DNA from: Rhodospirillales bacterium
GTDB lineage: Bacteria; Pseudomonadota; Alphaproteobacteria; Rhodospirillales; JASLQF01
Assembly: GCA_030744625.1 (NCBI GenBank)
Contig: JASLQF010000005.1
Location: 8,482-72,481, forward strand
Length of the DNA stretch: 64,000 bases
Reading direction: 5' to 3'
Shown here: positions 1 through 64,000 of the stretch, piece by piece
Layout of the letters: every line of letters begins with the position of its first letter
Numbering within the stretch: the stretch's first letter is position 1
The notes under the pieces: generated by a model
Seen by the model: the letters and a program-made list of their open reading frames with translations, nothing else
Told to the model about the DNA's origin: nothing
Database searches by the model: none
Translations under genes and position numbers: made by a program

Positions 1-622
1 CGGCGCAGAGCGCCACCCGCCGGCAGGCGACGTCGCCATGCTTGGTCTTGACGCCGACGACGCGGCCGTTGGCGATGACGAAGTCGGTGACCGGGGTGTC
101 CTCGTAGATGCGCGCGCCGTTGGCCTTGGCCCCCTTGGCCAGGGCGGCGCAGACGTCGCTCGGGTTGACGCGCCCGTCGCTCGGCGAAAGCACGCCGCCG
201 ATCACGTCATCGGTATTGGCGATCGGCCACAGTCTCTGGATTTCCGCCCGGTCGACCTCTTCGACCTCGATCCCGAAGGCGCGCGCCAGCGACGCCTGGC
301 GCCGGATATGGGTGTGGCGGTCGGGGTTGGTGGCGATGCTCAGGCTGCCGCACCGGTGCCATCCGGTTTCCTGGCCCGTTTCCCGGGCCAGCGAGGCGTA
401 GAGCCGGGCGCTGTACTGGGTCAGTTGCGTGAGGGCGATGGTCGAGCGCAATTGCCTGACCAGGGCCGCCGAATGCCAGGTCGTGCCGCTGGTCAGCTTG
501 GAGCGCTCGAGCACGACGACGTCGCGGCATCCCAGGGCGGCCAGATGATAGGCGGTGGAGCAGCCGATGATGCCGCCGCCGATGACGATGGTGTCGGCCT
601 GGGAGGGAGAGACGTCGGACAT
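1..622 (-). CDS. FAD-dependent oxidoreductase, dimethylglycine/sarcosine dehydrogenase-like (N-terminal part only; gene continues beyond window start)
   Basis: Hand translation of the minus strand from the ATG at 620-622 gives MSDVSPSQADTIVIGGGIIGCSTAYHLAALG...LTSGTTWHSAALV. It has a GxGxxG dinucleotide fold and an SGTTWH flavinylation-type motif. The frame stays open to position 1. It is absent from the ORF track because it is truncated. Confidence 0.75.
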   Translation of the reverse strand, partial: MSDVSPSQADTIVIGGGIIGCSTAYHLAALGCRDVVVLERSKLTSGTTWHSAALVRQLRSTIALTQLTQYSARLYASLARETGQETGWHRCGSLSIATNPDRHTHIRRQASLARAFGIEVEEVDRAEIQRLWPIANTDDVIGGVLSPSDGRVNPSDVCAALAKGAKANGARIYEDTPVTDFVIANGRVVGVKTKHGDVACRRVALCA

Positions 623-737
623 CGGTCGGCCTTGTTTTCCCGAGGGCTTGATATCGGGAAATTCGGGTGTTTATTTTTGAAGCTGGTACTATCGTACTGG
701 AATCCATCGACTCTCTCCATGATGATCGGGCGCCGCC

Positions 738-1853
738 ATGTTCCTCAGTAACCCCGCCGTCGCCGAGCTGGAGCCGTATACGCCGGGCCTTTCCCGCGAG
801 TTCGTGTCGCGAAAATACGGCGTGCCGCTCGACGACGTGGCGAAGCTTGGATCGGCCGAGAACCCGTTGGGTCCATCACCCCTGGCCAAGGCCGCCGTCG
901 AGGCGGCGCTGGGGCGCATCGACCTCTACCCCGAGTGGACGGCGGCACCGCTCCGCGAGAAGATCGCCCAGACCTATGACGTGCATCCCGACCAGGTGGT
1001 GTGCGGCGCCGGCGAGACGGAAATCCTGTCGTGGATCATCAGGGTCTTCGCCGAGCCCGGCGGCAAGCTCCTCATGCACTCACCGACCTTTCCCATTTAC
1101 CACCTGTTCGCCGGGGCCGAGGGACGCCAATGCGTCTTCGTGCCCATGGGCGGCGATTTCGACTTCCACCTCGATCGCTTCATCGAGCACATCGCGGGCG
1201 ACGTTCGCGTCGTCTTCCTGACCCGGCCGCACAGTCCCACGGGCAAGCTGCTCGACGACGCGGACGTGCGCCGGGTGTGCGAGGCGGCCGGCGAGCGGCT
1301 GGTGGTGCTCGACGAGGCCTATATCCATTTCACCGAGACCGCGGGCGGCATCCACCTGGTCGAGGACTTCGACAACCTGATCGTGCTGCGGACCTTCTCC
1401 AAGGCGTACGGCCTGGCCGGGTTGCGCATCGGCTTCGGGATCACGAGGCCGCACATCGCGCTCCCCATGCTGGCCGTCAAGCCGACCTGGAACATGGGAC
1501 AGCTTCAGGTGGCGGGGGGGATCGCCGCCCTCGACGACCACCAACACGTTTCGCGGACCGTCTCCATGATCGTCGAGATGCGCGACTACGTGGCGGGCAG
1601 GCTCGGCGCGTTGAACAGCTTTCGCATGATCGCCGGGTCGCGGTCCAATTTCTTCCTTCTGGAAATTCTCGACACCACCCTCGACTCGACCAAGGTCTTC
1701 AACGAACTCCTGGAGCGCGGCGTCATCGTCAAGGATGGCAGCGTGTCGTTTCACGGGCTCGGCCACCGCTATATGCGGGTCGACGTGAGCTTGCGCAAGC
1801 ACATGGACCGCCTCGTCGAGGCGCTGGCCGAGATCGAGCCGCGGGCCGGCTGA
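738..1853 (+). CDS. Class I/II PLP aminotransferase, histidinol-phosphate-aminotransferase-like
   Basis: Track ORF of 371 aa. PLP-lysine motif RTFSKAYGLAGLRIG and an SAENPLGPSP N-terminal region typical of HisC-type enzymes. The true substrate cannot be assigned from sequence. Confidence 0.8.
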   Translation: MFLSNPAVAELEPYTPGLSREFVSRKYGVPLDDVAKLGSAENPLGPSPLAKAAVEAALGRIDLYPEWTAAPLREKIAQTYDVHPDQVVCGAGETEILSWIIRVFAEPGGKLLMHSPTFPIYHLFAGAEGRQCVFVPMGGDFDFHLDRFIEHIAGDVRVVFLTRPHSPTGKLLDDADVRRVCEAAGERLVVLDEAYIHFTETAGGIHLVEDFDNLIVLRTFSKAYGLAGLRIGFGITRPHIALPMLAVKPTWNMGQLQVAGGIAALDDHQHVSRTVSMIVEMRDYVAGRLGALNSFRMIAGSRSNFFLLEILDTTLDSTKVFNELLERGVIVKDGSVSFHGLGHRYMRVDVSLRKHMDRLVEALAEIEPRAG

Positions 1854-1864
1854 CCGGGACCGGC

Positions 1865-3967
1865 ATGGCACACACCACAGATTCCCGTGATGCGAACGAC
1901 GTGGCGCTGGGCACCGATGTCGGCGGCACGTTCACCGACATCCTGGCCCTCGATCTCAAGGGGGGGCGAATACTGTCGAGCGCCAAGGTCCTGTCGACGC
2001 CGCAAGACCCGTCGAACGCCGCCGTCGCCGGCGTCGACCGGCTCACCGAAGGAACGCCGTGGCGCGCCGGAGCCGTGTTTCACGGCACCACCGTCGGCAC
2101 CAACACCCTTATTCAGGGGCGCGCCGCGCTCACCACGCTGGTCACAACCGAAGGGTTCCGCGATGTGCTGGCCCTGCGCCGCCAGGCGCGGCCCCGGCTC
2201 TACGATCTCGAAGCCGTGGTGTCGCCGCCCCTGGTGCCGCGCGAACGGCGGCTCGAGGTGCGCCAGCGCATGGCCCCCGACGGCGCCGTCACCGTCCCCC
2301 TGGAGGCCGACGAGATCGCGCGGGTGGTGGCCGAGCTCGAGGAGCTTAGCGTCGAGTCCGTGGCCATTTGCCTGCTCCATGCCTACGCCAACGACGACCA
2401 CGAGAAGGCCCTCGGCGAGGCCATCGGCAAAGCCCTGCCCGACGCCTTCGTGTCGCTGTCCAGTGACGTGTGCCGGGAATTCCGCGAGTTCGAACGGACC
2501 TCGACGGTGACGGTGAATGCTTACATCGGCCCGCCGGTGCGGGACTATCTGGTGCGTTTCCGCGAACAATTGGCCGAGCGCGCCATCCCGCGCCTGTCCA
2601 TCGTAAAGTCGAACGGCGGGCTTACCTCGGCTGCTAACGCCGAGAAGTATCCGGTTCATCTCATTGAATCGGGGCCCGCCGCCGGCGTCATCGCCGCCGC
2701 CGCCCTCGGAGCCTCGGAGGGCATGGAGGACCTCATCGCCTTCGATATGGGGGGCACCACCGCCAAGGTCGGCGTGGTCGTCGGCGGCCAGCCGCGCCTG
2801 AGCACCGAATTCCACGCCAGCCGCTTCGTGGACGGCCGCGACGTCGGCGGCTACCCCATCAAGAGCCCGGTCATCGACCTTATCGAGATCGGGGCGGGCG
2901 GCGGGTCGATCGCCCGCCTGGACGCCTTCGGCGTCCTCAAGGTCGGTCCCGAAAGCGCCGGGGCAGAGCCCGGACCGGCCTGCTACGGCCGGGGCGGCGT
3001 GAGCCCGACGGTGACCGACGCCCACGTGGCGCTCGGCCACATCTCGGCCGACGGCTTCGGCAGCGAGGACCTGGATATCCAGCCCGGCCCGGCGCGCGCC
3101 GCGATCGAAAGCCAAGTGGCCGGCCCGCTGGGGTGGACGGTGGAACGCTCGGCCTGGGGCGTCCTCACCCTTGCCAACGCCAACATGGCCGAGATGGTGC
3201 GGCTGGCGACGCTCCGTCGCGGCCTCGATCCCAGGGACTTCACCCTGGTCGCCTTCGGCGGCGCCGGGCCGCTGCACGCCACCGAGATCGCCCGCGAGGT
3301 TGCCGTCCCCAGGGTCGTCGTTCCCCCCTATCCGGGCCTGTTCAGCGCCATTGGCACGGTGCTCGGCGACATCCGCCACGACCTGGTACAGACCCTGTTG
3401 AAGCGCACCGACGAACTGGAGCGCGCCGACGTGCAGGCGGCCTTTGCCGGGCTCGAGGAGCGCGCCCGAAAGCTGCTCGCCGAGGAGGACCTGGCGCCCG
3501 GGCATGGCGCCCCCGTGCTCGACCGCTACGCGGACCTGCGCTTCGAAGGTCAGATGTTCGAAATCACGCTTGTCCTGGAGGGCCCGGAGGCGCTCGCCGC
3601 CGACGCGCTCGACGCCACCTTCCGCGGCGCCTACGTGCGCGACTACGGCTACGACCTGCCGGAGCACGCCGTCGAGCTGGTCAACCTGCGCCTCGTCGCC
3701 ACGGTGCCGATCTGGGACGGCGGTTGGCCGACGACCGGCGCCGACAACCCGTCCAAGCACCGCCAAGCGGCCAGGCGGCGAAAGCGCCAGGTGTTCCACC
3801 CCGACGGCCGGGCCTTCGACATCGATGTCATTCCGCGCTACACACTGAGCGCGGGAGAGCGCATCGACGGCCCCGCCATCGTCGAGGACTTCGGCGCTAC
3901 CATACGCATCCTCGACGGGCAGGTGGCCGAGGTGCGGGCGTCGGGCACCCTGGTCATCGAAGGGTAG
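1865..3967 (+). CDS. hyuA: Hydantoinase A / 5-oxoprolinase A-type ATP-dependent cyclic-amide hydrolase subunit
   Basis: In-frame ATG at 1865 inside track ORF 1001..3967; the upstream 288 codons are Arg/Pro-rich read-through overlapping the aminotransferase gene. VALGTDVGGTFTDILAL is the family N-terminal ATPase motif. Length is about 700 aa, as expected. Confidence 0.85.
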   Translation: MAHTTDSRDANDVALGTDVGGTFTDILALDLKGGRILSSAKVLSTPQDPSNAAVAGVDRLTEGTPWRAGAVFHGTTVGTNTLIQGRAALTTLVTTEGFRDVLALRRQARPRLYDLEAVVSPPLVPRERRLEVRQRMAPDGAVTVPLEADEIARVVAELEELSVESVAICLLHAYANDDHEKALGEAIGKALPDAFVSLSSDVCREFREFERTSTVTVNAYIGPPVRDYLVRFREQLAERAIPRLSIVKSNGGLTSAANAEKYPVHLIESGPAAGVIAAAALGASEGMEDLIAFDMGGTTAKVGVVVGGQPRLSTEFHASRFVDGRDVGGYPIKSPVIDLIEIGAGGGSIARLDAFGVLKVGPESAGAEPGPACYGRGGVSPTVTDAHVALGHISADGFGSEDLDIQPGPARAAIESQVAGPLGWTVERSAWGVLTLANANMAEMVRLATLRRGLDPRDFTLVAFGGAGPLHATEIAREVAVPRVVVPPYPGLFSAIGTVLGDIRHDLVQTLLKRTDELERADVQAAFAGLEERARKLLAEEDLAPGHGAPVLDRYADLRFEGQMFEITLVLEGPEALAADALDATFRGAYVRDYGYDLPEHAVELVNLRLVATVPIWDGGWPTTGADNPSKHRQAARRRKRQVFHPDGRAFDIDVIPRYTLSAGERIDGPAIVEDFGATIRILDGQVAEVRASGTLVIEG

Positions 3968-3973
3968 AAAAGA

Positions 3974-5629
3974 ATGGCACGCCGGGACCAGACCATCATT
4001 GCAAGCGACCCGGTAACGTTCGAGGTCGTGCGCGGCGGGCTCTACGCCATCTGCGAGGAGATGAAGTCGGTGATGACCCGCGCCGCCTTCTCGCCCCTGC
4101 TCAGCCTGTCCGCCGACCTCTCCTGCGCGCTGCTCGACGCCGACGGGGACGTGGTGGCGCAGGGCAACGATATCCCGGTCCACCTGGGCGCCATGCCCTT
4201 CGCCGCCAAGGGCGTCCTGGCGCGCTTCCCCGTGGACGACTGGCGGCCCGGCGACGTGGTGCTGTCGAACGACCCCTATTGCGGCGGCTCGCACCTCCCC
4301 GACATGACCATGGTGACGCCGATCCACGACGGGGCGCGCGTCCTCGGCTTCGCGGCGAGCCGCGTCCACTGGCCCGACATCGGCGGCTCGGCGCCGGGCA
4401 GTTCGGCGGTGACCGACGAGATCATCAAGGAGGGACTGCGCATTCCGCCCATCCGGGTGGCGCGCGGCGGCGAGGTCGATGACAACGTGGCCACCCTGCT
4501 GTTCGCCAACGTGCGGGTGCCCGGCGACCGCCTGGGTGATTTCAAGGCGCAGATCGCGTGCAACGGGCGCGGCGCGGAGCGAGTCGGCGACCTTATCGCG
4601 CGCTATGGCGGGGACTCCATCGGCAAGATATTCGCCGAGACCCAGGATTACAGCCAGCACATGGTGAGACAGGCGCTCGCCGCCATTCCCGACGGCACCT
4701 ACACGGCGGCCCAGCACCTCGACGGCGACGGCTTCATCGAGGACACGGGAAACGGCCCGCTCAGGATCAACGTGGCGATTACCAAGTCGGGCGACTCTCT
4801 GAGCTGCGACTTCTCCGGCACGGGCCCGCAGGCAACGGGCCCCATCAACGCGCCGATCTCGGTGACGGCATCGGCCTGTTACTATTTCACCCTGGCGTTG
4901 AGCGGCGGCGACGTGCCGCCGAACTCCGGGGCCTACCGGCAGGTCGACGTGATCGCGCCCCAAGGCAGCCTGGTCAATTGCACCTACCCGGCGCCCGTGG
5001 TATCGGGCAACACGGAAATGTCCAATCGTCTCGTCGATCTGTTGTTCGAGGCCATCGCGCCCGCCGTTCCCGAGGCCGCCATCGCCGGCAGCTACGGCAC
5101 GGCGGGGATATGCGCCTTCGGTGGCTGGGATGAGGCCAGGGGCCGCCATTTCGTGCACGTCGAGTCGCTCGGCGGCGGCATGGGCGCTTCGCGGAGCGGT
5201 CCCGGCCTCGACGGCCACCGCACGCACATGGGCAACACCATGAATCTTCCCGTGGAGGCGACGGAAGCCACCTGTCCGGTAAGAATCGAGACCTACGCCC
5301 TGGTCGACGGCAGCGGCGGCGAGGGCGCCTGGAGGGGCGGCATGGGGGTGCGGCGCGTGCTTCGGGCGCTTGGCGACGATGTACGGTTTTCGCTCCTCTT
5401 CGAACGCACCCTCCATCCCGCCCACGGCGCCGCCGGCGGCGGCGCGGGGCGTACCGCGCAATTTTTCGCCGAGCGCGCCGACGGCACCCGCCAAGGCCTG
5501 TCGTCGAAGACCGCCGTCGGCCATCTCAGGCGCGGCGAACTGTTGTGTATGGAAACGGCGGGCGGCGGTGGATGGGGAACCCCCGACGCCGCCACGATTG
5601 AAATAGATGGAAAAGATGGGGAGTCTTAG
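3974..5629 (+). CDS. hyuB: Hydantoinase B / 5-oxoprolinase B-type subunit
   Basis: Track ORF of 551 aa. It starts DPVTFEVVRGGLYAICEEMKSVM, the conserved HyuB N-terminus. It begins 6 nt after the hyuA stop. Confidence 0.85.
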   Translation: MARRDQTIIASDPVTFEVVRGGLYAICEEMKSVMTRAAFSPLLSLSADLSCALLDADGDVVAQGNDIPVHLGAMPFAAKGVLARFPVDDWRPGDVVLSNDPYCGGSHLPDMTMVTPIHDGARVLGFAASRVHWPDIGGSAPGSSAVTDEIIKEGLRIPPIRVARGGEVDDNVATLLFANVRVPGDRLGDFKAQIACNGRGAERVGDLIARYGGDSIGKIFAETQDYSQHMVRQALAAIPDGTYTAAQHLDGDGFIEDTGNGPLRINVAITKSGDSLSCDFSGTGPQATGPINAPISVTASACYYFTLALSGGDVPPNSGAYRQVDVIAPQGSLVNCTYPAPVVSGNTEMSNRLVDLLFEAIAPAVPEAAIAGSYGTAGICAFGGWDEARGRHFVHVESLGGGMGASRSGPGLDGHRTHMGNTMNLPVEATEATCPVRIETYALVDGSGGEGAWRGGMGVRRVLRALGDDVRFSLLFERTLHPAHGAAGGGAGRTAQFFAERADGTRQGLSSKTAVGHLRRGELLCMETAGGGGWGTPDAATIEIDGKDGES

Positions 5630-5632
5630 CTC

Positions 5633-6373
5633 ATGTCCGATAACCCAAGCGGCGCGACCACCGGCAACCGGCCCGATTCCAGGGCCCGGGTGGCACTGCT
5701 CGTGCCGTCGTCGAACACGGTGATGGAGAACGATCTCCACGCCGCCCTGCCCAAGGACCGCGTCACCGTCCACACGGCCCGCATGTACCTGACCGTAACG
5801 ACGCCCGAGGCCGAGGAGCGCATGATCGATCAAGAAGCGCCGAAGGCGGCCGACGATCTGGGCACGGTCAACCCCGACGTGCTGGTCTTCGGCTGCACGT
5901 CGGGGGGATCGCTCCATGGACTGGACTACGACGCCAAGGTGTGCGGCGACCTTGGCCGGCGCGCCGGATGCCCGGCGATCGGCGTCATCAGTTCGGTCTT
6001 GGCGGCACTCGGGCGCCGCAAACTCAGCACCGTCGCGGTGATTACGCCCTACATCGATTCCCTGACCGAGGCTGTGGCCGGCTCGGTCAGGGAAAGTGGT
6101 ATCGAGGTGGTGGCGGCGCACGGCATGGGCATCGACGTCAACGTGGCGCTGGCCGATCCGACGCCGGACGAGATCGCGGAATTCGCCAAGCAGCGGCTGA
6201 GCGGCCTGACCTTCGACGGGTTGTTCGTGTCATGCACCAATTTCCGCTCCGTCGAGGCCATCGGCCGGCTCGAGAAGATTTTCGGCTGTCCCGTGGTGAC
6301 CAGCACTTCGGCCACCATAGAAGCGCTGCGCGGGCACCTCGGGCTTGAGGCACCGACGCCGAAGGGAGGGTAG
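5633..6373 (+). CDS. Asp/Glu/hydantoin-racemase superfamily protein (maleate isomerase / arylmalonate decarboxylase-like, two-Cys type)
   Basis: Track ORF of 246 aa. VALLVPSSNTVMENDL motif and two catalytic-type cysteines (VFGCTSGG, FVSCTNFR). It starts 3 nt after the hyuB stop. Confidence 0.7.
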   Translation: MSDNPSGATTGNRPDSRARVALLVPSSNTVMENDLHAALPKDRVTVHTARMYLTVTTPEAEERMIDQEAPKAADDLGTVNPDVLVFGCTSGGSLHGLDYDAKVCGDLGRRAGCPAIGVISSVLAALGRRKLSTVAVITPYIDSLTEAVAGSVRESGIEVVAAHGMGIDVNVALADPTPDEIAEFAKQRLSGLTFDGLFVSCTNFRSVEAIGRLEKIFGCPVVTSTSATIEALRGHLGLEAPTPKGG

Positions 6374-6375
6374 CG

Positions 6376-7230
6376 ATGACACAACTGAACCCGCTCGCCG
6401 TGCACCCCGATCCGGGGTCCATCCGGACCGGCCTCGAGGCCCGCCGGCTGTTCCGCGACGCCAAGACCGATCCGTTCACCCAGACGACGGGAATGGCGTT
6501 GGGCTACATGCAGGCCAGTCCCATAATCCTGCCCGGCGATCTGGCCCTCGACTTCACCGCGTTTTGCCAACGCAACCCGAAGCCCTGCCCGCTGGTTGCC
6601 ATGTCGAACCGCGGCAGCCCGACCCTGCCCACCCTCGGCGGCGATTTGGACCTGCGCACCGATCTCGCCGGCTACCGCATCTGGCGCGACGGGGAACTGG
6701 TCGACGAAGTGACGGACATATCGGAGCTGTGGCGGGAGGATTTCGTCGCCTTCGCGGTCGGCTGCTCCTATTCCTTCGAGAACGCGCTGCTCAGCGACGG
6801 CATCGAGCTTCGCCACATCACCGAGGAGGCTTGTGTGCCCATGTACATGACCGACATCGCGCTCGAGCCCTCGGGGCCGTTCGCGGGCCGCATGTGCGTG
6901 TCCATGCGGCCGCTGAAAGCCAGGGACGCGATCCGGGCGATAGAGATCACCAGCCGCTTTCCCACGACCCACGGCACGCCCGTTCACATCGGCGATCCGC
7001 GCCAGATCGGCATCGAGAATCTGGACGAACCCCTGGCCGGCGACCCGGTGGAGGTGCGCGACGGCGAGCTTTGCGTTTTCTGGGGATGCGGCATAACGCC
7101 GCAATACGCCATGCTCCAGGCCAAGCCCGAGATCGCCATCACCCACATACCGGGCTGCCTGTTGATGACCGATGTTCCGTCGCGCGGCGACGCCATGGAC
7201 CTGCCCAACCTGCCCAACCTGGCGGCCTGA
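6376..7230 (+). CDS. DUF1445/UPF0317 putative hydro-lyase (D-glutamate cyclase family)
   Basis: Track ORF of 284 aa. Family blocks remembered by eye: FCQRNPKPCPL, VSMRPL, HGTPVHIGDP, VFWGCGITPQ. It starts 2 nt after the preceding stop. Confidence 0.75.
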   Translation: MTQLNPLAVHPDPGSIRTGLEARRLFRDAKTDPFTQTTGMALGYMQASPIILPGDLALDFTAFCQRNPKPCPLVAMSNRGSPTLPTLGGDLDLRTDLAGYRIWRDGELVDEVTDISELWREDFVAFAVGCSYSFENALLSDGIELRHITEEACVPMYMTDIALEPSGPFAGRMCVSMRPLKARDAIRAIEITSRFPTTHGTPVHIGDPRQIGIENLDEPLAGDPVEVRDGELCVFWGCGITPQYAMLQAKPEIAITHIPGCLLMTDVPSRGDAMDLPNLPNLAA

Positions 7231-7248
7231 CGACCTTTTACAGGGCCA

Positions 7249-8037
7249 CTATTCCTTGGGAATCCAGATGAGCGTCGCGACCTCCCCGTCGCTCGCGCAG
7301 AGCTCCGCGAGAACGGCGGCGGTGACGCGCGACGGCGTCACCCCATTGACCATCACCCTGCCCGAGCCGACCAGATCCCACGCCGCGCTGACGCAGGCCT
7401 GACGCGGCACCGCTTCGGCGGTGATGGTGAAGGCGGTGACCGTCTCGCGGACCTTGAGGGCGCCCCCGTACACATGGGTCAAAGGCCCCGCGCCACGGGC
7501 GGCAAGCCTCATCTCGTCCACCAAAAGCGACGCCGGCGGCAACTCTTCTTGCAGGCTCGACCAATAGGCTACGGCGGCGACACCCGAAACGGCGATTACG
7601 CCAAGCACCGCCATGGCGACCCAGCGCGGCACCATCGGTTTGCGTTCCTGGATAACGACACGCCGCTCTCCGCCCTTCTTGGCCTTCTTGGGCTTCTTGC
7701 GGACGGCGTGGCTGGCCAGTTGGGCGACCTTCTGTTTGCGCTCCTCCTTGATGCTGCGCATCAGCTCGATGACGCCGTCGCGCAGGGCGTCCAGGTTCGC
7801 CGGGGAAGCGTCTTCGGGTACGATGACGTTCAGTTCGGCGGTATACTTCGAGACGTTCGGGCGGTCGTCCTTGCGGGCGAAGAGCTTCTGGATGATGACG
7901 GCGGCGCTGCCCCTGAGCACGTCCGGTGTCTGCGCCCGGGAGATCAGGGCAATGAAACCCGAGGTCTCGTCCTCGAACGCCGCTTCCCAGAACGCGGCGT
8001 CTTGCACCATTGGACGCGACGATTGCTCGGCGGCCAT
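7249..8037 (-). CDS. Hypothetical single-pass membrane protein
   Basis: Track ORF of 262 aa. Soluble N-domain, Lys-rich linker (KKPKKAKKGGERR), one hydrophobic helix (WVAMAVLGVIAVSGVAAVAYW) and a C-domain of about 100 aa. No family recognised. Confidence 0.55.
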   Translation of the reverse strand: MAAEQSSRPMVQDAAFWEAAFEDETSGFIALISRAQTPDVLRGSAAVIIQKLFARKDDRPNVSKYTAELNVIVPEDASPANLDALRDGVIELMRSIKEERKQKVAQLASHAVRKKPKKAKKGGERRVVIQERKPMVPRWVAMAVLGVIAVSGVAAVAYWSSLQEELPPASLLVDEMRLAARGAGPLTHVYGGALKVRETVTAFTITAEAVPRQACVSAAWDLVGSGRVMVNGVTPSRVTAAVLAELCASDGEVATLIWIPKE

Positions 8038-8300
8038 GGGGATACGGTCCTTTGCAATCCGCCGTAGGGTCTAAACCATCGGGATGTGATTTCGATCCGC
8101 GCCTCGCGGAGAGGTTAGCGGGGGGGAAGCGATGACGCAACTAATCCGGCTTGCCTCGCATGGCATCGTCTCAGGGCGTAAGCGCTCCTCGGGGGGTGTG
8201 GCTAGAAAAGGCCTTTCGTCAAGAAACAATTGGGCTACCATAGAAGAGTGGCCCGTTCCGTGGGGGCCAATCGAAGACTGGCCAGTACACTGGTTCAGAG

Positions 8301-9041
8301 ATGGATAAAATCACATACTCCGTTTCCGTTCGCGGCAAGCCGGCTCGCGAGCCCGTAGGCTATTACATGGAAGCCTACTTCCCGAAAATCCCGGTGAGCA
8401 GTGTCGACAGCGTTTTCGGTTTTGCCGAGCGGTCGACACTTTACGGGGGAAGGGAATTCCGCAAACCGCAGCTCACCGATGGTGATTGTGACTTTCTCTA
8501 TGAGCACGGTTCGGGCGTGAAGCTTCCTCTCAGCAACCACTTTGTCAGCGAAGCCGAATATGAACAGAACCAACCGTTCCTGGAAAAATACCACCGAAAG
8601 GGAAATCAGCTCGTCATCGTCAATGATGACCTGGCCCGCTGGGTGCGCCGGGACTATCCCGACTATTCCCCCGAGGCGAGCGTCATAAAGGACATTCGGA
8701 CCCACGATGACATCGGCAAGGCCCTGGAAATCTACGACACGGTCGTACTTCCCATGGATGTCAACAACGACATCCGGTTCCTGAAATCCATAGAGGACAA
8801 GAGCCGAATCCGACTGTTCATGAATGCCGGCTGCGCCTACAAGTGTCCCCTGAAGCTCTGTTACAAAAGCTTCTCCAGGCTCAACAAATTCACCGGCGAC
8901 GCAACCTTTCAATGCTCGCAATCGGACTTCTTTCGGACGCACCACGAGATGGTCGAATTCGACGTCGATCGGCTGTTCGATCTCGGGTTCCACAAATTCA
9001 AGGTCCTGCGTCCGAAGGGCAATATGGCAACGGCATTTTGA
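8301..9041 (+). CDS. Hypothetical Cys-rich protein (no family recognised)
   Basis: Track ORF of 246 aa with coding-like amino-acid composition, in a lower-G+C region. Cys cluster NAGCAYKCPLKLCYKS (Cx3Cx4C) plus FQCS. The antisense ORF 8295..8993 looks like a shadow. Confidence 0.6.
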   Translation: MDKITYSVSVRGKPAREPVGYYMEAYFPKIPVSSVDSVFGFAERSTLYGGREFRKPQLTDGDCDFLYEHGSGVKLPLSNHFVSEAEYEQNQPFLEKYHRKGNQLVIVNDDLARWVRRDYPDYSPEASVIKDIRTHDDIGKALEIYDTVVLPMDVNNDIRFLKSIEDKSRIRLFMNAGCAYKCPLKLCYKSFSRLNKFTGDATFQCSQSDFFRTHHEMVEFDVDRLFDLGFHKFKVLRPKGNMATAF

Positions 9042-9083
9042 GCAGGCGTGACCTTGTCGGCGTCGCCGCCTGAGTGACCGGCC

Positions 9084-10898
9084 TTGAAGCTTTCAACACC
9101 CTTCATCCGGTTTCCGATCCGCTTCGACGCGGATCGACTGGGAAAAGAGGCCCACGAACTCGCCAACGCGGCCGAATGGGAAGCGCCGTTGGGCCGCGAG
9201 GTCGGCGATGCCGTATTGCGCCTGGACTTGGTGGGTGGGCGGGGGCCCATTTACCTGATGCAGGTCTTGGCTGCGTTCGAAACCGTAATAGCAAACCCTC
9301 GCCTGGTACGCTTCGACCCCGGATGCGAGCCGCCGGACCGCATCGGACTGGAATACTACTGGAAGACCCATCAACCCATTCACCTGCCGATCCTGACGGT
9401 CGACGGGCACCGCGCCTGGAGCGGCGGAAAAGACATCGAACCGAAGCCGGGCGAGGCGTGGCTCATGGACACTTGGCGGCCCTACCGGATCGACAATCCG
9501 GGCGGAGAGGCTTCGATTCACCTGTGCGTCGATACCTGTGGCACGGCCGCGTTCTGGGATCGCGCCTATAAGGGTGACCAGCCCTTCAACCCCAAGCACG
9601 AGATGGGCATTGTGCGGAAGGACGTTGTTTTCGCCGCAACCAACAGTCCCGAATTGCCCATGGAGAGTGTCGAGCCCCTTGGCGTCATGACGCCGGGCGA
9701 GCTTGAGTTCCTGGTGAGTGGTCTCGTCGACGCGTTGGAGGAGGGTGGAAAAGTCAAGGGCGTACGCTCCGACGTTTTCCGGGAGATCGTCGCCTATCTC
9801 GTCGCGGAATGGAGGGCGACTTGGGCCCAGAAAGGAAAGCGGGATAGGGGAAGCGCCGCGTTTCGTTCGCTTGTCGACGAAGTCTTGCGCCGGGTGAAAC
9901 GACTTCCGGGTGATCTCGTGATTCCGGCGAACGGCGCCAATGCCTTCAACGCGCTGAGCCATGTCCTGAAAGCGGCCTTGGCGGTCGAACCCGAAACGCA
10001 AGGCACGGCGGCGAAATCCCGTGCCGAGAGCGTGACCGGTTTGTTCGACCGTCCGACGTTCATCGTTTCGGCGCCTAGATCCGGCAGCACGTTGTTATTC
10101 GAGACTTTGGCCAACAACATGAGGCTGTGGACGCTCGGCGGCGAGGGGCGCGGAGAGATCGAGCGCATCGACGCGCTCAACACCGAGAAACGGGGTTACC
10201 ACTCCAATCGGATCACGGAGGACCTGGCGACCCCCAAGGTGCGGCGCGAACTGGTGCAAAACTACCTCCGTCGCCTGCAAAATTCGCGCTCCGTGCTCTA
10301 CAGAAAGGAAAACGCCAAGGTGCGACCGAAGAATCCGAGGTTCCTCGAAAAGACGCCCATGAACTCACTGCGCATACCGTTCTTCAAGGCACTTTTTCCG
10401 GACGCGCTCTTCATCTACCTCCACCGCAACCCACGGGACAATATTTCAAGCATGATGGATGCCTGGCGATCGGGCGGATACGTGACCTATCCCAAACTCC
10501 CGGACTGGGAAGGGCCGCCATGGTCGCTTCTCCTGCCACCGGGCTGGCGGGAGTTCGTCGGAAAGCCGACCGAGGAAATAGCAGCCTTCCAGTGGGCCAC
10601 GACCAACGACGTGATCATCGAGGACCTCTCGGCGATACCGAAGGATGACTGGTGCGTGGTTTCGTACGAATCGTTCGTGGGCGATCCGGCGGGGGAGATC
10701 AAGCGCCTCTGTGAATTCATGGACATCCAGTTCGGTCCCCGTCTGCGCGAAGTCACGTCCCGCCCGTTGCGCCTCTCCCGCCATACGCTGGAGCCCCCCG
10801 ACCCCGACAAATGGCGCAATAACGAGGCCGAATTATCACGCGTCCTGCCCGATATCGAGGCGGTGGCGGAACGGGTCAGAGCTTTCAGCGAGGCGTAA
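9084..10898 (+). CDS. Two-domain protein: Asp/Asn beta-hydroxylase-like cupin (N) fused to a PAPS-type sulfotransferase (C)
   Basis: 604 aa from the TTG at 9084. An in-frame TGA at 9075 forbids an earlier start, and the first ATG is about 57 codons in, so the start is uncertain. The N-half has IHLPI...GEAWLMDTW...IHLCVD, reminiscent of the AspH core. The C-half has SAPRSGSTLL (5'-PSB) and HRNPRDNISS (3'-PB) sulfotransferase motifs. Confidence 0.65.
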   Translation: MKLSTPFIRFPIRFDADRLGKEAHELANAAEWEAPLGREVGDAVLRLDLVGGRGPIYLMQVLAAFETVIANPRLVRFDPGCEPPDRIGLEYYWKTHQPIHLPILTVDGHRAWSGGKDIEPKPGEAWLMDTWRPYRIDNPGGEASIHLCVDTCGTAAFWDRAYKGDQPFNPKHEMGIVRKDVVFAATNSPELPMESVEPLGVMTPGELEFLVSGLVDALEEGGKVKGVRSDVFREIVAYLVAEWRATWAQKGKRDRGSAAFRSLVDEVLRRVKRLPGDLVIPANGANAFNALSHVLKAALAVEPETQGTAAKSRAESVTGLFDRPTFIVSAPRSGSTLLFETLANNMRLWTLGGEGRGEIERIDALNTEKRGYHSNRITEDLATPKVRRELVQNYLRRLQNSRSVLYRKENAKVRPKNPRFLEKTPMNSLRIPFFKALFPDALFIYLHRNPRDNISSMMDAWRSGGYVTYPKLPDWEGPPWSLLLPPGWREFVGKPTEEIAAFQWATTNDVIIEDLSAIPKDDWCVVSYESFVGDPAGEIKRLCEFMDIQFGPRLREVTSRPLRLSRHTLEPPDPDKWRNNEAELSRVLPDIEAVAERVRAFSEA

Positions 10899-10932
10899 TC
10901 CATCGCTGATTGGCCATCAATGAGCCCAGAGC

Positions 10933-12654
10933 CTACTGGTGCGTGAGGACGTTGAGCACCGCCTGGCGGCCCTCGTTGTCGACGGCGTCGAGGGCGCGTG
11001 CGATGGCGGCGGGCAGGTCCCGGGCGCGTTCCACCTTCTCGCCGTAACCGCCCGAGGCCTCGACGATGAGCTGGTATTCGGGCGCCGGCTCGAGATAGGT
11101 GAGCGGCGCGCGGTTGGACTTGGCGGCGGCGCCGTCCGGGTAGATGTTGAGCGTCGCATTGCGCACCGCCGCCCACATGCGGTTGTTGAGGATGATGGTG
11201 AGGGTGGGCAGGTCATGGGCCTGGCTCACGAAGTGGGCCGGCGTCGGGTTGCCGAACATGTAGCTGCCGTCGCCGACGACGCCGACGACGCGCCGCTCCG
11301 GCCTCCCCAGCTTGACGCCGATCGCCGCGCCCAGTCCCCAGCCGAGGCCGCCCGCCGAGCTGCTCCCGAAATAGGTTCCGGGCTTCTCGAAGTCCATGAA
11401 GTCGAGGGCGAACGGCATCTCCGTGACCAGGACATCGTCCCGCCCCATGACCTTGTTCAGGCACGCCGCCACCCACGCCGGGGTCGGGGCGGCCTCCCCG
11501 GCCTGTGCCGCCAGCGTCTTTTCCCGGCCGGCATCGCGCCTCCCCCGCCAACGCGTCAGGCGTTTGCGGCGCGCCTCGATACGCGCCTTGGTCTTGGCGA
11601 CTCGCGCCGCCCCGGCCAGGGCCCGGGCCAAGGCCCCGAGCGTCGCACCGGACGAGCCGGCGAGCGCCAAATCGGCGCGGAAGCTGCGCATGGGATAGCC
11701 GCTGAACAAGGGATCGGCGCCGATATGGATGACACGCGCCTCGGGGTCGACGTCGTGGAGCTCGGGTATCCACGGTACGTCGCTGTCGAGCACCACGATC
11801 AGGTCGGCCTCGCCAAGCAGCGGCTTGGGGTCGAAGCCCATGTGCATGGGATGAGTCGTGGGAAGGAACGTGTAGCGCGCCTGGTGGCCGACCACCGGCA
11901 GGGCGAAGCGCTGGGCGAGCCTGGCGAGGGCGGGAACGTCGTCGGCGTTGCGCCCGAAGCTGGAGGTGACGACGAGCGGGCGCCGCGCCCGGGCGATCCA
12001 CTGGGCGGCGAGCCGCGTCGCTGCGGCGTCCGGAGCGGCCGCCGACGCCGGCTGCCGCAAGCTCGGAGAATCGAACGCGACAGTGCCGGCGCCGTCGACC
12101 AGCACCTCTCGCGGCAGGGAGACGTATACGGGACCGCGCGGCTCGCTCATGGCGACCGACAGCGCCCGGTCGACCACCGCCTCGACCTGCGCCGGGTTGC
12201 GCAACTCGTAATCCCATTTGACGACATCTCGCACCATCGACGCCTGATCGAACATCTCCTGGCCCCAATGGATGTACACGCTGCGCGCCCCGCGCGCGCC
12301 GTCCTCGTTGATCGGCGTCCGTCCGGCGGCGAGCACCAGGGGGATGTTTTCGCGCGCCGCGTTGAAGAGGCCGCATATGGCGTTGGCCGTGCCCACGTTG
12401 ACGTGCACCATGACCGCCTGCGGCCGGCCGGTCGCCAGATAGGCGCCATGGGCCATGGCCACCGCCAGGTTCTCGTGGGGCGCGATGATGGGTCGCGGCG
12501 CCCGCGCCTCGCCGGTCGCCGCCTTGGCCAGGCCCTCGATGATCGAGGCGAAGTCGGTGCCGGCGTTTCCGAACAGGTAGTCGACGCCGCGGTCCGCCAG
12601 CAGCTCGAGGAACGCCTCGCCGGCGCTATCCACTTTGAGGTTTCGTTTGGGCAT
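10933..12654 (-). CDS. Thiamine-diphosphate-dependent enzyme, acetolactate-synthase-like
   Basis: Track ORF of 573 aa. N-terminal GVDYLFGNAGTDF pyrimidine-binding domain and C-terminal VGDGSYMFG...ILNN ThDP/Mg motif. The specific reaction cannot be assigned. Confidence 0.8.
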   Translation of the reverse strand: MPKRNLKVDSAGEAFLELLADRGVDYLFGNAGTDFASIIEGLAKAATGEARAPRPIIAPHENLAVAMAHGAYLATGRPQAVMVHVNVGTANAICGLFNAARENIPLVLAAGRTPINEDGARGARSVYIHWGQEMFDQASMVRDVVKWDYELRNPAQVEAVVDRALSVAMSEPRGPVYVSLPREVLVDGAGTVAFDSPSLRQPASAAAPDAAATRLAAQWIARARRPLVVTSSFGRNADDVPALARLAQRFALPVVGHQARYTFLPTTHPMHMGFDPKPLLGEADLIVVLDSDVPWIPELHDVDPEARVIHIGADPLFSGYPMRSFRADLALAGSSGATLGALARALAGAARVAKTKARIEARRKRLTRWRGRRDAGREKTLAAQAGEAAPTPAWVAACLNKVMGRDDVLVTEMPFALDFMDFEKPGTYFGSSSAGGLGWGLGAAIGVKLGRPERRVVGVVGDGSYMFGNPTPAHFVSQAHDLPTLTIILNNRMWAAVRNATLNIYPDGAAAKSNRAPLTYLEPAPEYQLIVEASGGYGEKVERARDLPAAIARALDAVDNEGRQAVLNVLTHQ

Positions 12655-12672
12655 GACTGGTTCGCCGCTCCT

Positions 12673-13062
12673 CTACATCCTGGGCATGAACATGCCGCGA
12701 CTGGCGATCATCCCAAAGAACAGGGCGCCCACCGAAAGGGCCACCGAGACGGTAGCATAAAGGGCGCAAAGATCGAGCCTTCCGCGCTCGTAAAGCAGGG
12801 CAAAGTCCATGGAAAAGGCCGAGAAGGTCGTGAACGCGCCGAGGAATCCGACGACCAGGAAAAGCCGCAGCTCCGCCGTCACGTTCCAACGCAGCGCCAG
12901 CGCCTCGATGAGGACCCCCAGCATGAGCGAGCCGGCGATATTTACGATGATGGTGCCATAGGGGAAGTTCAGCCCGAACAGCCTGGTCGCCAGGACGAGG
13001 ACCAGGTAGCGCGCCATGGCGCCGAGCGCGCCACCCGCGCCTACAGCCAATATCGCTTTCAT
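12673..13062 (-). CDS. crcB: Fluoride ion channel CrcB/FluC
   Basis: Track ORF of 129 aa. Four hydrophobic segments, with GALGAMARY and GFLGAFTTFSAF family motifs. Confidence 0.85.
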   Translation of the reverse strand: MKAILAVGAGGALGAMARYLVLVLATRLFGLNFPYGTIIVNIAGSLMLGVLIEALALRWNVTAELRLFLVVGFLGAFTTFSAFSMDFALLYERGRLDLCALYATVSVALSVGALFFGMIASRGMFMPRM

Positions 13063-13081
13063 TACCGCTACGCCGGCGCGC

Positions 13082-15198
<2,117 letters not shown>

Positions 15199-15536
15199 GG
15201 CGCCGCCGCCCCCCGTTGCCGTTGGCCGATCGGATTCCGTTCTTAGGTGCTTTTGCGGCGTGGCGTCAATGCGCTACACGCCCAGCGACCAGGTACCGTG
15301 CAGACTTTATGCCGGCGTTTCTCCATCCCCTGGATGTCATCGGAGGCCTTTGTGAACAAGAGCAAGTTAAGGCGCTCACGTCCCCCGATTTGGACCTACA
15401 CGGTCGGCGACGGGGCTAATCGCAGTGCAATCTCCCCGCTAATTCCCTTTATTTTCCCGTTTAACAGGGAACACGGCGGAGACGAGTTCGCACCAGACTG
15501 CCCTCTTCAATAAGAATCGTAACTCCGCCTTTTTAG

Positions 15537-15701
15537 GCGGTGTCCTTGCCGCCCGGGAAACAACGTTCCGCGGTCAAGGCGGCGCTCGGCCTCAGCCCCC
15601 ACGACCACATCATAGGCTTCCTCTATACCGGCACCATCGAGGTCGGGCCGGGACCGGCCGAGGCGCCGGACCTCGGCGACTACGTCAGCGATTGGGCTTG
15701 A
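15537..15701 (+). pseudogene. C-terminal remnant of a nitroreductase-family gene
   Basis: The frame is open only from the TAG at 15534-15536 to the TGA at 15699-15701. The translation ...RSAVKAALGLSPHDHIIGFLYTGTIEVGPGPAEAPDLGDYVSDWA resembles the last ~40 aa of nitroreductases. No start codon or N-terminal domain lies upstream. Confidence 0.35.
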
Positions 15702-15728
15702 GCGGGCAGGGGGGGGGCGCCGCTCCCC

Positions 15729-16526
15729 TTAACGCTTCTCCGGCATCACACGCTCCAGGGCCGCCCAGTGGTCGTCGTCGACCCAGAGCTCGGTGAAGAG
15801 TTCGGTCTCCAGTGCCGCCAGCTCGTCGCGTCCGAGGCCGCGCCGGCGCGCCCGCGCCATTTTCTTGAATGCACGGAGCACCGGGCGGGTCAGCGCTACC
15901 ATGGGGTCCAGGAACTCGTCGCACACGTCCTCCATGGCCTGGCCTGGCGACCCGACGGCGTCGGCGAGCCCCATGGCCAGGGCTTCGGCGCCGTCCACAT
16001 ACTCGGTGCGCGACATGAGCCTGTGCGCCCGCACCGGCCCGACCACGTCCATGAGGTCGATGCCGCCGCCCCAGCCGGAGCCGACCGCGATGCGCCCCTG
16101 CACGAACCCGAAGCACGCCCCCGCCGCCGTAACGCGGAAGTCGCAGGCCAGGGCCAGCTCCGTGCCTCCGCCCAGCGCGTCGCCGTTGAGCGCCGCTACC
16201 ACCGGCACCGGGAATTCGCGCACGGCGTCGAAACGGGCCCGCGTCTCAAGGGAGAAGGCGCGCGCCTCGGCGGCCGTCTTCATGGCGCGCAGCTCGTGGA
16301 GGTCGCCGCCGGCGGCGAAGTACTTGTCGCCGGCGCCGGTGATCACGGCGACCTTGAGGCGGTCGTCAGTGGCGTGCGCCGAGAAGGCCTCGCCGATGGC
16401 GCCGAGCACGGCGCGGTTCAAGGCGTTGTGCTTTTCGGGCCGGTTGACGGTGAGCCACAGCACCTCGCCCCGGCGTTCGGCCAGCAGTACGGAAGAAGGC
16501 GCGCTTTTTTCGGGATCGTCTTTCAT
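15729..16526 (-). CDS. Enoyl-CoA hydratase/isomerase (crotonase) family protein
   Basis: Track ORF of 265 aa. LWLTVNRPEKHNAL, FAAGGDL and ALGGGTELALACDFR motifs. Confidence 0.85.
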   Translation of the reverse strand: MKDDPEKSAPSSVLLAERRGEVLWLTVNRPEKHNALNRAVLGAIGEAFSAHATDDRLKVAVITGAGDKYFAAGGDLHELRAMKTAAEARAFSLETRARFDAVREFPVPVVAALNGDALGGGTELALACDFRVTAAGACFGFVQGRIAVGSGWGGGIDLMDVVGPVRAHRLMSRTEYVDGAEALAMGLADAVGSPGQAMEDVCDEFLDPMVALTRPVLRAFKKMARARRRGLGRDELAALETELFTELWVDDDHWAALERVMPEKR

Positions 16527-16659
16527 GGCCGGGGATCGGAGCGGTTGGCGGGATGGGTGATTAAGGAGCGCCGCGCGAATTGTCTGATGGCGCCGCGATT
16601 GGTTGATATTATGCTGGTCCGCGCGCGCGCTAGAGTCAAGAAAGCCGGGGGGAAAGAGC

Positions 16660-18063
16660 GTGTCCGACGAAATCGCCTACATGACGGCGCTGGAGGTCCG
16701 CGCCGCCATCGCCGCCAAGGATCTGTCGCCGGTGGAGGCCGCCGAGGCGACGCTCGCCCATGCCACCGGCCTCGAGCCCAAGCTCAACGCGTTTGCCGAG
16801 ATGACGCCGGAGGTGGCGCTGGCCGCCGCCCGCCAGGCCGAGAAAAGGCTGATGGCGGGCGAGGCGACGGGACTCCTCGAGGGCGTCCCGGTCTCGGTCA
16901 AGGACCTGGTCCCCATGAAGGACGTCAAGTGGACCATGGGCTCGCGGGTGATGGCCGACAACGTCGCCGACTTCGACGCGCCGTCGGTGCGCCGCCTCCG
17001 CGAGCACGGCGCCGTCATCATCGGCAAGACGACGACAAGCGAGTTCGGCTGCAAGGCGGTGGGCGACAGCCCGCTGCACGGCATCACTCACAACCCCTGG
17101 AACCTGGACAAAACCCCGGGCGGCTCGTCGGCGGGGGGCGCCGCCAGCGTCGCCGCCGGCACCACGCCGCTGGCGCTTGGCACGGACGGCGGCGGCTCCA
17201 TCCGCATCCCCGCCTCGTTCTGCGGCCTGGTCGGGATCAAGGCGAATTTCGCCCGCGTCCCCACCTATCCGGTGAGCGCCACCATGACCCTGTCGCACCA
17301 GTGCCCGATGGCGCGCACCGTCCGTGACGCCGCCCTCATGCTCACGGCTTTGGCCGGCCACGACCGCCAGGACCCCTTCTCGGTGGCCGAGCCGGTGCCC
17401 GATTTCCTGGGCGCTTGCGAGGCAAGCGTGACCGGCATGAAGATCGCCTGGAGCCCGACGCTGGGCTACGCCCGTCCCTTGCCCGAGGTGGTGGAAATCT
17501 GCGCGGGCGCGGCCAAGGCCTTCGAGGACATGGGGTGCGCCGTCGAGCAGGTGGAGACGGTCATGGACGACCCCGTCGACATCTGGAACGCCGAGTTCTA
17601 CGCCGGCGTCGGCACCCGCCTCAAGGAGACCATGGAGAAGACGCCCGAGCTCCTGGATCCCACCGTGCTCGCCATGCTGAAAGAATCGCTCGACATGGAT
17701 ATCGAGGACTACATCGCCAATGTCTTCCGGCGCTACGAATTCCGCGAGGCGACGCGCCTCTTCTTCGAGAATTACGACCTCCTGCTGTCGCCGGCCCTTC
17801 CCGTGCCCGCCCTCGACGCCGGCACCGACATGCCGACGGGGATGCCGGACGACCGCAACGCGGTGTCGTGGACCTATTACACCTATCCCTTCAACCTGAG
17901 CGGACAGCCGGCGGCGTCGGTCCCGGCCGGGTTCACGGCCGGCGGCCTGCCGGTGGGCCTGCAAATGGTCTCGAAAATCAACCGCGAGGTCGATATATTC
18001 CGCGCGGCGGCGGCGCTGGAAGAGGCGCGGCCGTGGGCCGACGCCCGCCCGTCCCTGACCTGA
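16660..18063 (+). CDS. Amidase (amidase-signature family)
   Basis: Track ORF 16603..18063. I prefer the in-frame GTG at 16660, which is preceded by GGGGGGAAAGAG. GGSSAGGAASVAAG signature and conserved K/S/S context. Confidence 0.85.
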   Translation: MSDEIAYMTALEVRAAIAAKDLSPVEAAEATLAHATGLEPKLNAFAEMTPEVALAAARQAEKRLMAGEATGLLEGVPVSVKDLVPMKDVKWTMGSRVMADNVADFDAPSVRRLREHGAVIIGKTTTSEFGCKAVGDSPLHGITHNPWNLDKTPGGSSAGGAASVAAGTTPLALGTDGGGSIRIPASFCGLVGIKANFARVPTYPVSATMTLSHQCPMARTVRDAALMLTALAGHDRQDPFSVAEPVPDFLGACEASVTGMKIAWSPTLGYARPLPEVVEICAGAAKAFEDMGCAVEQVETVMDDPVDIWNAEFYAGVGTRLKETMEKTPELLDPTVLAMLKESLDMDIEDYIANVFRRYEFREATRLFFENYDLLLSPALPVPALDAGTDMPTGMPDDRNAVSWTYYTYPFNLSGQPAASVPAGFTAGGLPVGLQMVSKINREVDIFRAAAALEEARPWADARPSLT

Positions 18064-18144
18064 TTGCCGGCCCGCGCCAGAGAATAACTGTCCGTGCAAT
18101 CGAATAACCGCCCGCGCAATCGAAAAACCTTAAGGAGCCCGCCC

Positions 18145-19941
18145 ATGTTCACCACCCGCCCGGAACTTTCCGGCACCTTTGGCGCCGTCGCCTCCACCCA
18201 TTGGCTGGCCTCGGCGTCGGGCATGGCCATGCTGGAGGCCGGGGGCAACGCCTTCGACGCGGTGGTCGCCGCCGGCCTCGTGTTGCAGGTGGCGGAGCCC
18301 CACCTCAACGGTCCGGGCGGCGACCTGCCGATGATCTACCACCGCGCCGACACCGGCGAGACCAAGGTGGTGTGCGCCCAGGGAACGGCGCCGGCCGGCG
18401 CCACCATCGCCCACTACCGGGACCTCGGCCTCGACTTGGTGCCGGCGTCGGGGCTTCTCGCCACCGTGGTGCCGGGCGCCTTCGACGGCTGGATGGTCAT
18501 GCTGCGCGACCACGGTACCATGCGCCTGGAAGACGTGTTCGAACGCGCCATCCACTACGCCGAGACCGGCATCCCGGTGGTCGAGCGCATGCACGAGACC
18601 ATCGCCGTGGTGCGCGATCTGTTCACCGACGAGTGGACGACGTCGGCCGATCTCTACCTGCGCGGCGGCGCCGTGCCCGCCATTGGCTCGTATCACGTCA
18701 ACAAGACCCTGGCGGCGACGTGGCGGCGCCTGCTCGCCGAGGCCAAGGCCGGCGGTGGCAGTGGTGGTGGGCGCGAGGGCGAGATCGAGGCGGTGCGCCG
18801 GGCGTGGTACGAGGGCTTCGTCGCCGAGGAGATCGACCGCTACTGCCGCGATACCGAGATCATGGACACCAGCGGGCGGCGCCATCGGGGCGTGCTGAGC
18901 GGCGCCGACATGGCGGCGTGGCGGGCCACCTATGAGGACCCAGTGCGCTACGACTACGGCGATTACACGGTGTGCAAGGGCGGGCCGTGGTCGCAGGGGC
19001 CGGTGTTTTTGCAGCAGCTCGCCCTTCTCGCGGGCTTCGACTTGGCGGCCATGGACCCGCTGGGACCTGAGTTCGTCCACACCGTGGTCGAGTGCGCCAA
19101 GCTCGCCTTCGCCGACCGCGAGGCTTTCTACGGGGACCCGGATTTCGTCGACGTGCCCATGGAGACCCTGCTGTCGGACGACTACAACGCGGCGCGGCGC
19201 AAGCTCATCGGCGCCGAAGCGTCCATGGAAGTCCGCCCCGGCACGATCGAAGGTTATGGTGGCGCCGTCGACGACGAGGCGGCCGATCGGGTGGCGTTGA
19301 AGGGGGCGCCCGGCGCCATGGGCTACGGCGAACCGACGGTGAGCGGGGATGGCGCGGCGCGCGGTGACACCTGTCACGTCGACGTCGTCGACAAAGACGG
19401 CAACATGGTCTCGGCGACGCCGTCGGGGGGCTGGCTGCAAAGCTCGCCGGTGATCCCCGAACTCGGTTTTTGCCTGAATTCCCGGGGCCAGATGTTCTGG
19501 TTGAAGGAAGGGTTGCCGGCCAGTCTGGAGCCCGGCAAGCGGCCGCGCTCGACGCTTTCGGTGAACCTCTGCCTGCGCGGCGGCGAGCCCTACATGGTGT
19601 TCGGCACGCCGGGCGGCGACCAGCAGGACCAGTGGTCACTGTCGTTCTTCCTGCGTCACGTGCACCATGGCATGAACCTTCAAGAGTCCATCGACGCGCC
19701 GCAGTGGCAGAACATGCACTTCCTGAGTTCGTTCTGGCCGCGCTCCATCGACACCGGCGTGCTCGAACTGGAAGACCGCTTCGCCGCCGCCACCATCGAC
19801 GATCTCAATCGGCGCGGTCACCGGGCGGGCCAGGCGGATGGCTGGTCGTTCGGGCGCATGTCGGCGGTCTCCCGGGCCGACGGCGTCATCCGCGCCGCCG
19901 CCAACCCGCGCCACATGCAGGGCTACGCGGTGGGGCGCTGA
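18145..19941 (+). CDS. ggt: Gamma-glutamyltranspeptidase family protein
   Basis: Track ORF 18094..19941, with an in-frame ATG at 18145 after AAGGAG. FGAVASTHWLASASG N-terminus and a GDTCHVDVVD nucleophile-Thr region. Confidence 0.8.
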   Translation: MFTTRPELSGTFGAVASTHWLASASGMAMLEAGGNAFDAVVAAGLVLQVAEPHLNGPGGDLPMIYHRADTGETKVVCAQGTAPAGATIAHYRDLGLDLVPASGLLATVVPGAFDGWMVMLRDHGTMRLEDVFERAIHYAETGIPVVERMHETIAVVRDLFTDEWTTSADLYLRGGAVPAIGSYHVNKTLAATWRRLLAEAKAGGGSGGGREGEIEAVRRAWYEGFVAEEIDRYCRDTEIMDTSGRRHRGVLSGADMAAWRATYEDPVRYDYGDYTVCKGGPWSQGPVFLQQLALLAGFDLAAMDPLGPEFVHTVVECAKLAFADREAFYGDPDFVDVPMETLLSDDYNAARRKLIGAEASMEVRPGTIEGYGGAVDDEAADRVALKGAPGAMGYGEPTVSGDGAARGDTCHVDVVDKDGNMVSATPSGGWLQSSPVIPELGFCLNSRGQMFWLKEGLPASLEPGKRPRSTLSVNLCLRGGEPYMVFGTPGGDQQDQWSLSFFLRHVHHGMNLQESIDAPQWQNMHFLSSFWPRSIDTGVLELEDRFAAATIDDLNRRGHRAGQADGWSFGRMSAVSRADGVIRAAANPRHMQGYAVGR

Positions 19942-19952
19942 GACGACGATGC

Positions 19953-21347
19953 CTAGCCGAAATAGCCGAGCAGGCTCCACCACAGGTAATTCAGCGGCAC
20001 CAGCACGACCAAGGTGACCGCGGCGATGGCCAAGGCCAGGCGGGCGGCGGCCTTGACGCTGACGCCGCCGAGCTGGCAGGCGATGATGACCGGCGGCACC
20101 TGGTAGGGGAAAATGATCGTCGAATACCCCACCACCTGAGTCATGAGCACGGAGAACAGCGGCATGTCGGCGGCCGCCGCCATGTCGGCGGCGAGCGGCG
20201 TGATCACGGCGGGAACGGCAGGGGTCGTGGCGGCGACGCCGGTGGTGATCGACAGGCCGACCAGGGAGAGGAAGTTCCCGAAATCGGCGCCCGCCTCGAT
20301 GGGCAGCACCCCCAGAATATAGCGGCCCAGCACCTCGCCTATCCCGGTATCCGCCAGCATCGGCCCGATGCTGATGATGCCCGCCACGTAGAAGACTGTG
20401 GCGAAGTTCATGTCCTTGTTGAACGATGACGGCGGGATCAGACCGGCGCCGGGCAGCAGACAGAAAAGTCCGGCGCCGAGCGACACCCAGGCCGGCGATA
20501 TGCCGTGCGCGAAATCGGTCATCCAAAGGGCCAGGGTAATCGCCAGGATGATCGCCATCCTGCGCGCTTGAGGGCTCAGGGGCGCCGGCGCCGGCTGTTC
20601 CGCCAAGGGCCGCAGCTTGTCGGGGAACATGACCAGGACCAGCACCACGATGAGGGCCGCCTTGAGCACGCCGAGGACCGGGAAGTGGAGGAAGAAGTAG
20701 GTACCGTAGGTGAAGGAGACGTCGTAAAGGGTCTCCGCGGTGCCGACCATGACCAGGTTGGGGACGTGGGCCGGCAGGATGCCGGCCGCCGGCATCCATG
20801 TGGCCATGGCCATGGCCAGTATTAACCCTGCGCGGCCGTTGGAACCCTCCCCGAAGCCGAAGCGGTCGGCGAAGGCGACGACGATCGGCGCCATGATGAC
20901 GACGCGGCTCATGGTGGATGGCATGAGAAAGGCCATGGTGACGGCGAGCACGACGACACCGGTGATCAGGGTCGCGTAGGACTTCGTGAAGCGACCGGTG
21001 ATGCTTTGGGCCAAGTACTCGCCGAGGCCCGTGCGCCGCACACCGACACCGATGATAAGGCCGCCGAAGACCAGCCAGAACGCCGTCGACTGGAAGCCCG
21101 AGAAGACGACGCTGGCGGGCGCCACCGCGAACAGCATGGCGACCAGAAAATAGGTGAAGGCGGTGAGGAACTCGGGGATGATGCGGGAGGCGTACAGGCC
21201 AATGGCGAAGACGGTAAGCGCCGCTCCTTGCATGGCGCGCCCGTCGACCCCCTCGGGCGGAGGAAGAACGACCAGGGCTGCGGACGCCGCCAGGGTCAAG
21301 CCCGCGACGAGGCGCGGCACCTGGGGGGAACTCGGTTGATCGGCCAT
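19953..21347 (-). CDS. DASS/SLC13-type anion permease
   Basis: Track ORF 19953..21494, with an in-frame ATG at 21345-21347 (MADQPSS). Polytopic and hydrophobic throughout, with the duplicated hairpin-type architecture typical of the ArsB/NhaD-DASS superfamily. Confidence 0.7.
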   Translation of the reverse strand: MADQPSSPQVPRLVAGLTLAASAALVVLPPPEGVDGRAMQGAALTVFAIGLYASRIIPEFLTAFTYFLVAMLFAVAPASVVFSGFQSTAFWLVFGGLIIGVGVRRTGLGEYLAQSITGRFTKSYATLITGVVVLAVTMAFLMPSTMSRVVIMAPIVVAFADRFGFGEGSNGRAGLILAMAMATWMPAAGILPAHVPNLVMVGTAETLYDVSFTYGTYFFLHFPVLGVLKAALIVVLVLVMFPDKLRPLAEQPAPAPLSPQARRMAIILAITLALWMTDFAHGISPAWVSLGAGLFCLLPGAGLIPPSSFNKDMNFATVFYVAGIISIGPMLADTGIGEVLGRYILGVLPIEAGADFGNFLSLVGLSITTGVAATTPAVPAVITPLAADMAAAADMPLFSVLMTQVVGYSTIIFPYQVPPVIIACQLGGVSVKAAARLALAIAAVTLVVLVPLNYLWWSLLGYFG

Positions 21348-21379
21348 GAATTGGGTTTCTCGGGTGGCGGCGCCGGGGA

Positions 21380-22378
21380 CTACTCGGCCGATTCCGGGAG
21401 GCGCGTTTTCAGGGTTTTTTCGAGCCGGTACTCGCCGTAGGTCAGGGGTTCGTATTTGGGGGGATTGCCGGGGCCTTGGCAGGTGTCGACGCATTTAATC
21501 TCGGCATCGTAGTTGGGCGCATGGAAGAAGGCGATGGATAGGCGCTCGCGCTCGGCGAATTGGCGCGGCGGATTGACCACGCGGTGCAGGGTGGAAACCC
21601 ATCGGTCGTTGGTCCAGCGCGCCATGAGGTCGCCGAGGTTGATGACGAAGGACCCGGGTGCCGGGTGGACATCGACCCAGTGCCCATGGCGATTGACGAC
21701 TTGCAGGCCGCCCGGCGTGTCCTCCCCATACAGGATGGTCAGGGTCCCGTAATCGGTGTGGGCACCGGCACGCAGCTGTCCGGGCAGGGGCGGCTCCAAT
21801 TGGGCGGGATATTTGTTGAAACGGATATGGCTGATGGTGTCGGCGATCTTGTCGTCGAAGAAGTCTTCGCGCAAGTCGAGGGCGAGGGCGAAGATGCCCA
21901 TGATTTCGGCGCCAAGGGCGCGCAGCCGGCGGTAATAATCCTCGAAAGCCGTCCGCATCGCGGCCGGCCTCGCCGGCCACAGATTGGGGGCGAAGTAGAC
22001 CCGCGCCATTCCTTCGGTGTGGTAAGGGTCGTCGGCAACGTCGACCGGTCCCATGCCGAACGTTTCGTGCAGATCGGGCGGAGAAGGATTGCCCAGGGAC
22101 GCCGACAGCGACTGATTGGCCAGGGTATCGTAGCCCCGCGTGATTTCCGGCGCCGGGCGCCCGATCTTCAACTTTTCCTCGAGGGCGAGGGCGAAGAACT
22201 CATAGGCGACGTCGCGCACCCGATCAATAAGTTGCTCCGGCACCCCGTGGCCCTGGATGTTGACGAACCCGGTGGTCTCGCAGGCGTGCCCGACCTCGGC
22301 CGCCACTCTTTTCTTGTCCTCGGATTCACCAGACAGGAACGGCGATATATCGATCACGGGAACGTCGTCGGTACTCAT
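21380..22378 (-). CDS. 2-oxoglutarate/Fe(II)-dependent oxygenase (isopenicillin-N-synthase-like)
   Basis: Track ORF 21380..22429, with an in-frame ATG at 22376-22378 (MSTDDVPVIDISPF). HTDYGTLTIL (HxD) and a distal HRV. Confidence 0.8.
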   Translation of the reverse strand: MSTDDVPVIDISPFLSGESEDKKRVAAEVGHACETTGFVNIQGHGVPEQLIDRVRDVAYEFFALALEEKLKIGRPAPEITRGYDTLANQSLSASLGNPSPPDLHETFGMGPVDVADDPYHTEGMARVYFAPNLWPARPAAMRTAFEDYYRRLRALGAEIMGIFALALDLREDFFDDKIADTISHIRFNKYPAQLEPPLPGQLRAGAHTDYGTLTILYGEDTPGGLQVVNRHGHWVDVHPAPGSFVINLGDLMARWTNDRWVSTLHRVVNPPRQFAERERLSIAFFHAPNYDAEIKCVDTCQGPGNPPKYEPLTYGEYRLEKTLKTRLPESAE

Positions 22379-22461
22379 GGCTAGCTCTCCGGGCTTGCTC
22401 CCCGGGCGCCATTCTGTGCTTCCCTCCACGACGTTGCAACCGGGCGATGACGGGATCGTGG

Positions 22462-22495
22462 AAAAACAAACCCGGCCGCGCGGTGCGCGGCCGGG
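22462..22495 (-). terminator. Rho-independent terminator after the porin-lipoprotein unit
   Basis: All-GC 10-bp stem, CCCGGCCGCG (22471-22480) pairing with CGCGGCCGGG (22486-22495), with a 5-nt loop. On the minus strand it is followed by TTTGTTTTT (22462-22470). It lies about 25 nt downstream of the lipoprotein stop. Confidence 0.7.
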
Positions 22496-22519
22496 AAAGT
22501 TTCTCCAAGGTGGGACGTT

Positions 22520-22699
22520 CTATTTCTTACGGTAGATCACCCACTCACCGTCCTCGCCGGTGAAGGCGCCGGGGCCCTTCATCGACTCGTTTTGATCGAC
22601 ATAGTCGAAGGCCTGGTAAGAGCCGCACGCCGATAGTGCGAGCCCCGCGATCACCATCAAGATCAACGCTTTTGACGACACGGTCACCCTTTCCTTCAT
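22520..22699 (-). CDS. Small lipoprotein (59 aa; below ORF-track cutoff)
   Basis: Hand translation gives MKERVTVSSKALILMVIAGLALSACGSYQAFDYVDQNESMKGPGAFTGEDGEWVIYRKK*. It has a signal peptide with an LSAC lipobox. An alternative GTG start lies 18 nt downstream, after AAGGAAAGG. It starts 6 nt after the porin stop. Confidence 0.6.
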   Translation of the reverse strand: MKERVTVSSKALILMVIAGLALSACGSYQAFDYVDQNESMKGPGAFTGEDGEWVIYRKK

Positions 22700-22705
22700 G
22701 GCGCC

Positions 22706-24055
22706 CTAGAACTTGACGCGGGCCCCGACCATGCCGACGTTGATGTCGTCGAGTTGGATGCCGGAGCGGTTCATTTGATGGTTGCGGATCGCGACGTACA
22801 GTTCCGTGCCCCAGGCATCAATCTTTTGAACGGCGGCGACACCAATGGTCTGGAACTCGTCGTCGTTCTGGGCGCGGTCGTTGCTGAAGCCGTAATCGAT
22901 GGAGAAGTAGCTGTTGCCGACCTCGAACAGTTTCTTCTGATAGCCGATCTTGCCGTAGAAGAACGTCGGGTTGGCCCTGCCGGCCGCCTTGGCATGGGCC
23001 TGTCCGCCGGCCAGCGTCAGGCTGAAGCCGGTGGGCACGTGAAGGGCCGAGCCCGAGGCGTTGGTTTGAAAGTCGGTGCTCGTGCTGGTCGAGGCGATGT
23101 TGGCCCAAGCCGCCGCGGCGGCGGTCTTGAAGTCGCCCCACTGGCCGGAATAGCGCAGCGCGTAGTCGTTCTCGCCGCCCTGCACGTGACTGAGCGACAG
23201 CTTGAAGCCCTCGAATGTCGGCGAATCGTAACGGATACGGTCGTCGCGGCTGAGGCCGTCGATGTCGTCGTAGGCATCGGCGATCTCGATGGCGGTCAGC
23301 GCGTTGGTCGCCGAGTTGCGGAAGAGCAGGCTTCCCGCCAGATCGTGGATGCCGGAGTAGGCGATGAGACCCGTGCCGGACAAATCGACGTGCGAAGTGC
23401 CGTCCGAGGCGGTTTCGCCCTGGCCCAGCCATAGCCGGCCGTACTTCTTGTGGTCGAAGTATAACTCCAGCTTGCGCTCCGTGAAGCTGTTGGTGGTCAC
23501 ATCGTTGTTCTCGTTGTTCTGGTCGACGCTGGACGACGAGTTGGATTCGAACTGCACCTCCACCTGGGCGCCGACGGTGACGTCCTCATTGGGCTTGCCG
23601 GTGCCGACGAAGCGCACCCGCGTCGAGGAATGGTCGTTGTCAACGTGGAAGAGGTCGGTCTGTTCGCCGTCGCCGGCCAGCATGAGGGCGCGATTGACCT
23701 GACCCGAGATGGCCAGCTTCACCTTGTCGGAGCTCGAGGTCACCATCTTGGGCGGCGTGTCGGCCTGTTCGACCTGGCGCACCACCTGCTGCACCTGCTC
23801 GGTGGTTTTCGCCACCTTCTCGGTGGTGGCGGTCATGGCCGCCTTGTTGGCCTGGGTGACAGTTCGCAGCGCCTCGACCTGGGTCTTCAAGGCCTCCAGT
23901 GTCCTGGCCTGAGCCTCGATCATCTTCTGTTGCTGTTCGATGATGCGTGTCAGCTCCTTGAGCTTGGCGGCATCGGGGCCTTGCGCGCCGGCCGGCGCGG
24001 CCAACAGCACGAGCGCCGCCATCGCGAACAGGGCGGATTTCCATGTCGGTTTCAT
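22706..24055 (-). CDS. Outer-membrane porin with N-terminal coiled-coil-like extension
   Basis: Track ORF of 449 aa. Signal peptide (ALVLLAAPAGAQG), an E/Q/K/T-rich helical segment of about 80 aa, then alternating beta-strand pattern ending in ...GARVKF (C-terminal Phe). Confidence 0.75.
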   Translation of the reverse strand: MKPTWKSALFAMAALVLLAAPAGAQGPDAAKLKELTRIIEQQQKMIEAQARTLEALKTQVEALRTVTQANKAAMTATTEKVAKTTEQVQQVVRQVEQADTPPKMVTSSSDKVKLAISGQVNRALMLAGDGEQTDLFHVDNDHSSTRVRFVGTGKPNEDVTVGAQVEVQFESNSSSSVDQNNENNDVTTNSFTERKLELYFDHKKYGRLWLGQGETASDGTSHVDLSGTGLIAYSGIHDLAGSLLFRNSATNALTAIEIADAYDDIDGLSRDDRIRYDSPTFEGFKLSLSHVQGGENDYALRYSGQWGDFKTAAAAAWANIASTSTSTDFQTNASGSALHVPTGFSLTLAGGQAHAKAAGRANPTFFYGKIGYQKKLFEVGNSYFSIDYGFSNDRAQNDDEFQTIGVAAVQKIDAWGTELYVAIRNHQMNRSGIQLDDINVGMVGARVKF

Positions 24056-24369
24056 GATGTCCCTTCCTCAGGTATCTGCTTCCGGGTTTTCCTGATGGCC
24101 TCGCCCGATGGGGGCCGTGGCGGAAATACTGCCTCGTTGGTGCCGTGTTTGTCATTGACCAGGATCAAAAACCACCATCAAGGATCCGTACCATCATTCG
24201 TGGCCGGGCGCGCACAGGTCGATAACCACGCCACAAGTAATGCGAATGCGACGCATTATCAATAACATCTAATTCTGGTGTATTGAAAGCACCGATCAAC
24301 GCCGCGGCGACGCGATTGCCGTCTCCGGGGTAAGGCCGGCAGGGGGACCGCCCACCCGGGCCGTGTTCT

Positions 24370-25089
24370 CTATTCCTTCGGCCGTGGCAGATTCGGGAGG
24401 ATTTTGGCGGCCGCCCGTAGCGCATCGGCGCGCTTCATCCCGGAGGACACGCTTCCCGAGTACAGCAATGCCAGCAGCACCCTGTCGATGCGCGTGAAGC
24501 GCGCGGTGACGGATTCGTGGTTGAGGATGGAGAAGGCGTCGGACGGGTGATAGGCCAAGCCCACGGCGTGGGCCAGTTCGTGATAGAGGCACTGCCGGAG
24601 TCGCTTGGCGGCCTCGGCAGGCGTGCCGCCGCCGCCGACGAATAGGGCGGCCTCGTCGATCTCGTGGCCCACCGTCCAGGTGATCGACCAGCAATAGCCG
24701 GCGGCGATGGCGGCACGGCGGCTTTCGTTGACGCGGGCGCCTCGCCGCGACAGGTAATCCAGATAGGCCTCCCCATCCTCGAAGAAAACGATGATGTCGG
24801 CGGCGGCGTCCTGCGGGGTCGGAGTGAGCGCGATAGCCAGGGGCGCCGCGCCGCTGATTTCGGCGAGCACCCTTTCCAGCCCGGCCATGGACCCGGCCTT
24901 GCGCTTGCCGCGCGCCGCGACGCGCACCGGCCTTTCCCATCGGTAGACGGTGCCGAGAGGGGTGTCGAGGTTCCCGCTGCCGAACACCACCTGGTCAAAT
25001 ATGGGCACCATCCCGGCATCGTCGGGATGATGGCCGCAGGCCGCCGCGGCCAGGGCGGCGGCGAGGCATGCCGCGGTCCGGAAGCTCAC
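24370..25089 (-). CDS. Exported HExxH zincin-like protein (DUF2927-like), probable lipoprotein
   Basis: In-frame GTG at 25087-25089 within track ORF 24370..25821, overlapping the upstream stop as GTGA. VSFRTAACLAAALAAAACG signal and LYHELAHAVGL metal-binding-type motif. Confidence 0.55.
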   Translation of the reverse strand: MSFRTAACLAAALAAAACGHHPDDAGMVPIFDQVVFGSGNLDTPLGTVYRWERPVRVAARGKRKAGSMAGLERVLAEISGAAPLAIALTPTPQDAAADIIVFFEDGEAYLDYLSRRGARVNESRRAAIAAGYCWSITWTVGHEIDEAALFVGGGGTPAEAAKRLRQCLYHELAHAVGLAYHPSDAFSILNHESVTARFTRIDRVLLALLYSGSVSSGMKRADALRAAAKILPNLPRPKE

Positions 25090-26333
25090 CGTAGGTCCAC
25101 CGCCAGAATCTCGGCCAGGGCCAGGGCTACCACCAGGGTCGCCTTGCGCAGGTCGTCGAGGTTCAGGCGCTCGTCGGCGGCGTGGGCGTTGGCCTCGAAG
25201 ATGGTGCGCGGCCCGGCGCCGTAGAGCACCGTGGGAATGCCCGCTTCGGCGTAGTGCCGGGCATCGGTGTAGAGGGGCACGCCGCCGGCCGTGACCTCCT
25301 CGCCGATGACCCGCGAGGCGTGCCGGGCCAGTGGATCGGCGATCCTGTCGGTGCCGGGCAGCGGCACCAGCGGCCGCGCCAGGAGGATGCGCCGCACCGC
25401 CGAGGAAGCGCCGGGGGTGCGGGCCGCGGCCTTCTCGATGAGGGTTGTGATTTCGGCCTCGACGGTGTCGGCGTCCTCTTCCGGGATCAACCGCCGGTCG
25501 ATGCGCAGGCTCACCAGGTCGGGCACCACGTTGGTGTTGACGCCGCCCTCGATGAGGCCGACGACGACGGTAGGCGAATCGATGCCGGCCACTTGAGAAC
25601 GCGTCTCGCCGCAGCGGGTGCGGTATTCGTAGATGGCCGCAAGGACTCCGGTGGCGGCCTCCAGCGCATCGACACCTGTATGGGGCATGGCGGCGTGGGC
25701 CTGGCGGCCGCGAATCTCGGCCTCCAGGTGCAGGCAGCCGTTGTGCGTGGTGACGACGCCGTACCCGAACCCTGCCGAGATGGCGTAGTCGGGCCGGGTG
25801 ATGCCCTTCTCGAGCAGCCATTGGGGGCCGATGGTACCGCCCGTCTCCTCGTCATAGGTGAAGTGGAGTTCGACCGTGCCGCCCAACCCCTCGGCCACCG
25901 TCTCCAGGGCGAGCAGCGCCCACGTGTAGGTGGCGAAGTCCGATTTGGAGACGGCTACGCCGCGCCCGTACATCTCGCCGTCCAAAATCTCGGCACCGTA
26001 GGGATCGCGGCTCCAGCCCTCGCCCGGCGGCACCACGTCGCCGTGGGCGTTGAGGGCGATCACCGGGCCGTCGCCGAAGCGCCGGCGCACCACCAGGTTG
26101 GTCGCCGACAGCATGGTGTTGGCGCGGGCCTCGTCGGCGGGTACCGGGTGGCGCTCGACCCTCAGGCCGATTTTCTCCAGGAGCCTTGCGGTGCGTTCGG
26201 CATGTGGCGCGCAGTCGCCCGGCGGGTTGTCCGTGGGCACGCGCACCATGTCGGCGAGGAATCGCACCTGCTCCTGGTGGTTGGTGTCGATGAAGGCGCC
26301 GAGGCTCTTTTCCGTCCCGTCGGGCGTGCCCAT
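25086..26333 (-). CDS. M20 family metallopeptidase/deacylase (ArgE/DapE-like)
   Basis: Track ORF 25086..26408, with an in-frame ATG at 26331-26333 overlapping the puuE stop as ATGA. ALNAHGDVVPPGEGW and GRGVAVSKSD motifs. Confidence 0.75.
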   Translation of the reverse strand: MGTPDGTEKSLGAFIDTNHQEQVRFLADMVRVPTDNPPGDCAPHAERTARLLEKIGLRVERHPVPADEARANTMLSATNLVVRRRFGDGPVIALNAHGDVVPPGEGWSRDPYGAEILDGEMYGRGVAVSKSDFATYTWALLALETVAEGLGGTVELHFTYDEETGGTIGPQWLLEKGITRPDYAISAGFGYGVVTTHNGCLHLEAEIRGRQAHAAMPHTGVDALEAATGVLAAIYEYRTRCGETRSQVAGIDSPTVVVGLIEGGVNTNVVPDLVSLRIDRRLIPEEDADTVEAEITTLIEKAAARTPGASSAVRRILLARPLVPLPGTDRIADPLARHASRVIGEEVTAGGVPLYTDARHYAEAGIPTVLYGAGPRTIFEANAHAADERLNLDDLRKATLVVALALAEILAVDLR

Positions 26334-27256
26334 CAGCCGTTTGCTCCGGCCGCTCTGGAATGGTGCTCTATCCAGTGGCGGGCGATATCGGCGCGCCGGC
26401 ATATCCACACCCGGTCGTGCCGTTCGACGTGGTCCAGGAAACGGGCCAGCGCCGCCGCCCGGCCGGGCCGTCCGGCCAGGCGGCAGTGCAGGCCCACCGA
26501 CATCATCTTGGGGTGTTCGCCGCCCTCGGCGTAGAGCACGTCGAAGGTGTCGCGCAGGTAGGCGAAGAACTGGTCGCCCGAGTTGAAGCCCTGGGCGGTG
26601 GCGAAGCGCATGTCGTTGGCGTCCAGGGTGTAGGGCACGACCAGCCAGGGCTTGCCGTCCACGTCTTCCCAGTAGGGCAGGTCGTCGGCGTAGGAATCGG
26701 CGTCGTAGAGGCAGCCGCTGTGGCTGGCCACCAGGCGCCGGGTGTTGGGGCCGGTGCGCCCGGTGTACCAGCCCTCGGGCCGGCGCCCGGTTATTTTTTC
26801 GATGCTTTCGACGGCGCGGCGGATGTGGTCGCGTTCCGTTTCCTCGTCCATATGCTGGTAGTCGATCCAGCGCCAGCCGTGGCTGGCCACCTCGTGCCCG
26901 GCCTCGACCATGGCGGCGGCGGCCTCGGTGTTGCGCTCCAGCGCCATGGCGACGGCGAACACGGTGAGCGGCAGGCCGCGATCCTCGAACATGCGCATAA
27001 GCCGCCAGAACCCGGCGCGGCTGCCGTACTCGTAGATGGATTCCATGCTCATGTGACGGGCACCGACGATGGGCTGGGCGCCGATGATCTCCGACAGGAA
27101 GGCCTCGGAGGCGGCGTCCCCGTGCAGGATGTCGTTCTCGCCGCCCTCCTCGTAGTTGAGGACGATTTGCAGTGCCAGGCGCGCGTCGCCGGGCCAGCCT
27201 GCCTGTGGCGGGTCGACCCCGTAGCCGACCATGTCGCGGGGGTAGGGCTTGCTCAC
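26333..27256 (-). CDS. puuE: Allantoinase PuuE (polysaccharide-deacetylase type)
   Basis: C-terminal 307 codons of track ORF 26333..28294. The GTG at 27254-27256 overlaps the puuD stop (GTGA). SKPYPRDMVGYG...ALQIVLNYEEGGE...HGWRW are characteristic of PuuE. Confidence 0.8.
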   Translation of the reverse strand: MSKPYPRDMVGYGVDPPQAGWPGDARLALQIVLNYEEGGENDILHGDAASEAFLSEIIGAQPIVGARHMSMESIYEYGSRAGFWRLMRMFEDRGLPLTVFAVAMALERNTEAAAAMVEAGHEVASHGWRWIDYQHMDEETERDHIRRAVESIEKITGRRPEGWYTGRTGPNTRRLVASHSGCLYDADSYADDLPYWEDVDGKPWLVVPYTLDANDMRFATAQGFNSGDQFFAYLRDTFDVLYAEGGEHPKMMSVGLHCRLAGRPGRAAALARFLDHVERHDRVWICRRADIARHWIEHHSRAAGANG

Positions 27257-28449
27257 TCGAGGGGCGCTCCCTGGCGCACCCACACGCCGAGCAGGTCGCG
27301 TTCCTCCTGGGTCATGCCCGTCTCGTCGCCGAGCGGCATGGTCTCGGAGACGACGGCGCGGGCGAAAATGCGCTGGGCGAGGGTCTTGATCTGCTGGGGC
27401 GTGTCGAACGCCACGCCCTCGGGCGGCTTGTCGAAATCCTCGTGGCGGGGTTTTGCCGAATGGCATGGGACGCAACGAAGGTCGATGACCGCTTTCACGG
27501 TGACGAACGCCACCGGCTCGTCGGTGTCGACGGTGTCGGACTCGAATTGCGGCGCGCTGGCGTAGACGAGGGCGATCATTCCGGCGACAGCGGCCCCCGA
27601 AATCCAATAGCCGAGTGCCGCCCGGCCCTTGTTGCGCAGGTTGAAGGTATGGCGTACCGCCATGCCGGCGACGCTGAGCGCGGCCAGGATCAACCAGCCT
27701 TGCGGGTGCCCGTAGGTGGCCGGGTAGTGGCTGCTGATCATGATGAACACCACCGGCAGCGTCATGTAATTGTTGTGCAGGGAACGCAAGCTGGCGGCGC
27801 GGGCGCGCGCCACGTCGGGCTCGGTGCCGTCTCTGGTGGCGGCGACGACCTGGCGCTGCGAGGGGATGATGTGGACCCAGACGTTGACCACCATGATCGT
27901 GCCCAGCATGGCTCCGACGTGGATGTAGGCGGCACGTGCGCTGATCACCTGACTGAGGCCGTAGGCGACGGCGGTGACGAGGACGAACATGATGGCGGCA
28001 CCGAGCACCGGGGTCCGCCCGATCGGCGAGCGCCACAACAGGTCGTACACGAACCACCCCACGGCGATGACGCCGATGCCGATGGCCACGGCGGCGCCAG
28101 GGCCGATGTCGGAGACACCAGGGTCGACCATGTAGATCTTGGCCCCCAGGTAGTAGACGAGGAACAGCAGGAGAACGCCGGTGACCCAGGTGTAGGTGGC
28201 CTCCCACACGAACCAGTGCAGGGTCTTGGGCAGCGTCGCCGGCGCCACGCCGAACTTTTCGGCCCGATAGAAGCTGCCGCCGTGGACCATCCACAGCTCG
28301 CCCTCGATCCCCTCACGGGCCGCCTCGGGGGGATGCAGGTGGCTGTCCTGCCAATTGAAGTAGAAGGACGAGCCGATCCACGCGATGCCCGTGATGACGT
28401 GCGTCCAGCGGACGACGAGGTTGAGCCATTCACCGAGGTTTGGGTCCAT
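27253..28449 (-). CDS. puuD: Membrane-bound cytochrome c urate hydroxylase PuuD
   Basis: Track ORF of 398 aa. Polytopic N-part starting WLNLVVRWTHVITGIAWIGSSFYF, and a C-terminal CVPCH heme-c motif. Confidence 0.75.
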   Translation of the reverse strand: MDPNLGEWLNLVVRWTHVITGIAWIGSSFYFNWQDSHLHPPEAAREGIEGELWMVHGGSFYRAEKFGVAPATLPKTLHWFVWEATYTWVTGVLLLFLVYYLGAKIYMVDPGVSDIGPGAAVAIGIGVIAVGWFVYDLLWRSPIGRTPVLGAAIMFVLVTAVAYGLSQVISARAAYIHVGAMLGTIMVVNVWVHIIPSQRQVVAATRDGTEPDVARARAASLRSLHNNYMTLPVVFIMISSHYPATYGHPQGWLILAALSVAGMAVRHTFNLRNKGRAALGYWISGAAVAGMIALVYASAPQFESDTVDTDEPVAFVTVKAVIDLRCVPCHSAKPRHEDFDKPPEGVAFDTPQQIKTLAQRIFARAVVSETMPLGDETGMTQEERDLLGVWVRQGAPLE

Positions 28450-28508
28450 CGAACGCGTTTCCTCGTTTTCGCCAGGCGCCCGGTTTTAGGCACCTTTGGC
28501 GGGTTCGG

Positions 28509-28549
28509 AAATATTGTAACCAATTTATATATCAAATTGTCTACATTTT
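28509..28549. promoter_or_regulatory. Two candidate GntR/FadR-type operator sites in the puuD/xdhA divergent region
   Basis: AAATATTGTAACCAATTT (28509-28526) and AAATTGTCTACATTT (28534-28548). Both resemble the perfect palindrome at 41153-41168 and sit in an AT-rich island of the 215-bp intergenic region. Confidence 0.45.
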
Positions 28550-28664
28550 CATTTGCCACGGTGGAAATTGAATTGAATAATGTGCCCCGTGTTGCGAAGC
28601 TTTGGTACCCGGCGCGTTATCGGGCAGGCGCGGGAAACAGCGCTTTCGGGAGGGGAGCACGGCC

Positions 28665-30149
28665 ATGGGGCCGAAGAGCCGGCGACGTGAGGCCCAAATC
28701 GGCACCATCCGCTTCCTCCTGAACGATCAGGTGCGGGAGCTCGACGCCGTCGATCCCAACATGACGGTGCTCAACTACCTGCGCGGGGTAGAACGCAAGA
28801 CCGGCACCAAGGAGGGCTGCGCCGAAGGCGACTGCGGTGCGTGCACAGTGGTCCTGGGCCAAGCCGACGGCAACCGCGTCCGCTACCGGGCGGTCAACGC
28901 CTGCATCCTTTTCGTTCCGGTGCTCGACGGCAAGCAGTTGATTACCGTCGAGGACCTCGCCGCCGCCGACGGCACCCCCCATCCGGCGCAGCGCGCCATC
29001 AGTGAGCTGTCCGGCTCCCAGTGCGGATTTTGCACGCCCGGCTTCGTGATGTCGCTGTTCGCCCTCCACGCGTCCGAGCCCAAACCGTCGCGCCAGAGGA
29101 TCAACGACGTTCTCGCCGGCAACCTCTGCCGGTGCACGGGCTACCGGCCGATTATCGAGGCCGCCCAGAGGATGTACGGCTACGGGGGCGGTGACCGCTT
29201 CGCGGCCCGTCAGAAGGAAACGCTCAAACGGCTGAAGGCGCTGCGCCGCCGAGGCACCCTTGCCCTCGAGGCCAAGGGCCGGCGTTACTTCGCGCCGACC
29301 ACGCTGAACGAGATGGCAAGGCTGTGCAAGGCCCATCCCGACGCCTGCATCCTGGCTGGTGGCACCGATGTCGGCTTGTGGGTGACCAAGGAGCACCGCG
29401 ACCTGGACATCCTCATCTACACCGGCAACGTGCGGGAGCTGGCGAAACTCAAGGTCGCCAACGGCCATATCGACATCGGGGCGGCGGTGACCGTGACCGA
29501 CGCCATGGACGTCATCGCCCGGCACTATCCGCGCTTCGGCGAGCTCCTGCGCCGCTTCGCCTCGGTTCAGATCCGCAACTCCGGCACCATCGGCGGCAAC
29601 GTCGCCAACGGCTCGCCGATCGGCGATTCCATGCCCGCCCTCATCGCCTTGGGCTCGAGCGTGGTATTGCGCCACGGGCCCAGGTTCCGCGAGGTGCCTC
29701 TCGATGATTTCTACCTCGGTTACCGCGAGACCGACCTCAGGCCCGGGGAGTTTGTCGAGCGCGTCCGCGTACCGGTGAAATCGGCGGCCCGGCGCTTCGG
29801 CGCCTACAAGATATCGAAGCGCTTCGATCAGGATATCTCGGGGGTCTTGGGGGCCTACGCGCTGGAGCTCGACGGTGGCCAGGTGCGCGACATCCGCATC
29901 TGCTATGGGGGCATGGCGGCGGTCCCCAAAAGGGCCGTCAGATGCGAGAAGGCGCTGATCGGCCAAAGCTGGTCGGACGGCGCCGTGGCGCGCGCCATGC
30001 AGGCCCTGGACGCCGACTTCCAGCCCCTGACCGACATGCGGGCGAGCGCCGACTACCGCATGCTTGTCGCCAAGAACCTCTTGCGCAAGTTCTGGATGGA
30101 GACGACGAACCCCGGGGTGGGTCTCGACGTCGTCTCCTACGGGAGCTGA
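28665..30149 (+). CDS. xdhA: Xanthine dehydrogenase small subunit (2Fe-2S + FAD)
   Basis: Track ORF 28602..30149, with an in-frame ATG at 28665 after GGGAGGGGA. IRFLLND start, CAEGDCGACTV and CGFCTPG Fe-S motifs, followed by an FAD-binding domain. Confidence 0.9.
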   Translation: MGPKSRRREAQIGTIRFLLNDQVRELDAVDPNMTVLNYLRGVERKTGTKEGCAEGDCGACTVVLGQADGNRVRYRAVNACILFVPVLDGKQLITVEDLAAADGTPHPAQRAISELSGSQCGFCTPGFVMSLFALHASEPKPSRQRINDVLAGNLCRCTGYRPIIEAAQRMYGYGGGDRFAARQKETLKRLKALRRRGTLALEAKGRRYFAPTTLNEMARLCKAHPDACILAGGTDVGLWVTKEHRDLDILIYTGNVRELAKLKVANGHIDIGAAVTVTDAMDVIARHYPRFGELLRRFASVQIRNSGTIGGNVANGSPIGDSMPALIALGSSVVLRHGPRFREVPLDDFYLGYRETDLRPGEFVERVRVPVKSAARRFGAYKISKRFDQDISGVLGAYALELDGGQVRDIRICYGGMAAVPKRAVRCEKALIGQSWSDGAVARAMQALDADFQPLTDMRASADYRMLVAKNLLRKFWMETTNPGVGLDVVSYGS

Positions 30150-30152
30150 GCC

Positions 30153-32504
30153 ATGGCCAGGCGCGCCACGCAAGCCATCTCGGGCGGCGTCTACGAGAAC
30201 CTGGTCCATGACAGCGCCCACAAGCACGTCAGCGGCGCCGCCCTCTACGTTGATGACATTCCCGAGCCGCCTGGTCTTCTCCACGCCGCCTTCGGCCAAA
30301 GCGCGCGCGCCCACGCGCGCATCAAGAAGCTCGACCTGGCGCCCGTGCGGGCGGCGCCCGGGGTCGTCGCCGTGATCGCGGCGGGCGACGTGCCCGGCGC
30401 CAACAACATCGGCCCGGTGGTGGCCGACGAGCCCATATTCGCCGACGGTCTCGTCGAATTCGTCGGTCAGTCGATGTTCGCGGTGGCAGCCCGCACCCTC
30501 GAGGAGACGCGGCGCGCGGCGCGCCTGGCGGTGGTCGACTATAAAGACCTGAAACCCATTCTCACCGTCGATCAGGCGATGGCCGCGCAGTCCTTCGTAC
30601 TGCCGCCGCACCGCATGAAGCGCGGCGACACGCGCCGCGCCCTGGCCCGGGCGCCGCACCGCCTGAAGCGGCGGCTCGAGATGGGCGGCCAGGAGCACTT
30701 CTACCTGGAAGGACAGGTCAGCCTCGCCGTGCCCGCCGAGGACGGCGACATGGTGGTCTACACCTCGTCCCAGCACCCCACCGAGATCCAGCATCTGGTC
30801 GCCAAGGCGCTGGGCCTGAGGGACAACGCGGTGACCGTCGAGGTGCGGCGCATGGGCGGAGGCTTCGGCGGCAAGGAGACCCAGGCCGCGCTTTTCGCCG
30901 TCGGCGCCGCCTTGCTGGCCGACAAGACCGGGCGCCCGGTCAAGGTATGCATCGACCGCGACGACGACATGGTGATGACCGGAAAGCGCCACCACTTCGT
31001 CACCGATTACGAGGTCGGCTTCGACGACGACGGCCGCATCCTGGGCATCGAGTTCGAATTGGCGGCGCGTTGCGGCATGTCGGCCGACCTGTCGGGGGCC
31101 ATCTGCGACCGCGCCATGTTCCACAGCGACAACAGCTATTACCTGGAAAACGCCGTCATCGACAGTTACCGGTGCAAGACCAACACGGTCTCCGACACGG
31201 CGTTCAGGGGCTTCGGCGGTCCCCAGGGCATGATGGGTATCGAGGACGCCGTCGACGAGATCGCGCGCTACCTGGTCAAGGATCCGCTCGATGTGCGGCG
31301 CCTCAATTTTTACGGGACCAAGGACCGCAACGTCACGCCCTACCACATGGTTGTCGACGACAACATCATCGGCGAAATCGTCGACACCCTGGAGGCGTCG
31401 TCGGATTACCGGAAGCGGCGCGAGGCGGTGAAGGCCTTCAACAGCGAGAGCCCGGTCCTCAAGAAGGGCATCGCCCTGACGCCTTTGAAGTTCGGGATTG
31501 CGTTCACGGCCACACAGATGAACCAGGCGGGGGCGCTCGTCCACGTCTACACCGACGGCAGCGTGCATCTCAATCATGGCGGTACCGAGATGGGCCAGGG
31601 CCTGTTGACCAAGGTCGCCCAGATCGTCGCCGAGGAGTTCCAGATCGACGCCGACCGCGTCAAGATCACGGCGACCAATACCGGCAAGGTGCCCAACACC
31701 TCGCCGACCGCCGCCTCGTCGGGAACCGACCTCAACGGCGCCGCGGCCCAGGTGGCGGCGCGTACCATAAGAAAACGTCTCGCCTCCTTCGCCGCCGAGC
31801 ATTATGGGGTCAAGGCCGCTAACGTCGTCTTCCGCGCCAACAAGGTGAAGGTGGGCAGGCGCACCCTGGCCTTCGAGGAATTGGTGTGGGAGGCCTACCG
31901 GGCGCGTGTGTCCCTGTCCTCGACCGGTTACTTCCGTACCCCGGTCATTCACTACGACCGCGACAAGGCGCGCGGCCGGCCCTTCCGCTATTTCGCCTAC
32001 GGTGCCGCCGTTTCCGAAGTGATCATCGATACCCTGACCGGCGAGAACAAGCTGCTGCGCGCCGATATCCTTCACGACGCCGGCAAGTCCATCAATCCGA
32101 CCATCGACCTCGGCCAGGTGGAGGGTGGCTTCGTGCAGGGCATGGGATGGCTCACCATGGAGGAGCTGTGGTGGGACGATGCGGGCCGACTCATGACCCA
32201 TGCGCCCTCCACCTACAAGATTCCCGTGGCCAGCGACGTGCCCGCCGATTTCCGTGTCCAGCTCCTCGAGACGGGCCGCAACCGCACCAATGTGGTGTAC
32301 CGCTCGAAAGCGGTGGGCGAGCCGCCCCTGATGCTGGGCATATCGGTGTTCCACGCCATCAAGGACGCCATCGCCAGCGTCGGCGACTACCGCTTCAGCC
32401 CAAGGCTCGATTCCCCGGCCACCCCGGAACGCATCCTCATGACCGTCGAGGCCCTGCGCGCGCGCCTGTCGTCGGCGGCCGATGATGCACGAGCCGCCGA
32501 ATGA
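30153..32504 (+). CDS. xdhB: Xanthine dehydrogenase molybdopterin-binding subunit
   Basis: Track ORF of 783 aa. HDSAHKHVSGAALYVDD start, GGGFGGKE and the molybdopterin domain pattern. It begins 3 nt after xdhA. Confidence 0.9.
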   Translation: MARRATQAISGGVYENLVHDSAHKHVSGAALYVDDIPEPPGLLHAAFGQSARAHARIKKLDLAPVRAAPGVVAVIAAGDVPGANNIGPVVADEPIFADGLVEFVGQSMFAVAARTLEETRRAARLAVVDYKDLKPILTVDQAMAAQSFVLPPHRMKRGDTRRALARAPHRLKRRLEMGGQEHFYLEGQVSLAVPAEDGDMVVYTSSQHPTEIQHLVAKALGLRDNAVTVEVRRMGGGFGGKETQAALFAVGAALLADKTGRPVKVCIDRDDDMVMTGKRHHFVTDYEVGFDDDGRILGIEFELAARCGMSADLSGAICDRAMFHSDNSYYLENAVIDSYRCKTNTVSDTAFRGFGGPQGMMGIEDAVDEIARYLVKDPLDVRRLNFYGTKDRNVTPYHMVVDDNIIGEIVDTLEASSDYRKRREAVKAFNSESPVLKKGIALTPLKFGIAFTATQMNQAGALVHVYTDGSVHLNHGGTEMGQGLLTKVAQIVAEEFQIDADRVKITATNTGKVPNTSPTAASSGTDLNGAAAQVAARTIRKRLASFAAEHYGVKAANVVFRANKVKVGRRTLAFEELVWEAYRARVSLSSTGYFRTPVIHYDRDKARGRPFRYFAYGAAVSEVIIDTLTGENKLLRADILHDAGKSINPTIDLGQVEGGFVQGMGWLTMEELWWDDAGRLMTHAPSTYKIPVASDVPADFRVQLLETGRNRTNVVYRSKAVGEPPLMLGISVFHAIKDAIASVGDYRFSPRLDSPATPERILMTVEALRARLSSAADDARAAE

Positions 32505-33589
32505 CCGACTGGATCAAAAATCTGGCGGCGCTCGTGGAAAGTGGTACGCAGGGCGTCGTGGTTACGGTGGCGGCGGTCGACGGATCGACGCCGCGCGAAG
32601 CCGGTGCCAAGATGATCGTCACTGCCGTCGACGCCCGGGGCTCCATCGGCGGCGGGCACCTGGAATACAAGACCATCGAAGAGGCGCGCCGAATGATGGC
32701 CGAAGGCGCCGATGTGCCCATGCTGCGCACCTACCCGCTCGGCCCCGAGCTCGGCCAATGCTGTGGCGGCCTTACCTCGGTGCTGTTCGAGCCCATGGCC
32801 GGCCACGGATCGATGCCCGAGTGGCTTGACCGGTTGTCTGGGCGGCGGGCGGCGGGGGCGGTGTCGGTGCTCGCCACGTGCGCGCGTAGCGGCCGCAAAA
32901 TGGTGGTCGGTAAGGACGGCGCCGAGGGGACGCTCGGCGATGCCGCGACCGATGCAAGACTCCGGAAACTGGCGCGCCGAAGCCTGACGACACTTTCCGC
33001 CGGCGCCACACTGACCGACGGCGAAGGTGCCGCCGCCCTCGGCCACGAAGAGAGCGGGCTGTTCCTGCTGGAGCCGGTGGCCTCGGCGGGGCTGGTGCTT
33101 TATCTGTTCGGTGCCGGGCACGTGGGCAAGGCGCTGGTCTCGGTGCTCGCCGGTCTGCCCTGCGATATTACCTGGATCGATTCACGGGCCGACCAATTCC
33201 CCGGCCAGGTGCCGGACAACGTGCGCGCCGAAATCTCGGAGGCGCCGGAGGGTGCCGTCGAGCGGGCCCCGGCGGGCGCCTATTTCCTGGTGATGACGCA
33301 CAGCCACCAGCTCGACTACGAGATTTGCGAGATAATATTGCGGCGCGGGGATTTCGCGTACCTCGGCCTCATCGGCTCGCGCACCAAACGCAAGCGCTTC
33401 GAGCAACGCCTGTCGCGCAAGGGGGTGGCGCCGGAGACCCTGGCGCGGGTGACGTGCCCGATCGGCATCGAGGGCCTCTCGGGCAAGCATCCGCGGGAAA
33501 TCGCCATCGCCGCCGCCGAGATTCTGCAAATTCACGGCGCCACGGTTGGCGCGGCGGGACGGATGCCCGCCCCGGCGCGGTCGGCTTGA
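32501..33589 (+). CDS. xdhC: Xanthine dehydrogenase accessory/maturation protein XdhC
   Basis: Track ORF of 362 aa. ATGA overlap with xdhB. GSTPREAGAKM and LYLFGAGHVG Rossmann-like motifs. Confidence 0.8.
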   Translation: MTDWIKNLAALVESGTQGVVVTVAAVDGSTPREAGAKMIVTAVDARGSIGGGHLEYKTIEEARRMMAEGADVPMLRTYPLGPELGQCCGGLTSVLFEPMAGHGSMPEWLDRLSGRRAAGAVSVLATCARSGRKMVVGKDGAEGTLGDAATDARLRKLARRSLTTLSAGATLTDGEGAAALGHEESGLFLLEPVASAGLVLYLFGAGHVGKALVSVLAGLPCDITWIDSRADQFPGQVPDNVRAEISEAPEGAVERAPAGAYFLVMTHSHQLDYEICEIILRRGDFAYLGLIGSRTKRKRFEQRLSRKGVAPETLARVTCPIGIEGLSGKHPREIAIAAAEILQIHGATVGAAGRMPAPARSA

Positions 33590-33601
33590 GGGAAGCCCCC
33601 C

Positions 33602-34072
33602 ATGGATGAACGGGACTTCATGAAACGCGCCATTTCGATCTCCCGGGAGATGATGCTTGGGCTCAAGGGAGGCCCCTTCGGCGCCGTCGTGGTCAAGGAC
33701 GGCGAGATCGTCGCCGAGGGGCACAACCAGGTGACGACGGCCAACGACCCCACCGCCCACGCCGAAGTGGTGGCGATCCGCGAGGCGTGCCGGGTGTTGG
33801 GCACCTTCAATCTGGAGGGTTGCGAGATTTATGCCAGTTGCGAGCCTTGCCCGATGTGCTTGAGCGCTATCTATTGGGCGCGCCTGGGGCGCATCTATTA
33901 CGGCAATTCCCGCCTCGACGCGGCCGGCATCGGGTTTGACGACGAGTTCCTTTACGTCGAGGTGGCGAAGCCCATCGAAAAGCGCGAAATCCCGACCGTC
34001 CGGATCATGGCGGAAGAGGCGCTCGGCGTGTTCGAGGAATGGGAGGCGATGCCGGACAAGGTTCGTTACTAG
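33602..34072 (+). CDS. guaD: Guanine deaminase (CDA-fold, GuaD-type)
   Basis: Track ORF of 156 aa. HAEVVAIREA and PCPMCLSAIYWA zinc motifs, in a purine-cluster context. Confidence 0.75.
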   Translation: MDERDFMKRAISISREMMLGLKGGPFGAVVVKDGEIVAEGHNQVTTANDPTAHAEVVAIREACRVLGTFNLEGCEIYASCEPCPMCLSAIYWARLGRIYYGNSRLDAAGIGFDDEFLYVEVAKPIEKREIPTVRIMAEEALGVFEEWEAMPDKVRY

Positions 34073-34075
34073 GCC

Positions 34076-35659
34076 TTGAAAGCAGGGAGTACGATGACGT
34101 CACAGGCAACAAATCCAGGCCCCGCCGCGACCCCGCAGTTGGAGCTTCGGGGCATCGTCAAGCAGTACCCGGGGACCCTCGCCAACGACGACATCGACCT
34201 CACGGTCATGCCCGGCGAGGTGCACGCGCTGCTCGGCGAAAACGGCGCCGGCAAGAGTACGCTGGTGAAGATCATCTACGGCGTCGTGCAGGCCGACGCC
34301 GGTGAGATTCACTGGAACGGCGAAAGGCTCAACATCAGCAATCCGGCGCAGGCGCGCCACCTCGGCATCGGCATGGTGTTTCAGCATTTCAACCTGTTCG
34401 ACACCCTGACGGTGGCCGAGAACATCGCGCTCTGCGTCGAGGACAGCCGCGACCTCGCCAAGCTGGCAGAGCAGGTGAGTGCCGTTTCCGAGCGCTACGG
34501 CCTGCCCATAGACCCCAGGCGTCACGTCCACACCCTGTCGGTGGGCGAACGGCAGAGGGTCGAAATAATCCGCTGCCTCCTCCAGAATCCGAAGTTGTTG
34601 ATCATGGACGAGCCGACCTCGGTGCTGACGCCCCAAGAGGTCGAGGTCTTGTTCCAGACCCTGAGGCGGTTGGCCGGCGAGGGCTGCTCGATCCTCTACA
34701 TCAGCCACAAGCTCGACGAGATCAAGGAGTTGTGCGAAAGGGCGACGGTGCTCAGGGGCGGAAAGGTCACCGCCACCTGCGACCCCCGCCGGGAAACGCC
34801 GAAGAGCCTCGCCGAGATGATGATCGGCAGCGAACTGCCGGTCTGCCAGAACGTCGATGGCGGAGACCGGGGCGAGGTCTGCCTCGAGGTCGATGGTCTT
34901 TCCCTGCCCGCCGACGATCCATTCGGGACCGAGCTCACCGAGATCCACCTGAATATCAGGGGTGGCGAGATCGTCGGCATCGCCGGCGTCGCCGGCAACG
35001 GCCAAAAGGAACTCCTGCAGGCCCTGAGCGGCGAAATGAAGGCGACCCACGCCAACGATATCCGCATCGCCGGCACGCCGGCCGGGCATCTGCCACCCGG
35101 CCACCGGCGTGGCGAGGGATTGGCCTTCGTGCCCGAGGAACGCCTGGGCCGGGGCGCCGTCCCCGAAATGAGCATGTCGGACAACACCCTGCTGACCACC
35201 TACCAGAAGGACATGGTGCGTAGCGGCTTCATCCAGTTCGATCGCATCGACGAATACTGCAAGACCGTTGTCGATGACTTCAACGTGGTTTGCGCCGGCA
35301 ACCACGCCGAGGCGCGCAGCCTGTCGGGCGGCAATCTTCAGAAGTTCATCATCGGGCGCGAGATACTTCTCGGACCCAAGCTCCTGATCCTGGCTCACCC
35401 CACGTGGGGTGTCGACGTCGGCGCCGCCACCCTGATCCGCCAGGCCATCATCGACTTGCGCAACAAGGGTACGGCGGTGCTCGTGGTGTCCGAGGACCTG
35501 GAGGAATTGTTCGAGATCAGCGACCGCATCGCGGTGATCTCGAACGGGCGGCTGTCGCCGGCGCGGCGCACCGGCGACACCGACGTCGAGGAGGTGGGCC
35601 GCTGGATGGCCGGAATGTTCGACACGGCCGGCAGCGGGGAGGGGCACCATGCAGCTTAG
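34076..35659 (+). CDS. ABC transporter ATP-binding protein (tandem ATPase domains, nucleoside/purine BMP-type system)
   Basis: Track ORF of 527 aa. GENGAGKST Walker A, LSVGERQR signature and a second degenerate domain with LSGGNLQK. The start could instead be the ATG at 34094. Confidence 0.85.
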   Translation: MKAGSTMTSQATNPGPAATPQLELRGIVKQYPGTLANDDIDLTVMPGEVHALLGENGAGKSTLVKIIYGVVQADAGEIHWNGERLNISNPAQARHLGIGMVFQHFNLFDTLTVAENIALCVEDSRDLAKLAEQVSAVSERYGLPIDPRRHVHTLSVGERQRVEIIRCLLQNPKLLIMDEPTSVLTPQEVEVLFQTLRRLAGEGCSILYISHKLDEIKELCERATVLRGGKVTATCDPRRETPKSLAEMMIGSELPVCQNVDGGDRGEVCLEVDGLSLPADDPFGTELTEIHLNIRGGEIVGIAGVAGNGQKELLQALSGEMKATHANDIRIAGTPAGHLPPGHRRGEGLAFVPEERLGRGAVPEMSMSDNTLLTTYQKDMVRSGFIQFDRIDEYCKTVVDDFNVVCAGNHAEARSLSGGNLQKFIIGREILLGPKLLILAHPTWGVDVGAATLIRQAIIDLRNKGTAVLVVSEDLEELFEISDRIAVISNGRLSPARRTGDTDVEEVGRWMAGMFDTAGSGEGHHAA

Positions 35660-36728
35660 GCTGGAACCCCGTGCCATGCCGTCGAAATGGCTGCGCTATT
35701 CGTCGCCCCTGATCGCGCTGGCCCTGACCTTGGTGTTCGGGGTGATCCTGTTCAGCGCGCTGGGGCAGAATCCCGCCGTGGCGCTCTACACGTTCTTCAT
35801 CCGCCCGATCGGCACCCTCTACGGGCTCTCCGAGCTGTGCATTAAGGCGGCGCCGCTTCTGCTGTGCGCCGTCGGCCTGGCCATCGGTTTCCGCGGCAAC
35901 GTCTGGAACATCGGCGCCGAGGGACAGCTCACCATGGGCGCCATCTGCGGCGGCGGCCTGGCGTTGGCGTTCTACGGCGACGAGGGGCCGTGGCTGTTGC
36001 CGCTGATGATCGTCGGCGGCGGCCTCGGCGGCATGGCGTGGGGGGCCATTCCGGCGTTCCTGAAGACCCGCTTCAACGCCAACGAGATTCTCACCAGCCT
36101 CATGCTCACCTACGTGGCCATCCAGGTGCTGGGCTATCTGGTGCACGGGCCGTGGCGCGATCCCGAGGGGTTCAACTTTCCGGAGACGCGGCTGTTCGGC
36201 GAAGACGCCCTGCTGCCCGTCCTCATCGAGGGCACGCGCTTTCATTTCGGCGTCGTGCTGGCGGTGCTCGCCGCGATGATCGGGTGGGTGTTCGTGACCC
36301 GCACCTTCGCCGGGTTCCAGATCAAGGTGGTGGGCCAGGCCATGGCCGCCGCCAATTACGCCGGCTACAGCGGCAATCGGGTGGTGTGGACGGGCTTCCT
36401 CATCGGCGGCGGTCTGGCCGGATTGGCGGGGCTCGGCGAGGTCGCCGGCCCCATGGGACAGCTCAACCCGACCATTTCGCCGGGCTACGGATTTGCCGCC
36501 ATCATCGTCGCCTTCCTGGGCCGGCTTCATCCGGCCGGGGTGCTGTTGGCCAGCTTGCTGATGGCGCTCATGTACCTGGGGGGCGAGTCCCTGCAGATGA
36601 ACCTCAACCTGCCCCTTGCCATCACCGGCGTCTTCCAGGGCACGCTGTTGTTTTTCGTGCTCGCCTCGGACGTCTTTATCCGCTTTCGCGTCAAGCTCGT
36701 ACACAACGTTCCCAGGACCGCCCCGTGA
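35649..36728 (+). CDS. ABC transporter permease (BMP-type system)
   Basis: Track ORF of 359 aa. Polytopic, with a WNIGAEGQ motif. It overlaps the ATPase gene by 11 nt. Confidence 0.8.
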   Translation: MQLRLEPRAMPSKWLRYSSPLIALALTLVFGVILFSALGQNPAVALYTFFIRPIGTLYGLSELCIKAAPLLLCAVGLAIGFRGNVWNIGAEGQLTMGAICGGGLALAFYGDEGPWLLPLMIVGGGLGGMAWGAIPAFLKTRFNANEILTSLMLTYVAIQVLGYLVHGPWRDPEGFNFPETRLFGEDALLPVLIEGTRFHFGVVLAVLAAMIGWVFVTRTFAGFQIKVVGQAMAAANYAGYSGNRVVWTGFLIGGGLAGLAGLGEVAGPMGQLNPTISPGYGFAAIIVAFLGRLHPAGVLLASLLMALMYLGGESLQMNLNLPLAITGVFQGTLLFFVLASDVFIRFRVKLVHNVPRTAP

Positions 36729-37657
36729 TGGCCGAGATCGATACCATCGTCGCCATCCTCGTCGCCACCATGCGCGCCGGGACGCCGCTGCTGTTTGCTG
36801 CGTTGGGCGAACTGATCACGGAGAAAGCGGGCGTCCTCAACCTCGGCATCGAGGGCATGATGCTGGTCGGCGCCGTCGCCGGGTTCATCGCCATGGTGCT
36901 CACCGGCAGCCCGCTGATCGGCGTCCTCGCCGCCATGGCGGCTGGAATGGCCATGTCCGGGCTGTTCGGGTTCCTCACCCTGACACTGATGGCCAACCAG
37001 GTGGCGACGGGCCTGGCGCTCACCATCTTTGGCGTCGGGCTCAGCGCTTTCGTGGGCCTCGGCTACATCGGCAACCCCATTCAAGGCCTCCCCGGTCTGG
37101 CCATCCCGGTGCTCGGCGACATCCCCGTCCTCGGGTCCCTGCTCTTCAACCATGACCCGCTGGTGTACGTCTCCTTGGTCCTGCTCGCCGCGGTGACGTG
37201 GTTCCTTTACAGGTCGCGGGCCGGGCTCATCCTGCGCGCCGTCGGCGAATCCCACGAGGCGGCGCACGCCATCGGCTATTCGGTGCTGAAGATCCGCTAC
37301 CTGGCTGTCCTTTTCGGGGGCGCCACCAGCGGCATCGCCGGCGCCTACCTGTCGCTCGTCTACACGCCGCAGTGGGCCGAGAACATGACGGCGGGGCGCG
37401 GTTGGATCGCGCTGGCGCTGGTGGTGTTCGCCACTTGGCGGCCGGCGCGGGTCCTGCTCGGCGCCTATCTGTTCGGCGGCATCACCATCATGGGGCTGCA
37501 CGTCCAGGCGGCGGGGTTCGCCATCTCCTCGCACCTGGTCGCCACCTTGCCCTATCTGGCCACCGTCCTGGTGCTGGTCCTGATCTCGCGCGACGCCACC
37601 CGCATCAAGCTCAACGCGCCGGCCGCCCTCGGTAAGCCGTTCCACTCCAGCGGATAG
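36728..37657 (+). CDS. ABC transporter permease (BMP-type system, second subunit)
   Basis: In-frame ATG at 36728 within track ORF 35864..37657, overlapping the previous TGA by 1 nt. MAEIDTIVAILVATMRAGTPLLFAALGELITEKAGVLNLGIEGMM. Confidence 0.8.
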   Translation: MAEIDTIVAILVATMRAGTPLLFAALGELITEKAGVLNLGIEGMMLVGAVAGFIAMVLTGSPLIGVLAAMAAGMAMSGLFGFLTLTLMANQVATGLALTIFGVGLSAFVGLGYIGNPIQGLPGLAIPVLGDIPVLGSLLFNHDPLVYVSLVLLAAVTWFLYRSRAGLILRAVGESHEAAHAIGYSVLKIRYLAVLFGGATSGIAGAYLSLVYTPQWAENMTAGRGWIALALVVFATWRPARVLLGAYLFGGITIMGLHVQAAGFAISSHLVATLPYLATVLVLVLISRDATRIKLNAPAALGKPFHSSG

Positions 37658-37729
37658 GGCGTAAACTGGCGACAGGAGTCACTCATCGACGTTCATCATA
37701 ACCCCACCATCAAACACAGGGAGGAATCC

Positions 37730-38824
37730 ATGCATTCGAATAAACACTTCAAGGGCCTGGTGGCTGCCATGTTTGTTGTCGCGCTGGCCGCCGTGGGCGG
37801 CGCGCCGGCAGCCAAGGCGGCGGAACAACTCAAGATCGGCTTCGTCTACGTCAGCCCCGTCGGCGACGCCGGCTGGACCTTCCAGCACGACATCAGCCGC
37901 AAGGACCTGGAGAAGGCGCTGGGCGCTAAGGTGAAGACGAGCTTCGTCGAGAGCGTGCCGGAAGGGGCGGACGCCGAGCGCGTCATCCGCGAATTCGCCG
38001 CCTCGGGCCACAAGCTGGTATTCACCACCTCGTTCGGCTACATGAACCCGACCATCAAGGTCGCCAAGCGGTTCCCGGGCGTCACCTTCGAGCACGCCAC
38101 CGGCTACAAGCACGCCAAGAACGTCGGCACCTATCTGGCGCGCTTCTACGAGGGGCGCTACCTGACCGGCATCGTCGCCGGCAAGATGACCAAGTCGAAC
38201 AAGATCGGCTACGTCGCCGCCTTCCCCATCCCCGAAGTGGTGCGCGGTATCAATGCCTTCACCATGGGCTTGCGCAGCGTCAACCCCAAGGCCCAGGTCA
38301 ACGTGGTATGGGTGAGCTCCTGGTACGATCCCGGCAAGGAGCGCGAGGCCGCCGAGACCCTGATCGCCCAGGGCGCCGACGTGGTCACCCAGCACACCGA
38401 CTCGACCGCCCCCGTGCAGGCCGCCGAGGACAAGGGCGTCTACGCCATCGGCTATCACTCCGACATGTCCAAGTACGGCAAGAAGGCGCACCTGACCGCC
38501 GCCACCCACTACTGGGGCGGCCACTACATCGCCGCCGCCAAGGCGGTGATGGCCGGCACCTGGAAGTCGCAAGGCATCTGGGGCGGCATCAAGGAGGGCA
38601 TGATCAAGCTGGCGCCCTACGGCCCCGCCGTGCCCGCCGACGTGCGCGCGCTGGCCGACGCCAAGGGCAAGGAAATCGCCTCGGGCAAGCTCCATCCCTT
38701 CCAGGGGCCGGTCAAGGACCAGTCGGGCAAGGTCCGCATCCCGGCCGGCCAGACCATGTCCGACAAGGACATGCTGGGCTTCAAGTGGTACGTGGAAGGC
38801 GTCATTGGCGAACTGCCGAAGTGA
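37730..38824 (+). CDS. BMP-family (Med/PnrA-like) periplasmic substrate-binding protein
   Basis: Track ORF of 364 aa. Signal peptide, then IGFVYVSPVGDAGWT...GYVAAFPIPEVVRGINAF. Confidence 0.8.
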   Translation: MHSNKHFKGLVAAMFVVALAAVGGAPAAKAAEQLKIGFVYVSPVGDAGWTFQHDISRKDLEKALGAKVKTSFVESVPEGADAERVIREFAASGHKLVFTTSFGYMNPTIKVAKRFPGVTFEHATGYKHAKNVGTYLARFYEGRYLTGIVAGKMTKSNKIGYVAAFPIPEVVRGINAFTMGLRSVNPKAQVNVVWVSSWYDPGKEREAAETLIAQGADVVTQHTDSTAPVQAAEDKGVYAIGYHSDMSKYGKKAHLTAATHYWGGHYIAAAKAVMAGTWKSQGIWGGIKEGMIKLAPYGPAVPADVRALADAKGKEIASGKLHPFQGPVKDQSGKVRIPAGQTMSDKDMLGFKWYVEGVIGELPK

Positions 38825-38845
38825 GCGCCGACCCGCTCAACAATC

Positions 38846-38883
38846 GACCCCGCCGCTCTTTCGAGCGCGCGGGGTCTTTTTTT
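38846..38883 (+). terminator. Rho-independent terminator closing the xdh-ABC operon (sits between convergent genes)
   Basis: GACCCCGCCGCTC-TTTC-GAGCG(C)GCGGGGTC forms a 13-bp stem with one bulge, followed by T7 (38877-38883). An A-rich tract is absent on the other side, so it is mainly plus-strand. Confidence 0.75.
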
Positions 38884-38889
38884 GGATTT

Positions 38890-40125
38890 TTACATCTCGG
38901 CCTCGCGGTAGACGGCGAGGGCCTGGGCGACGCCTTGCCCCGCCGGCAGCTTGAACCCTTGCTGCAGAAGAGTCGCCTCCAGCGCGCCCAGGCATTTGAG
39001 CGCGTTCTCCTTGCGACACGTGTAGCCCATGGTGCCGATGCGCCAGACGCGCCCGTGCAGGGGCCCGAACGAGGTGCCGATCTCGATGCCGAAGTCGTCG
39101 AGCATGGCGGCGCGTACGGCGTGGCCGTCGACACCCTCGGGGATGACGACGCCGGTGACGTTGTCCATCTTGTGGGCGAGGTCGCCGTAAAGCTCCAGGC
39201 CCATGGCCGTAAGCCCGGCGACCATGGCGCGGCTGGTCAGGCGGTGGCGTTCGAAGCGTGCCTGCAACCCCTCGCCAAGCGCAAGGCGCGCGCATTCGCG
39301 CGCCGCGTACAGCATCGAGGTGGCCTCGGTGTGATGGTTGAGGCGCTCGGTGCTCCAGTAGCCGATGAGCTGCGGCAGGTCGAGGTAGTTTGACGTGATG
39401 GTCGGACCGGCGCCCGCCTCGAAGCCCTCGGGGCGGATGCCCTCTTCCACGTGCTTGCGGCGCTCGACGACCTCGACGACACGCTCGTTGAAGGTGGCGG
39501 GGGCCGAGCCCGGGGGCCCCGACATGCACTTTTGCAGGCCGGCCGATACGGCGTCGATGTGCCAGCCGTCCACGTCCACGTCCATGCCGCCCAGCGTCGC
39601 CGTGGCATCCACGTAGAGAAGCGCGCCATGGTCGCGGCAGGCCGGACCGACGGCGTCCATGGGCTGGGCCATGGTGGTCGAGGTGTCGCCATGGACGAGG
39701 GGCACCACCTTGGGCCGGTGCTCGGCGATGGCGGCTATGATCCGTTCCTGGGGAAAGACCGTGCCCCAATCGGTTTCGATGGTGACCACCTCGCCGCCGG
39801 CGCGTTCCGATATCTCCTTCATGAGGTGGCCGAAGCGCCCGAAGATGGGCACCAGCACCGTGTCGCCGGGCTCGATCACCGAGCTCAGGCAGGCCTCGGT
39901 GGCCGAGCGCGCCGTGCCGTCGACGAGTATGGCCCAATGGTTCTTGGTCTTGAAGACCTGCCGGTAGAGGTCCATGACCTCGTTCATGTAGCCCGTGAAA
40001 CAGGGATCGAACTGGCCCAAGAGCGGCATCGACATGGCGTTGAGCACGCGCGGGTCGGCATCGACGGGACCGGGCCCCATGAGGATGCGGGGCGGAGGAT
40101 TGAGGTCGGCGTAGAGTTTGGGCAT
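38890..40125 (-). CDS. Class V PLP aminotransferase (PucG ureidoglycine-glyoxylate / serine-glyoxylate aminotransferase-like)
   Basis: Track ORF of 411 aa. ILMGPGPVDADPRVL start and an SAGLQKCMSGPPG PLP-lysine region. It is the last gene of the uraD-uraH unit. Confidence 0.7.
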   Translation of the reverse strand: MPKLYADLNPPPRILMGPGPVDADPRVLNAMSMPLLGQFDPCFTGYMNEVMDLYRQVFKTKNHWAILVDGTARSATEACLSSVIEPGDTVLVPIFGRFGHLMKEISERAGGEVVTIETDWGTVFPQERIIAAIAEHRPKVVPLVHGDTSTTMAQPMDAVGPACRDHGALLYVDATATLGGMDVDVDGWHIDAVSAGLQKCMSGPPGSAPATFNERVVEVVERRKHVEEGIRPEGFEAGAGPTITSNYLDLPQLIGYWSTERLNHHTEATSMLYAARECARLALGEGLQARFERHRLTSRAMVAGLTAMGLELYGDLAHKMDNVTGVVIPEGVDGHAVRAAMLDDFGIEIGTSFGPLHGRVWRIGTMGYTCRKENALKCLGALEATLLQQGFKLPAGQGVAQALAVYREAEM

Positions 40126-40171
40126 GGGTTTGTCCGCTTGCTGGGGTTCCGTGTTGCCGGGACGCCGTTTT

Positions 40172-40528
40172 TCAGCTCCCCCGATAGGTGGTGTAGCTCC
40201 ACGGCGTCACCAGCAGCGGCACGTGATAGTGCCGGGTGGCATCGGCGATGGCGAAGCGCACCGGCACCCGATCGAGGAACGGCGGCTCGGGAAGGTCGTG
40301 GCCGCGCCCGGCGAAATATTCCCCGACGTGGAAGACAAGCTCGTAACGCCCCGCGACCATATCCACGGGCTCGATCAGCGGTGCGTCGGTGCGGCCGTCG
40401 GCGTTGGTGGTCGCCGTCGCCAGTAGCCGTGCCGGTGCGTCGTCGTCGATGGCGAAAAGCTCGACGCGGACGCCGTCGGCGGGCCGCCCGCTTGCGGTAT
40501 CCAGGACGTGCGTGGTCAGGCCGGCCAT
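40172..40528 (-). CDS. uraH: 5-hydroxyisourate hydrolase (transthyretin-like)
   Basis: Track ORF of 118 aa. LTTHVLDTASGRPA start, HYHVPLLVTPWSYTTYRGS with the C-terminal YRGS signature. Confidence 0.9.
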   Translation of the reverse strand: MAGLTTHVLDTASGRPADGVRVELFAIDDDAPARLLATATTNADGRTDAPLIEPVDMVAGRYELVFHVGEYFAGRGHDLPEPPFLDRVPVRFAIADATRHYHVPLLVTPWSYTTYRGS

Positions 40529-40561
40529 GGCGTGGTCTCCTTTTCCCCCGGGCGCCGGTTT

Positions 40562-41095
40562 TCAGGCATCCGCCGGCTCGCCGATCAAGGCATTCAGGCG
40601 AAGACGGGTGATGGCGCCGATCTCGCCAAGCGCCGTCTCGATTTCGTGTTCGATGGTGTGACCCAGGCGCTCCTCGAAGGCGGCGAGGATGCTCTCCAGG
40701 GTATGGTTCCTGACGGCGATGATGAAGGGAAAGTCGAATTTTTCCCGATAGGCGGAATTGAGGCGGTTGAAACGCTCGTACTCGGCGTCGCTCAGGTGGT
40801 CCAGTCCGGCCCTCGATTGTTCGCTGGTGGAATCGGCGGTCATGGTTCCGATACGCGCCGCCTTGCCCGCCAGGTCCGGGTGGGCGCGCAGAAGACCCAA
40901 CTTTTCCTCATCCGGTGCGCCCCTGACCGTTTCCATCATCGCCTTGTGCAGGCCGTCGGCCGACTCCAAGGGCCGAGCCGCCCAGGTCCCGGCGGCGACC
41001 CACGGCGAATGCTCGAAGACGCCGCCCAGAGCCTCGACGAATTCGGCCTGGCTCATCCCATTGATTTGGGCGACGTCGAGCCGGCCATCGGTCAT
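40562..41095 (-). CDS. uraD: OHCU decarboxylase
   Basis: Track ORF of 177 aa. FEHSPWVA, LLRAHPDLAGK and FPFIIAVR motifs. Confidence 0.9.
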   Translation of the reverse strand: MTDGRLDVAQINGMSQAEFVEALGGVFEHSPWVAAGTWAARPLESADGLHKAMMETVRGAPDEEKLGLLRAHPDLAGKAARIGTMTADSTSEQSRAGLDHLSDAEYERFNRLNSAYREKFDFPFIIAVRNHTLESILAAFEERLGHTIEHEIETALGEIGAITRLRLNALIGEPADA

Positions 41096-41152
41096 GGCGA
41101 TTTGCTCCCTGTTTCTGTGTCGTTATCGAATTATTGTCGCGTAAACGGCACT

Positions 41153-41168
41153 AAATTGTATACAATTT
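41153..41168. promoter_or_regulatory. Perfect 16-bp palindrome, candidate GntR operator between uraD and the GntR gene
   Basis: AAATTGTATACAATTT, read directly from the sequence. It fits the FadR-subfamily t.GT-N-AC.a pattern and lies in the 110-bp AT-rich divergent region. Confidence 0.55.
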
Positions 41169-41205
41169 ATTTCCTGCATTCCGATCCTCGAAAAGGCCCT
41201 TCTCG

Positions 41206-41949
41206 GTGAATACACGATCAGCCAGGCAAAAAAGCAAAGGCGCCATCGCTGCCGGCGCTCCCCATGCCGGGCCGGCGCCCGAGGCGCTCATGTACGATCA
41301 CATGCACCGGGCCATCGCCGACCGCCGCCTTCCTCCCGGCACCAAGCTGGTCGAGGAAGGCCTGGCCGAGATATTTGAGGTCAGCCGGGCCCGTGTGCGC
41401 AAGGTGCTGCAGCGCCTGGCCCACGACAAGATGGTGACGCTGGAGCCCAACCGGGGCGCCTTCGTGGCGCGCCCCTCGGTCGACGAGGCGCGCCACGTCT
41501 TCGCGGCGCGGCGCGTCATCGAGGACGCCATCATCCGGGCGGTGGCGAGCGATGTCGGGGATCGGGCTATCGACGGGCTCAGGCGCCTCAATCAGGCCGA
41601 GCACGAAGCCCACGAGGGTCGCGACCCGCACGGCGCCATCCGGCTGTCCGGCGAGTTTCACCTGCAACTCGCGGCGTACTGCGGCAATCCGATCCTCGCC
41701 GGGTTCCTGCGCGAACTGGTGTCCCGCAGCTCCCTGATCATCGCCGTCTACGAGACCCCGGGCGGCCCCGACTGTGCCTTCGACGAACACCAGAAGATCA
41801 TCGACGCCCTTGCCGCGGGGGACGCGGAAACGGCGGCCCGCGAGATGCGCGCCCACCTGGAGCATATCGAATCCCGCCTCAACCTGACGGAGTCGGAAGC
41901 CGCGCCGATCGAGCTTGGGCACGTCTTTGCGGAATTGACCGGCGACTAG
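41206..41949 (+). CDS. GntR-family transcriptional regulator (FadR/FCD subfamily)
   Basis: Track ORF of 247 aa from the GTG at 41206; an alternative ATG lies at 41290 (MYDHMHRAIADRRL). wHTH LVEEGLAEIFEVSRARVRKVLQRLAHDKMV, then a helical FCD-like C-domain. Confidence 0.85.
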   Translation: MNTRSARQKSKGAIAAGAPHAGPAPEALMYDHMHRAIADRRLPPGTKLVEEGLAEIFEVSRARVRKVLQRLAHDKMVTLEPNRGAFVARPSVDEARHVFAARRVIEDAIIRAVASDVGDRAIDGLRRLNQAEHEAHEGRDPHGAIRLSGEFHLQLAAYCGNPILAGFLRELVSRSSLIIAVYETPGGPDCAFDEHQKIIDALAAGDAETAAREMRAHLEHIESRLNLTESEAAPIELGHVFAELTGD

Positions 41950-42060
41950 TGGCCCCGCGGTCTTTTCGCGAACATCCCGTGGTCGCCGAGGTGTTCGGTT
42001 TCCTGTAGTATTTGCGTGCCGTGGGATGTTGCAGGGGTGCGCAGCGTAAGGGGAGAGACC

Positions 42061-43260
42061 GTGAAAATCGCAATCGTCAATCTGGACAAGATCGTCACCG
42101 GCGACTGGCGCGATCCGTTAGCGGATGGCGACACCGTCGTCATGGAGGAAGGAAAGTTCACCCGCGTCGGCACCGTGTCCGCCGATGACCTCAAGGACTG
42201 CGATTTGGTGCTCGACGCCGGTGGCATGTCCGCCTTTCCCGGGCTCATCGATTCGCAGGTCCATATCACTTTCGGCGACTACACGCCGCGCCAGAAGACC
42301 GTCGGCTACCTGGAGAGCTACCTGCACGGCGGCACGACGACTTCGATCTCGGCGTCCGAGGTGCACGTGCCGGGCCGCCCCGGCGACCCGGAAGGGGTGA
42401 AGGCGCTGGCCGTCGCCGCCATGAAGTGTTTCGAGACTTACCGTCCGGGCGGTATGCGGGTGCACGCTGGCGCCATTATCCTGGAGCCCGGCCTGACCCA
42501 GGCCGACTTCAAGGAAATCGCCGACAAGGGGGTGTGGCTCGCCAAGGCCGGCTTCGGCGCCGTCGAAAGCCCCTTCGACTACACGCCCATGGTGCGCGCC
42601 GCCCAAAGCTCCGGGATGATCGTCAACGTGCACACGGGCGGTGCCTCCATCCCCGGGTCTTCGGCGATCACCGGCGACCACCTGCTCGACATGATGCCCG
42701 ACGTCTCCTTCCACGTGAACGGCGGGCCGGTGGCCATGCCCGACGCCGACTTCCAGCGCGTCATCGACGAAAGCGAGATCGCCTTGCAGGTGTGCCAGGC
42801 CGGCAACATCCGCACGGCGGTGATGTGTCTCAACCTCGCCGTCGAGGCCGACGCCTTCGACCGCTTCCTCATCGCCACCGACACGCCCACCGGCACCGGA
42901 GTCATGCCGTGCGGCATGATGAAGTCGATGTGCGAGATGGCGAGCCTCACCGACCATCCCGCCGAGTGGATGGTGGCCGCCGCCACCGGCAACGTGGCCG
43001 AGGTCTACCGGCTGGATACCGGTTTCATCCGCGAGGGCAAGGAGGCCGACGTCATCGTCGTCGACGCGGCGCTCGGCGGCACCCAGGACGATGCGCTTAC
43101 CTCCATCAAGCACGGCGACTACTTCTCCATCGCCGGATGTTTCACCGCCGGCGTGCCGCGCTTCATCGGCAAGAGCCGCAACACGCCACCCTCCAAACGC
43201 AAGGTGGAGATCGTCCACAACAACATTCCCAACCCTTTTACCCCGACGTCGCACGTGTGA
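42061..43260 (+). CDS. Metal-dependent amidohydrolase, enamidase-like
   Basis: Track ORF 42016..43260. I prefer the GTG at 42061 after GGGGAGAG. KIAIVNLDKIVTGD, GLIDSQVHITFGD and a distal ATDTP. Confidence 0.65.
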   Translation: MKIAIVNLDKIVTGDWRDPLADGDTVVMEEGKFTRVGTVSADDLKDCDLVLDAGGMSAFPGLIDSQVHITFGDYTPRQKTVGYLESYLHGGTTTSISASEVHVPGRPGDPEGVKALAVAAMKCFETYRPGGMRVHAGAIILEPGLTQADFKEIADKGVWLAKAGFGAVESPFDYTPMVRAAQSSGMIVNVHTGGASIPGSSAITGDHLLDMMPDVSFHVNGGPVAMPDADFQRVIDESEIALQVCQAGNIRTAVMCLNLAVEADAFDRFLIATDTPTGTGVMPCGMMKSMCEMASLTDHPAEWMVAAATGNVAEVYRLDTGFIREGKEADVIVVDAALGGTQDDALTSIKHGDYFSIAGCFTAGVPRFIGKSRNTPPSKRKVEIVHNNIPNPFTPTSHV

Positions 43261-43285
43261 ACCCAGGGCGTTCGGAGAAAGCCTC

Positions 43286-43729
43286 TTGAGTACCGCCGTC
43301 GAGCCCTTTTCCGTGCCTGTCGTTGTCAAGTGGGCCCACTTCGACCCGGCCGGCCTTCTGCATCCGTCGCGGGCCATCTTTTATGCCATGGACGTGCTCG
43401 AAGTGTGGTTCCGCGACATCGTCGGCGTGAGCTGGCAGGATTTCCTCGACGATTACGACATCGATACCCCGAGCGTGCGCGCCGAATGCGACTTCCTGCG
43501 TCCCACCAAGGCGGACATGGTGATCGACTTCGGGGTCGGCGTGGAACGCCTGGGACGCACCTCCGTGACCTTTTCGCTGGATGGCCGCGACGGTGCCGGG
43601 ATTCACTACTTCCAGATCAGGATGGTCATGGTTTTCGTCAGCATGAAGGACGGCTACAAGGCGTGCGAGGTGCCGCCCCGGCTTCGCCAGCGCATCATCG
43701 CCTACCGGGACGCCCGCGGCGACGGGTAG
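43286..43729 (+). CDS. Hotdog-fold acyl-CoA thioesterase (4HBT/YbgC-like)
   Basis: In-frame TTG at 43286 (after GGAGAAAG) within track ORF 43091..43729. VKWAHFDPAGLLH catalytic-Asp region. Confidence 0.6.
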   Translation: MSTAVEPFSVPVVVKWAHFDPAGLLHPSRAIFYAMDVLEVWFRDIVGVSWQDFLDDYDIDTPSVRAECDFLRPTKADMVIDFGVGVERLGRTSVTFSLDGRDGAGIHYFQIRMVMVFVSMKDGYKACEVPPRLRQRIIAYRDARGDG

Positions 43730-43812
43730 AAAAATCCGTGAAACGAGGGCTATGATTCCATCGACGATACGCTACATTCAGGAAGAAATCACACAAGCAC
43801 GAGGAGAGAACA

Positions 43813-44814
43813 ATGCGCGCGGTTGTGGTCAAGGAATTGGGGCCGCCGGAGTCCCTGAGCATCGAGGATGTGCCGACGCCAGTGCCGGGTGACGGCGAAG
43901 TGTTGGTGGACTTCCACGCCTGCAGCATCAACTATCCCGACCTGCTGTTCATGGCAGGGAAGTACCAGGTGGTGCCCGACTTGCCGTTCAGCCCCGGCTT
44001 CGACGCCGCCGGCGTGGTTTCGGCGGTCGATGGCGGCGTCAAGAACCTCAAGCCCGGCGACCGGGTGATGGTGCGCCTGCCCAGGGGCGGCGGCTATGCC
44101 GAGCAGGCGGTGTCGTCGGAGCACCTTTGCTACCCGATGCCCGATGACATGAGCTTCGTGGACGCCGCCGCCATGGGCATGGTCTATCAGACAGCCTATT
44201 TCGGGCTTCTCGACCGTGGGTACTACAAGGAGGGCGAGACGGTCATGGTCAACGGCGCTTCCGGCGGCGTCGGCATCGCCTCGGTGCAGCTCGCCAAGGC
44301 ATTGGGGGCGACGGTTCTGGCGGCGGTGAGCAAGCCGGAGAGGGGAGAGGTGGTGCGTGCCGCGGGCGCCGACCACGTCATCGATCTCAGCACCGACGAC
44401 CTGCGCGAGTCCCTGCGTCAACAGGTTTTCGCGGTGACCGACGGCAAGGGCGCCGACGTCATCCTCGATTCCATCGGCGGCGCCGTCTTCGAGGCCAGCC
44501 TGCGGGCCCTGGCATGGTGCGGACGCATCGTCATCGTCGGCTACATGTCGGGCGACATCCCGAGCGTCAAGACCAACTACATCATGATCAAGAACATCGC
44601 CGTCTCTGGCCTCTCGGCTGCCAATTACCTGTATCGCACCCCGGAGTGGACGGCGCGGGCGCAGCAGGAGCTCTTCGACCTCTACACGCAAGGCAAGCTC
44701 GAGCCCCACGTCATGAAGACCTATCCCCTGGAGGACTATATGGAGGCGCTCAACGTCGTCCGGAACCGCGAAGTGCAGGGCAAGGTGGTGATGACCTTCA
44801 AGAACGGGGCGTAA
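43813..44814 (+). CDS. NADPH:quinone oxidoreductase / zinc-independent MDR family
   Basis: Track ORF of 333 aa. MRAVVVKELGPPESL, VNGASGGVGIASVQLAK. Confidence 0.8.
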   Translation: MRAVVVKELGPPESLSIEDVPTPVPGDGEVLVDFHACSINYPDLLFMAGKYQVVPDLPFSPGFDAAGVVSAVDGGVKNLKPGDRVMVRLPRGGGYAEQAVSSEHLCYPMPDDMSFVDAAAMGMVYQTAYFGLLDRGYYKEGETVMVNGASGGVGIASVQLAKALGATVLAAVSKPERGEVVRAAGADHVIDLSTDDLRESLRQQVFAVTDGKGADVILDSIGGAVFEASLRALAWCGRIVIVGYMSGDIPSVKTNYIMIKNIAVSGLSAANYLYRTPEWTARAQQELFDLYTQGKLEPHVMKTYPLEDYMEALNVVRNREVQGKVVMTFKNGA

Positions 44815-44867
44815 TCCCAGGAGCACGCGGCCGGCGGCGGGGGAATCGGAGACCGGAGGCGCGGCAC

Positions 44868-45770
44868 ATGGCCGGCGACATCCCCTTCCTCAAGGACATG
44901 CGGTTCGACTACGGCGCGCCCGACGCCCTGTCGCCGATGGTGCGCCGGGTCATCGCCCGCAATCCCAGCGCCTTCACCTTTCACGGCACCGGCACCTATA
45001 TCGTCGGCCGCGGCAAGGTGGCCGTCATCGACCCCGGCCCGGCCTATCCCGAGCACCTCGAAGCCCTGATGCGGGCCACCGACGGCGAGGAAGTCACACA
45101 TATCCTCGTTACCCACACCCACATCGACCATTCCCCCCTGGCCGCCGCGCTGAAGGCGCGCACCGGTGCTCCTACCCACGGCTTCGGGTTCCACGGCGGG
45201 GGGCGCGAAGACGTTCAGGTGGAGGAGGGCGGCGATTACGACTTCGCGCCCGATTACCGCCTCGCCGACGGCGACGCCGTCGAGGGCGACGGCTGGACCT
45301 TCAACGCGGTCCACACCCCCGGCCATACGTCGAACCACCTGTGCTTTGGTTTGGCCCAGGAAAAGGCGCTCTTTTGCGGCGATCACGTGATGGGCTGGTC
45401 GACCACCGTGGTCTCGCCGCCGGACGGTGACATGGCGGCGTACATGGCCAGCCTGCACAAGCTTCTGTCCCGCGACGACGCTGTCTTTTACCCGACTCAC
45501 GGGCCCCCGGTGCGCGATCCGCGGCCCTTCGTGGAAGCCTATATCGCACACCGCGAGATGCGCGACGGGCAGATTCTCGCCCACCTGGCGGAGGGGCCGA
45601 AGACCATCCCCGAGATGGTCGCGACCATGTACGCGGACGTGCCGCGCAACCTGCACCATGCCGCCGGCCGCTCGGTCCTGGCCCACCTGATCCACATGGA
45701 GGGCACGGGCCGCGTCGGCTGCGACGGCACGCCGGACGACACGTTAGCGGTCTTCTCCCTGGCGCGCTGA
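44868..45770 (+). CDS. MBL-fold metallo-hydrolase
   Basis: In-frame ATG at 44868 within track ORF 44514..45770. ILVTHTHIDHSP (HxHxDH) motif. Confidence 0.8.
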   Translation: MAGDIPFLKDMRFDYGAPDALSPMVRRVIARNPSAFTFHGTGTYIVGRGKVAVIDPGPAYPEHLEALMRATDGEEVTHILVTHTHIDHSPLAAALKARTGAPTHGFGFHGGGREDVQVEEGGDYDFAPDYRLADGDAVEGDGWTFNAVHTPGHTSNHLCFGLAQEKALFCGDHVMGWSTTVVSPPDGDMAAYMASLHKLLSRDDAVFYPTHGPPVRDPRPFVEAYIAHREMRDGQILAHLAEGPKTIPEMVATMYADVPRNLHHAAGRSVLAHLIHMEGTGRVGCDGTPDDTLAVFSLAR

Positions 45771-45796
45771 TTGGCCCGGGACCGGGCAGGAGTGCC

Positions 45797-46555
45797 ATGA
45801 ATAGCAGGGGCTGGAAATCGCATTGGACCCGGCTCGCCGCGGCCGTGGTGGTGATGGTGGTCGCCGCCGCCGGCGCGGTCGGTGACGAGGACGGCGTCTT
45901 AAGCGTCCGCCGCGCCGCCATGGTGCGCGTGATCCAGGCGCACTCGGCGCTGGTCGGCGCGATGGGACCCGCCGCGGAAATTTCGGAACCCGTGCTGCGG
46001 GCCATGGGCCGCGTGCCGCGCCACCAATTCGTGCCTTCCGGCCTGGAGGGCATGGCCTATGCCGACCGGCCGCTGCCCATCGGTCATGGGCAGACCATCT
46101 CGCAGCCCTACATCGTGGCGCTGATGACCGAGCTCCTGGGGGTCGGGCCGGGCGCCGTAGTACTCGAGATCGGCACCGGCTCGGGCTATCAGGCGGCGGT
46201 GCTGGCCGAACTCGGCGTCAAGGTCTACACCATCGAAATCGTGCCTCCCCTCGCCGAGGCGGCGGCGGCGCGGCTGGCGCGGCTGGGCTACGGGACGGCC
46301 GAGGCGCGTCCCGGCGACGGATACTACGGCTGGCCGGGCCTCGCCCCGTTCGACGGCATCGTCGTCACCGCGGCGGCCAGCCACGTTCCGCCGTCCCTTG
46401 TCCAGCAACTGAAGCCGGGCGGGCGCATGGTGATCCCGGTGGGTAGTCCGTTCTCGGTGCAGCAGCTGGTGCTGATCACCAAGAACGCCGACGGGACGGT
46501 GAAGACGGAACAGTTGCTGCCCGTGCGGTTCGTGCCGTTGACCGGCGGCCACTGA
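45797..46555 (+). CDS. pcm: Protein-L-isoaspartate O-methyltransferase with N-terminal hydrophobic anchor/signal
   Basis: Track ORF of 252 aa. ISQPYIVALM and VLEIGTGSGYQAAVLA motifs. The N-terminus is RGWKSHWTRLAAAVVVMVVAAAGAVG. Confidence 0.85.
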   Translation: MNSRGWKSHWTRLAAAVVVMVVAAAGAVGDEDGVLSVRRAAMVRVIQAHSALVGAMGPAAEISEPVLRAMGRVPRHQFVPSGLEGMAYADRPLPIGHGQTISQPYIVALMTELLGVGPGAVVLEIGTGSGYQAAVLAELGVKVYTIEIVPPLAEAAAARLARLGYGTAEARPGDGYYGWPGLAPFDGIVVTAAASHVPPSLVQQLKPGGRMVIPVGSPFSVQQLVLITKNADGTVKTEQLLPVRFVPLTGGH

Positions 46556-46557
46556 CC

Positions 46558-48978
46558 ATGCCGCTTCTCGCCATCTCGCTGGTATCAGCCGGAGCCATCG
46601 CCTACGAGGTGCTCCTGATCCGGCTGTTTTCCATCGTCCAGTGGTACCACTTCGCGTTCATGATCATCAGCATCGCGCTGTTGGGCTACGGGGCGAGCGG
46701 CACCTTCCTGGCCGTGTTTCGGCGCCCGCTCGTCAAGCGTTTCGACGCCGCCTGGCAGGCCTTCGCCGTCGGCTTCGGGGCATCGGCGCCGCTCGGCTTC
46801 GCCCTTGCCCAGCGCCTTCCCTTCAATTCCCTTGCCGTGGCCTGGGAGCCCAGCCAGTTCGCCTTCCTGGGCGCCATGTACGTAATCCTCATGGTGCCCT
46901 TCTTCTTCGCCGCCAACTGCGTCGGGCTCGCCTTCGTGCGCTTCGCCGAGAAGGTCGGGCGCGTCTATCGGTCCGACCTGGCGGGGGCGGGGCTCGGCGC
47001 CGCCGGCATCATTGCCGTCCTGTTCGCGCTGGCGCCCGCCGATGCGCTCAGGCTGATCGGCTTCCTTGGCTTCCTCGCCGCCGCCGTGTCCGCCCGGGGC
47101 AGTGGCCATCGGCGCCGGCGCGCCCTCGCCCTCGCCGTCCTCGGCGCCGCCTTCGTCGCCGCCCTGCCCGGGTCGTGGCTGGCGCCCCGGCTTTCCCCCT
47201 ACAAGGGGCTGAGTCTGGCGCTCCGCGTGCCCGGCGCCGAGATCGCGCGCCAGAGTTCGAGCCCACTTGGCATGATAAGCGTCGTCCGCAGCCCGACCAT
47301 CCCGTTCCGCCATGCGCCCGGCCTCAGCCTGAACAGCCGGACGGGGCCGCCTGAGCAACTGGGCGTGTTCACGGACGGCGACGGCATGACCGTGATCAAC
47401 CGCTACACGGGCCGGCGCGAAGACATTTCCTATCTCGATTTCACGACCCAGGCGCTCCCCTACCACCTGAGCGACGGTCCCAGGGTGCTGATCCTGGGAG
47501 CGGGGGCCGGGGCCGGGGTCCTGCTTGCCCGCTACCACGGCGCGCGCCATGTCGACGCCGTGGAAATGGACCCCGCCGTGGCCCGCCTCGCCGAGCGCGA
47601 CTTCGCGGATTTCGCCGGGCGCCTCTACGAGCCGGGGCATGTGCAATTGCACGTCGCGGAGGCGCGGGCCTTCGTCGCCGCCGCGGGCAAGCGCTACGAC
47701 CTCATCGAGGTTTCCGCCACCGGTTCCTCCGGCTCGGCCGGGGCGGGTGGTCTGGGCGCGACCTACGCGTATACGCTCGAGGCCTTCGTGGATTACCTGC
47801 GGCGCCTGGCGCCGGGGGGGATGGTCGCCGTCAGCGGTTGGGCGAAGCTACCGCCGCGCGGCACGTTGAAGCTTTTCGCGACCGCCATCGCCGCCCTCGA
47901 GCGCGTCGGCGTGGCAGAGCCGGGGCGCCGCCTCATGCTCATCCGCGACTGGAGGACGGCGACGCTCCTGGTCAAGAACGGCGACTTCACGGAGGCCGAT
48001 GTCGGTGCGGCGCGGATATTCGCCCGCCGACGCTCCTTCGACGTGGCCTATTATCCGGGCATGGCGCGGGACGAGGCCAACCGCTACAACCGGCTCCAGG
48101 CTCCCTATTTCCACGACGGCGCGGTGGCCCTGCTCGGGCCAGCGCCGTCGCGTTTCCAGGCGCGCTACAAGTTCGACGTCAGGCCGACCAGCGACGACCG
48201 GCCCTATTTCTTCGACTTCTTCAAATGGCGGACGTTACCTGAGTTCCTGGCCCTGAGGTCCAAGGGCGCCATGCCGATCGTCGAATGGGGGTACCTCGTC
48301 CTTCTCGCCACCCTGGTACAGGCGGCGGTGCTCAGCACCGTGTTCGTCCTTCTGCCGCTTCGCGTGCTGAGGAGAAGGGGCGCCTCGGGTCGGGGTAGCG
48401 GGCGCGTCGCGCTTTATTTCCTGTGTCTCGGGCTGGCCTTCCTGTTCGTCGAGATCGCCTTCATCCAGCGTCTGGTTCTTTTCCTTGGCCACCCCCTCTA
48501 CGCGGTCGCCGTGGTGCTCGCCGCGTTCCTGTTCTTCGCGGGCCTTGGCGCCGGATTCTCGCCAAGGCTGGCGGCGCGCCTCAAGGGGAGGCGGGGCCCG
48601 CCCGCCATCGCCGTTGCCGTCACCGCAATCGCCATCCTGGCGCTGGCCTACGCCGGCGCGCTTCCCGGCGTCCTGCCATGGATGGTTTCATGGCCGCAGG
48701 CGGCCAAGGTGGTGGTTGCTCTGGGGTTCATCGCGCCCCTCGCCTTCTGCATGGGGATGCCTTTTCCGCTCGGGCTCTCTATCCTCGCCGAAAGACTGCC
48801 GGGCCTGATGCCGTGGGCGTGGGGCATCAATGGGTGCGCTTCGGTGATCAGCGCCTTGCTGGCGGCGCTGCTGGCCATCCATTTCGGCTTCGCGGCGGTG
48901 GTCGTCCTGGCGGTGGCGCTCTATGTGGTGGCGGCGGTGGCCTTCCTGAATCCCCTGGGGATCGGGGCGGAGCGGTGA
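46558..48978 (+). CDS. Large polytopic membrane protein with central spermidine-synthase-like SAM-fold domain
   Basis: Track ORF of 806 aa. Hydrophobic N- and C-terminal thirds. The central region is RVLILGAGAGAG...VDAVEMDPAV...YDLIEV. Confidence 0.65.
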   Translation: MPLLAISLVSAGAIAYEVLLIRLFSIVQWYHFAFMIISIALLGYGASGTFLAVFRRPLVKRFDAAWQAFAVGFGASAPLGFALAQRLPFNSLAVAWEPSQFAFLGAMYVILMVPFFFAANCVGLAFVRFAEKVGRVYRSDLAGAGLGAAGIIAVLFALAPADALRLIGFLGFLAAAVSARGSGHRRRRALALAVLGAAFVAALPGSWLAPRLSPYKGLSLALRVPGAEIARQSSSPLGMISVVRSPTIPFRHAPGLSLNSRTGPPEQLGVFTDGDGMTVINRYTGRREDISYLDFTTQALPYHLSDGPRVLILGAGAGAGVLLARYHGARHVDAVEMDPAVARLAERDFADFAGRLYEPGHVQLHVAEARAFVAAAGKRYDLIEVSATGSSGSAGAGGLGATYAYTLEAFVDYLRRLAPGGMVAVSGWAKLPPRGTLKLFATAIAALERVGVAEPGRRLMLIRDWRTATLLVKNGDFTEADVGAARIFARRRSFDVAYYPGMARDEANRYNRLQAPYFHDGAVALLGPAPSRFQARYKFDVRPTSDDRPYFFDFFKWRTLPEFLALRSKGAMPIVEWGYLVLLATLVQAAVLSTVFVLLPLRVLRRRGASGRGSGRVALYFLCLGLAFLFVEIAFIQRLVLFLGHPLYAVAVVLAAFLFFAGLGAGFSPRLAARLKGRRGPPAIAVAVTAIAILALAYAGALPGVLPWMVSWPQAAKVVVALGFIAPLAFCMGMPFPLGLSILAERLPGLMPWAWGINGCASVISALLAALLAIHFGFAAVVVLAVALYVVAAVAFLNPLGIGAER

Positions 48979-49000
48979 GGGGACCGGCGCGCGCCGGCGC

Positions 49001-49534
49001 TCAGGTCTCGATGGGTTCGCCCCGCTCGATGGCCTCTTGCCAGTAGCCGGTGCTGCCGGCGGCGGGAACGTGGACGAACTCGAGCTTCAAGCCGTCGGGA
49101 TCGAGGAAGAAGACGGCGTAGTAGCCCGGCTCGTAGTCGTATTCGGCGGGAGGGTCGAGGACGGTGGCGCCAATGTCGCGGAGAAGCGCGTGGAAGCGAT
49201 CGACCTGGCCACGGTCCTCGGCGTTCCAGGCGAAGTGGTGCAGACCCGGCGCGTAGCGGTCGTGGGGCCTGTCCAGGGAATTGGCATGGGCGGCGCTGAC
49301 GATTACCCACCGCAGGCCGTCTCCCGGGGTCATGGCGGCCCAGGCCAGCCGGGTGGCGCTTTTCTCGACCAGCCGGTAGCCCATGAAGCCGAGAATGGCG
49401 CCGTAAAACGCCTCGGCGCGCCCGATGTCGGCGACCGTGAAACGGACGTGGTTCAGGGTGCCGAGGCGGGGCCGGCGGTCGGCCGGGAAATCGGCGCGCG
49501 GTGGCACCGTCGTATGGTCCAGCGCCTTGGCCAT
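49001..49534 (-). CDS. VOC (glyoxalase/bleomycin-resistance/dioxygenase) family protein
   Basis: Track ORF 49001..49582, with an in-frame ATG at 49532-49534. LNHVRFTVADIGRAEAFY and FFLDPDGLKLEF. Confidence 0.7.
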   Translation of the reverse strand: MAKALDHTTVPPRADFPADRRPRLGTLNHVRFTVADIGRAEAFYGAILGFMGYRLVEKSATRLAWAAMTPGDGLRWVIVSAAHANSLDRPHDRYAPGLHHFAWNAEDRGQVDRFHALLRDIGATVLDPPAEYDYEPGYYAVFFLDPDGLKLEFVHVPAAGSTGYWQEAIERGEPIET

Positions 49535-49551
49535 GGGTTGGATTCTATCCC

Positions 49552-49956
49552 CTAAAGACCGCCCATTTCGGAACTCTCGCACGAGAGGTCGAACTGCGAA
49601 AGGCCTTCTTCCAGGTAGTCCGGAAGCAAGGGCATGCCGAGCAGGTATTCCGCGGTATGCTCGTTGTGGGCGCGTTCCGCCTCGGCCAGCGCGTCATCCC
49701 ATTCGTCCTTGGTGAAGTCGCCGCGCCCTGTCCAGGCGAGGGCCACCAATTGGCATTGTTCGTCCCAGTTGAGGCCGTTGATGAAGGTTTTCAGTTCCTC
49801 GAAAGTCGGATCGCCGATGGGGGCGGCGCGCTCCTCGTCGAGTTCCTCGTCCTCCGGGTCGGCTGCGTATTCCGGCCCGGCGGCGCTTTCGTGGACCTCG
49901 AACTCCCGCCCCTTGGCGACGATGTAGCAGACCTTGTCGCTGTCGATTTCCGGCAT
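49552..49956 (-). CDS. DUF3775 domain protein
   Basis: Track ORF of 134 aa. LNWDEQCQLVALAWTGRGDF...TAEYLLGMPLLPDYLEEGL matches my memory of DUF3775. Confidence 0.6.
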   Translation of the reverse strand: MPEIDSDKVCYIVAKGREFEVHESAAGPEYAADPEDEELDEERAAPIGDPTFEELKTFINGLNWDEQCQLVALAWTGRGDFTKDEWDDALAEAERAHNEHTAEYLLGMPLLPDYLEEGLSQFDLSCESSEMGGL

Positions 49957-50165
49957 CGCTTAGTGCTCCGTGTTCCTCATGGACCGCCTAGCGGTGGTCC
50001 CGTTCACCTTGGCGTGTCGTCGTGGCGAATGGAACACCCAGCGGCGCGTCCGATCCTTGATCTCGATCAATGCCTGGCCGCCGGGTAACCGCGCGCGCCA
50101 CGCGTCGTGTTCGTCGAACTCCGTGGTATGATGATCAAGGAGACTTTCGGGGAAGGGAGCGGGCG

Positions 50166-50558
50166 ATGACCACCGATCTTTTCTACCTGACGCTGACCGC
50201 GGGGCTCGGTGTGATCCTGTGGATTCCCCACGTGGTCGGGGCCATCCGCAAATTCGGATTTCCCAAGGCCGCCGATTTCAGGGAGACGCGGGACCGGGGG
50301 CTCGACGCTTTCGGACGGCGCGCTCAGCGCGCCCACGCCAACCTGGTCGAAAATCTGGCGCCGTTCGCAATTCTCGTCATCGTCGCCCATGTGGGCGGCG
50401 CCGCCAACGAGACAACGGCCGCCGCCGCCATGGTCTTCTTCTGGGCGCGGGTCGCCCACGCGTTGATATTCTACGCCGGCATCCCATACCTCAGGACGGT
50501 GGCGTTCGTCGTCGGCATCGCCGCCGAGGTCGCGATCTTCGTGGAAATCGTCACCTGA
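50166..50558 (+). CDS. MAPEG family membrane protein
   Basis: In-frame ATG at 50166 within track ORF 50070..50558. 130 aa with hydrophobic helices and RAHANLVENLAPF. Confidence 0.65.
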   Translation: MTTDLFYLTLTAGLGVILWIPHVVGAIRKFGFPKAADFRETRDRGLDAFGRRAQRAHANLVENLAPFAILVIVAHVGGAANETTAAAAMVFFWARVAHALIFYAGIPYLRTVAFVVGIAAEVAIFVEIVT

Positions 50559-51351
50559 GGGCGGCGACACCGTCGCCCTCCGGAGCCAAGTGGCGACCCA
50601 GGATCTCGGCAAGCGCCACGACGCGGCCGATGATGACCAGCGTCGGCGTCCCGAGGCCGGCCTCCTCGATGGCATCGGGCAGCGCGGCAAGGGTGCTGGT
50701 CACCGTCCTTTGTTCCGGCGTGGTGCCCTTCTCGATGGCCGCCGCCGGCAATTCCGGCGGCATCCCGACGGCCAGCAGTTCGCCGCATATGCGGGCCACG
50801 TTCTTCAGCCCCATGTAGACGACGAGGGTGGTTTCCGGGTCGGCGAGCGTCTTCCAGTCGAGGTCCAGGTCCTGGTCGTCCTGGCGGTGGCCGGTGATGA
50901 AGCGCAGCCCCTTGGCGATGCCGCGATGGGTCAGCGGGATGCCTGCGTAGGCGGCGCAGCCGGCCGCCGCGGTGACGCCCGGCACCACCTCGAAGGGGAT
51001 GCCGTTCTTGGCCAGGTGCACGGCCTCGTCGCTGCCGCGCCCGAAGACGAAGGGGTCGCCGCCCTTGAGGCGCATGACCCGGCGTCCACTGCGCGCCAGG
51101 TTGACCAGCAACTCGTTGATCTCGTCCTGGGGCATGTGGTGGTCTTGCGCCGCCTTGCCGACGAAAATGCGGGTCGCCCCGGGGGGCACCATGTCGAGGA
51201 TGGGCGGTGAAATCAGGCGGTCGTACACCACCACGTCGGCCTCCTCGAGGAGCCGCGCCGCCTTCACGGTCAGAAGCTCGGGGTCGCCCGGCCCGGCGCC
51301 GACGATGAGGACCGGGGGAATGGCATCGGCGCCCTGTTTTGATTGCGTCAT
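50551..51351 (-). CDS. cobA: Uroporphyrinogen-III C-methyltransferase (SUMT)
   Basis: Track ORF 50551..51387, with an in-frame ATG at 51349-51351. VGAGPGDPELLT and KGGDPFVFGRG. Confidence 0.85.
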   Translation of the reverse strand: MTQSKQGADAIPPVLIVGAGPGDPELLTVKAARLLEEADVVVYDRLISPPILDMVPPGATRIFVGKAAQDHHMPQDEINELLVNLARSGRRVMRLKGGDPFVFGRGSDEAVHLAKNGIPFEVVPGVTAAAGCAAYAGIPLTHRGIAKGLRFITGHRQDDQDLDLDWKTLADPETTLVVYMGLKNVARICGELLAVGMPPELPAAAIEKGTTPEQRTVTSTLAALPDAIEEAGLGTPTLVIIGRVVALAEILGRHLAPEGDGVAALR

Positions 51352-51502
51352 CGGTCGGCCAGCCTTTCCTTGTTGCGTTCGCTCCACATGGATTTGGCCA
51401 TGGCGGTGACCTCGTCAAGCTGGTCGGACGCGACGACATTTAATATACCGCGCCGGAGCCTTTTTACATGGAGATCTTGCCGCCGCCCATTCCACCAAAC
51501 GG

Positions 51503-52450
51503 CTATCTGCAACGGAGAGCGGAGAAATACGCGGCCAAAGCAGTTATTTCCCCCTCGGCGAGGTTTGCCGTCTGCCGGGCCATGATCCGGTGATAGCGTG
51601 ATTCCTCGTGATCGATGAGTTCCTCTTCCCGGCTGGTTTTGCGGAAAGCCTTGAGCTGCTTTATCAGATACCCCTCTTTCTGTCCCGCCAAATTAGGGAT
51701 GCCGGGATGTTTGCCCATGCCGTTCTGGCCATGACAGGCGGCGCATTGTTGGGCCTTGGCAGGCGCCGGAGGCGTGGCCTCGACCTCGGGAAGGGCGCAT
51801 GACCGGCTGGCGAAGTAGGCCGCCGCATTCTCTATGTCGGCGGTGCTCATTTCCGCCGCCAAGGGTTTCATTATTCGGTCATGGCGGGCGGCGATAACCT
51901 TATCGCCGGATTTCTGCGCCAGGGGGATTTCCCGAAGCTGCCACAGTTGAATTTTGAGGTACCCCTCTTTCTGGCCGGCGAGATTTGGAATCATCGGATG
52001 CTGGCTGACGCCCGCCGCGCCGTGACAGTTGCCGCACTCCGCCGCGCTGACCCATGCCTTTCCCGCTTCGGGCTCGCCCGCTCTGGCGGTGGACACGGTC
52101 TTACTGGCGAGACAACGCGTGATGGCGAGACGCTGCTCTACCTTTTCGATGTATTGCCTCAGCGGCTCGCCTTCGACCCTGATCTTATCCTTGGTGACGA
52201 CGGCGCCGTCCCTGTCGTGGACCTCCCGCAGTTTCTCGAGCTGGGCTGCCCACTTCTCGACATAGGGCGCCCATTCGCCGCCGTACCTCTTTTCGACGAA
52301 CTCGACCATCTTTTCGTGGGTGACGTTCTTCCACCACGCAACATCGGGAAGAGGCGCGCACTCCTCGGCCTTCGCGGCCCCCGCCAACGCTATGGCCAGC
52401 CCGGCCAAGAACAACAAAGCGCCGAGGCGGTGTTTGGGCTTCACATTCAC
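51503..52450 (-). CDS. Diheme c-type cytochrome (c4-like) with unknown N-terminal domain
   Basis: Track ORF of 315 aa. Signal peptide, a domain of about 120 aa without recognisable motifs, then CGNCH and CAACH heme sites, each followed by IPNLAGQKEGYL. Confidence 0.8.
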   Translation of the reverse strand: MNVKPKHRLGALLFLAGLAIALAGAAKAEECAPLPDVAWWKNVTHEKMVEFVEKRYGGEWAPYVEKWAAQLEKLREVHDRDGAVVTKDKIRVEGEPLRQYIEKVEQRLAITRCLASKTVSTARAGEPEAGKAWVSAAECGNCHGAAGVSQHPMIPNLAGQKEGYLKIQLWQLREIPLAQKSGDKVIAARHDRIMKPLAAEMSTADIENAAAYFASRSCALPEVEATPPAPAKAQQCAACHGQNGMGKHPGIPNLAGQKEGYLIKQLKAFRKTSREEELIDHEESRYHRIMARQTANLAEGEITALAAYFSALRCR

Positions 52451-52456
52451 CTCCGC

Positions 52457-52897
52457 TCAGGCGCAGCCATCGAAGCCCTCCGCCGCCATCTTGGCCTCAT
52501 AGGGGCCGGCCACATCGGGGCCGGGGGTGAGGGTGGGCTTGACGGCCTCCCAGCCTTCCGGCTTGAGGACGACCAGCCAGCCCTCCACATAGGGGTCCTC
52601 GTTGGCGATGTAGGGCTTGGCGACCAGCGCCTCGTTGATGGCGACGATCTCGCCGCCCACCGCCGACTTGGCGGGGCCCACCCACTTTCCCGATTCGATG
52701 GTGGCGCACGATTTTCCGGGCTTGACGGAACGCCCCGCCTTTTTCGGCGTCACCGCGACCAACTGTCCGGCCAGGGCCGCCGCCACGGCGGTCATGCCGA
52801 CGCGCAGGTTGCCGTCGTCGAGTTCCTGGAACCACATGTGGTTCTCGACATCGTAAATCCGGTCCTCGGGTAGGTTGCAGCCGCGCACCACAGGCAT
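52457..52897 (-). CDS. lbpA: GcvH-like lipoate-binding protein (LbpA type)
   Basis: Track ORF of 146 aa. HMWF...GMT and the lipoyl-Lys context ATIESGKWVGP...GEIVAINEAL. It is adjacent to the hdr genes. Confidence 0.75.
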   Translation of the reverse strand: MPVVRGCNLPEDRIYDVENHMWFQELDDGNLRVGMTAVAAALAGQLVAVTPKKAGRSVKPGKSCATIESGKWVGPAKSAVGGEIVAINEALVAKPYIANEDPYVEGWLVVLKPEGWEAVKPTLTPGPDVAGPYEAKMAAEGFDGCA

Positions 52898-52940
52898 GGT
52901 TTTCCCCTCGATCCACCCGCCGATTGAGGGCCTTTATGGC

Positions 52941-53357
52941 TCAGCCCGCTGCCGCATGCAACGGCTTGGACGAGCAGCAGAATTCGCCGAGCCCCGCCAC
53001 CTCCATCTTGCCGGCGACGAACAGCAAGAGGTGCGTCGCCACCAGGCTGGCCATGACCAGGCGCCGCCGGGCCTCCGGGTGGCTGGGCTCCATGGTAATG
53101 AGATTGTGGTGGTAGACGAGCTCGCGGCAGGTCTCGCGGCAGGCGTTGAAGCTGGGCTCGCCGCGGGCGCCCTGGCGGTGCAGCGCCAACAGCCGGAACC
53201 CCTCGCGCCTTTCCCGCGTCGGCGTCTCGCCGCGCGCCGCCACCCAGTGCTCGAGGATCTCCTCGCCGAGGGCCAGGAGTTCGGCCGCTGCCGAGGCGGC
53301 CTCCGCCGCCTGGGCGAGCTCTTGGATGCGTGTTTCGATGGCGGCGAGGTCTCTCAC
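52941..53357 (-). CDS. Hypothetical 138-aa protein coupled to hdrB2
   Basis: Track ORF of 138 aa. Its GTG start overlaps the hdrB2 stop (GTGA, per track coordinates). Helical N-part, CRETC (Cx3C) and a C-terminal FCCSSKP. No family recognised. Confidence 0.5.
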   Translation of the reverse strand: MRDLAAIETRIQELAQAAEAASAAAELLALGEEILEHWVAARGETPTRERREGFRLLALHRQGARGEPSFNACRETCRELVYHHNLITMEPSHPEARRRLVMASLVATHLLLFVAGKMEVAGLGEFCCSSKPLHAAAG

Positions 53358-54280
53358 GCCAACCCCTTTTCCTTGAGGAATCCGATCGAGTCGGAAATGT
53401 TCTCGTGCACGCCCACCTTGCGCGGCTTGAGCCCCAGCGCCAGGCCGAGGAGCTGGGTGAAGTAGAGAACCTTCACGGTGGTCTTGACGCCGAGCATCTT
53501 CTCGGCGCGCACCTGGTGCATCTCAAGCCCGGTGTGGCAGGTCGGACATTCGGTGGCGATCACCTCGGCGCCGGCGGCCTCCGCCGTTTGCAGCAGGTTG
53601 AGGACGAGCTTGGTCGAGATGTCGGAATCCGACAACGTGTGCGCCCCGCCGCAACACGCGGTCTTCAGGGGATAGTCGACGTTTACGGCGCCCGCCGCGG
53701 CGAGCAGGTCGTCCATGAAGTGGGGCTGGGAAGTGGATTCGCTGCCCGCGCCCTGGTCCTTCTCCGGGAAGATGTGGCGTGGGCGGGTGTACATGCAGCC
53801 ATAGTAGTTGGCGACGCGCAGGCCCTTTAGCGAGTTCTTGACGCGCTCCCCGAGGCCGTCCTCGCCGATCGCCTCCTTGATCCAATCGAGGGCGTGAATG
53901 GTCTCCAGGTTCCCCGCCTGGTAGGCGGCGTGGCCGGCCGCCTCGGACAGCTTGCCGACCACATCGCGGCTCTCCTGGTCGTCGGCGAGGTCGTATTCCG
54001 CTTTCTTGAGGTTGTGGTAGCAGCCGTTGCACGGTGCCATGACCGCGTCGAAGCCCATCTCTTTGGCGGCGATCGACATGACCCGCGAGGACAGATAGGT
54101 CTGCAGCTTGGGATCGACGTTCTTGACCTCCATGGCGCCGCAGCAGTTCCAGTTCTTGACTTCCACCAGGTCAAGGCCGAGCGCCTTGCCGAGCGCCCTG
54201 GTCGAGCGGTCGTAGGCGTGGCCCGAGCCCTCCAGGGCACAGCCCGGGTAGTAGGCGACCTTTTGATATTTTTGCGCCAT
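53354..54280 (-). CDS. hdrB2: sHdr heterodisulfide-reductase-like subunit B2
   Basis: In-frame ATG at 54278-54280 within track ORF 53354..54850. MAQKYQKVAYYPGC, with two CCG motifs (NWNCCGA, TACCGGA). Confidence 0.8.
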   Translation of the reverse strand: MAQKYQKVAYYPGCALEGSGHAYDRSTRALGKALGLDLVEVKNWNCCGAMEVKNVDPKLQTYLSSRVMSIAAKEMGFDAVMAPCNGCYHNLKKAEYDLADDQESRDVVGKLSEAAGHAAYQAGNLETIHALDWIKEAIGEDGLGERVKNSLKGLRVANYYGCMYTRPRHIFPEKDQGAGSESTSQPHFMDDLLAAAGAVNVDYPLKTACCGGAHTLSDSDISTKLVLNLLQTAEAAGAEVIATECPTCHTGLEMHQVRAEKMLGVKTTVKVLYFTQLLGLALGLKPRKVGVHENISDSIGFLKEKGLA

Positions 54281-54297
54281 GGGTGCCCGCGCCCTTC

Positions 54298-55044
54298 CTA
54301 TTCCGTTGCCTTGTCGACCAGGCCGAGCGCGGCGCGGCGCCGCGCTTCCTCTTCCGCCACGTGCTCGGCGATGGCGGCGCGGGCGCGCCCCCAGCCCCGG
54401 GTGCGCGGCCGCAAGATGGTGAACCATCCCATGGTCATCAACTGCTTGAGGGGCAGGTGGCGGACCATGCGCCTGACCATCTCGACCAGCCATTCCTGGA
54501 CGAGAGGCTGGCTGGTGCGCCGGAAGAAGTCGCGGACGATGCGCCCCTCCTCGATCTTTCCGGTGGCGAACACCTGCTCCGAAAACACTTCGTCGAAGAG
54601 GATGGAAGGCGATTTCGGCCGGTGGCCCTTGAGTTCCAGCCAGTGCGCCGTGGCCTTCATGACCCCTTCCGGCGCCACGTCGCGCGGACACGCGTAGGTG
54701 CACTTGTTGCACGACACGCACTGCCAGATGATGTCGCCGTCGCGCAGCAGCTCCTCTTCCATGCCGATGCGGATCAGGTAGATCCAGTAGCGCGGATTGA
54801 AGTCCTCGTTGACGGCGTAGACCGTGCACGAATTGGTGCACGAGCCGCACTGCCAGCAGCGGTGGATGTGCTCACCCCCGGGCAGCGCCGCGATCTCTTC
54901 CTCGAGGTCCTCGTTGTAGTCGGTGACGACCCGCGATCCGATGAAGGTGCTCCAGTGCCCCGAGACGTCGACGCCGTCGATCTCGAGCTCCTCGTGGACG
55001 TGCAGGTTTTCCGGGCGGATCAGGGATTTTTCGTGAATGGGCAT
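54298..55044 (-). CDS. hdrC2: sHdr heterodisulfide-reductase-like subunit C2
   Basis: Track ORF of 248 aa. CWQCGSCTNSC and CVSCNKCTYACP ferredoxin-type motifs. Confidence 0.8.
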   Translation of the reverse strand: MPIHEKSLIRPENLHVHEELEIDGVDVSGHWSTFIGSRVVTDYNEDLEEEIAALPGGEHIHRCWQCGSCTNSCTVYAVNEDFNPRYWIYLIRIGMEEELLRDGDIIWQCVSCNKCTYACPRDVAPEGVMKATAHWLELKGHRPKSPSILFDEVFSEQVFATGKIEEGRIVRDFFRRTSQPLVQEWLVEMVRRMVRHLPLKQLMTMGWFTILRPRTRGWGRARAAIAEHVAEEEARRRAALGLVDKATE

Positions 55045-55060
55045 GGGTTTGGGGGCGCCG

Positions 55061-55951
55061 TCAGTTCAGGGATTTGGGGTCGTCGAGCCGGCGCGCCTCG
55101 CCGTCCACCGCCTTGAGCCGCGTCCGACCGGAGCGTGGATTGACGCCATCCAGGCCAAGCATGCGGCGCACATGCGCCATGGGGTCCTCGGGCGAGGAAA
55201 AGTCGGCGCGCAGGAAGGCGCCGCCCCGCACCCCGATATAGGCCGCGTAGATCTGCGCCACCAGCAGGTCGGTGTACAAGAGAACGTCGCGGAAAACCCC
55301 GTTGTCGCCGAGGAACTGGCAAAGCTCCTGGCGCAGGACGAGGAAGGTCGCGTAGGTGTCGGGCACGTCGATGATCACGCGGTCGATGTCCTCGGCGTGC
55401 CATATCTCGCGCAGGACGCCGGTGTTGGCGGTGGCGTCCCACACCCACCGGCACATGAGGGGGTAGAGCTCGGGGTCGGTGTAATGAAGGACCTCGGCGG
55501 CCAGATCGTGCACCCAGCGGTGCGCCCGGTCCTTGGGGAAGCGGGCGGTGAAGGCGCGCACCCGAGCGTCGACGGTCGAGGTATCGTGGGCACCCTGCAA
55601 CAACTCGGCGACGGCATCGCGGACCGCCGCGAAGCCGTCGGCTTTGAGGCGCGCGCCGATGCGCCGGCGCACCGGCGCCATGAGGGCGCACAGCGCCAGG
55701 AAGGAGGGCTCGTCCATGCGGCCGGCCCGGCCGTCGGCCAGTATTTCCTGGAACAGCGCGACCTTGTGTCCCAAGGCGCTCACGTAGCGTTCGATGCCGC
55801 CTTCCCCCTCGCTTTGCGCGATCAGGGACTGCATGGCGGCGGTGATCGGCGGGCCACTGAGTTCGAGGACGGGGCGATCCGTCCCGGGGCCGGCGTTTAG
55901 GCCTGGGGGTGGCAATGGGCGGGGCGCCGTTGTCACCGTGGATACCCTCAC
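55061..55951 (-). CDS. Conserved hypothetical protein of hdr loci ('hyp')
   Basis: Track ORF of 296 aa. The GTG start overlaps the hdrA stop (GTGA). It occupies the position between hdrA and hdrC2 as in described sHdr loci. No motif recognised. Confidence 0.6.
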   Translation of the reverse strand: MRVSTVTTAPRPLPPPGLNAGPGTDRPVLELSGPPITAAMQSLIAQSEGEGGIERYVSALGHKVALFQEILADGRAGRMDEPSFLALCALMAPVRRRIGARLKADGFAAVRDAVAELLQGAHDTSTVDARVRAFTARFPKDRAHRWVHDLAAEVLHYTDPELYPLMCRWVWDATANTGVLREIWHAEDIDRVIIDVPDTYATFLVLRQELCQFLGDNGVFRDVLLYTDLLVAQIYAAYIGVRGGAFLRADFSSPEDPMAHVRRMLGLDGVNPRSGRTRLKAVDGEARRLDDPKSLN

Positions 55952-56997
55952 TTGGCCGCCGCCCGCCCACCGTGCAGGAAGGTGTAGGCGGCCATTGCCG
56001 CGGCTTGTGCCTGGGCGATGGAATCGTTGATGGTCTCCGGCCCGGTGGCGGCGCCGGCCACGAAGACGCCGGGTCGTGACGTGGCGCCCATGGCGTCATA
56101 GACGCTGGCCCGTCCGATGTGGCCGTGGGGTTCGAGATCGACGCCGAAGACAGACGACAAGAGCAGGTTGTCGACGTTGGGGTCCATGCCGATGGCGTGC
56201 ACCACCAGGTCGAAGGGAATGGTGATGGGCCGCTTGACCAGCGTGTCCTCGCCCTTGACGATGAGCCGCTCGCCATCCGACGTCACCTCGGCGATGCGCG
56301 CCTTGATGTACTTGACCTTGAATTCCTCCTGGCTCTTCCAATAGTAGAGATCCTCGTTGAGGCCAAAGGTGCGGATGTCCATGTAGTAGATGTAGACGTG
56401 GCACTCGGGCAGTTCCTCGCGGATCTCCATGGCCAGGTTGGAGGCGACGGTGCAACAGATCTTGGAGCACCACTCGCGGCCGATCTGGCGGTCGCGGGAG
56501 CCGACGCAAAGCAAGATGGCGACGCGCTTGGGCTTGCGTCCGTCGGACGGGCAGCGCACGCCGTCTCCGGACGAGAACATCTGCTCGACCTGGGTGGTGG
56601 TCACCACGTCGGCGTGGGTGCCGAAACCCCATTCCGGCTTGTTCACCGAATCGAAGTGGGTGAAGCCGGTGCACAGGATGGCGGCGCCGGCCTCGATCCC
56701 GGAGCCGTCGGTGAGCCGCGCCGTGAAGGCGCCCGCCTCGCCCGAGAACTCCTCGACGCTCGCCCCGGCGCGCACCTCGACGAGGTCGTTGGCGCCGACC
56801 CGTTCGACCATGGCGCCGATGGCGTCCCTGGCCCATTCGCCCGACGGCACCAGCTTGGCGTAGCCGGACAAGATCGGCGCGCCGCCGAGGCGGTCCTCCT
56901 TCTCGACGAGAACGGTCCTCTGGCCGATGGAGGCGAGCGCGTACGCCGCGGTCAAGCCGGCCGGGCCGCCGCCGACGATGAGGGCTGGCTTGCTCAT
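55948..56997 (-). CDS. hdrA: sHdr heterodisulfide-reductase-like subunit A (FAD, 4Fe-4S)
   Basis: In-frame ATG at 56995-56997 within track ORF 55948..57822, overlapping the hdrB1 stop (ATGA). VGGGPAGLTAAYALA and CVGSRD...REWCSKICC. 349 aa with no ferredoxin insert, as in the sHdrA type. Confidence 0.85.
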   Translation of the reverse strand: MSKPALIVGGGPAGLTAAYALASIGQRTVLVEKEDRLGGAPILSGYAKLVPSGEWARDAIGAMVERVGANDLVEVRAGASVEEFSGEAGAFTARLTDGSGIEAGAAILCTGFTHFDSVNKPEWGFGTHADVVTTTQVEQMFSSGDGVRCPSDGRKPKRVAILLCVGSRDRQIGREWCSKICCTVASNLAMEIREELPECHVYIYYMDIRTFGLNEDLYYWKSQEEFKVKYIKARIAEVTSDGERLIVKGEDTLVKRPITIPFDLVVHAIGMDPNVDNLLLSSVFGVDLEPHGHIGRASVYDAMGATSRPGVFVAGAATGPETINDSIAQAQAAAMAAYTFLHGGRAAAK

Positions 56998-58376
56998 TGG
57001 GCGTCGGACTTCTCGATGCGCTCGATGGGCTTGAAGCCGGGTCCCGAGGTGATCATCAAGCGGGGGTCGTAAAGGGTCTCCTGGCGTCCCGCCTCGATGT
57101 CCTTCAGGTAGGCCTCGAACTCCGCCTTCTTGGCCCGCCAGTCGATGCCGAGTTTTTCCATCAGCGTCTCGACGGGCGAGGCGTGCCAGTGGGACTGCAC
57201 GATCTTGTACGGGTGCGCCCCGCACACCAGGGCCGCGAACTGGCAGTCGGCGAGGATGGGAAGTGCCACCTCCTTGCCCGCCGCCTGGCTGATCCACTGG
57301 TTTTTGTCGAGGGTCGTGATGCAGCCCGTGTCGTGGCCGACCATGATGTCGGCGCGCGCCTCCTCGACGGCGACGCGCACCTTGCGGTCGATGGCGAAGG
57401 AGCGCGTGAATTCGCGCTCCGCGATGATGTGGCGGAACCCGAAGCCGCAGCAGTCGTACCAGGTGGAATAGTCGATGACCTGGCAGCCCAGGGACTCCAT
57501 GAGGCCGGTGGACACCGCCAGCCGGTTGCCGTCGAGAATCTCGTCGTCGTAGATGGCGTCCTCGGGCACCATCTTGTAGACGTGGCAGGCCGGATGGATG
57601 GTGGCCCGCACGTCGGCGCAGTCGAACTCCTGGTGATTGGCGATGGCGTTGCGCATCACGTGCACCCACTCGGAGTAGTGGACGATCTCCTCGGGAACCA
57701 GGAGCTTGCCGTCGACCAGCCGCCCCAGCTTGCCGAGAATCTCGGTGACGCGGGCGCGCAGTTCGGGTGAGCGCAGCAGGTATCCCCGCACCTCCTTGTA
57801 GTTGCCGAACGACGTTCCGCAATGCACCAGCGGATAGAAATGGCCGTCGGGCAGGCCCTGGGCGCGGGAGGACACGTAAGCCTGGTGGAAGTTACGCAGG
57901 AACACGGCGACCAGGCTCTCCAGGTTGCCGATGCCGGAGCCATGATAGTTCCACGCCGTGCACGAGGTCTGGTCGGTCTCGTCCAGGTACTCGATGTCCA
58001 TCTTGTTCATGAGCCACAGGAGCGAGGTCGGGTATCCCGGGATGTTGCCGCACTGGCCGCACGATTTGTGGTGCCACAGCCGCCGGGTGGGGATTGTCTT
58101 GTCCCACCCGTAGAGGGTCTTGACCGTTACCGGGTCGTGGCTGTCGGCGACCCGGTGGACGACGATCTCGCCGTCCTTCTCGAGCTGCCACATGATGTCG
58201 CGCACGTCCTCGACGCGGTCCTTGTTGGTAAGCATGGAGCGCTTGTCGACGCGCTGCTCGACCCAGGCGGTGGCGGTGCGCGCCTCGTCGGCGCTGAGGC
58301 CGGCGTCCTTCCACTCGGGTCCGTGTCCGGTGAACTTTTCGCCATCGTTCGTGCCCATGCGATCATCCGTTGCCAT
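56994..58376 (-). CDS. hdrB1: sHdr heterodisulfide-reductase-like subunit B1
   Basis: Track ORF of 460 aa. CCG domain (WYDCCGFGF) plus Cys-rich HHKSCGQCGN. Confidence 0.8.
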   Translation of the reverse strand: MATDDRMGTNDGEKFTGHGPEWKDAGLSADEARTATAWVEQRVDKRSMLTNKDRVEDVRDIMWQLEKDGEIVVHRVADSHDPVTVKTLYGWDKTIPTRRLWHHKSCGQCGNIPGYPTSLLWLMNKMDIEYLDETDQTSCTAWNYHGSGIGNLESLVAVFLRNFHQAYVSSRAQGLPDGHFYPLVHCGTSFGNYKEVRGYLLRSPELRARVTEILGKLGRLVDGKLLVPEEIVHYSEWVHVMRNAIANHQEFDCADVRATIHPACHVYKMVPEDAIYDDEILDGNRLAVSTGLMESLGCQVIDYSTWYDCCGFGFRHIIAEREFTRSFAIDRKVRVAVEEARADIMVGHDTGCITTLDKNQWISQAAGKEVALPILADCQFAALVCGAHPYKIVQSHWHASPVETLMEKLGIDWRAKKAEFEAYLKDIEAGRQETLYDPRLMITSGPGFKPIERIEKSDAQ

Positions 58377-58380
58377 GTTC

Positions 58381-59142
58381 TCAATCCTCCTCGTCGTCGT
58401 CCGCCTCGTCCTGTTCCTCGAGCCAGTCCTCGTAGTCCTCGCGCTTCTCGTCGATGATGTCGGTGATTACGTCAAAGAGGTTCTCGTCGATGCCCTCGAG
58501 CCGGTCGAGGACGCCGGTCATTTCCCAGATGGTGTAGAGTTCGATGGAGGTCTTCAGGTTGACCTCCCACGCTGTCTCCGTGGTGTTGAGGGTCGGCACG
58601 GGGATGGCCTTGCGCAGGATGTCGAGCGGTGCGTCCACCTTCGAGATGTTGGGCCCCCAATCAGGGAAATGGTCGGGGGTGACCATGTCGGGCGCCAGCT
58701 GGTTGCCCGTCGAGATCAGCTTCAGCATGACCCGGCTGAAAGGGCGCAGAACGTTCTTGGCCGATTCCATGCCGTGCTTGATGGCCGCCTCGCGCATGAT
58801 CATGATGAGCCCGCCCGGGGAATTGCCGAACGGGCAGCGCGCGGCGCAGGTGTAGCACTGGGCGCAGGCCCAGATTTTCTCCTGCATGGCGTCGTGGATG
58901 CCTTCCAGGTTTTCGGTCCACAGGAGCTGTACGATTTCGCGCGGCGAGAAGTCGAAATAATAGGCCGCCGGGCAGGTCGCCGTGCAGATGCCGCAGTTGA
59001 GACAGCCGTTCAGTTCGTGGTCGTAGCGGGCGTCTTTCTGGATGTCCTGGAATATGTCTTCCAGGTCTTGGCGCGGCATCGCCGGTGCGTCCGAAACCGG
59101 ATCGCCGATGTGTTCCTGAACCCTGGTGCCCGTGCCGTGCAA
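58381..59142 (-). CDS. hdrC1: sHdr heterodisulfide-reductase-like subunit C1
   Basis: Track ORF of 253 aa from a TTG start; an alternative ATG lies 21 codons in. CLNCGICTATCP and CAQCYTCAARCP motifs. Strongly acidic C-terminal tail EEQDEADDDEED. Confidence 0.8.
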   Translation of the reverse strand: MHGTGTRVQEHIGDPVSDAPAMPRQDLEDIFQDIQKDARYDHELNGCLNCGICTATCPAAYYFDFSPREIVQLLWTENLEGIHDAMQEKIWACAQCYTCAARCPFGNSPGGLIMIMREAAIKHGMESAKNVLRPFSRVMLKLISTGNQLAPDMVTPDHFPDWGPNISKVDAPLDILRKAIPVPTLNTTETAWEVNLKTSIELYTIWEMTGVLDRLEGIDENLFDVITDIIDEKREDYEDWLEEQDEADDDEED

Positions 59143-59154
59143 GGTGCACCGCCC

Positions 59155-59532
59155 CTAGTAGGTGAGGACCTTGCAGTCCCCCTCCATGACTTCCTCGATC
59201 ACGTAGGCGCCGCCGACGATGCCCGAGCATTCGGGGATCAGGTCGTCCTCGGTCATGTCGAAAAGGTCGAGATTGGGGGAGCAGCAAGAGAACTTGACGC
59301 CGGCCTCGTGGGCATCCTTGATAAATTCGTAGACCGACTTATCGGAGCCTTCCTTGACGAAAAGATTTTCGGCGACGCCTTTTTTCATCAACTGGCCGGC
59401 GGCGGCGGTGCACACCACCTCGACCTCGTATTCCATTGCCGCCGCCACGGACGCCTGAAAGAACGGCGCCCCCAGCTCCTCCCCATTGCGGGGATCGGTA
59501 TTCACCAGGATCATCAGCAGCTTATCCGCCAT
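59155..59532 (-). CDS. dsrE: DsrE/DsrF-family sulfur-relay protein
   Basis: Track ORF 59155..59586, with an in-frame ATG at 59530-59532 (MADKLLMILVNTDP). 125 aa, with Cys pair FSCCSPN. Confidence 0.7.
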   Translation of the reverse strand: MADKLLMILVNTDPRNGEELGAPFFQASVAAAMEYEVEVVCTAAAGQLMKKGVAENLFVKEGSDKSVYEFIKDAHEAGVKFSCCSPNLDLFDMTEDDLIPECSGIVGGAYVIEEVMEGDCKVLTY

Positions 59533-59616
59533 CGATGCCTCGCCCCGTACTATGAGTGGAAACCCGGGCCCCAATCCCGCAAGCAAACACCAGGCCGGCG
59601 CGTTTGGTTAAGCCCG

Positions 59617-59670
59617 GTTTCGAATATTAGAGTTTCCTAAAATAAAAGTCAATATTAATAAAATACCAAC
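59617..59670. promoter_or_regulatory. AT-rich divergent control block with two AATATT palindromes
   Basis: Hand count gives 11 G+C in the 50 nt 59621-59670, against very GC-rich flanks. AATATT occurs at 59623-59628 and 59651-59656, 28 bp apart. It lies between dsrE-hdr (minus) and ubiD-like (plus). Confidence 0.4.
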
Positions 59671-59844
59671 GCAATCATCGGGCGTTTTCGTGATCTGGAC
59701 GCGCGCCCATCTCGGCGGGCGAAACTTGCGTGCGCCCGAGCGCTGTTGCCAAGGCGGCGAAGGCGTGAACATTATCGCGCCAGCCGGAGAGCCGCGCCCG
59801 CTTCGAGCGTCGTTGCGCGGGCCGGACGATGAGGGAGGAACCAG

Positions 59845-61293
59845 ATGCCTTTCGAGAGCCTGCGCCCCTATCTCGACGCGCTCGAGAAGAACGGCGTGTT
59901 CAAGTGGGTCGATCGCGAAGTCGACAAGGACTGGGAGATTAGCTGCGTCGGGCGCATGCTGTTCCGTGCCATGCCCGAGGAACGCCGCATCGGCATTGGC
60001 TTCAACAACATCAAGGATTTCCCCGGAAGCCGCGTCGTCGCCGGCGTCATCGCCGCCTCCGAGCCGATGGTGGCCACGGCGCTGGAGTGCGACGCCAATG
60101 CGGCGGCCATCCACGAGCGCCTGATCCGAGGCCTCACCGACCCCATCGATCCGGTGATGGTGGAGGACGGCCCCTGCAAGGAGGTCATCCTCGGCCCCGC
60201 CGACGCCGACCTGGGCGCGATCCCCGCCCCCATATGGACGCCGAGCAAGGACGCCGGCCCCTACCTGACGCCGCTGTGGGTGACCAAGGACCCGGACAGC
60301 GGCCGACGCAACATCGGCATCCGCCGCTGCCAGATCAAGGGCCGCGACAAGACGGGCATCCTGTTCGGCGCCCCCGACCGCGGCGGCGCCATCCATCACG
60401 AGAAGTGGAAGAGCCTCGGCAAGCCGATGCCGGCGGCCATCTTCATCGGCGGCGATCCCGTGCAGTACATTGTGGCGCCGTCGCGCTACGGCCCCGACGA
60501 ACTCAGCGTGGCCGGCGGCGTGCGCGGCGAGGCCATCGAACTCGTCAAGTGCGAGACCGTCGATCTCGAGGTCCCGGCCACCGCCGAAATCGTCATCGAG
60601 GGCGAGGTGTCGACCGATTATACCGAGCCCGAGGGCCCCTTCGGCGAGTTCACCGGCTACATGGCCGGCGGGCGCCAAGGCCCGGTGTTCACGGTCAAGT
60701 GCATCACGCATCGCAAGGACCCCATCGTGCTCGGCGTGATCAGCCAGTTCCCGCCCAGCGAGAGCAGCATGATCAAGCGCATCCTCTTGGAAGCGAGCCT
60801 GCTCAAGCACGTCGGCCAGGACCTCAACATCCCCGGCGTCGTCGACATCCACGCCCTGGAGGCGGGCGGCTGCACGGCGACGCTGTGGGTCAGCATCAAG
60901 AAGATGTACACCGGCCACGTCGATCAGGTGGTGTTCGGCATCCTCGGCTATTTCGGGATGAGCTACTACAAATGGATCATCGTCACCGATGATGCCGTCG
61001 ACATCCGCGATCCCTTCATGCGCGACTGGATCATGGCCTGGCACGTGCAACCCGACCGCGACATCCGCATCCTTGCCAACACCGCCGCCGTCGAACTCGA
61101 CCCGTCGGGCTATCCCCCCGACGAGAACCCGGACGAAAGGCTGGGCGGCAAGGTCATCATCGACGCCACCAGGAAGTTCGATTTCCCCGACCTCTCGCTG
61201 CCGCCCATGCAGTACATGAAGCGCGTCGTCGACAGCTGGGACGACTACGGCCTACCGCCGCTTGATGAGCTTAAATTGCCCAAGAATGTCTGA
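59845..61293 (+). CDS. UbiD-family (prFMN-dependent) decarboxylase/carboxylase
   Basis: Track ORF of 482 aa. LRPYLDALEK start, RNIGIRRCQ, and EGPFGEFTGYMAG catalytic-Glu loop. Confidence 0.85.
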   Translation: MPFESLRPYLDALEKNGVFKWVDREVDKDWEISCVGRMLFRAMPEERRIGIGFNNIKDFPGSRVVAGVIAASEPMVATALECDANAAAIHERLIRGLTDPIDPVMVEDGPCKEVILGPADADLGAIPAPIWTPSKDAGPYLTPLWVTKDPDSGRRNIGIRRCQIKGRDKTGILFGAPDRGGAIHHEKWKSLGKPMPAAIFIGGDPVQYIVAPSRYGPDELSVAGGVRGEAIELVKCETVDLEVPATAEIVIEGEVSTDYTEPEGPFGEFTGYMAGGRQGPVFTVKCITHRKDPIVLGVISQFPPSESSMIKRILLEASLLKHVGQDLNIPGVVDIHALEAGGCTATLWVSIKKMYTGHVDQVVFGILGYFGMSYYKWIIVTDDAVDIRDPFMRDWIMAWHVQPDRDIRILANTAAVELDPSGYPPDENPDERLGGKVIIDATRKFDFPDLSLPPMQYMKRVVDSWDDYGLPPLDELKLPKNV

Positions 61294-61307
61294 GGCGCGC
61301 CGCGCCT

Positions 61308-62882
61308 TCACGCCGCGGCGTTCTCCTTGGTCCACATATCCCTGAGATCGCGGCGCAGCACCTTGCCGCGGGCGCTCTTGGGAAGGGCGTCGACGAAGTG
61401 GAACGCCTTGGGCACCTTGAAGGCGGCGAGGAGCTTCGCGCAGTGGCTTTCGATGTCGTCGGCGGTTAGGCGCTCTCCCGGCTTGGCCACCACGTAGCAC
61501 ACGATCTCCTCGCCGTAGATGGGATCGGGGACGCCGACCGCCGCCGCCTCCGCCACCTTGGGGTGCGTCATCAGGGCGTTGTCGATCTCCAGGGGCGCGA
61601 TGTTGACGCCGCCCCGGATGATCAGGTCCTTGGAGCGCCCCGTTACGCGCACGAAGCCCTCGGCGTCCATCACCGCCAGATCGCCGGTCTTGAGCCGTGC
61701 CCCGACGTGGTCCTCGTACTCGCCCTCCGGCGAGATGGTGGCCATGCACGCCTGCGGCCCGCCCACCGTCACCTCGCCCTCGACGCCGGGCGGACAGGCA
61801 TAGCCGGCGCCGTCGACGATCAGGAACTGCTGGTACTTCGCCGGCATGCCGACGGTTCCCGGCATTCTGTTGTAGTGGCGGTTGCCGCACACCCATCCAC
61901 CCTCCGAGTAGCCGTAGAGAGGCAGCAGCCTGACCCCGTACATCTCCTCGAAACGCCGCCACTGCTCGGGGCTGATCGGCGCCGTCGAGCACGTCATGTA
62001 GCGCAAGCTCGGGATGTCCTCGGCGGTGATGCCGAGGGGCTCGTTGAGCAGCATGTTGATGACCGTCGGCACGCCGGCCGCGAAGGTGATGCCGTGGTCC
62101 TTGATCCAGTCGAAGAAGCGGCTGCGCGAGAAACGCCGTGCCATGTGCAGGCTCAGCCCGAGCTCGAGCATGGGCATGAGACTGAGGATCTGGGGCGAGT
62201 TCCAGCTGAAGGAGCGGTAATCGAGGGTGCGGTCATCGGCGGTCAGTCCGATGAAGTCGATGGAGTTCTGTCCGTTCAGCCAAAAGGCCCGGTGGGTGGA
62301 GATGAGGGACTTCGGCGTCGCCGTGGTTCCCGAGGTCGAATGGATGGCGGCGATCTGCTCGGCGTCGTTCTCGATGTCGAGTTCGGGTGCCGCCGCGACC
62401 CCGGCGAGCGCCCTGAACAGCTCGTCGGCGGGCGCGTCGTCGACCGCCGGCCAGCGCGCCACCATGATCTTGTCGACGTCGATTTCCGAGGTCAGCCCCG
62501 GCCCGTCGACCTCCTCGTGCCAGAGGATCAGCTTGGGCTCGATGTGGCCGAGCAAACGGTTCATGTGGGCGGCGTTCATCTCGACGTTGGTCGGGCACAC
62601 CACGGCGCCGAGCCGCCAGATGCCGAGCCAGCAGATCAGCTTCTCCAGGTTTTCGTCGGACAACAGCGCCACCCGGTCGCCCTTGCGGATACCGCGATCG
62701 TAAAGGAAGCGCGCCATGCGGTTGGCGATGTCGTGGAGCTCTCCCCAGGTGACCCCCTTGTCCTGGTCGAGGTCGTGAATCGCCGTCTTGGCGGGGTGGC
62801 GGTCCCTGTATTTGATCAAGAGCGAGCGGACGGTTTCGAACGGCAACTCCGGCTCCGGGTACGGCTCGCCTAGGAGCACCAT
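61308..62882 (-). CDS. AMP-forming acyl-CoA ligase (adenylate-forming superfamily)
   Basis: Track ORF of 524 aa. HSTSGTTATPK (A3), TGDLAVMDAEGFVRVTGRSKDLIIRGG, and a C-terminal KSARGKVLRR. Confidence 0.85.
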   Translation of the reverse strand: MVLLGEPYPEPELPFETVRSLLIKYRDRHPAKTAIHDLDQDKGVTWGELHDIANRMARFLYDRGIRKGDRVALLSDENLEKLICWLGIWRLGAVVCPTNVEMNAAHMNRLLGHIEPKLILWHEEVDGPGLTSEIDVDKIMVARWPAVDDAPADELFRALAGVAAAPELDIENDAEQIAAIHSTSGTTATPKSLISTHRAFWLNGQNSIDFIGLTADDRTLDYRSFSWNSPQILSLMPMLELGLSLHMARRFSRSRFFDWIKDHGITFAAGVPTVINMLLNEPLGITAEDIPSLRYMTCSTAPISPEQWRRFEEMYGVRLLPLYGYSEGGWVCGNRHYNRMPGTVGMPAKYQQFLIVDGAGYACPPGVEGEVTVGGPQACMATISPEGEYEDHVGARLKTGDLAVMDAEGFVRVTGRSKDLIIRGGVNIAPLEIDNALMTHPKVAEAAAVGVPDPIYGEEIVCYVVAKPGERLTADDIESHCAKLLAAFKVPKAFHFVDALPKSARGKVLRRDLRDMWTKENAAA

Positions 62883-62901
62883 GGTTTTCCTCCTCGGCGC
62901 T

Positions 62902-64000
62902 TCAGTGGCCGGTGCGGGCTAGCGTGCGCGCCCAGTTGGTCATGCGTGCCTTGGCGTTGTCGATGTCCTCTTTGCCGAAGAACTTCTCCGGCGACACCTT
63001 GTCGATCGGATACTTGGGACGCATGAAGTCCTTCTCGTAGCCGAAGGGCACCGTGGCGTCGATGGCGAGGCCCCCCTCGAAGCGGGTGTTGGACGCCGTC
63101 CACGCGCCTTCCCCCGCCGTCATCCGTTCCGACGGCATGAAGGTCTGCCCGCGCCCCCCGGGCAGCGGGTTGAGGAGGTCGGAGAGCGGATTGACCCGCG
63201 TCGTGATGCACCACATGATGTCGTCCATGTCGTAGGCATCGGTGTCTTCGGACACCGCGATGCACAGGCGCATGCCCTGCGACGTGGACAGCAGCGCCGT
63301 CATGAAGTTGCGCTGCCAGCCCTCGTCCAGCTTGTTGCGTTTCTTCACCTGGATGACGGCACCGCCCCAATCGGTCATGCAGTAGGGGATGTTCACGTCC
63401 TGGACGATGCCCGGCTGCAATCGCCGGCACACCTCGTACATGGCCGCCTCGCGGATGGCCGTATCCATGTTGTGTTCGTCCAGGGTGTGCGGGCTGAGCA
63501 CGTGGACGATCGGCCTGGAGGCCGGCTCGCGCATGGTCACCGCGGTGACGTGGAGGGTCGGCGCCTTGTAGGCCTTGCCCATGTAGCCGGCCCACTCGGG
63601 GTGGAAGTGGGTTTTCCCCTGGACGCCGGCTTCCTCCGCCTCGGCCGTCTCGTAGCGGCGGTCACGGGCATCCACGTAGCCCTCGAGCACGATTTCCGAA
63701 TCGGCGATCGCCATGGCGTCCACCGTGCGCGCCTTGACCAGGCGCACGGGCGCGCCTTGCGCCGCCCCGGCGACCCCGATCTCGTCGCACCCGTGGGGCA
63801 GGATGATGTAATCGAAGGCCGCCCCGGCCAAGAGCGTGCACGCCGGCGGCACGCCGAAGCACATGGTGATGGGCACCGGCTTGTCGTCCTCGTAGTGCTT
63901 GGAGACCACCTGCCACATGTGCGAGCCCGGGGAGATCTGGAAGGTGCCGACGTTGCCCCAACGGAAGTTCATGCGGTTGTAGCCGAGATCGGACCCGCCG
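62902..64000 (-). CDS. Second UbiD-family decarboxylase (5' end outside window)
   Basis: Track ORF 62902..63972. The frame stays open upstream to 64000 (...GGSDLGYNRMNFRW), so the listed Met is internal. It has the UbiD C-terminal architecture and an HPEWAGYMG loop equivalent to GEFTGY. Confidence 0.7.
   Translation of the reverse strand, partial: GGSDLGYNRMNFRWGNVGTFQISPGSHMWQVVSKHYEDDKPVPITMCFGVPPACTLLAGAAFDYIILPHGCDEIGVAGAAQGAPVRLVKARTVDAMAIADSEIVLEGYVDARDRRYETAEAEEAGVQGKTHFHPEWAGYMGKAYKAPTLHVTAVTMREPASRPIVHVLSPHTLDEHNMDTAIREAAMYEVCRRLQPGIVQDVNIPYCMTDWGGAVIQVKKRNKLDEGWQRNFMTALLSTSQGMRLCIAVSEDTDAYDMDDIMWCITTRVNPLSDLLNPLPGGRGQTFMPSERMTAGEGAWTASNTRFEGGLAIDATVPFGYEKDFMRPKYPIDKVSPEKFFGKEDIDNAKARMTNWARTLARTGH

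Follow-up and report, generated by a model that had tools for sequence, protein, structure and literature searches.

A locus at the start of the window (the whole 64,000-nucleotide stretch of Rhodospirillales DNA that was analysed) is tentatively interpreted here as a lineage-specific variant of a catabolic system that is assembled from modules around a distinct HyuAB orthogroup. Its substrate, we infer, is a pyroglutamate-type lactam, which would be broken down in both mirror-image forms, with accessory enzymes handling stereochemistry and possibly N-methyl groups. Modular assembly and proposed function, taken jointly, come in our judgement close to an even chance without quite reaching it. 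The locus is laid out as follows:

1 to 622, minus strand: DMGDH-like flavoprotein, N-terminal 207 codons in the window; remainder upstream of the window (full gene C5:6650-9103)
623 to 737, no strand: divergent intergenic region, 115 bp, with one sigma-70-like site
738 to 1853, plus strand: HisC-type class I/II PLP aminotransferase (AT), 371 aa; PF00155, TIGR01141
1865 to 3967, plus strand: HyuA, ATP-binding subunit of an ATP-dependent lactamase of the hydantoinase/oxoprolinase family, 700 aa; PF05378, PF01968, PF19278
3974 to 5629, plus strand: HyuB, hydrolytic subunit, 551 aa; PF02538
5633 to 6373, plus strand: Rac, two-Cys maleate-isomerase/AMDase-type protein, 246 aa; PF17645, PF01177
6376 to 7230, plus strand: DUF1445/UPF0317 (YcsI-type) putative hydro-lyase, 284 aa; PF07286, NF003969

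The open reading frame coordinates bear out the initial annotation, which described five plus-strand genes (AT-hyuA-hyuB-rac-DUF1445) separated by gaps of 11, 6, 3 and 2 nt, and the gene identities it assigned agree with family-profile matches for all five proteins, each of which keeps its family-defining motifs. Purine-rich, Shine-Dalgarno-like stretches precede hyuB, rac and the DUF1445 gene, and terminator-like sites within the five-gene unit are no commoner than in shuffled sequence. The operon is also divergent from the DMGDH-like gene, as had been described: the latter starts at position 622, 115 bp from the AT start, and the sigma-70-like site lies between them at 648-677 on the plus strand. 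In the relatives L159 and L014, the equivalent place (window 608-724) is taken by a 1098-bp segment that encodes an RpiR-type regulator, one that is variably present among relatives.

HyuA contains the motifs DVGGTFTD (18-25), DMGGT (294-298) and GAEPGP (366-371), which correspond to the P1, P2 and adenosine motifs reported in CapA (PMC8453981). HyuB matches PF02538 with an E value of 2e-176, and its SHLPD and HWPD stretches, judged by position and motif only, fall roughly where CapB has its metal ligands His99, Asp102 and His124. Against the caprolactamase models, both subunits stay below the cut-off of 1000 bits (462 for the CapA and 264 for the CapB equivalog). Nor is the enzyme an OPLAH-type oxoprolinase: the HyuB tree sets the protein in a 10-member orthogroup (support 1.0) apart from the clade of fused OPLAH-like proteins, with which HyuAB shares 30-33% identity. 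Plain L-5-oxoproline is thus not the obvious substrate; the same genome has a separate, fused OPLAH-like gene, 61% identical to the DUF1445-linked fused form found elsewhere, that may already handle it. This 10-member clade takes in every locus where AT, Rac, DUF1445 or the DMGDH-like gene recurs, which argues that all four are accessories of one enzyme.

The idea that the five genes constitute one conserved pathway unit did not survive comparison, the full set being confined to the lineage of the window (copies 95-97% identical). The only lineages with both Rac and DUF1445 are this narrow one and L169, where the two accompany HyuAB in swapped order, and the close relatives L150 and the P0131 locus present the same operon without DUF1445. 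Two module lineages recur: lineage I combines MocR and TRAP genes with AT-HyuA-HyuB-Rac, while in lineage II HyuA-HyuB is accompanied by the DMGDH-like gene and RpiR, and about 13 of 20 loci also have DUF1445. Most loci of the orthogroup that pair DUF1445 with HyuAB are without Rac (about ten lineage-II loci), and most Rac loci are without DUF1445. The slot 3' of hyuB is variable: Rac, DUF1445, a class IV aminotransferase and a TauD dioxygenase can each occupy it. Some neighbours (TauD, Amidohydro_2, AA_synth and Amidohydro_1) have no place in the scheme proposed below.

Rac falls in the maleate-isomerase/AMDase branch of the Asp/Glu/hydantoin racemase superfamily, with 62.5 bits for PF17645 (Amdase) and 33.8 bits for PF01177 against a cut-off of 31. 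Both catalytic cysteines that had been attributed to it are in place, Cys88 and Cys201 aligning with the catalytic pair of maleate isomerase 4FQ7, and it carries the motifs SSN at 26 and TPY at 138. Its nearest relative is maleate isomerase, an enzyme that isomerises C=C bonds and does not racemise. Rac orthologues (50-94% identity) lie 3' of hyuB in 12 of the 15 lineage-I loci with downstream DNA, follow hyuB in L150 and the P0131 locus as well, and are present in L169; more distant Rac-like genes (26-31% identity) accompany HyuAB and three to four tandem DUF1445 genes in L098 and L106.

The DUF1445 protein scores 352.8 bits for NF003969 (cut-off 324) and is intact, keeping every invariant residue of a 26-sequence alignment; residues adjoining conserved motifs are changed. 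The initial annotation had read it as a D-glutamate-cyclase homologue: membership of the family (PF07286) holds, but the function is annotation transfer only, the mouse D-glutamate cyclase being a DUF1445-DUF4392 fusion that was never dissected to locate the catalytic domain (PMC5339696). The pairing of DUF1445 with HyuAB is conserved, since every copy at least 63% identical to the window protein adjoins orthologous HyuAB, whether it follows hyuB or the DMGDH-like gene or diverges from hyuA. Among 110 sequences, the window protein belongs to an exclusive clade of 16 lineage-II-linked copies (support 1.0), a distinct HyuAB-linked subfamily, which points to long co-residence rather than chance. 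On the other hand, DUF1445 is missing from the otherwise collinear L150, and the operon differs from L150 and the P0131 locus by this 3'-terminal indel, so the gene is dispensable for the core pathway. More widely, 26 of 60 alphaproteobacterial DUF1445 loci adjoin an ATP-dependent oxoprolinase-type enzyme of one of two unrelated kinds (14 fused HyuAB, 8 PxpABC, 4 split HyuAB), Firmicutes loci combine DUF1445 with PxpABC and NRAMP, and a PxpA-DUF1445 fusion protein exists.

Mechanistically, HyuAB would use ATP to open a pyroglutamate-type lactam carboxylate to the matching amino dicarboxylate, candidate substrates being 5-oxoproline, D-5-oxoproline, and analogues with an N-methyl group or a ring substituent. 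AT would then convert the ring-opened amino acid to its 2-oxo acid. This protein scores 287.6 bits for TIGR01141 hisC (cut-off 276.55), its presumed PLP lysine is Lys222 within TFSKAYG, and it is a paralogue of a second HisC-like gene in the genome (at C56, 28-30% identity). Lineage I and several lineage-II loci have an AT orthologue (53-96% identity) ahead of hyuA, and most loci of the orthogroup have an aminotransferase from one of three families (PF00155; PF00266 in L010; PF01063 in L164 and L168), which points to amine removal as an integral step. Since glutamate needs no dedicated aminotransferase, a substituted analogue seems the better candidate. The two genes 3' of hyuB would deal with the "wrong" enantiomer: Rac would interconvert the D- and L-forms of the lactam (or, less probably, of the amino acid), and DUF1445 would interconvert the D-amino acid and the D-lactam without ATP, where we infer both the Rac substrate and the direction of the DUF1445 reaction. 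A cyclase and a ring-opener acting on the same enantiomer would run a futile cycle. The variable slot fits this scheme, in that Rac, DUF1445 and the class IV aminotransferase, whose family includes D-amino-acid aminotransferases, could be alternative answers to the D-enantiomer problem. The DMGDH-like flavoprotein would transfer an N-methyl group of the substrate or of the ring-opened product to tetrahydrofolate. Against the pyroglutamate-type reading, nothing in the sequences identifies the substrate, and Rac is nearest to a C=C-isomerising enzyme.

A special case of this preferred reading, with exact substrates, is a strict ATP-driven inversion of D- to L-glutamate, which takes the idea of the initial annotation in its narrowest form. 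D-Glu would be cyclised by DUF1445 to 5-oxo-D-proline, turned by Rac into 5-oxo-L-proline, opened by HyuAB and ATP to L-Glu and converted by AT to 2-oxoglutarate, with N-methyl-glutamate fed in by the DMGDH-like enzyme. A known reaction class can be assigned to every enzyme, all parts are present in the window lineage and L169, DUF1445 is tied across bacteria to oxoprolinases and pyroglutamate-type transport loci, and the logic parallels the published D-Glu route of N-acetylation, racemisation and deacetylation. L-pyroglutamate is, moreover, a known marine substrate (PMC11485210). We nevertheless consider the strict route improbable: DUF1445 and Rac sit mostly in separate loci of the orthogroup, HyuAB is just 30-33% identical to the OPLAH-like type that the genome itself has, the glutamate formed would require no dedicated aminotransferase, DUF1445 belongs to a separate subfamily with its altered residues, and in the animal cyclase catalysis has not been assigned to either domain (PMC5339696).

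The DMGDH-like gene raises another possibility, which overlaps the preferred reading but in which N-methylation defines the substrate. The complete protein (817 aa) has DAO, FAO_M, GCV_T and GCV_T_C domains, that is, the FAD-DAO and GcvT folate domains of DMGDH/sarcosine-dehydrogenase-like proteins, and no other full-length copy turned up in the genome besides this HyuAB neighbour. Of 18 distinct lineage-II loci from alpha- and gammaproteobacterial MAGs, 13 have an orthologue (61-95% identity) beside HyuAB; in L011-type loci the gene is co-directional with DUF1445 and an ABC importer, and some loci have a TauD-type dioxygenase in its place or in addition to it. HyuAB would open an N-methylated lactam to an N-methyl amino acid, the flavoprotein would pass the methyl to tetrahydrofolate and AT would remove the amine, leaving Rac and DUF1445 as an optional side-branch. 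Both known N-methyl-lactam routes, for N-methylhydantoin and N-methylpyrrolidone, likewise pair a HyuAB enzyme with a flavoenzyme that N-demethylates the ring-opening product. However, lineage I (MocR/TRAP/Rac) is without a DMGDH-like gene, the gene in the window is divergent rather than co-transcribed, DUF1445 gains no clear role, and we know of no abundant natural N-methyl lactam carboxylate; we consider this route unlikely too.

That there is no single pathway, with DUF1445 and perhaps the DMGDH-like gene as recent independent neighbours of a functional unit made only of AT-HyuA-HyuB-Rac, is very doubtful. The 3' indel, the variable RpiR gene, and a genome that carries nine HyuAB loci and, in an unrelated setting, another DUF1445 copy speak for it, but the exclusive DUF1445 clade, a HyuAB link persisting through several rearrangements, and a DUF1445 start 2 nt after rac with a Shine-Dalgarno-like stretch do not. 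Least probable of all is 5-substituted hydantoin use, with Rac as hydantoin racemase, HyuAB as ATP-dependent hydantoinase and AT consuming the amino acid: HyuAB followed by a two-Cys racemase-superfamily gene recalls hyuA-hyuB-hyuC-hyuE of Pseudomonas sp. NS671, and the top PDB hit for HyuB carries the name N-methylhydantoinase (7HK5, E 1e-77), but neither the window nor most related loci have an N-carbamoyl-amino-acid amidohydrolase within or next to the operon, Rac resembles maleate isomerase/AMDase more than PF01177 hydantoin racemases (33.8 bits against 31), and the lineage-I TRAP transporters imply a carboxylate substrate.

The initial annotation could place the gene set in no characterised pathway, and our literature search likewise found none published. 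Ectoine/hydroxyectoine utilisation clusters, which bring together a TRAP or ABC importer, a MocR-type regulator (EnuR/EhuR), EutA and an aminotransferase, have a common layout with the present system: importer, MocR regulator, racemase-like protein and aminotransferase for a cyclic amino-acid derivative. Yet the best NCBIfam match of Rac, EutA, gives 83 bits, far under the 318 cut-off, the lineage-I MocR is most similar to EhuR at 365 bits, far under 480, EutB, EutC and DoeB-D are all missing here, and those clusters open the ring by DoeA instead of ATP-dependent HyuAB. In Pseudomonas sp. NS671, where hyuAB and the two-Cys hydantoin racemase hyuE allow both enantiomers of a cyclic amide to be used, ATP-dependent HyuAB is likewise combined with a two-Cys racemase-superfamily protein; our locus differs in having no carbamoylase, a Rac of the maleate-isomerase/AMDase branch, and AT, DUF1445 and the DMGDH-like protein in addition.

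The NS671 enzyme is included in the alignments of PMC8453981. The caprolactam pathway of Pseudomonas jessenii (PMC8453981, PMC6061476) shares with our locus a two-subunit HyuA/HyuB-type ATP-dependent lactamase with P1/P2 motifs, and there too CapAB is followed by an aminotransferase that deaminates the ring-opened amino acid (PMC8453981), of omega-aminotransferase type there and HisC-type here. The vicinal Cys-Cys of CapB was not found on reading the HyuB sequence unaligned, and the racemase-like, DUF1445 and DMGDH-like partners are present only here. Mammalian DGLUCY (PMC5339696) has PF07286 in common with the window protein, as a DUF1445-DUF4392 fusion there and a single-domain putative hydro-lyase here. 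Finally, in the pxpA(ycsF)-ycsG-ycsI-pxpB-pxpC cluster of B. subtilis, a DUF1445 gene adjoins an ATP-dependent ring-opening enzyme, as it does here; among DUF1445-oxoprolinase loci, the present one is set apart by a different HyuAB orthogroup, its own DUF1445 subfamily, and the added AT, Rac and DMGDH-like neighbour.

ORF calls and Pfam/NCBIfam scores confirmed the gene identities proposed in the initial annotation, namely five genes on the plus strand separated by gaps of 11, 6, 3 and 2 nt, with a DMGDH-like flavoprotein gene diverging from them.

Genes of the five-gene unit
738–1853, plus strand: AT, a class I/II aminotransferase that passes the HisC equivalog narrowly
1865–3967, plus strand: HyuA, with Hydant_A_N, Hydantoinase_A and Hydant_A_C domains
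3974–5629, plus strand: HyuB, Hydantoinase_B (E 2e-176)
5633–6373, plus strand: Rac, 246 aa, Amdase/maleate-isomerase branch of the Asp/Glu racemase superfamily
6376–7230, plus strand: DUF1445/UPF0317 protein, NCBIfam 'putative hydro-lyase' equivalog (352.8 bits against 324)

The divergent DMGDH-like gene is complete (817 aa) and starts 115 bp from the AT gene. The spacer between the two contains one sigma-70-like site, and terminator-like sites occur within the five-gene unit at a frequency not above chance expectation. The catalytic equipment of HyuAB, Rac and DUF1445 looks intact from conserved motifs and residues. Downstream of the unit lies a convergent orphan (7249–8037, minus strand, 262 aa) without Pfam or NCBIfam match; it is kept at the same place in locus L150 and in the P0131 locus, both close relatives, directly after rac, where DUF1445 is absent. 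An ankyrin-repeat gene is found just past the DMGDH-like gene in this genome (L009:3150–6623, plus strand) and in L150 (L150:1–1558), and locus L010 has ankyrin-repeat genes near its DUF1445 gene too.

HyuA and HyuB were assigned to their family because one subunit has Hydant_A_N and Hydantoinase_A, the other has Hydantoinase_B, and their genes are neighbours (here 6 nt apart), with all scores far above the cut-offs (PF05378 147 bits, PF01968 295 bits, PF02538 588 bits). Using the definitions of the actin-like ATP-binding motifs and metal ligands of such lactamases (PMC8453981), we located DVGGTFTD (18–25), DMGGT (294–298) and GAEPGP in HyuA, and SHLPD at 106 and HWPD at 132 in HyuB, the latter two at about the places of the metal-binding residues in CapB, a match of position and motif only. 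Trees built with MAFFT and FastTree place HyuB in a 10-member clade (support 1.0) apart from the fused clade and all other paralogues. The pair is not an OPLAH-type orthologue, being 30–33% identical to the fused forms and in a separate, well-supported clade; neither caprolactamase CapAB model, NF050156 or NF050157, is reached (462 and 264 bits, where each requires 1000), and HyuB finds its best PDB match in a fused chain that bears the name N-methylhydantoinase (E 1e-77). Given this separate clade, the sub-cut-off caprolactamase scores and the PDB match, the window HyuAB is, by sequence, a distinct orthogroup that belongs to no clade of known specificity; the clustering with a clade of known specificity unrelated to oxoproline, which the initial annotation named as a refuting outcome, is not seen.

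The 3.2-Mb MAG, 88% complete, contains nine HyuAB-type loci, and no PxpABC was found in it. On contig C44 (C44:174131–177757, locus L155) a single gene, transcribed away from a GntR/UTRA regulator gene, encodes a fused OPLAH-like HyuA-HyuB of 1208 aa. It shares 61% identity with the fused form adjoining DUF1445 in other Alphaproteobacteria and is the likelier L-5-oxoprolinase of the genome. A second DUF1445 paralogue (49% identity) lies on contig C29 (L060:12252–13085), flanked by two PALP-family PLP enzymes, in a neighbourhood that also holds a Zn-dependent alcohol dehydrogenase and a 2-oxoacid:ferredoxin oxidoreductase, with a further HyuAB pair about 6 kb off.

To describe the surroundings of the orthogroup we pooled related loci found via DUF1445 homologues and via Rac homologues with 63 metagenome loci found via HyuB; most of the neighbourhood context comes from metagenome contigs. 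In 400 sampled genomes of the phylum no Rac orthologue was recovered at E ≤ 1e-50, and 400 Alphaproteobacteria yielded one HyuB orthologue (61% identity), which makes the system rare among species representatives. The pooled loci form two sublineages. Lineage I, whose HyuB is 52–58% identical to that of the window, includes Acuticoccus mangrovi, a Bradyrhizobium and an Alcaligenaceae strain, and presents a MocR-type regulator and a TRAP or ABC importer followed by AT-HyuA-HyuB-Rac. Rac is present in 12 of the 15 loci with downstream DNA, its start often overlapping the hyuB stop, and the lineage I loci show neither a DMGDH-like gene nor an adjacent DUF1445 gene. An AA_synth (PF06684) and Amidohydro_1 gene pair recurs near this array (L157:10728–12532, L158:18392–20213).

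In lineage II, to which the window belongs (HyuB 65–100% identical), a DMGDH-like gene occurs in 13 of 18 distinct loci, often with an RpiR-type regulator between it and hyuA, and DUF1445 in about 13 of 20, positioned after hyuB, divergent from hyuA, or between an ABC importer and the DMGDH-like gene, which it then directly follows. Aminotransferase genes are also common and are drawn from three families, PF00155, PF00266 (L010) and PF01063 (L164, L168), and the slot 3' of hyuB can also hold a TauD dioxygenase. For the transport proteins, PDB comparisons yielded no ligand name: the TRAP binding protein is only distant kin of C4-dicarboxylate binders, and the Liv-type binding protein of locus L011 is close to 3I45.

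The related loci do not show the five genes as one conserved unit: apart from L169, where their order is swapped, Rac and DUF1445 share a locus only in the window lineage (L014, L159 and L218, 94–97% protein identity). The DMGDH/AT-HyuA-HyuB-Rac layout is found without DUF1445 in the P0131 locus and in L150 (88% nucleotide identity, collinear until rac ends). In addition, L159 and L014 (95% nucleotide identity) carry an RpiR-type gene (HTH_6 and SIS-like) on a 1098-bp segment between the DMGDH-like and AT genes (L159:4651–5748, L014:1557–2654), where the window (608–724) and L150 have only about 115 bp, indicating that this regulator was gained or lost between close strains. With close relatives devoid of DUF1445 and the regulator missing from the window, the five-gene operon is one recent assembly of separately recurring parts. 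More distant Rac-like genes (26–31% identity) are found in L098 and L106 with HyuAB and three to four tandem DUF1445 paralogues, which suggests substrate diversification within DUF1445. In these two related alphaproteobacterial genomes (L106:8113–12412, L098:7991–13305) the tandem is flanked by three Rac-like genes, and its surroundings also hold hyuA, two copies of hyuB and genes for a class V aminotransferase, an HpcH-type aldolase and two proteins of the polysaccharide-deacetylase family.

For DUF1445, the family assignment of the initial annotation stands (PF07286 192.9 bits; NF003969 352.8 against 324), but the D-glutamate cyclase activity attached to it has a narrower basis, since conversion of D-Glu to 5-oxo-D-proline has been shown only for a two-domain mouse DUF1445 and DUF4392 fusion whose catalytic domain was not dissected (PMC5339696). 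Our literature search found no paper on the bacterial function of the domain. Concerning the possibility, raised earlier, of an inactive copy lacking conserved residues, a 26-sequence alignment (A1) has 37 invariant columns, and the window protein conforms at every one. At least 106 of 110 sequences share each of Cys71, Cys130, Cys238, His199, His257 and Arg178, the three cysteines being found in 106–109. The structural model (pLDDT 92.8) matches 2PIF with Z 32.5; outside its own family only an NrpR-like domain was recovered (3NEK, Z 9.6) and all other matches fell below Z 5, so the fold gives no lead to mechanism. In the secondary structure of the model, Cys130 and Cys238 each stand directly after a beta-strand and directly before a helix, a placement typical of cofactor-free racemases, and the predicted arrangement may thus be racemase-like.

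The 16 DUF1445 copies associated with lineage II HyuAB form an exclusive clade (support 1.0) of the 110-sequence tree, which argues for long co-residence rather than chance adjacency. The family is large: one search matched 3803 clusters, and in a sample of 400 Alphaproteobacteria 62 genomes carry it. From these we surveyed 60 loci of different alphaproteobacterial species (at most 58% identity to the window copy). Fused HyuAB lies within 9 kb of DUF1445 in 14 cases, PxpABC in 8 and split HyuAB in 4, with a TRAP transporter in 31 of the 60. Firmicutes loci combine DUF1445 with PxpA, PxpB, PxpC and an NRAMP gene, the arrangement seen around B. subtilis ycsI. Fused chains also exist, one joining LamB/YcsF (PxpA) to DUF1445 (P0249, 547 aa) and one joining DUF1445 to a TRAP DctP binding protein (P0248, 548 aa), which could be a gene-calling artefact.

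Among the remaining proteins, AT barely passes TIGR01141 for HisC (287.6 bits, cut-off 276.55); its gene is kept beside hyuA in 53–96% identical orthologues, and a second HisC-like gene lies on contig C56. Rac was placed in the maleate isomerase/AMDase branch by its PF17645 match (62.5 bits) and two catalytic cysteines, each directly after a beta-strand: in an alignment with maleate isomerase 4FQ7, Cys88 and Cys201 fall on its catalytic pair (4FQ5 is the variant without the second Cys), and the SSN and TPY motifs are shared. Rac falls well short of the EutA model (TIGR02990, 83 bits against the 318 required). The DMGDH-like protein unites DAO, FAO_M, GCV_T and GCV_T_C in one 817-aa chain, the four-domain architecture of about 800–850 aa by which we recognised the DMGDH/sarcosine dehydrogenase family, and it attains the cut-off of no NCBIfam equivalog.

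These recurrent parts fit a route from lactam to amino acid to 2-oxo acid. HyuAB would open the ring at the expense of ATP, and the aminotransferase, whichever family is recruited, would remove the amine. The variable slot after hyuB, occupied by Rac, DUF1445 or a class IV aminotransferase, may represent different ways of handling the D-enantiomer. The DMGDH-like partner of lineage II would imply that the substrate, or the product of ring opening, bears an N-methyl group; the N-methylhydantoin and N-methylpyrrolidone routes follow this pattern. From the family-wide link of DUF1445 to oxoprolinase-type enzymes and from the TRAP importers, we favour a pyroglutamate-type lactam carboxylate as substrate.

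A strict chain from D-Glu through D-pyroglutamate and L-pyroglutamate to L-Glu works on paper in the window genome; however, most loci carry just one of Rac and DUF1445, a dedicated aminotransferase is superfluous for glutamate, and the genome already has an OPLAH-like enzyme. If cyclase and ring-opener shared one enantiomer, the pair would run in a futile cycle; one way out would be for DUF1445 to act in parallel on the D-form, as reversible hydrolase or epimerase. In our own thermodynamic argument, the very large L-Glu pool means that L-lactam opening needs ATP, while with a small D-Glu pool D-lactam opening would not. DUF1445 could then be the ATP-independent D-enantiomer partner of an ATP-dependent, L-specific ring-opener, working as a reversible 5-oxo-D-prolinase or thiol-based epimerase instead of a dedicated cyclase, a proposal we put forward as a long shot. 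If true, a single problem would be solved interchangeably by Rac, by DUF1445 or by a class IV aminotransferase, and the HyuAB orthogroup would define an undescribed route for racemic or N-methylated pyroglutamate-type compounds. Three other routes were dropped: creatinine/N-methylhydantoin, which lacks a deaminase and a carbamoylsarcosine amidase here and would leave an aminotransferase without a task; 2-oxoglutaramate lactam opening, because a two-Cys enzyme cannot act on a proton-less carbon; and an ectoine-type route, with scores far below cut-offs.

ATP-dependent lactamases mostly lack an assigned function, and this genome alone has nine such loci. The modular map offers hypotheses for the HyuAB orthogroup, the DUF1445 subfamily, the maleate-isomerase-like protein and the DMGDH-like paralogue, and one module has cultured carriers in Acuticoccus mangrovi, Bradyrhizobium sp. 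dw_78 and an Alcaligenaceae strain. If the substrate resembles D- or N-methyl-pyroglutamate, the system bears on bacterial recycling of D-amino-acid-derived and methylated dissolved organic nitrogen.

The view that the operon matches no characterised pathway holds as far as the literature was searched (DUF1445/UPF0317/YcsI, D-glutamate cyclase, pyroglutamate racemase, hydantoinase with maleate isomerase, DMGDH/homarine with hydantoinase), where the cluster is not described. The NS671-type hydantoin cluster has an N-carbamoyl-amino-acid amidohydrolase, whereas the window operon and the related loci examined have none. Known kinds of operon join an ATP-dependent lactamase to an aminotransferase (caprolactam), a racemase (NS671 hydantoin genes) or an N-demethylase; new here, with no paper on any of them found, are a distinct HyuAB orthogroup with modular accessory genes, a dedicated DUF1445 subfamily and a consistent DMGDH-like partner.

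Follow-up and report, generated by a model that had tools for sequence, protein, structure and literature searches.

Sequence evidence for a canonical type I sHdr-LbpA operon in a rearranged neighbourhood of an uncultured marine Rhodospirillales bacterium

A complete sHdr-type (sulfur-oxidising Hdr-like) locus flanked by unexpected accessory genes raises the question of whether it represents a new architecture of the system or a known operon in altered surroundings. Such a locus was recognised at 51503–59532 on the minus strand of the window, which is the whole analysed stretch of 64,000 nucleotides of contig JASLQF010000005.1; the original prediction proposed that an unrecognised orphan, a periplasm-targeted cytochrome and SUMT stand there in place of the lipoate-assembly genes. 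It is very probable that the region is the canonical type I sHdr-LbpA operon of an uncultured marine Rhodospirillales bacterium; it is a normal, intact copy of a known operon with a rearranged neighbourhood, and the first interpretation is mostly explained away. The co-directional minus-strand gene set was recovered by open reading frame listing together with Pfam and NCBIfam scans, and the features of the region are the following (coordinates, strand, description).

50551–51351, minus: SUMT (cobA / cysG C-terminal type; TIGR01469)
51365–52456, unstranded: 1.09-kb segment with the cytochrome gene and its flanks, window lineage only (blastn)
51503–52450, minus: cytochrome c4-type diheme protein (1ETP alignment, two CxxCH)
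52457–52897, minus: lbpA, 146 aa, lipoate-binding GcvH-like protein (Pfam GCV_H, ESGKW)
52941–53357, minus: shdrI, 138 aa (position and homologues)
53354–54280, minus: shdrB2, 308 aa, canonical HdrB with two CCG domains (CCG motifs, TIGR03288)
54298–55044, minus: shdrC2, 248 aa, 2x[4Fe-4S] (Fer4 families, HdrC/QmoC matches)
55061–55951, minus: shdrH ("hyp"), soluble protein (position-conserved in related loci)
55948–56997, minus: shdrA, 349 aa, FAD/[4Fe-4S] flavoprotein (PDB 6TJR match)
56994–58376, minus: shdrB1, 460 aa, divergent HdrB with one CCG motif (Pfam CCG, NCBIfam HdrB)
58381–59142, minus: shdrC1, 253 aa, TTG start, 2x[4Fe-4S] ferredoxin-like (best NCBIfam matches are HdrC families)
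59155–59532, minus: dsrE3C-type sulfurtransferase, 125 aa (Pfam DsrE/DrsE_2)
59533–59844, unstranded: divergent intergenic region, AT-rich promoter-like stretch upstream of dsrE3C
59845–61293, plus: UbiD-family decarboxylase (Pfam, NCBIfam)
61308–62882, minus: acyl-CoA ligase (Pfam, NCBIfam)
62902 onward, minus: second UbiD-family gene, running off the window (Pfam, NCBIfam)

It has been reported that the core genes shdrC1B1AHC2B2 within one syntenic cluster mark a type I sHdr system (PMC11094781), and the name sHdrH for the "hyp" protein follows PMC11582611. Here, these genes lie in order on one strand at 53354–59142 as a single syntenic cluster; the three predicted 4-nt junction overlaps are all seen (ATGA at hdrB1/hdrA, GTGA at hdrA/hyp and GTGA at hdrB2 and the 138-aa frame), and lbpA begins 43 nt downstream of shdrI. 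The start of shdrC1 is placed at TTG 59142 because the resulting N-terminus, GTRVQEHIGDPVSD, is conserved in homologues; shdrH has the candidate starts GTG 55951, GTG 55936 and TTG 55915, and ATG 55834 is too far downstream, because the conserved RPVLxLSGP motif precedes that ATG. Putative sigma-70-like promoters in the intergenic region are TTGACT-17-TAATAT on the minus strand (59652–59624) and TTGCCA-18-CATTAT on the plus strand (59746–59775).

Each sHdrC protein contains eight cysteines in two CxxCxxCxxxC motifs, the pattern expected for two [4Fe-4S] clusters. CxxCxxCxxxCP had been described as occurring twice in each HdrC, which is correct for sHdrC1 but off by one proline for sHdrC2, because its first motif is CxxCxxCxxxCT and only the second ends in CP. 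The other predicted motifs were located as described: CCG in the HdrB proteins (two in sHdrB2, one in sHdrB1), CxGxRD...CSxxCC in the HdrA protein (C164VGSRD and C177SKICC) and the ESGKW lipoyl-lysine motif at residue 68 of the GcvH-like product of the linked lbpA; LbpA scores 103 bits with Pfam GCV_H, yet stays under the NCBIfam GcvH cutoffs, and its median identity to the lbpA products of 77 related sHdr loci is 67%. With 349 aa, sHdrA is of the short (~350 aa) sulfur-oxidiser form, compared with ~650 aa in methanogens, and it matches the Hyphomicrobium denitrificans sHdrA structure (PDB 6TJR) at 582 bits (E 2.7e-174) over residues 3–339, approximately its full length, whereas methanogen HdrA proteins reach at most 200 bits and cover residues ~100–340 alone. 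sHdrB1 gives only 38 bits with methanogen HdrB in the PDB and shows a median identity of 80% to the sHdrB1 of related loci; sHdrB2 gives 151 bits with TIGR03288 and 126 bits with methanogen HdrB 5ODC. No Pfam or NCBIfam match was found for sHdrH, but 72 related loci encode it at the corresponding place (median identity 53.5%). In addition, HdrA, HdrB1 and HdrB2 have median identities of 78–84% to their counterparts in fully syntenic sHdr loci, all subunits are 52–83% identical to same-position genes of a Hyphomicrobium locus, and the order dsrE-C1-B1-A-H-C2-B2-I-lbpA is conserved in the related genome loci long enough to cover it (median identities 53–84%). Judged from these identity levels, the synteny and the 6TJR match, the locus reads as a complete type I sHdr-LbpA locus, in agreement with the complete sHdr-type locus of the original prediction.

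The supposed orphan of 138 aa is sHdrI, a conserved subunit that corresponds by position to Hden_0695, the H. denitrificans gene labelled sHdrI and co-induced with the shdr genes (log2FC 2.4–3.4). What marks sHdrI is a soluble protein of ~138 aa whose gene lies between shdrB2 and lbpA and shares the regulation of shdr; the gene here has 6097 homologues, spread over at least 579 species genomes, and of 80 related loci 79 have a homologue beside hdrB2 and/or lbpA, one of them from a Hyphomicrobium. The orthology with Hden_0695 is positional, drawn via the locus of Hyphomicrobium sp. L025 (counterpart 69% identical) rather than by direct sequence comparison. In the AF2 model, sHdrI is predicted to form a five-helix helical bundle with a disordered tail that bears an invariant GEFCC; the protein also has an invariant CxxxC and conserved histidines, no relative was found in the PDB, and dN/dS is 0.14–0.22 against the sister lineages L174 and L175. 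It is possible, though unlikely, that this protein serves the complex as a redox or sulfur-carrying partner, a role that the CxxxC, the histidines and the disordered GEFCC tail would suit.

The type I locus of H. denitrificans (Hden_0683-0696) has the order lipS1-lipT-lipS2-slpl(AB)-lipX-dsrE3C-shdrC1B1AHC2B2-shdrI-lbpA2. The window lineage has the same order from dsrE3C to lbpA, the same 349-aa length of sHdrA, a 378-bp dsrE3C whose product carries Cys83-Cys84, like HdDsrE3C, in which Cys84 binds sulfur, and likewise sHdrH, sHdrI, a single lbpA and slpl(AB) followed by lipX. It is true that no sLpl, LipS1 or LipS2 is encoded within the window, but for sLpl this is misleading, because slpl(AB) begins ~1.3 kb beyond the window end; contigs 99.96–99.99% identical to the window carry slpl(AB), with an LplA-B_cat domain plus an LplB-like C-terminus, and lipX ~0.6–2.4 kb past its right edge. 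Unlike H. denitrificans, the window lineage lacks lipS1-lipT-lipS2 beside slpl, and no homologues or remnants of these three genes were found in 71.4 kb, while nearly every one of 80 metagenome loci has the order lipS1-(lipT)-lipS2-slpl-lipX-dsrE, and lipS2-slpl-lipX occurs in 38 of the 44 genome loci that could be evaluated. Further differences from H. denitrificans are the UbiD, acyl-CoA ligase and UbiD genes between lipX and dsrE3C, the cytochrome c4 gene and cobA after lbpA, and the absence of shdrR, soxT1A, tusA, cytochrome P450, rhodanese and sox genes near the locus. Published surveys report that TusA and DsrE proteins always accompany sHdr systems; DsrE3C is present, with a median identity of 81% to the same-position gene in 59 loci, no TusA (CPxP) reading frame or homologue was found in the window or 7.4 kb beyond, and the 71.4 kb around the locus contain no tusA, soxT, ArsR-type regulator or sox genes. 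Presumably lipS1, lipT, lipS2, tusA, soxT and the regulator are encoded in other parts of the genome.

The nearest-relative loci come from Kiloniellales and Rhodospirillales genomes (L016 and L020, core proteins 62–87% identical to those of the window) and a metagenome contig (L176), and all three have the order lipT-lipS2-slpl-lipX-dsrE3C-shdr-shdrI-lbpA; they keep lipS2 and lipT upstream, whereas the window lineage lacks both. Downstream, L176 has tusA and a Sulf_transp gene, and L016 and L020 have ArsR-type and YeeE/SoxT-like genes, all of which are missing from the window lineage; its locus includes the cytochrome and the UbiD module instead. The sisters L174 and L175 (87–92% DNA identity) have the locus at the same chromosomal site with the same cobA-side flanking genes and share with the window the backbone shdrC1B1AHC2B2-shdrI-lbpA-cobA, while both lack the cytochrome segment and a MAPEG + DUF3775 segment; in L174 a transposase occupies the place expected for the ligase and second UbiD gene, and neither dsrE3C nor the UbiD module is present in L175.

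The cytochrome gene was recently inserted between lbpA and cobA on a segment of 1.09 kb, since blastn shows that L174 (~92% identical) and L175 (87–91%) lack the segment and join lbpA directly to SUMT; its GC3 is 0.75, compared with 0.83–0.93 in neighbouring genes. In alignment, cytochrome c4 of Pseudomonas stutzeri (1ETP) is covered entirely by residues 122–309, and 6Q2U is matched over the full length; the two class I c-type domains, the CxxCH motifs (here CGNCH and CAACH) and PNLAGQ...Y are shared with the P. stutzeri protein, whereas the protein here has an extra conserved N-terminal domain of ~95 aa, with Cys29, His43, Trp58 and Cys111 invariant, as are Cys216 and Cys312 further on. Its N-terminal MKPKHRLGALLFLAGLAIALAGAAKA reads by eye as a Sec signal peptide, so the product is a putative exported diheme c4 protein. 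About a dozen full-length relatives were found (31–43% identity), standing alone in unrelated contexts with no sulfur genes nearby. Translation would start at GTG 52450 or, more likely, 52444, with GGAGG 5 nt before the second GTG; the start thus lies 6–12 nt past the lbpA stop behind a strong ribosome-binding site, no terminator-like site was seen between the two genes, and the cytochrome is probably read through from the sHdr operon. The proposed role as a different electron outlet is not supported, because a periplasmic protein cannot be the direct outlet of a cytoplasmic complex and the segment is absent from the sisters. SUMT (TIGR01469, 312.3 bits against a cutoff of 185) is no replacement for lipoate genes: cobA is the ancestral downstream neighbour of lbpA in the small clade of the window and its sisters, its ATG overlapping the lbpA stop in L174 (TGATG) and lying ~30 nt after it in L175, and it adjoins lbpA in 0 of 80 other loci. 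The UbiD / acyl-CoA ligase / UbiD module, which spans 59845–64000 of the window, is an unrelated module inserted in this lineage; it separates lipX from dsrE3C in the window lineage only (0 of 80 GTDB loci, 0 of 80 metagenome loci), and a UbiD and ligase pair recurs in L172 and L173 without sHdr genes.

Against L174 and L175, the sHdr genes have dN/dS values of 0.14–0.39, one unreliable shdrH value excepted, which places all of them under purifying selection. The operon is probably functional. The population recurs in many seawater metagenomes, and a marine metatranscriptome contains three short low-depth contigs, on hdrA and across the lbpA/cytochrome junction, for which DNA carry-over is possible. 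According to the literature, DsrE3C would hold sulfane sulfur as a persulfide on Cys84, a sulfurtransferase cascade would hand it to the sHdr-LbpA system, and the iron-sulfur flavoprotein complex sHdrAA'B1C1B2C2 would oxidise it to sulfite in the cytoplasm; LbpA, which requires lipoylation, would be essential for the pathway, and sHdrH and sHdrI would act as conserved soluble partners.

A variant architecture, in which the orphan, the periplasmic cytochrome and SUMT replace the lipoate genes and LbpA matures by another route or electrons leave by another outlet, is improbable. It would account for the missing lipS1, lipT and lipS2, for the close junction of lbpA and cytochrome, which one RNA contig spans, and for SUMT directly following lbpA in two sisters, and the sources consulted leave the electron outlet of type I sHdr undecided. 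However, the orphan is the standard sHdrI, slpl(AB) and lipX are present, and the Sec-exported c4 is topologically apart from cytoplasmic sHdr, its full-length homologues occurring without sulfur genes; the nearest relatives without the cytochrome keep the operon under purifying selection, and SUMT adjoins lbpA in one narrow clade only, so that shared ancestry suffices as explanation. The accessory genes are not "in place of" lipoate genes.

The neighbourhood is eroded relative to relatives (no lipS1/T/S2, tusA or soxT in 71.4 kb), foreign modules are inserted, L175 has also lost dsrE3C and a transposase lies just upstream in L174, which would fit a decaying relic, namely a clade that lost its sulfur import, transfer and lipoate-synthase genes and whose sHdr operon is becoming non-functional. 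Such decay is very unlikely, as none of the nine genes is truncated and their cofactor motifs are intact, the dN/dS range was obtained between lineages 8–13% different in DNA, and the transcript fragments and the recurrence in seawater also speak against it. There is next to no likelihood that the genes encode another Hdr-like complex that does not oxidise sulfur. In favour of this reading, the only families that NCBIfam offers are those of methanogen Hdr, Qmo and Glc, each scoring far below its cutoff; against it, the short HdrA is near-identical in length and sequence to that of H. denitrificans, with duplicated C/B pairs, sHdrH, sHdrI, DsrE3C and LbpA in the published type I order. Methanogen-type HdrABC, Flox-Hdr and LutABC were each rejected, since HdrA lacks the N- and C-terminal domains and no mvh, flox or lutA/lutC partner genes lie nearby.

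Beside the canonical operon, it is possible, though unlikely, that this pelagic Rhodospirillales clade carries a streamlined sHdr module consisting of the core and cobA without LipS1/LipS2/LipT, TusA, SoxT and Sox. This module may be shdrC1B1AHC2B2-shdrI-lbpA-cobA, some lineages retaining dsrE3C and slpl-lipX as well; LbpA would be lipoylated by sLpl(AB) salvage or by the housekeeping LipA, and the sulfane sulfur would be derived inside the cell, for example from organosulfur catabolism, and not from thiosulfate sulfur taken up from outside. If this were true, the operon-coupled cobA and, in this population, the captured cytochrome c4 would genuinely add to the function of the system.

The window has a G+C content of about 66%, and an ORF listing places ten tightly packed genes on the minus strand at 51503–59532, a layout confirmed as real by the Pfam and NCBIfam assignments given here together with the gene that follows.

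From 59532 towards 51503, minus strand: DsrE-family protein; HdrC-like protein; HdrB-like protein; short HdrA-like protein; protein assigned to no family
Continuing to 51503, minus strand: second HdrC-like protein; second HdrB-like protein; 138-aa protein without a significant family match; GcvH-like protein; diheme cytochrome c
50551–51351, after the cytochrome: uroporphyrinogen-III C-methyltransferase (SUMT, cobA; TIGR01469, 312 bits against a cutoff of 185)

All cofactor motifs listed in the original prediction were found, with two CCG motifs in HdrB2 and one in HdrB1, but the CP ending that it gave for the HdrC motifs is wrong for the first cluster motif of HdrC2, which terminates in CT. 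The 4-nt junction overlaps are genuine, three in all (ATGA, GTGA, and GTGA). Homologue alignments back a long TTG start at 59142 for hdrC1 and a start upstream of 55834 for the no-family gene, shdrH; an Rfam scan of 48000–64000 gave no match.

The HdrA-like protein, with 349 aa, matches the crystal-structure sequence of Hyphomicrobium denitrificans sHdrA (6TJR, also 349 aa) from end to end with 582 bits, while methanogen HdrA matches only its central part with at most 200 bits. Similarly, the DsrE gene is 378 bp long and encodes Cys83-Cys84, in agreement with HdDsrE3C, in which the sulfur-binding residue has been reported to be Cys84. With the 138-aa protein as the query, a search of GTDB genomes (one per species) retrieved 80 loci from Alpha- and Gammaproteobacteria, and tblastn found the order dsrE-hdrC1-B1-A-hyp-C2-B2-orf138-lbpA, where hyp is shdrH and orf138 the 138-aa gene, in every locus on a long enough contig; the median identities to the window are 81% for dsrE, 84% for hdrC1, 80% for hdrB1, 78% for hdrA, 53.5% for hyp, 71% for hdrC2, 79% for hdrB2, 65% for orf138, and 67% for lbpA. 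The nearest sHdr proteins among species representatives belong to Kiloniellales, Rhodospirillales, and an Inquilinus-labelled MAG, with 62–87% identity, and the locus fits the operational definition published for type I sHdr systems. Judged by its sequence, it is a canonical type I sHdr-LbpA operon, as the original prediction had correctly recognised.

The 138-aa gene (52941–53357), previously described as an orphan, is a known component of this system. Its protein has 6097 homologues at E ≤ 0.001 and is encoded by at least 579 of the GTDB species genomes; of the 80 retrieved loci, 79 have the gene beside hdrB2, lbpA, or both, that of a Hyphomicrobium sp. among them. In the published locus tags of H. 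denitrificans, dsrE3C is Hden_0688 and lbpA2 is Hden_0696, so Hden_0695 falls between shdrB2 and lbpA2; it has been named "sHdrI", and its induction accompanies that of the shdr genes (log2 fold changes of 3.39, 2.98, and 2.39; PMC12423496, supplementary tables). The "orphan" is accordingly assigned to the subunit sHdrI, its correspondence to Hden_0695 being one of position. The family is a compact one, since 1.8 billion representatives yield only 146 clusters for it at 50% identity, and it is better conserved than sHdrH. The AlphaFold (AF2) model of sHdrI (pLDDT 84.6) is a five-helix bundle in which helix 4 bears C73xxxC77, whose first cysteine is invariant and whose second is almost invariant; His60, His83, His93, and His109, four in all, are likewise invariant, and the disordered C-terminal tail closes with an invariant GEFCC. 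The CxxxC on one helix, the invariant histidines, and the GEFCC tail suggest a flexible arm engaged in chemistry with a metal, Fe-S, or a persulfide. A fold search of the PDB with the AF2 model returned generic helical bundles only (best E 0.2), and a profile search of PDB sequences returned no solved relative.

The lipoate-assembly genes, which the original prediction held to be missing from the window, present a mixed picture. Contigs 99.96–99.99% identical to the window run on past its right edge, and the genes between dsrE3C and the end of this extension are as follows (window-equivalent coordinates beyond 64000).

59845–64000 and on (2081–6724 of the comparison contig L001), between lipX and dsrE3C: UbiD-family decarboxylase, acyl-CoA ligase, and second UbiD-family gene
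Ending at ~64494, beyond the right edge: second UbiD gene
~64585–65307, next after the second UbiD gene: lipX type, 240-aa GATase-like protein
~65315–66385, next after lipX: sLpl(AB) type, 356-aa lipoate-protein ligase with an LplB-like C-terminus
Past slpl: DedA-family protein; 212-aa hypothetical protein; yidD; yidC; EngB-like GTPase

As the overlapping contigs carry slpl(AB) past the window edge, the ligase is present, its protein being identical to MDP6572092.1 of an NCBI MAG named Rhodospirillales bacterium, and the apparent absence of slpl-lipX is a window-edge effect. The other part of the claim stands: tblastn with LipS2, LipS1, and LipT of relatives detected no homologues or remnants in the 71.4 kb formed by the window and the 7.4 kb beyond its right edge. 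In the genome loci, lipS2-slpl-lipX lies upstream of dsrE in 38 of 44 evaluable cases, lipX occurs alone in six, and an EamA-like transporter gene occupies the lipoate-gene position in four Hyphomicrobium-like loci, as read from sequence only. Metagenome contigs were searched with the LipS2 of the nearest relative; the order lipS1-(lipT)-lipS2-slpl-lipX-dsrE is found in nearly all of the 80 loci retrieved, none of which comes from the window organism, nearly all being canonical lipS1-(lipT)-lipS2-slpl clusters of other organisms. Two contigs considered as stand-alone lipS2 contexts of the window organism (L160 and L101) had no tie to it and were dropped. The lack of lipS1, lipS2, and lipT beside slpl is therefore a departure from the norm, though a precedented one.

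A role of the UbiD/ligase module in lipoate assembly was considered and rejected, since two other sequences, one an alphaproteobacterial MAG and the other a contig of Binataceae, have UbiD paired with an AMP-ligase but no sHdr or lip genes. The UbiD/ligase/UbiD genes occur in none of the other sHdr loci (80 from GTDB genomes and 80 from metagenomes). The pair is highly conserved across unrelated phyla, the divergent UbiD protein being 70–80% identical among Alphaproteobacteria, Binatia, Vicinamibacteria, and Zixibacteria. From these sequence comparisons, the module is read as an independent catabolic module that landed within the cluster in a lineage-specific manner; its appearance is that of a (de)carboxylation module, horizontally mobile, that would act on an acid substrate.

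The diheme cytochrome had been counted among the accessory genes of a possible variant architecture with a different maturation route or electron outlet. Its residues 122–309 align with an entire cytochrome c4, preceded by a signal-peptide-like start and a conserved domain roughly 95 aa long; full-length relatives number only about a dozen, with 31–43% identity. Invariant in this family are Cys29, His43, Trp58, Tyr61, Trp65, and Cys111 of the N-terminal domain, and two additional cysteines, Cys216 and Cys312. As a recurrent sHdr partner the cytochrome was rejected: it lies beside sHdr genes in 0 of 80 other loci, three full-length homologues that were looked up stand alone among housekeeping genes, and two sister lineages, L174 (~92% DNA identity) and L175 (87–91%), lack the 1.09-kb cytochrome segment (51365–52456) at the same chromosomal site. 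Together with a GC3 of 0.75 against 0.83–0.93 in its neighbours, the sister lineages and the unrelated homologue contexts mark the cytochrome as a recent population-specific insertion. Being periplasmic, it could not take up electrons directly from the cytoplasmic sHdr proteins, and it is outside the conserved sHdr system. The cytochrome start lies 6–12 nt past the lbpA stop and is preceded by GGAGG, and one metatranscriptome contig spans the junction; on the coding strand, the lbpA/cytochrome/cobA intervals contain no terminator-like site, a result of little weight because the scan overall found no more sites than in shuffled sequence. The cytochrome is probably co-transcribed with the operon.

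Similarly, SUMT does not take the place of the lipoate genes, as had been supposed, but is the resident cobA of a narrow clade, adjacent to lbpA in none of the 80 other loci. In both sister lineages, lbpA is joined directly to SUMT: in L174 the lbpA stop and SUMT start overlap as TGATG (10860–10940), and in L175 about 30 nt separate the two genes (10860–11030). Within the clade, cobA thus in effect closes the sHdr operon, and the neighbourhood is explained most simply by shared ancestry. A second small indel near the cytochrome insertion is a 1.0-kb segment (49536–50539), found in neither sister, with MAPEG (50166–50558, plus strand) and DUF3775 (49552–49956, minus strand) genes. The upstream island edge is a rearrangement hot spot: L174 carries a DUF4372/DDE_Tnp_1 transposase pair just past the UbiD gene (403–1598), and L175 has no dsrE3C and a TetR/4HBT fusion gene immediately upstream of shdrC1 (3039–4977).

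Elsewhere in the window, 46558–48978 encodes an 806-aa multi-pass membrane protein, conserved in L174 and missing in L175; its central part weakly matches polyamine aminopropyltransferases, and Pfam gives no match. The region ~37600–45800, syntenic with both sisters, encodes OHCU decarboxylase, a transthyretin-like protein (HIU hydrolase), GntR, an amidohydrolase, and a Bmp-family ABC-transporter binding protein, and looks like a purine/urate catabolism neighbourhood with no relation to sulfur oxidation. A stretch at 8000–10100 has a lower G+C content (0.587 against ~0.66) and may be foreign DNA; the adjoining ORF 9078–10898 has a GC3 of only 0.76.

Several observations argue against a decaying relic. 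The operon genes are all full length, and comparison of the window with L174 or L175 gives a dN/dS of 0.14–0.39 for every sHdr gene, shdrI and lbpA included; the shdrH value against L175 is left out, as its alignment was disrupted by an in-frame stop within the N-terminal extension. The window population is found in many seawater metagenomes, short metatranscriptome RNA contigs lie on hdrA, the lbpA/cytochrome junction, and the ligase gene, and dsrE3C is preceded, at a distance of about 90 nt, by an AT-rich sigma-70-like putative promoter. At 59600–59700, a pair of AATATT elements, spaced by about 30 nt and flanking promoter-like hexamers, could form a candidate operator; no ArsR-type regulator gene lies nearby.

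The lipoamide arm of LbpA has been proposed to participate in the redox reaction. From the gene content and orthology observed here, we infer a chemistry whose steps are drawn by homology from the literature on the H. denitrificans system: DsrE3C would accept sulfane sulfur as a Cys84 persulfide, a sulfurtransferase cascade would hand it over to sHdr-LbpA, and the sHdrAA'B1C1B2C2 complex would carry out oxidation to sulfite, with sHdrB1 as the proposed catalytic subunit and sHdrB2 as the proposed disulfide reductase. LbpA, lipoylated via sLpl(AB), would be essential for the pathway.

The seemingly unfamiliar accessory set comprises a known subunit, sHdrI; slpl-lipX, which fall just outside the window edge; and, beside a resident cobA, the UbiD module and cytochrome c4 as insertions specific to this lineage. 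A marine uncultured Rhodospirillales population is added to the organisms known to carry the type I sHdr pathway, and its locus shows how freely accessory genes (lipoate synthases, TusA, SoxT, and a regulator) can be unlinked from a core that remains under purifying selection. For the scoring of sulfur oxidation in metagenomes by gene clusters, window- or contig-limited views can turn a standard locus into a seeming variant. As a general lead, sHdrI is the most useful; it occurs as widely as the proteobacterial type I loci covered by this analysis.

Follow-up and report, generated by a model that had tools for sequence, protein, structure and literature searches.

A putative phthaloyl-CoA decarboxylase and CoA ligase gene pair beside sulfur-oxidation genes in a Rhodospirillales bacterium

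In a 64,000-nt stretch of DNA from a Rhodospirillales bacterium (G000:C5:8482-72481 on its contig; the window), two genes for UbiD-family proteins flank a gene for an AMP-forming acyl-CoA ligase, which raises the question of whether the three genes form one module and on which substrate their products act. A sequence-only reading had proposed that an aromatic dicarboxylate is activated with CoA and then decarboxylated, and its description of the three genes was borne out: the ORFs, their strands and both quoted loops (EGPFGEFTGY in UbiD-1, FHPEWAGYMG in UbiD-2) were found, the two UbiD paralogues are clearly different (30% identity to each other), and the 19-nt gap between UbiD-2 and the ligase is exact from stop to ATG. 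The UbiD-2 gene is present as well, although only in part within the window, where Pfam detects UbiD and UbiD_C; on the contig it extends to the full 530 codons with three UbiD domains. The convergent stops of UbiD-1 and the ligase are 14 nt apart, and the layout is as follows.

59746-59775 (L002 4228-4257), plus strand: promoter-like site TTGCCA-18-CATTAT, a consensus match only
59845-61293, plus strand: UbiD-1, 482 aa (P0001), with Pfam UbiD_N, UbiD and UbiD_C
60936-64000, continuing to 64486, no strand: DNA block common with metagenome contig L025, by blastn
61308-62882, minus strand: acyl-CoA ligase, AMP-forming, 524 aa (P0002), with Pfam AMP-binding and AMP-binding_C
62883-62901, minus strand: spacer of 19 nt from the UbiD-2 stop to the ligase ATG, with GGAGG, from sequence
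62902-64000 in the window, minus strand: UbiD-2, the phthaloyl-CoA decarboxylase orthologue by sequence; last 365 codons, 5' end open
continuing to extended coordinate 64494 (G000:C5:71383-72975), minus strand: the complete UbiD-2 gene, 530 aa (P0004)

The complete UbiD-2 protein exceeds the cut-offs for all three domains (UbiD_N 54.6, UbiD 114.5 and UbiD_C 74.7 bits) and matches solved phthaloyl-CoA decarboxylases (PCDs) with 842 bits for PDB 8pmk (residues 8-529 on 4-526) and 838 bits over the full length for PDB 8oz5/8p02, while the next family, protocatechuate decarboxylase AroY, reaches only 161 bits. With the PCD of Aromatoleum aromaticum EbN1, whose gene lies on plasmid 2 and adjoins ubiX, it shares 66.9% identity by tblastn and 65.4% in a global alignment, and in a UbiD tree with few named references, namely EbN1 PCD and E. 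coli UbiD, both proteins fall in a clade of 11 rows with 100% SH-aLRT support and a long stem branch of 1.88. Aligned with 8pmk, UbiD-2 shows the identical loop HFHPEWAGYMGKAYKAP, and the PCD-type stretch H-F-H-P-E-W-A-G-Y takes the place of E-G-P-F-G-E/D; residues H298, P299, E300, W301, G303 and Y304 are invariant among 13 homologues. Judged by its sequence, UbiD-2 is an orthologue of PCD, hence its substrate, which the sequence-only reading had left unnamed while rightly pointing to PCD as the model, is most probably o-phthalate, and the enzyme most likely converts phthaloyl-CoA to benzoyl-CoA.

The adjacent ligase has the class I adenylate-forming fold (Pfam AMP-binding 219 bits, AMP-binding_C 84 bits), and no NCBIfam model reached its cut-off with it. 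Its ATG is preceded at 7 nt by GGAGG, inside the 19-nt spacer, which suggests an operon junction, and PCD and ligase are presumably co-transcribed. The pairing recurs elsewhere: each of the three nearest ligase relatives examined (93%, 83% and 66% identity) follows immediately on a PCD gene of 525-530 aa, in 13 further species-level loci PCD is paired with a ligase that is 57-60% identical, and the 9-row clade of the ligase tree that holds the window's enzyme (100% support) includes PCD-adjacent members. The 524-aa protein is a candidate phthalate-CoA ligase, and most likely acts as one, its substrate being read from this context rather than from its sequence.

A pathway built on these two enzymes would draw on functions encoded elsewhere in the genome. 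As the sequence-only reading had observed, ubiX is absent from the window; a genome search places a single one on contig C45 (G000:C45:1374-1913, 242 bits against a TIGR00421 cut-off of 108.9), unlinked to the PCD-ligase pair. Curated cut-offs are also exceeded by the benzoyl-CoA epoxidase gene boxB of the aerobic route (836 bits), by Oah of the anaerobic benzoyl-CoA route (667 bits) and by benzoyl-CoA reductase subunit C (687 bits). The prFMN synthase whose absence had been named as counting against the proposal is thus present, together with benzoyl-CoA pathway genes, and the proposal holds for the UbiD-2 and ligase pair; for UbiD-1 it does not (see below). It is quite likely that o-phthalate catabolism starts with CoA-dependent, oxygen-independent steps encoded by a two-gene operon of UbiD-2 and the ligase, carried on a mobile block, with UbiD-1 separate. 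The AMP-forming ligase would use ATP and CoA to turn phthalate into phthaloyl-CoA, a labile thioester, which the prFMN-dependent PCD would at once decarboxylate to benzoyl-CoA; prFMN would be supplied by the lone UbiX, and benzoyl-CoA would enter the aerobic epoxide (box) route or that of the ATP-dependent benzoyl-CoA reductase.

Could the two enzymes instead act on another, possibly natural substrate, with o-phthalate at most a side activity? Candidates would be substituted phthalates, other aromatic or alicyclic 1,2-dicarboxylic acids and the other phthalate isomers. At 70-77% identity, PCD relatives are spread over at least 593 species-level genomes from Alphaproteobacteria, Binatia, Acidobacteriota and other groups, which is broad for an enzyme presumed to serve a man-made compound and hence leaves room for a natural substrate. 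PCD-adjacent ligases, moreover, belong to at least three separate clades of the ligase tree, and the nearest ligase paralogues outside the window's own clade (~60-64% identical) stand away from PCD in other genomes, so that the wider ligase family should have other substrates. On the other hand, the full-length identity of 65-67% to characterized PCDs and the identical active-site loop speak for phthalate, as does the published practice of treating sequences 74-85% identical to reference PCDs as PCD (PMC8269228). A different isomer is disfavored by the known isophthalate system, in which a ~49 kDa PaaK-type ligase, unlike the 524-aa enzyme here, works with a different UbiD clade (PMC9516798). 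A substrate other than o-phthalate is hence unlikely.

The same homologues show how PCD is partnered in general. Two solutions for phthalate activation have been described, one in denitrifiers and one in sulfate reducers (PMC13040137, PMC9516798), and both arrangements are seen among the relatives: PCD homologues in L012 and G014 lie beside a gene pair for a family III CoA-transferase and ubiX, while that in L013 lies beside AMP-forming ligases. Among the 80 PCD loci examined, the ligase type is the commonest neighborhood. A ligase search at E <= 1e-60 returned none in G014 and none in G001, a genome of the same genus whose contig ends inside PCD, so that the latter result carries no weight. 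A literature search on phthalate, UbiD and CoA ligase in Alphaproteobacteria found no report, which is no proof of novelty, and in the literature searched there was no enzyme assay of UbiD-2 or of another alphaproteobacterial PCD homologue.

UbiD-1 belongs to a different UbiD clade. Its loop EGPFGE is the canonical acidic E-x4-E, the sole model that it passes is the generic TIGR00148 (264.6 bits, cut-off 244.85), and it stays below the equivalog cut-offs of VdcC (261 against 650) and UbiD (179.5 against 788). Its best PDB match, the 2,5-furandicarboxylate decarboxylase HmfF (6h6v/6h6x), scores only 195 bits and E. coli UbiD 176 bits at 35% global identity, so that among the known free-acid decarboxylases (UbiD, VdcC, AroY, HmfF, Fdc1 and phenylphosphate carboxylase) neither an equivalog cut-off nor a close solved member places it; the tree sets it in a clade of its own (100% support). 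All three genes might still act together, with UbiD-1 decarboxylating a phthalate precursor, e.g., a tricarboxylate, or acting on a further CoA ester that the ligase produces. The trio is adjacent and intact in GCA_002998485.1, a genome of the same genus, and UbiD-1 relatives of 90-92% identity adjoin ligase DNA in two other contigs, hence the three genes travelled together at least briefly. Against a shared function, UbiD-1 lies on the opposite strand with an AT-rich promoter region of its own, shared divergently with dsrE, in which the promoter-like site stands ~70 nt 5' of the gene. An orthologue was found within 8 kb of PCD in none of 80 other loci (best match 41% identical) and, at E <= 1e-150, in none of 400 genomes of the class, 10 of them with PCD. 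A search of G001 returned no UbiD-1 either, which carries no weight, as the contig ends inside PCD. Family members of 69-74% identity occupy unrelated contexts, twice beside a gene for a TRAP solute-binding protein, and contig L025 retains only a 118-aa remnant of UbiD-1 next to an intact PCD and ligase. A joint module of both UbiD genes and the ligase, as the sequence-only reading had it, is thus very unlikely. As no orthologue accompanies PCD in the 80 loci, UbiD-1 is probably a neighbor, namely a distinct decarboxylase that has a promoter region of its own and would act on a free aromatic acid.

The PCD-ligase pair recurs in the unrelated contig L025, which matches the window's contig at 87.8% DNA identity over 3551 bp (blastn). 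The shared block takes in PCD and the ligase together with 358 bp at the 3' end of UbiD-1; in L025 it adjoins rve and DDE transposase genes. In the window's genome, PCD and ligase lie on the same strand as, and directly after, slpl(AB)-lipX, with dsrE-shdr on the other side. The GATase-like gene upstream was considered as part of the phthalate block and rejected, as it follows slpl(AB) in the position that lipX has in Hyphomicrobium denitrificans. Within the block there is no transporter, regulator or ubiX gene, and the 90-nt spacer 5' of PCD holds no promoter-like site. Most likely, the PCD-ligase block is an insertion in an sHdr/lipoate sulfur-oxidation locus, which would have landed between slpl(AB)-lipX and dsrE-shdr. 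In GCA_002998485.1, one flank keeps a short DsrE-like ORF and the other lipX fragments, the latter also present in G001. A role of the UbiD and ligase genes in the sHdr/lipoate system, such as the synthesis or trimming of an acyl cofactor precursor, would fit their place directly after slpl(AB)-lipX and beside dsrE-shdr with no promoter-like site between. This functional tie was nevertheless rejected as highly improbable, since GCA_002998485.1 lacks the shdr genes but keeps PCD, ligase and UbiD-1 intact, sHdr genes do not adjoin the PCD-ligase pairs seen elsewhere, and reference sHdr/lipoate clusters contain no such UbiD or ligase genes (PMC10332631).

If PCD and ligase handle o-phthalate, two genes whose annotation goes no further than "UbiD family decarboxylase" and "AMP-binding protein" now carry a specific, testable prediction: an uncultured sulfur-oxidizing Rhodospirillales-type bacterium would funnel o-phthalate to benzoyl-CoA without oxygenases, and would then break down benzoyl-CoA with or without oxygen. 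o-Phthalate is the core of phthalate-ester plasticizers, and recognizing the ligase-type pathway, characterized so far only in a sulfate reducer, should be useful for metagenomes of plastic-polluted sites. A further-reaching reading, conceivable but doubtful, is that the ligase stands for a clade of phthalate-CoA ligases that was recruited independently, that PCD-ligase cassettes have been transposed through many soil and marine Alphaproteobacteria, and that UbiD-1 founds a new clade of free-acid aromatic decarboxylases, through which a related acid would enter the same pathways of the host. If this were true, CoA-dependent phthalate turnover would be far commoner in oxic or micro-oxic habitats than one would expect from the few models among denitrifiers and sulfate reducers, or, alternatively, a natural phthalate-like substrate would drive it.

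Compared with characterized systems, the proposed scheme places a pathway of known type in a new host and involves no new mechanism. UbiD-2 resembles the PCD of denitrifying Betaproteobacteria in being a full-length orthologue of ~525-530 aa that has the three UbiD domains, in the HFHPEWAGY loop, where another residue stands in for the first Glu of the usual E-x4-E motif, and in its predicted dependence on UbiX-made prFMN and its predicted product, benzoyl-CoA. It differs in sequence (~65-67% identity) and in its host, an uncultured Rhodospirillales-type alphaproteobacterium, in that ubiX is unlinked, unlike in A. aromaticum, and in being paired with an AMP-forming ligase, whereas the denitrifiers use a succinyl-CoA:phthalate CoA-transferase pair. 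UbiD-1 shares with HmfF and E. coli UbiD, its nearest characterized relatives, the UbiD fold and the EGPFGE loop, but is set apart by low scores and a separate clade. In Syntrophorhabdus aromaticivorans, a phthalate isomer, isophthalate, is likewise processed by a CoA ligase and then a UbiD-family decarboxylase; however, neither resembles the proteins here, the ligase being of the PaaK type noted above and the isophthaloyl-CoA decarboxylase close to phenolic acid decarboxylase subunit C (PMC9516798). The same two-step logic, a ligase followed by a UbiD-type decarboxylase, is found in Desulfosarcina cetonica, whose ATP-dependent enzyme is the one characterized phthalate-CoA ligase according to the passages of PMC13040137 and PMC9516798 that cite it (Geiger et al., 2019), while the host here differs from D. 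cetonica in having, for the downstream steps, boxB of the aerobic route and a class I benzoyl-CoA reductase gene.

The trio of two UbiD-family genes and a CoA ligase gene lies among genes of sulfur oxidation and lipoate assembly, with the following layout (the window is 8482-72481 of contig C5 in assembly G000; extended coordinates continue the window numbering along that contig, which runs 2568 bases past the window end):

52457-59586, sHdr-LbpA genes (GcvH-like LbpA, Fer4/CCG Hdr-like, dsrE)
59652-59624 (-) and 59746-59775 (+), promoter-like hexamer pairs in the divergent dsrE/UbiD-1 spacer (59587-59844)
59845-61293 (+), UbiD-1, ORF of 482 aa with Pfam UbiD_N/UbiD/UbiD_C
61308-62882 (-), ligase, ORF of 524 aa with Pfam AMP-binding and AMP-binding_C
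62902 to window end, full gene to extended 64494 (-), UbiD-2, ORF with Pfam UbiD and UbiD_C in the window
extended 64585-66385 (9067-10867 of L002, the locus around the window end), slpl(AB)-lipX (lipoate-protein ligase, GATase-like)

The sequence-only reading had placed the three genes correctly, as ORFs, Pfam domains and the 19-nt spacer from the UbiD-2 stop to the ligase start (with GGAGG inside it) all agree, and both loops it quoted are found in the two UbiD proteins. The stops of the convergent UbiD-1 and ligase genes are 14 nt apart, and third-position G+C is 0.91-0.92 in all three genes, with the neighbours alike. Past position 64000, UbiD-2 continues to a full length of 530 aa and shows all three UbiD domains; upstream of it come genes for a GATase-like protein and a lipoate-protein ligase.

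UbiD-2 is, by family and orthology, a predicted phthaloyl-CoA decarboxylase (PCD). Among all PDB sequences, its residues 8-529 match 'Phthaloyl-CoA decarboxylase', with 842 bits to 8pmk and 838 bits to 8oz5/8p02, as against 161 bits for protocatechuate decarboxylase and ~75 for ferulic acid decarboxylase, the next families. Its unusual loop, HFHPEWAGYMG..., is identical in the solved PCD, and the loop core is invariant across 13 homologues from several phyla. The collections searched contain one named, cultured PCD source, Aromatoleum aromaticum EbN1, which is among the denitrifiers where the phthaloyl-CoA pathway was established (PMC13040137); the PCD gene on its plasmid 2 stands after ubiX and is 66.9% identical to UbiD-2 (65.4% by global alignment). 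A UbiD tree built from the eight paralogues of this genome together with E. coli UbiD and EbN1 proteins joins UbiD-2 and the EbN1 PCD in one clade with 100% support and a very long stem. The initial analogy to PCD was right for UbiD-2, and even understated, while for UbiD-1 it was overstated.

No NCBIfam model reached its cut-off with the ligase, and its substrate therefore has to be deduced from its surroundings. The three closest relatives examined (93% identical in a same-genus assembly, 83% in the comparison locus L025, and 66%) all directly follow a 525-530-aa PCD gene in the order seen here, and in the ligase tree it falls within a nine-row clade with 100% support. Paralogues of ~60-64% identity occur elsewhere in PCD-bearing genomes, away from PCD; the wider family is not uniformly PCD-linked, so support for the assignment comes only from the near clade. 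Ligase and UbiD-2 together are predicted to be a ligase-type phthalate to benzoyl-CoA module, a kind of pathway already known, whose host here is an uncultured sulfur oxidiser of Rhodospirillales type.

The PCD-ligase cassette looks as if it moved recently by horizontal transfer: at the DNA level, window positions 60936-64486 match L025 at 87.8% identity over 3551 bp with no further match, and the block in L025 adjoins rve and DDE transposase genes. Within the order, 3 of 41 genomes carry PCD, and within the class 11 of 401 do (this genome counted in both), yet relatives of 70-77% identity are spread across many phyla, in at least 593 species-representative genomes. This patchy spread fits the pht genes described earlier as transposon-flanked and horizontally moving (PMC8269228). 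Many of the species-representative genomes with such a relative are MAGs of soil Xanthobacteraceae and other Alphaproteobacteria.

UbiD-1 had been counted as part of the ligase module, a role that the comparisons speak against. Of the 80 best PCD loci, 0 have an orthologue closer than 8 kb to PCD, a search of 400 class genomes, of which ten carry PCD, found none at E <= 1e-150, and the gene is preceded by a promoter-like site of its own within the AT-rich spacer shared with dsrE (4 such sites in the whole 6.4-kb stretch scanned vs 0.9 expected from shuffles). It is intact beside the cassette in the same-genus assembly GCA_002998485.1 and, on a further contig that carries transposases, next to a ligase broken into fragments; L025 keeps a remnant only (118 aa, 92% identical). 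UbiD-1 is read here as a neighbour probably carried along by the cassette and not as one of its functional members.

UbiD-1 is 30% identical to UbiD-2, passes the generic UbiD model only, and has HmfF (195 bits) and E. coli UbiD (176 bits) as best solved relatives; its canonical EGPFGE loop belongs to the Glu-Arg-Glu/Asp network of the family (PMC5818171). It sits in a tight clade of 482-aa proteins (65-74% identity) from Acidobacteria, Alphaproteobacteria and others, on no found member of which is there a specific name. Clade members neighbour an alcohol dehydrogenase and an acyl-CoA dehydrogenase; a DctP gene; another UbiD and a molybdenum hydroxylase; or a TRAP transporter, a UbiX-like gene and aromatic-acid genes. 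In locus L120 (4029-9449), a 74%-identical homologue is divergent to a DctPQM TRAP operon whose last gene encodes a UbiX-like flavoprotein, and is followed by Rieske/VanA-type oxygenase, SDR and RraA-like genes; L120 offers the best available lead on the substrate class of the UbiD-1 clade, and the TRAP neighbourhood, seen twice, hints at uptake of a free acid.

A 'second UbiD' of another clade (475-504 aa, ~50% identity among members, ~32% to UbiD-1) recurs a few kb from PCD in unrelated genomes, at ~10 of the best 80 PCD loci (e.g. L089, L093, L109, L116); members include:

L119 11832-13346, in the EbN1 plasmid 2 phthalate cluster
L012 5232-6716 and 1703-3160
L025 3582-5009

With shdr/dsrE on one side and slpl(AB)-lipX on the other, the cassette and UbiD-1 split an sHdr/lipoate locus, in which the lipoate-protein ligase and GATase-like order matches slpl(AB)-lipX of Hyphomicrobium denitrificans (PMC10332631). 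In GCA_002998485.1 the shdr genes are gone and a short DsrE-like ORF is left on one flank of an intact trio, and the opposite flank carries lipX fragments, both in this assembly and in a second same-genus one, whose contig ends inside PCD. The association of cassette and sHdr genes is positional, not functional.

The source assembly (3.2 Mb, 88% complete) encodes a single UbiX, on contig C45, which scores above the curated cut-off. Against this one ubiX the genome has eight UbiD-family genes, on contigs C20, C39, C10, C19, C12, C41 and C5 (loci L004-L011); the C20 paralogue is a ubiquinone-type UbiD (664 bits to NF008175), and five further paralogues outside the window match the generic model only. 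Benzoyl-CoA genes of two routes, all above curated cut-offs, are encoded:

G000:C11:6931-8334, boxB (benzoyl-CoA epoxidase component, aerobic), adjoined by a BoxC-sized enoyl-CoA hydratase-family ORF
G000:C44:151485-154516, benzoyl-CoA reductase subunit C and Oah (ring-opening hydrolase), anaerobic

Benzoyl-CoA would therefore have an outlet under either regime, and the presence of both gene sets suggests that the host is a facultative aromatic-compound degrader. Denitrifiers reportedly combine PCD and the box pathway in an aerobic hybrid, going by a paper's title.

Phthaloyl-CoA decays fast and hence must be captured by abundant PCD (PMC13040137). Among the best 80 PCD loci (L039-L118) of at least 593 matched species-representative genomes, AMP-forming ligases stand near PCD far more often (~51/80) than the textbook CoA-transferase pair does, with CoA-transferase genes at 9/80. 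A ligase 57-60% identical to the present one lies directly upstream of PCD in 13 of these loci, and a second type (~40% identity to it, ~50% to the L013 ligase) occurs in ~38, mostly on the opposite strand; PCD-linked ligases form at least three separate clades in the ligase tree. Locus L012 has the order UbiD-UbiX-(70 aa)-two family III CoA-transferase genes-PCD, and one same-order genome carries two CoA-transferase genes after PCD, whereas L013 has an AMP-binding ligase, then PCD, then an MFS transporter gene. These two neighbourhood types correspond to the two known routes of phthaloyl-CoA formation, namely a succinyl-CoA-dependent transferase in denitrifiers and an ATP-dependent ligase in Desulfosarcina cetonica (PMC13040137, PMC9516798).
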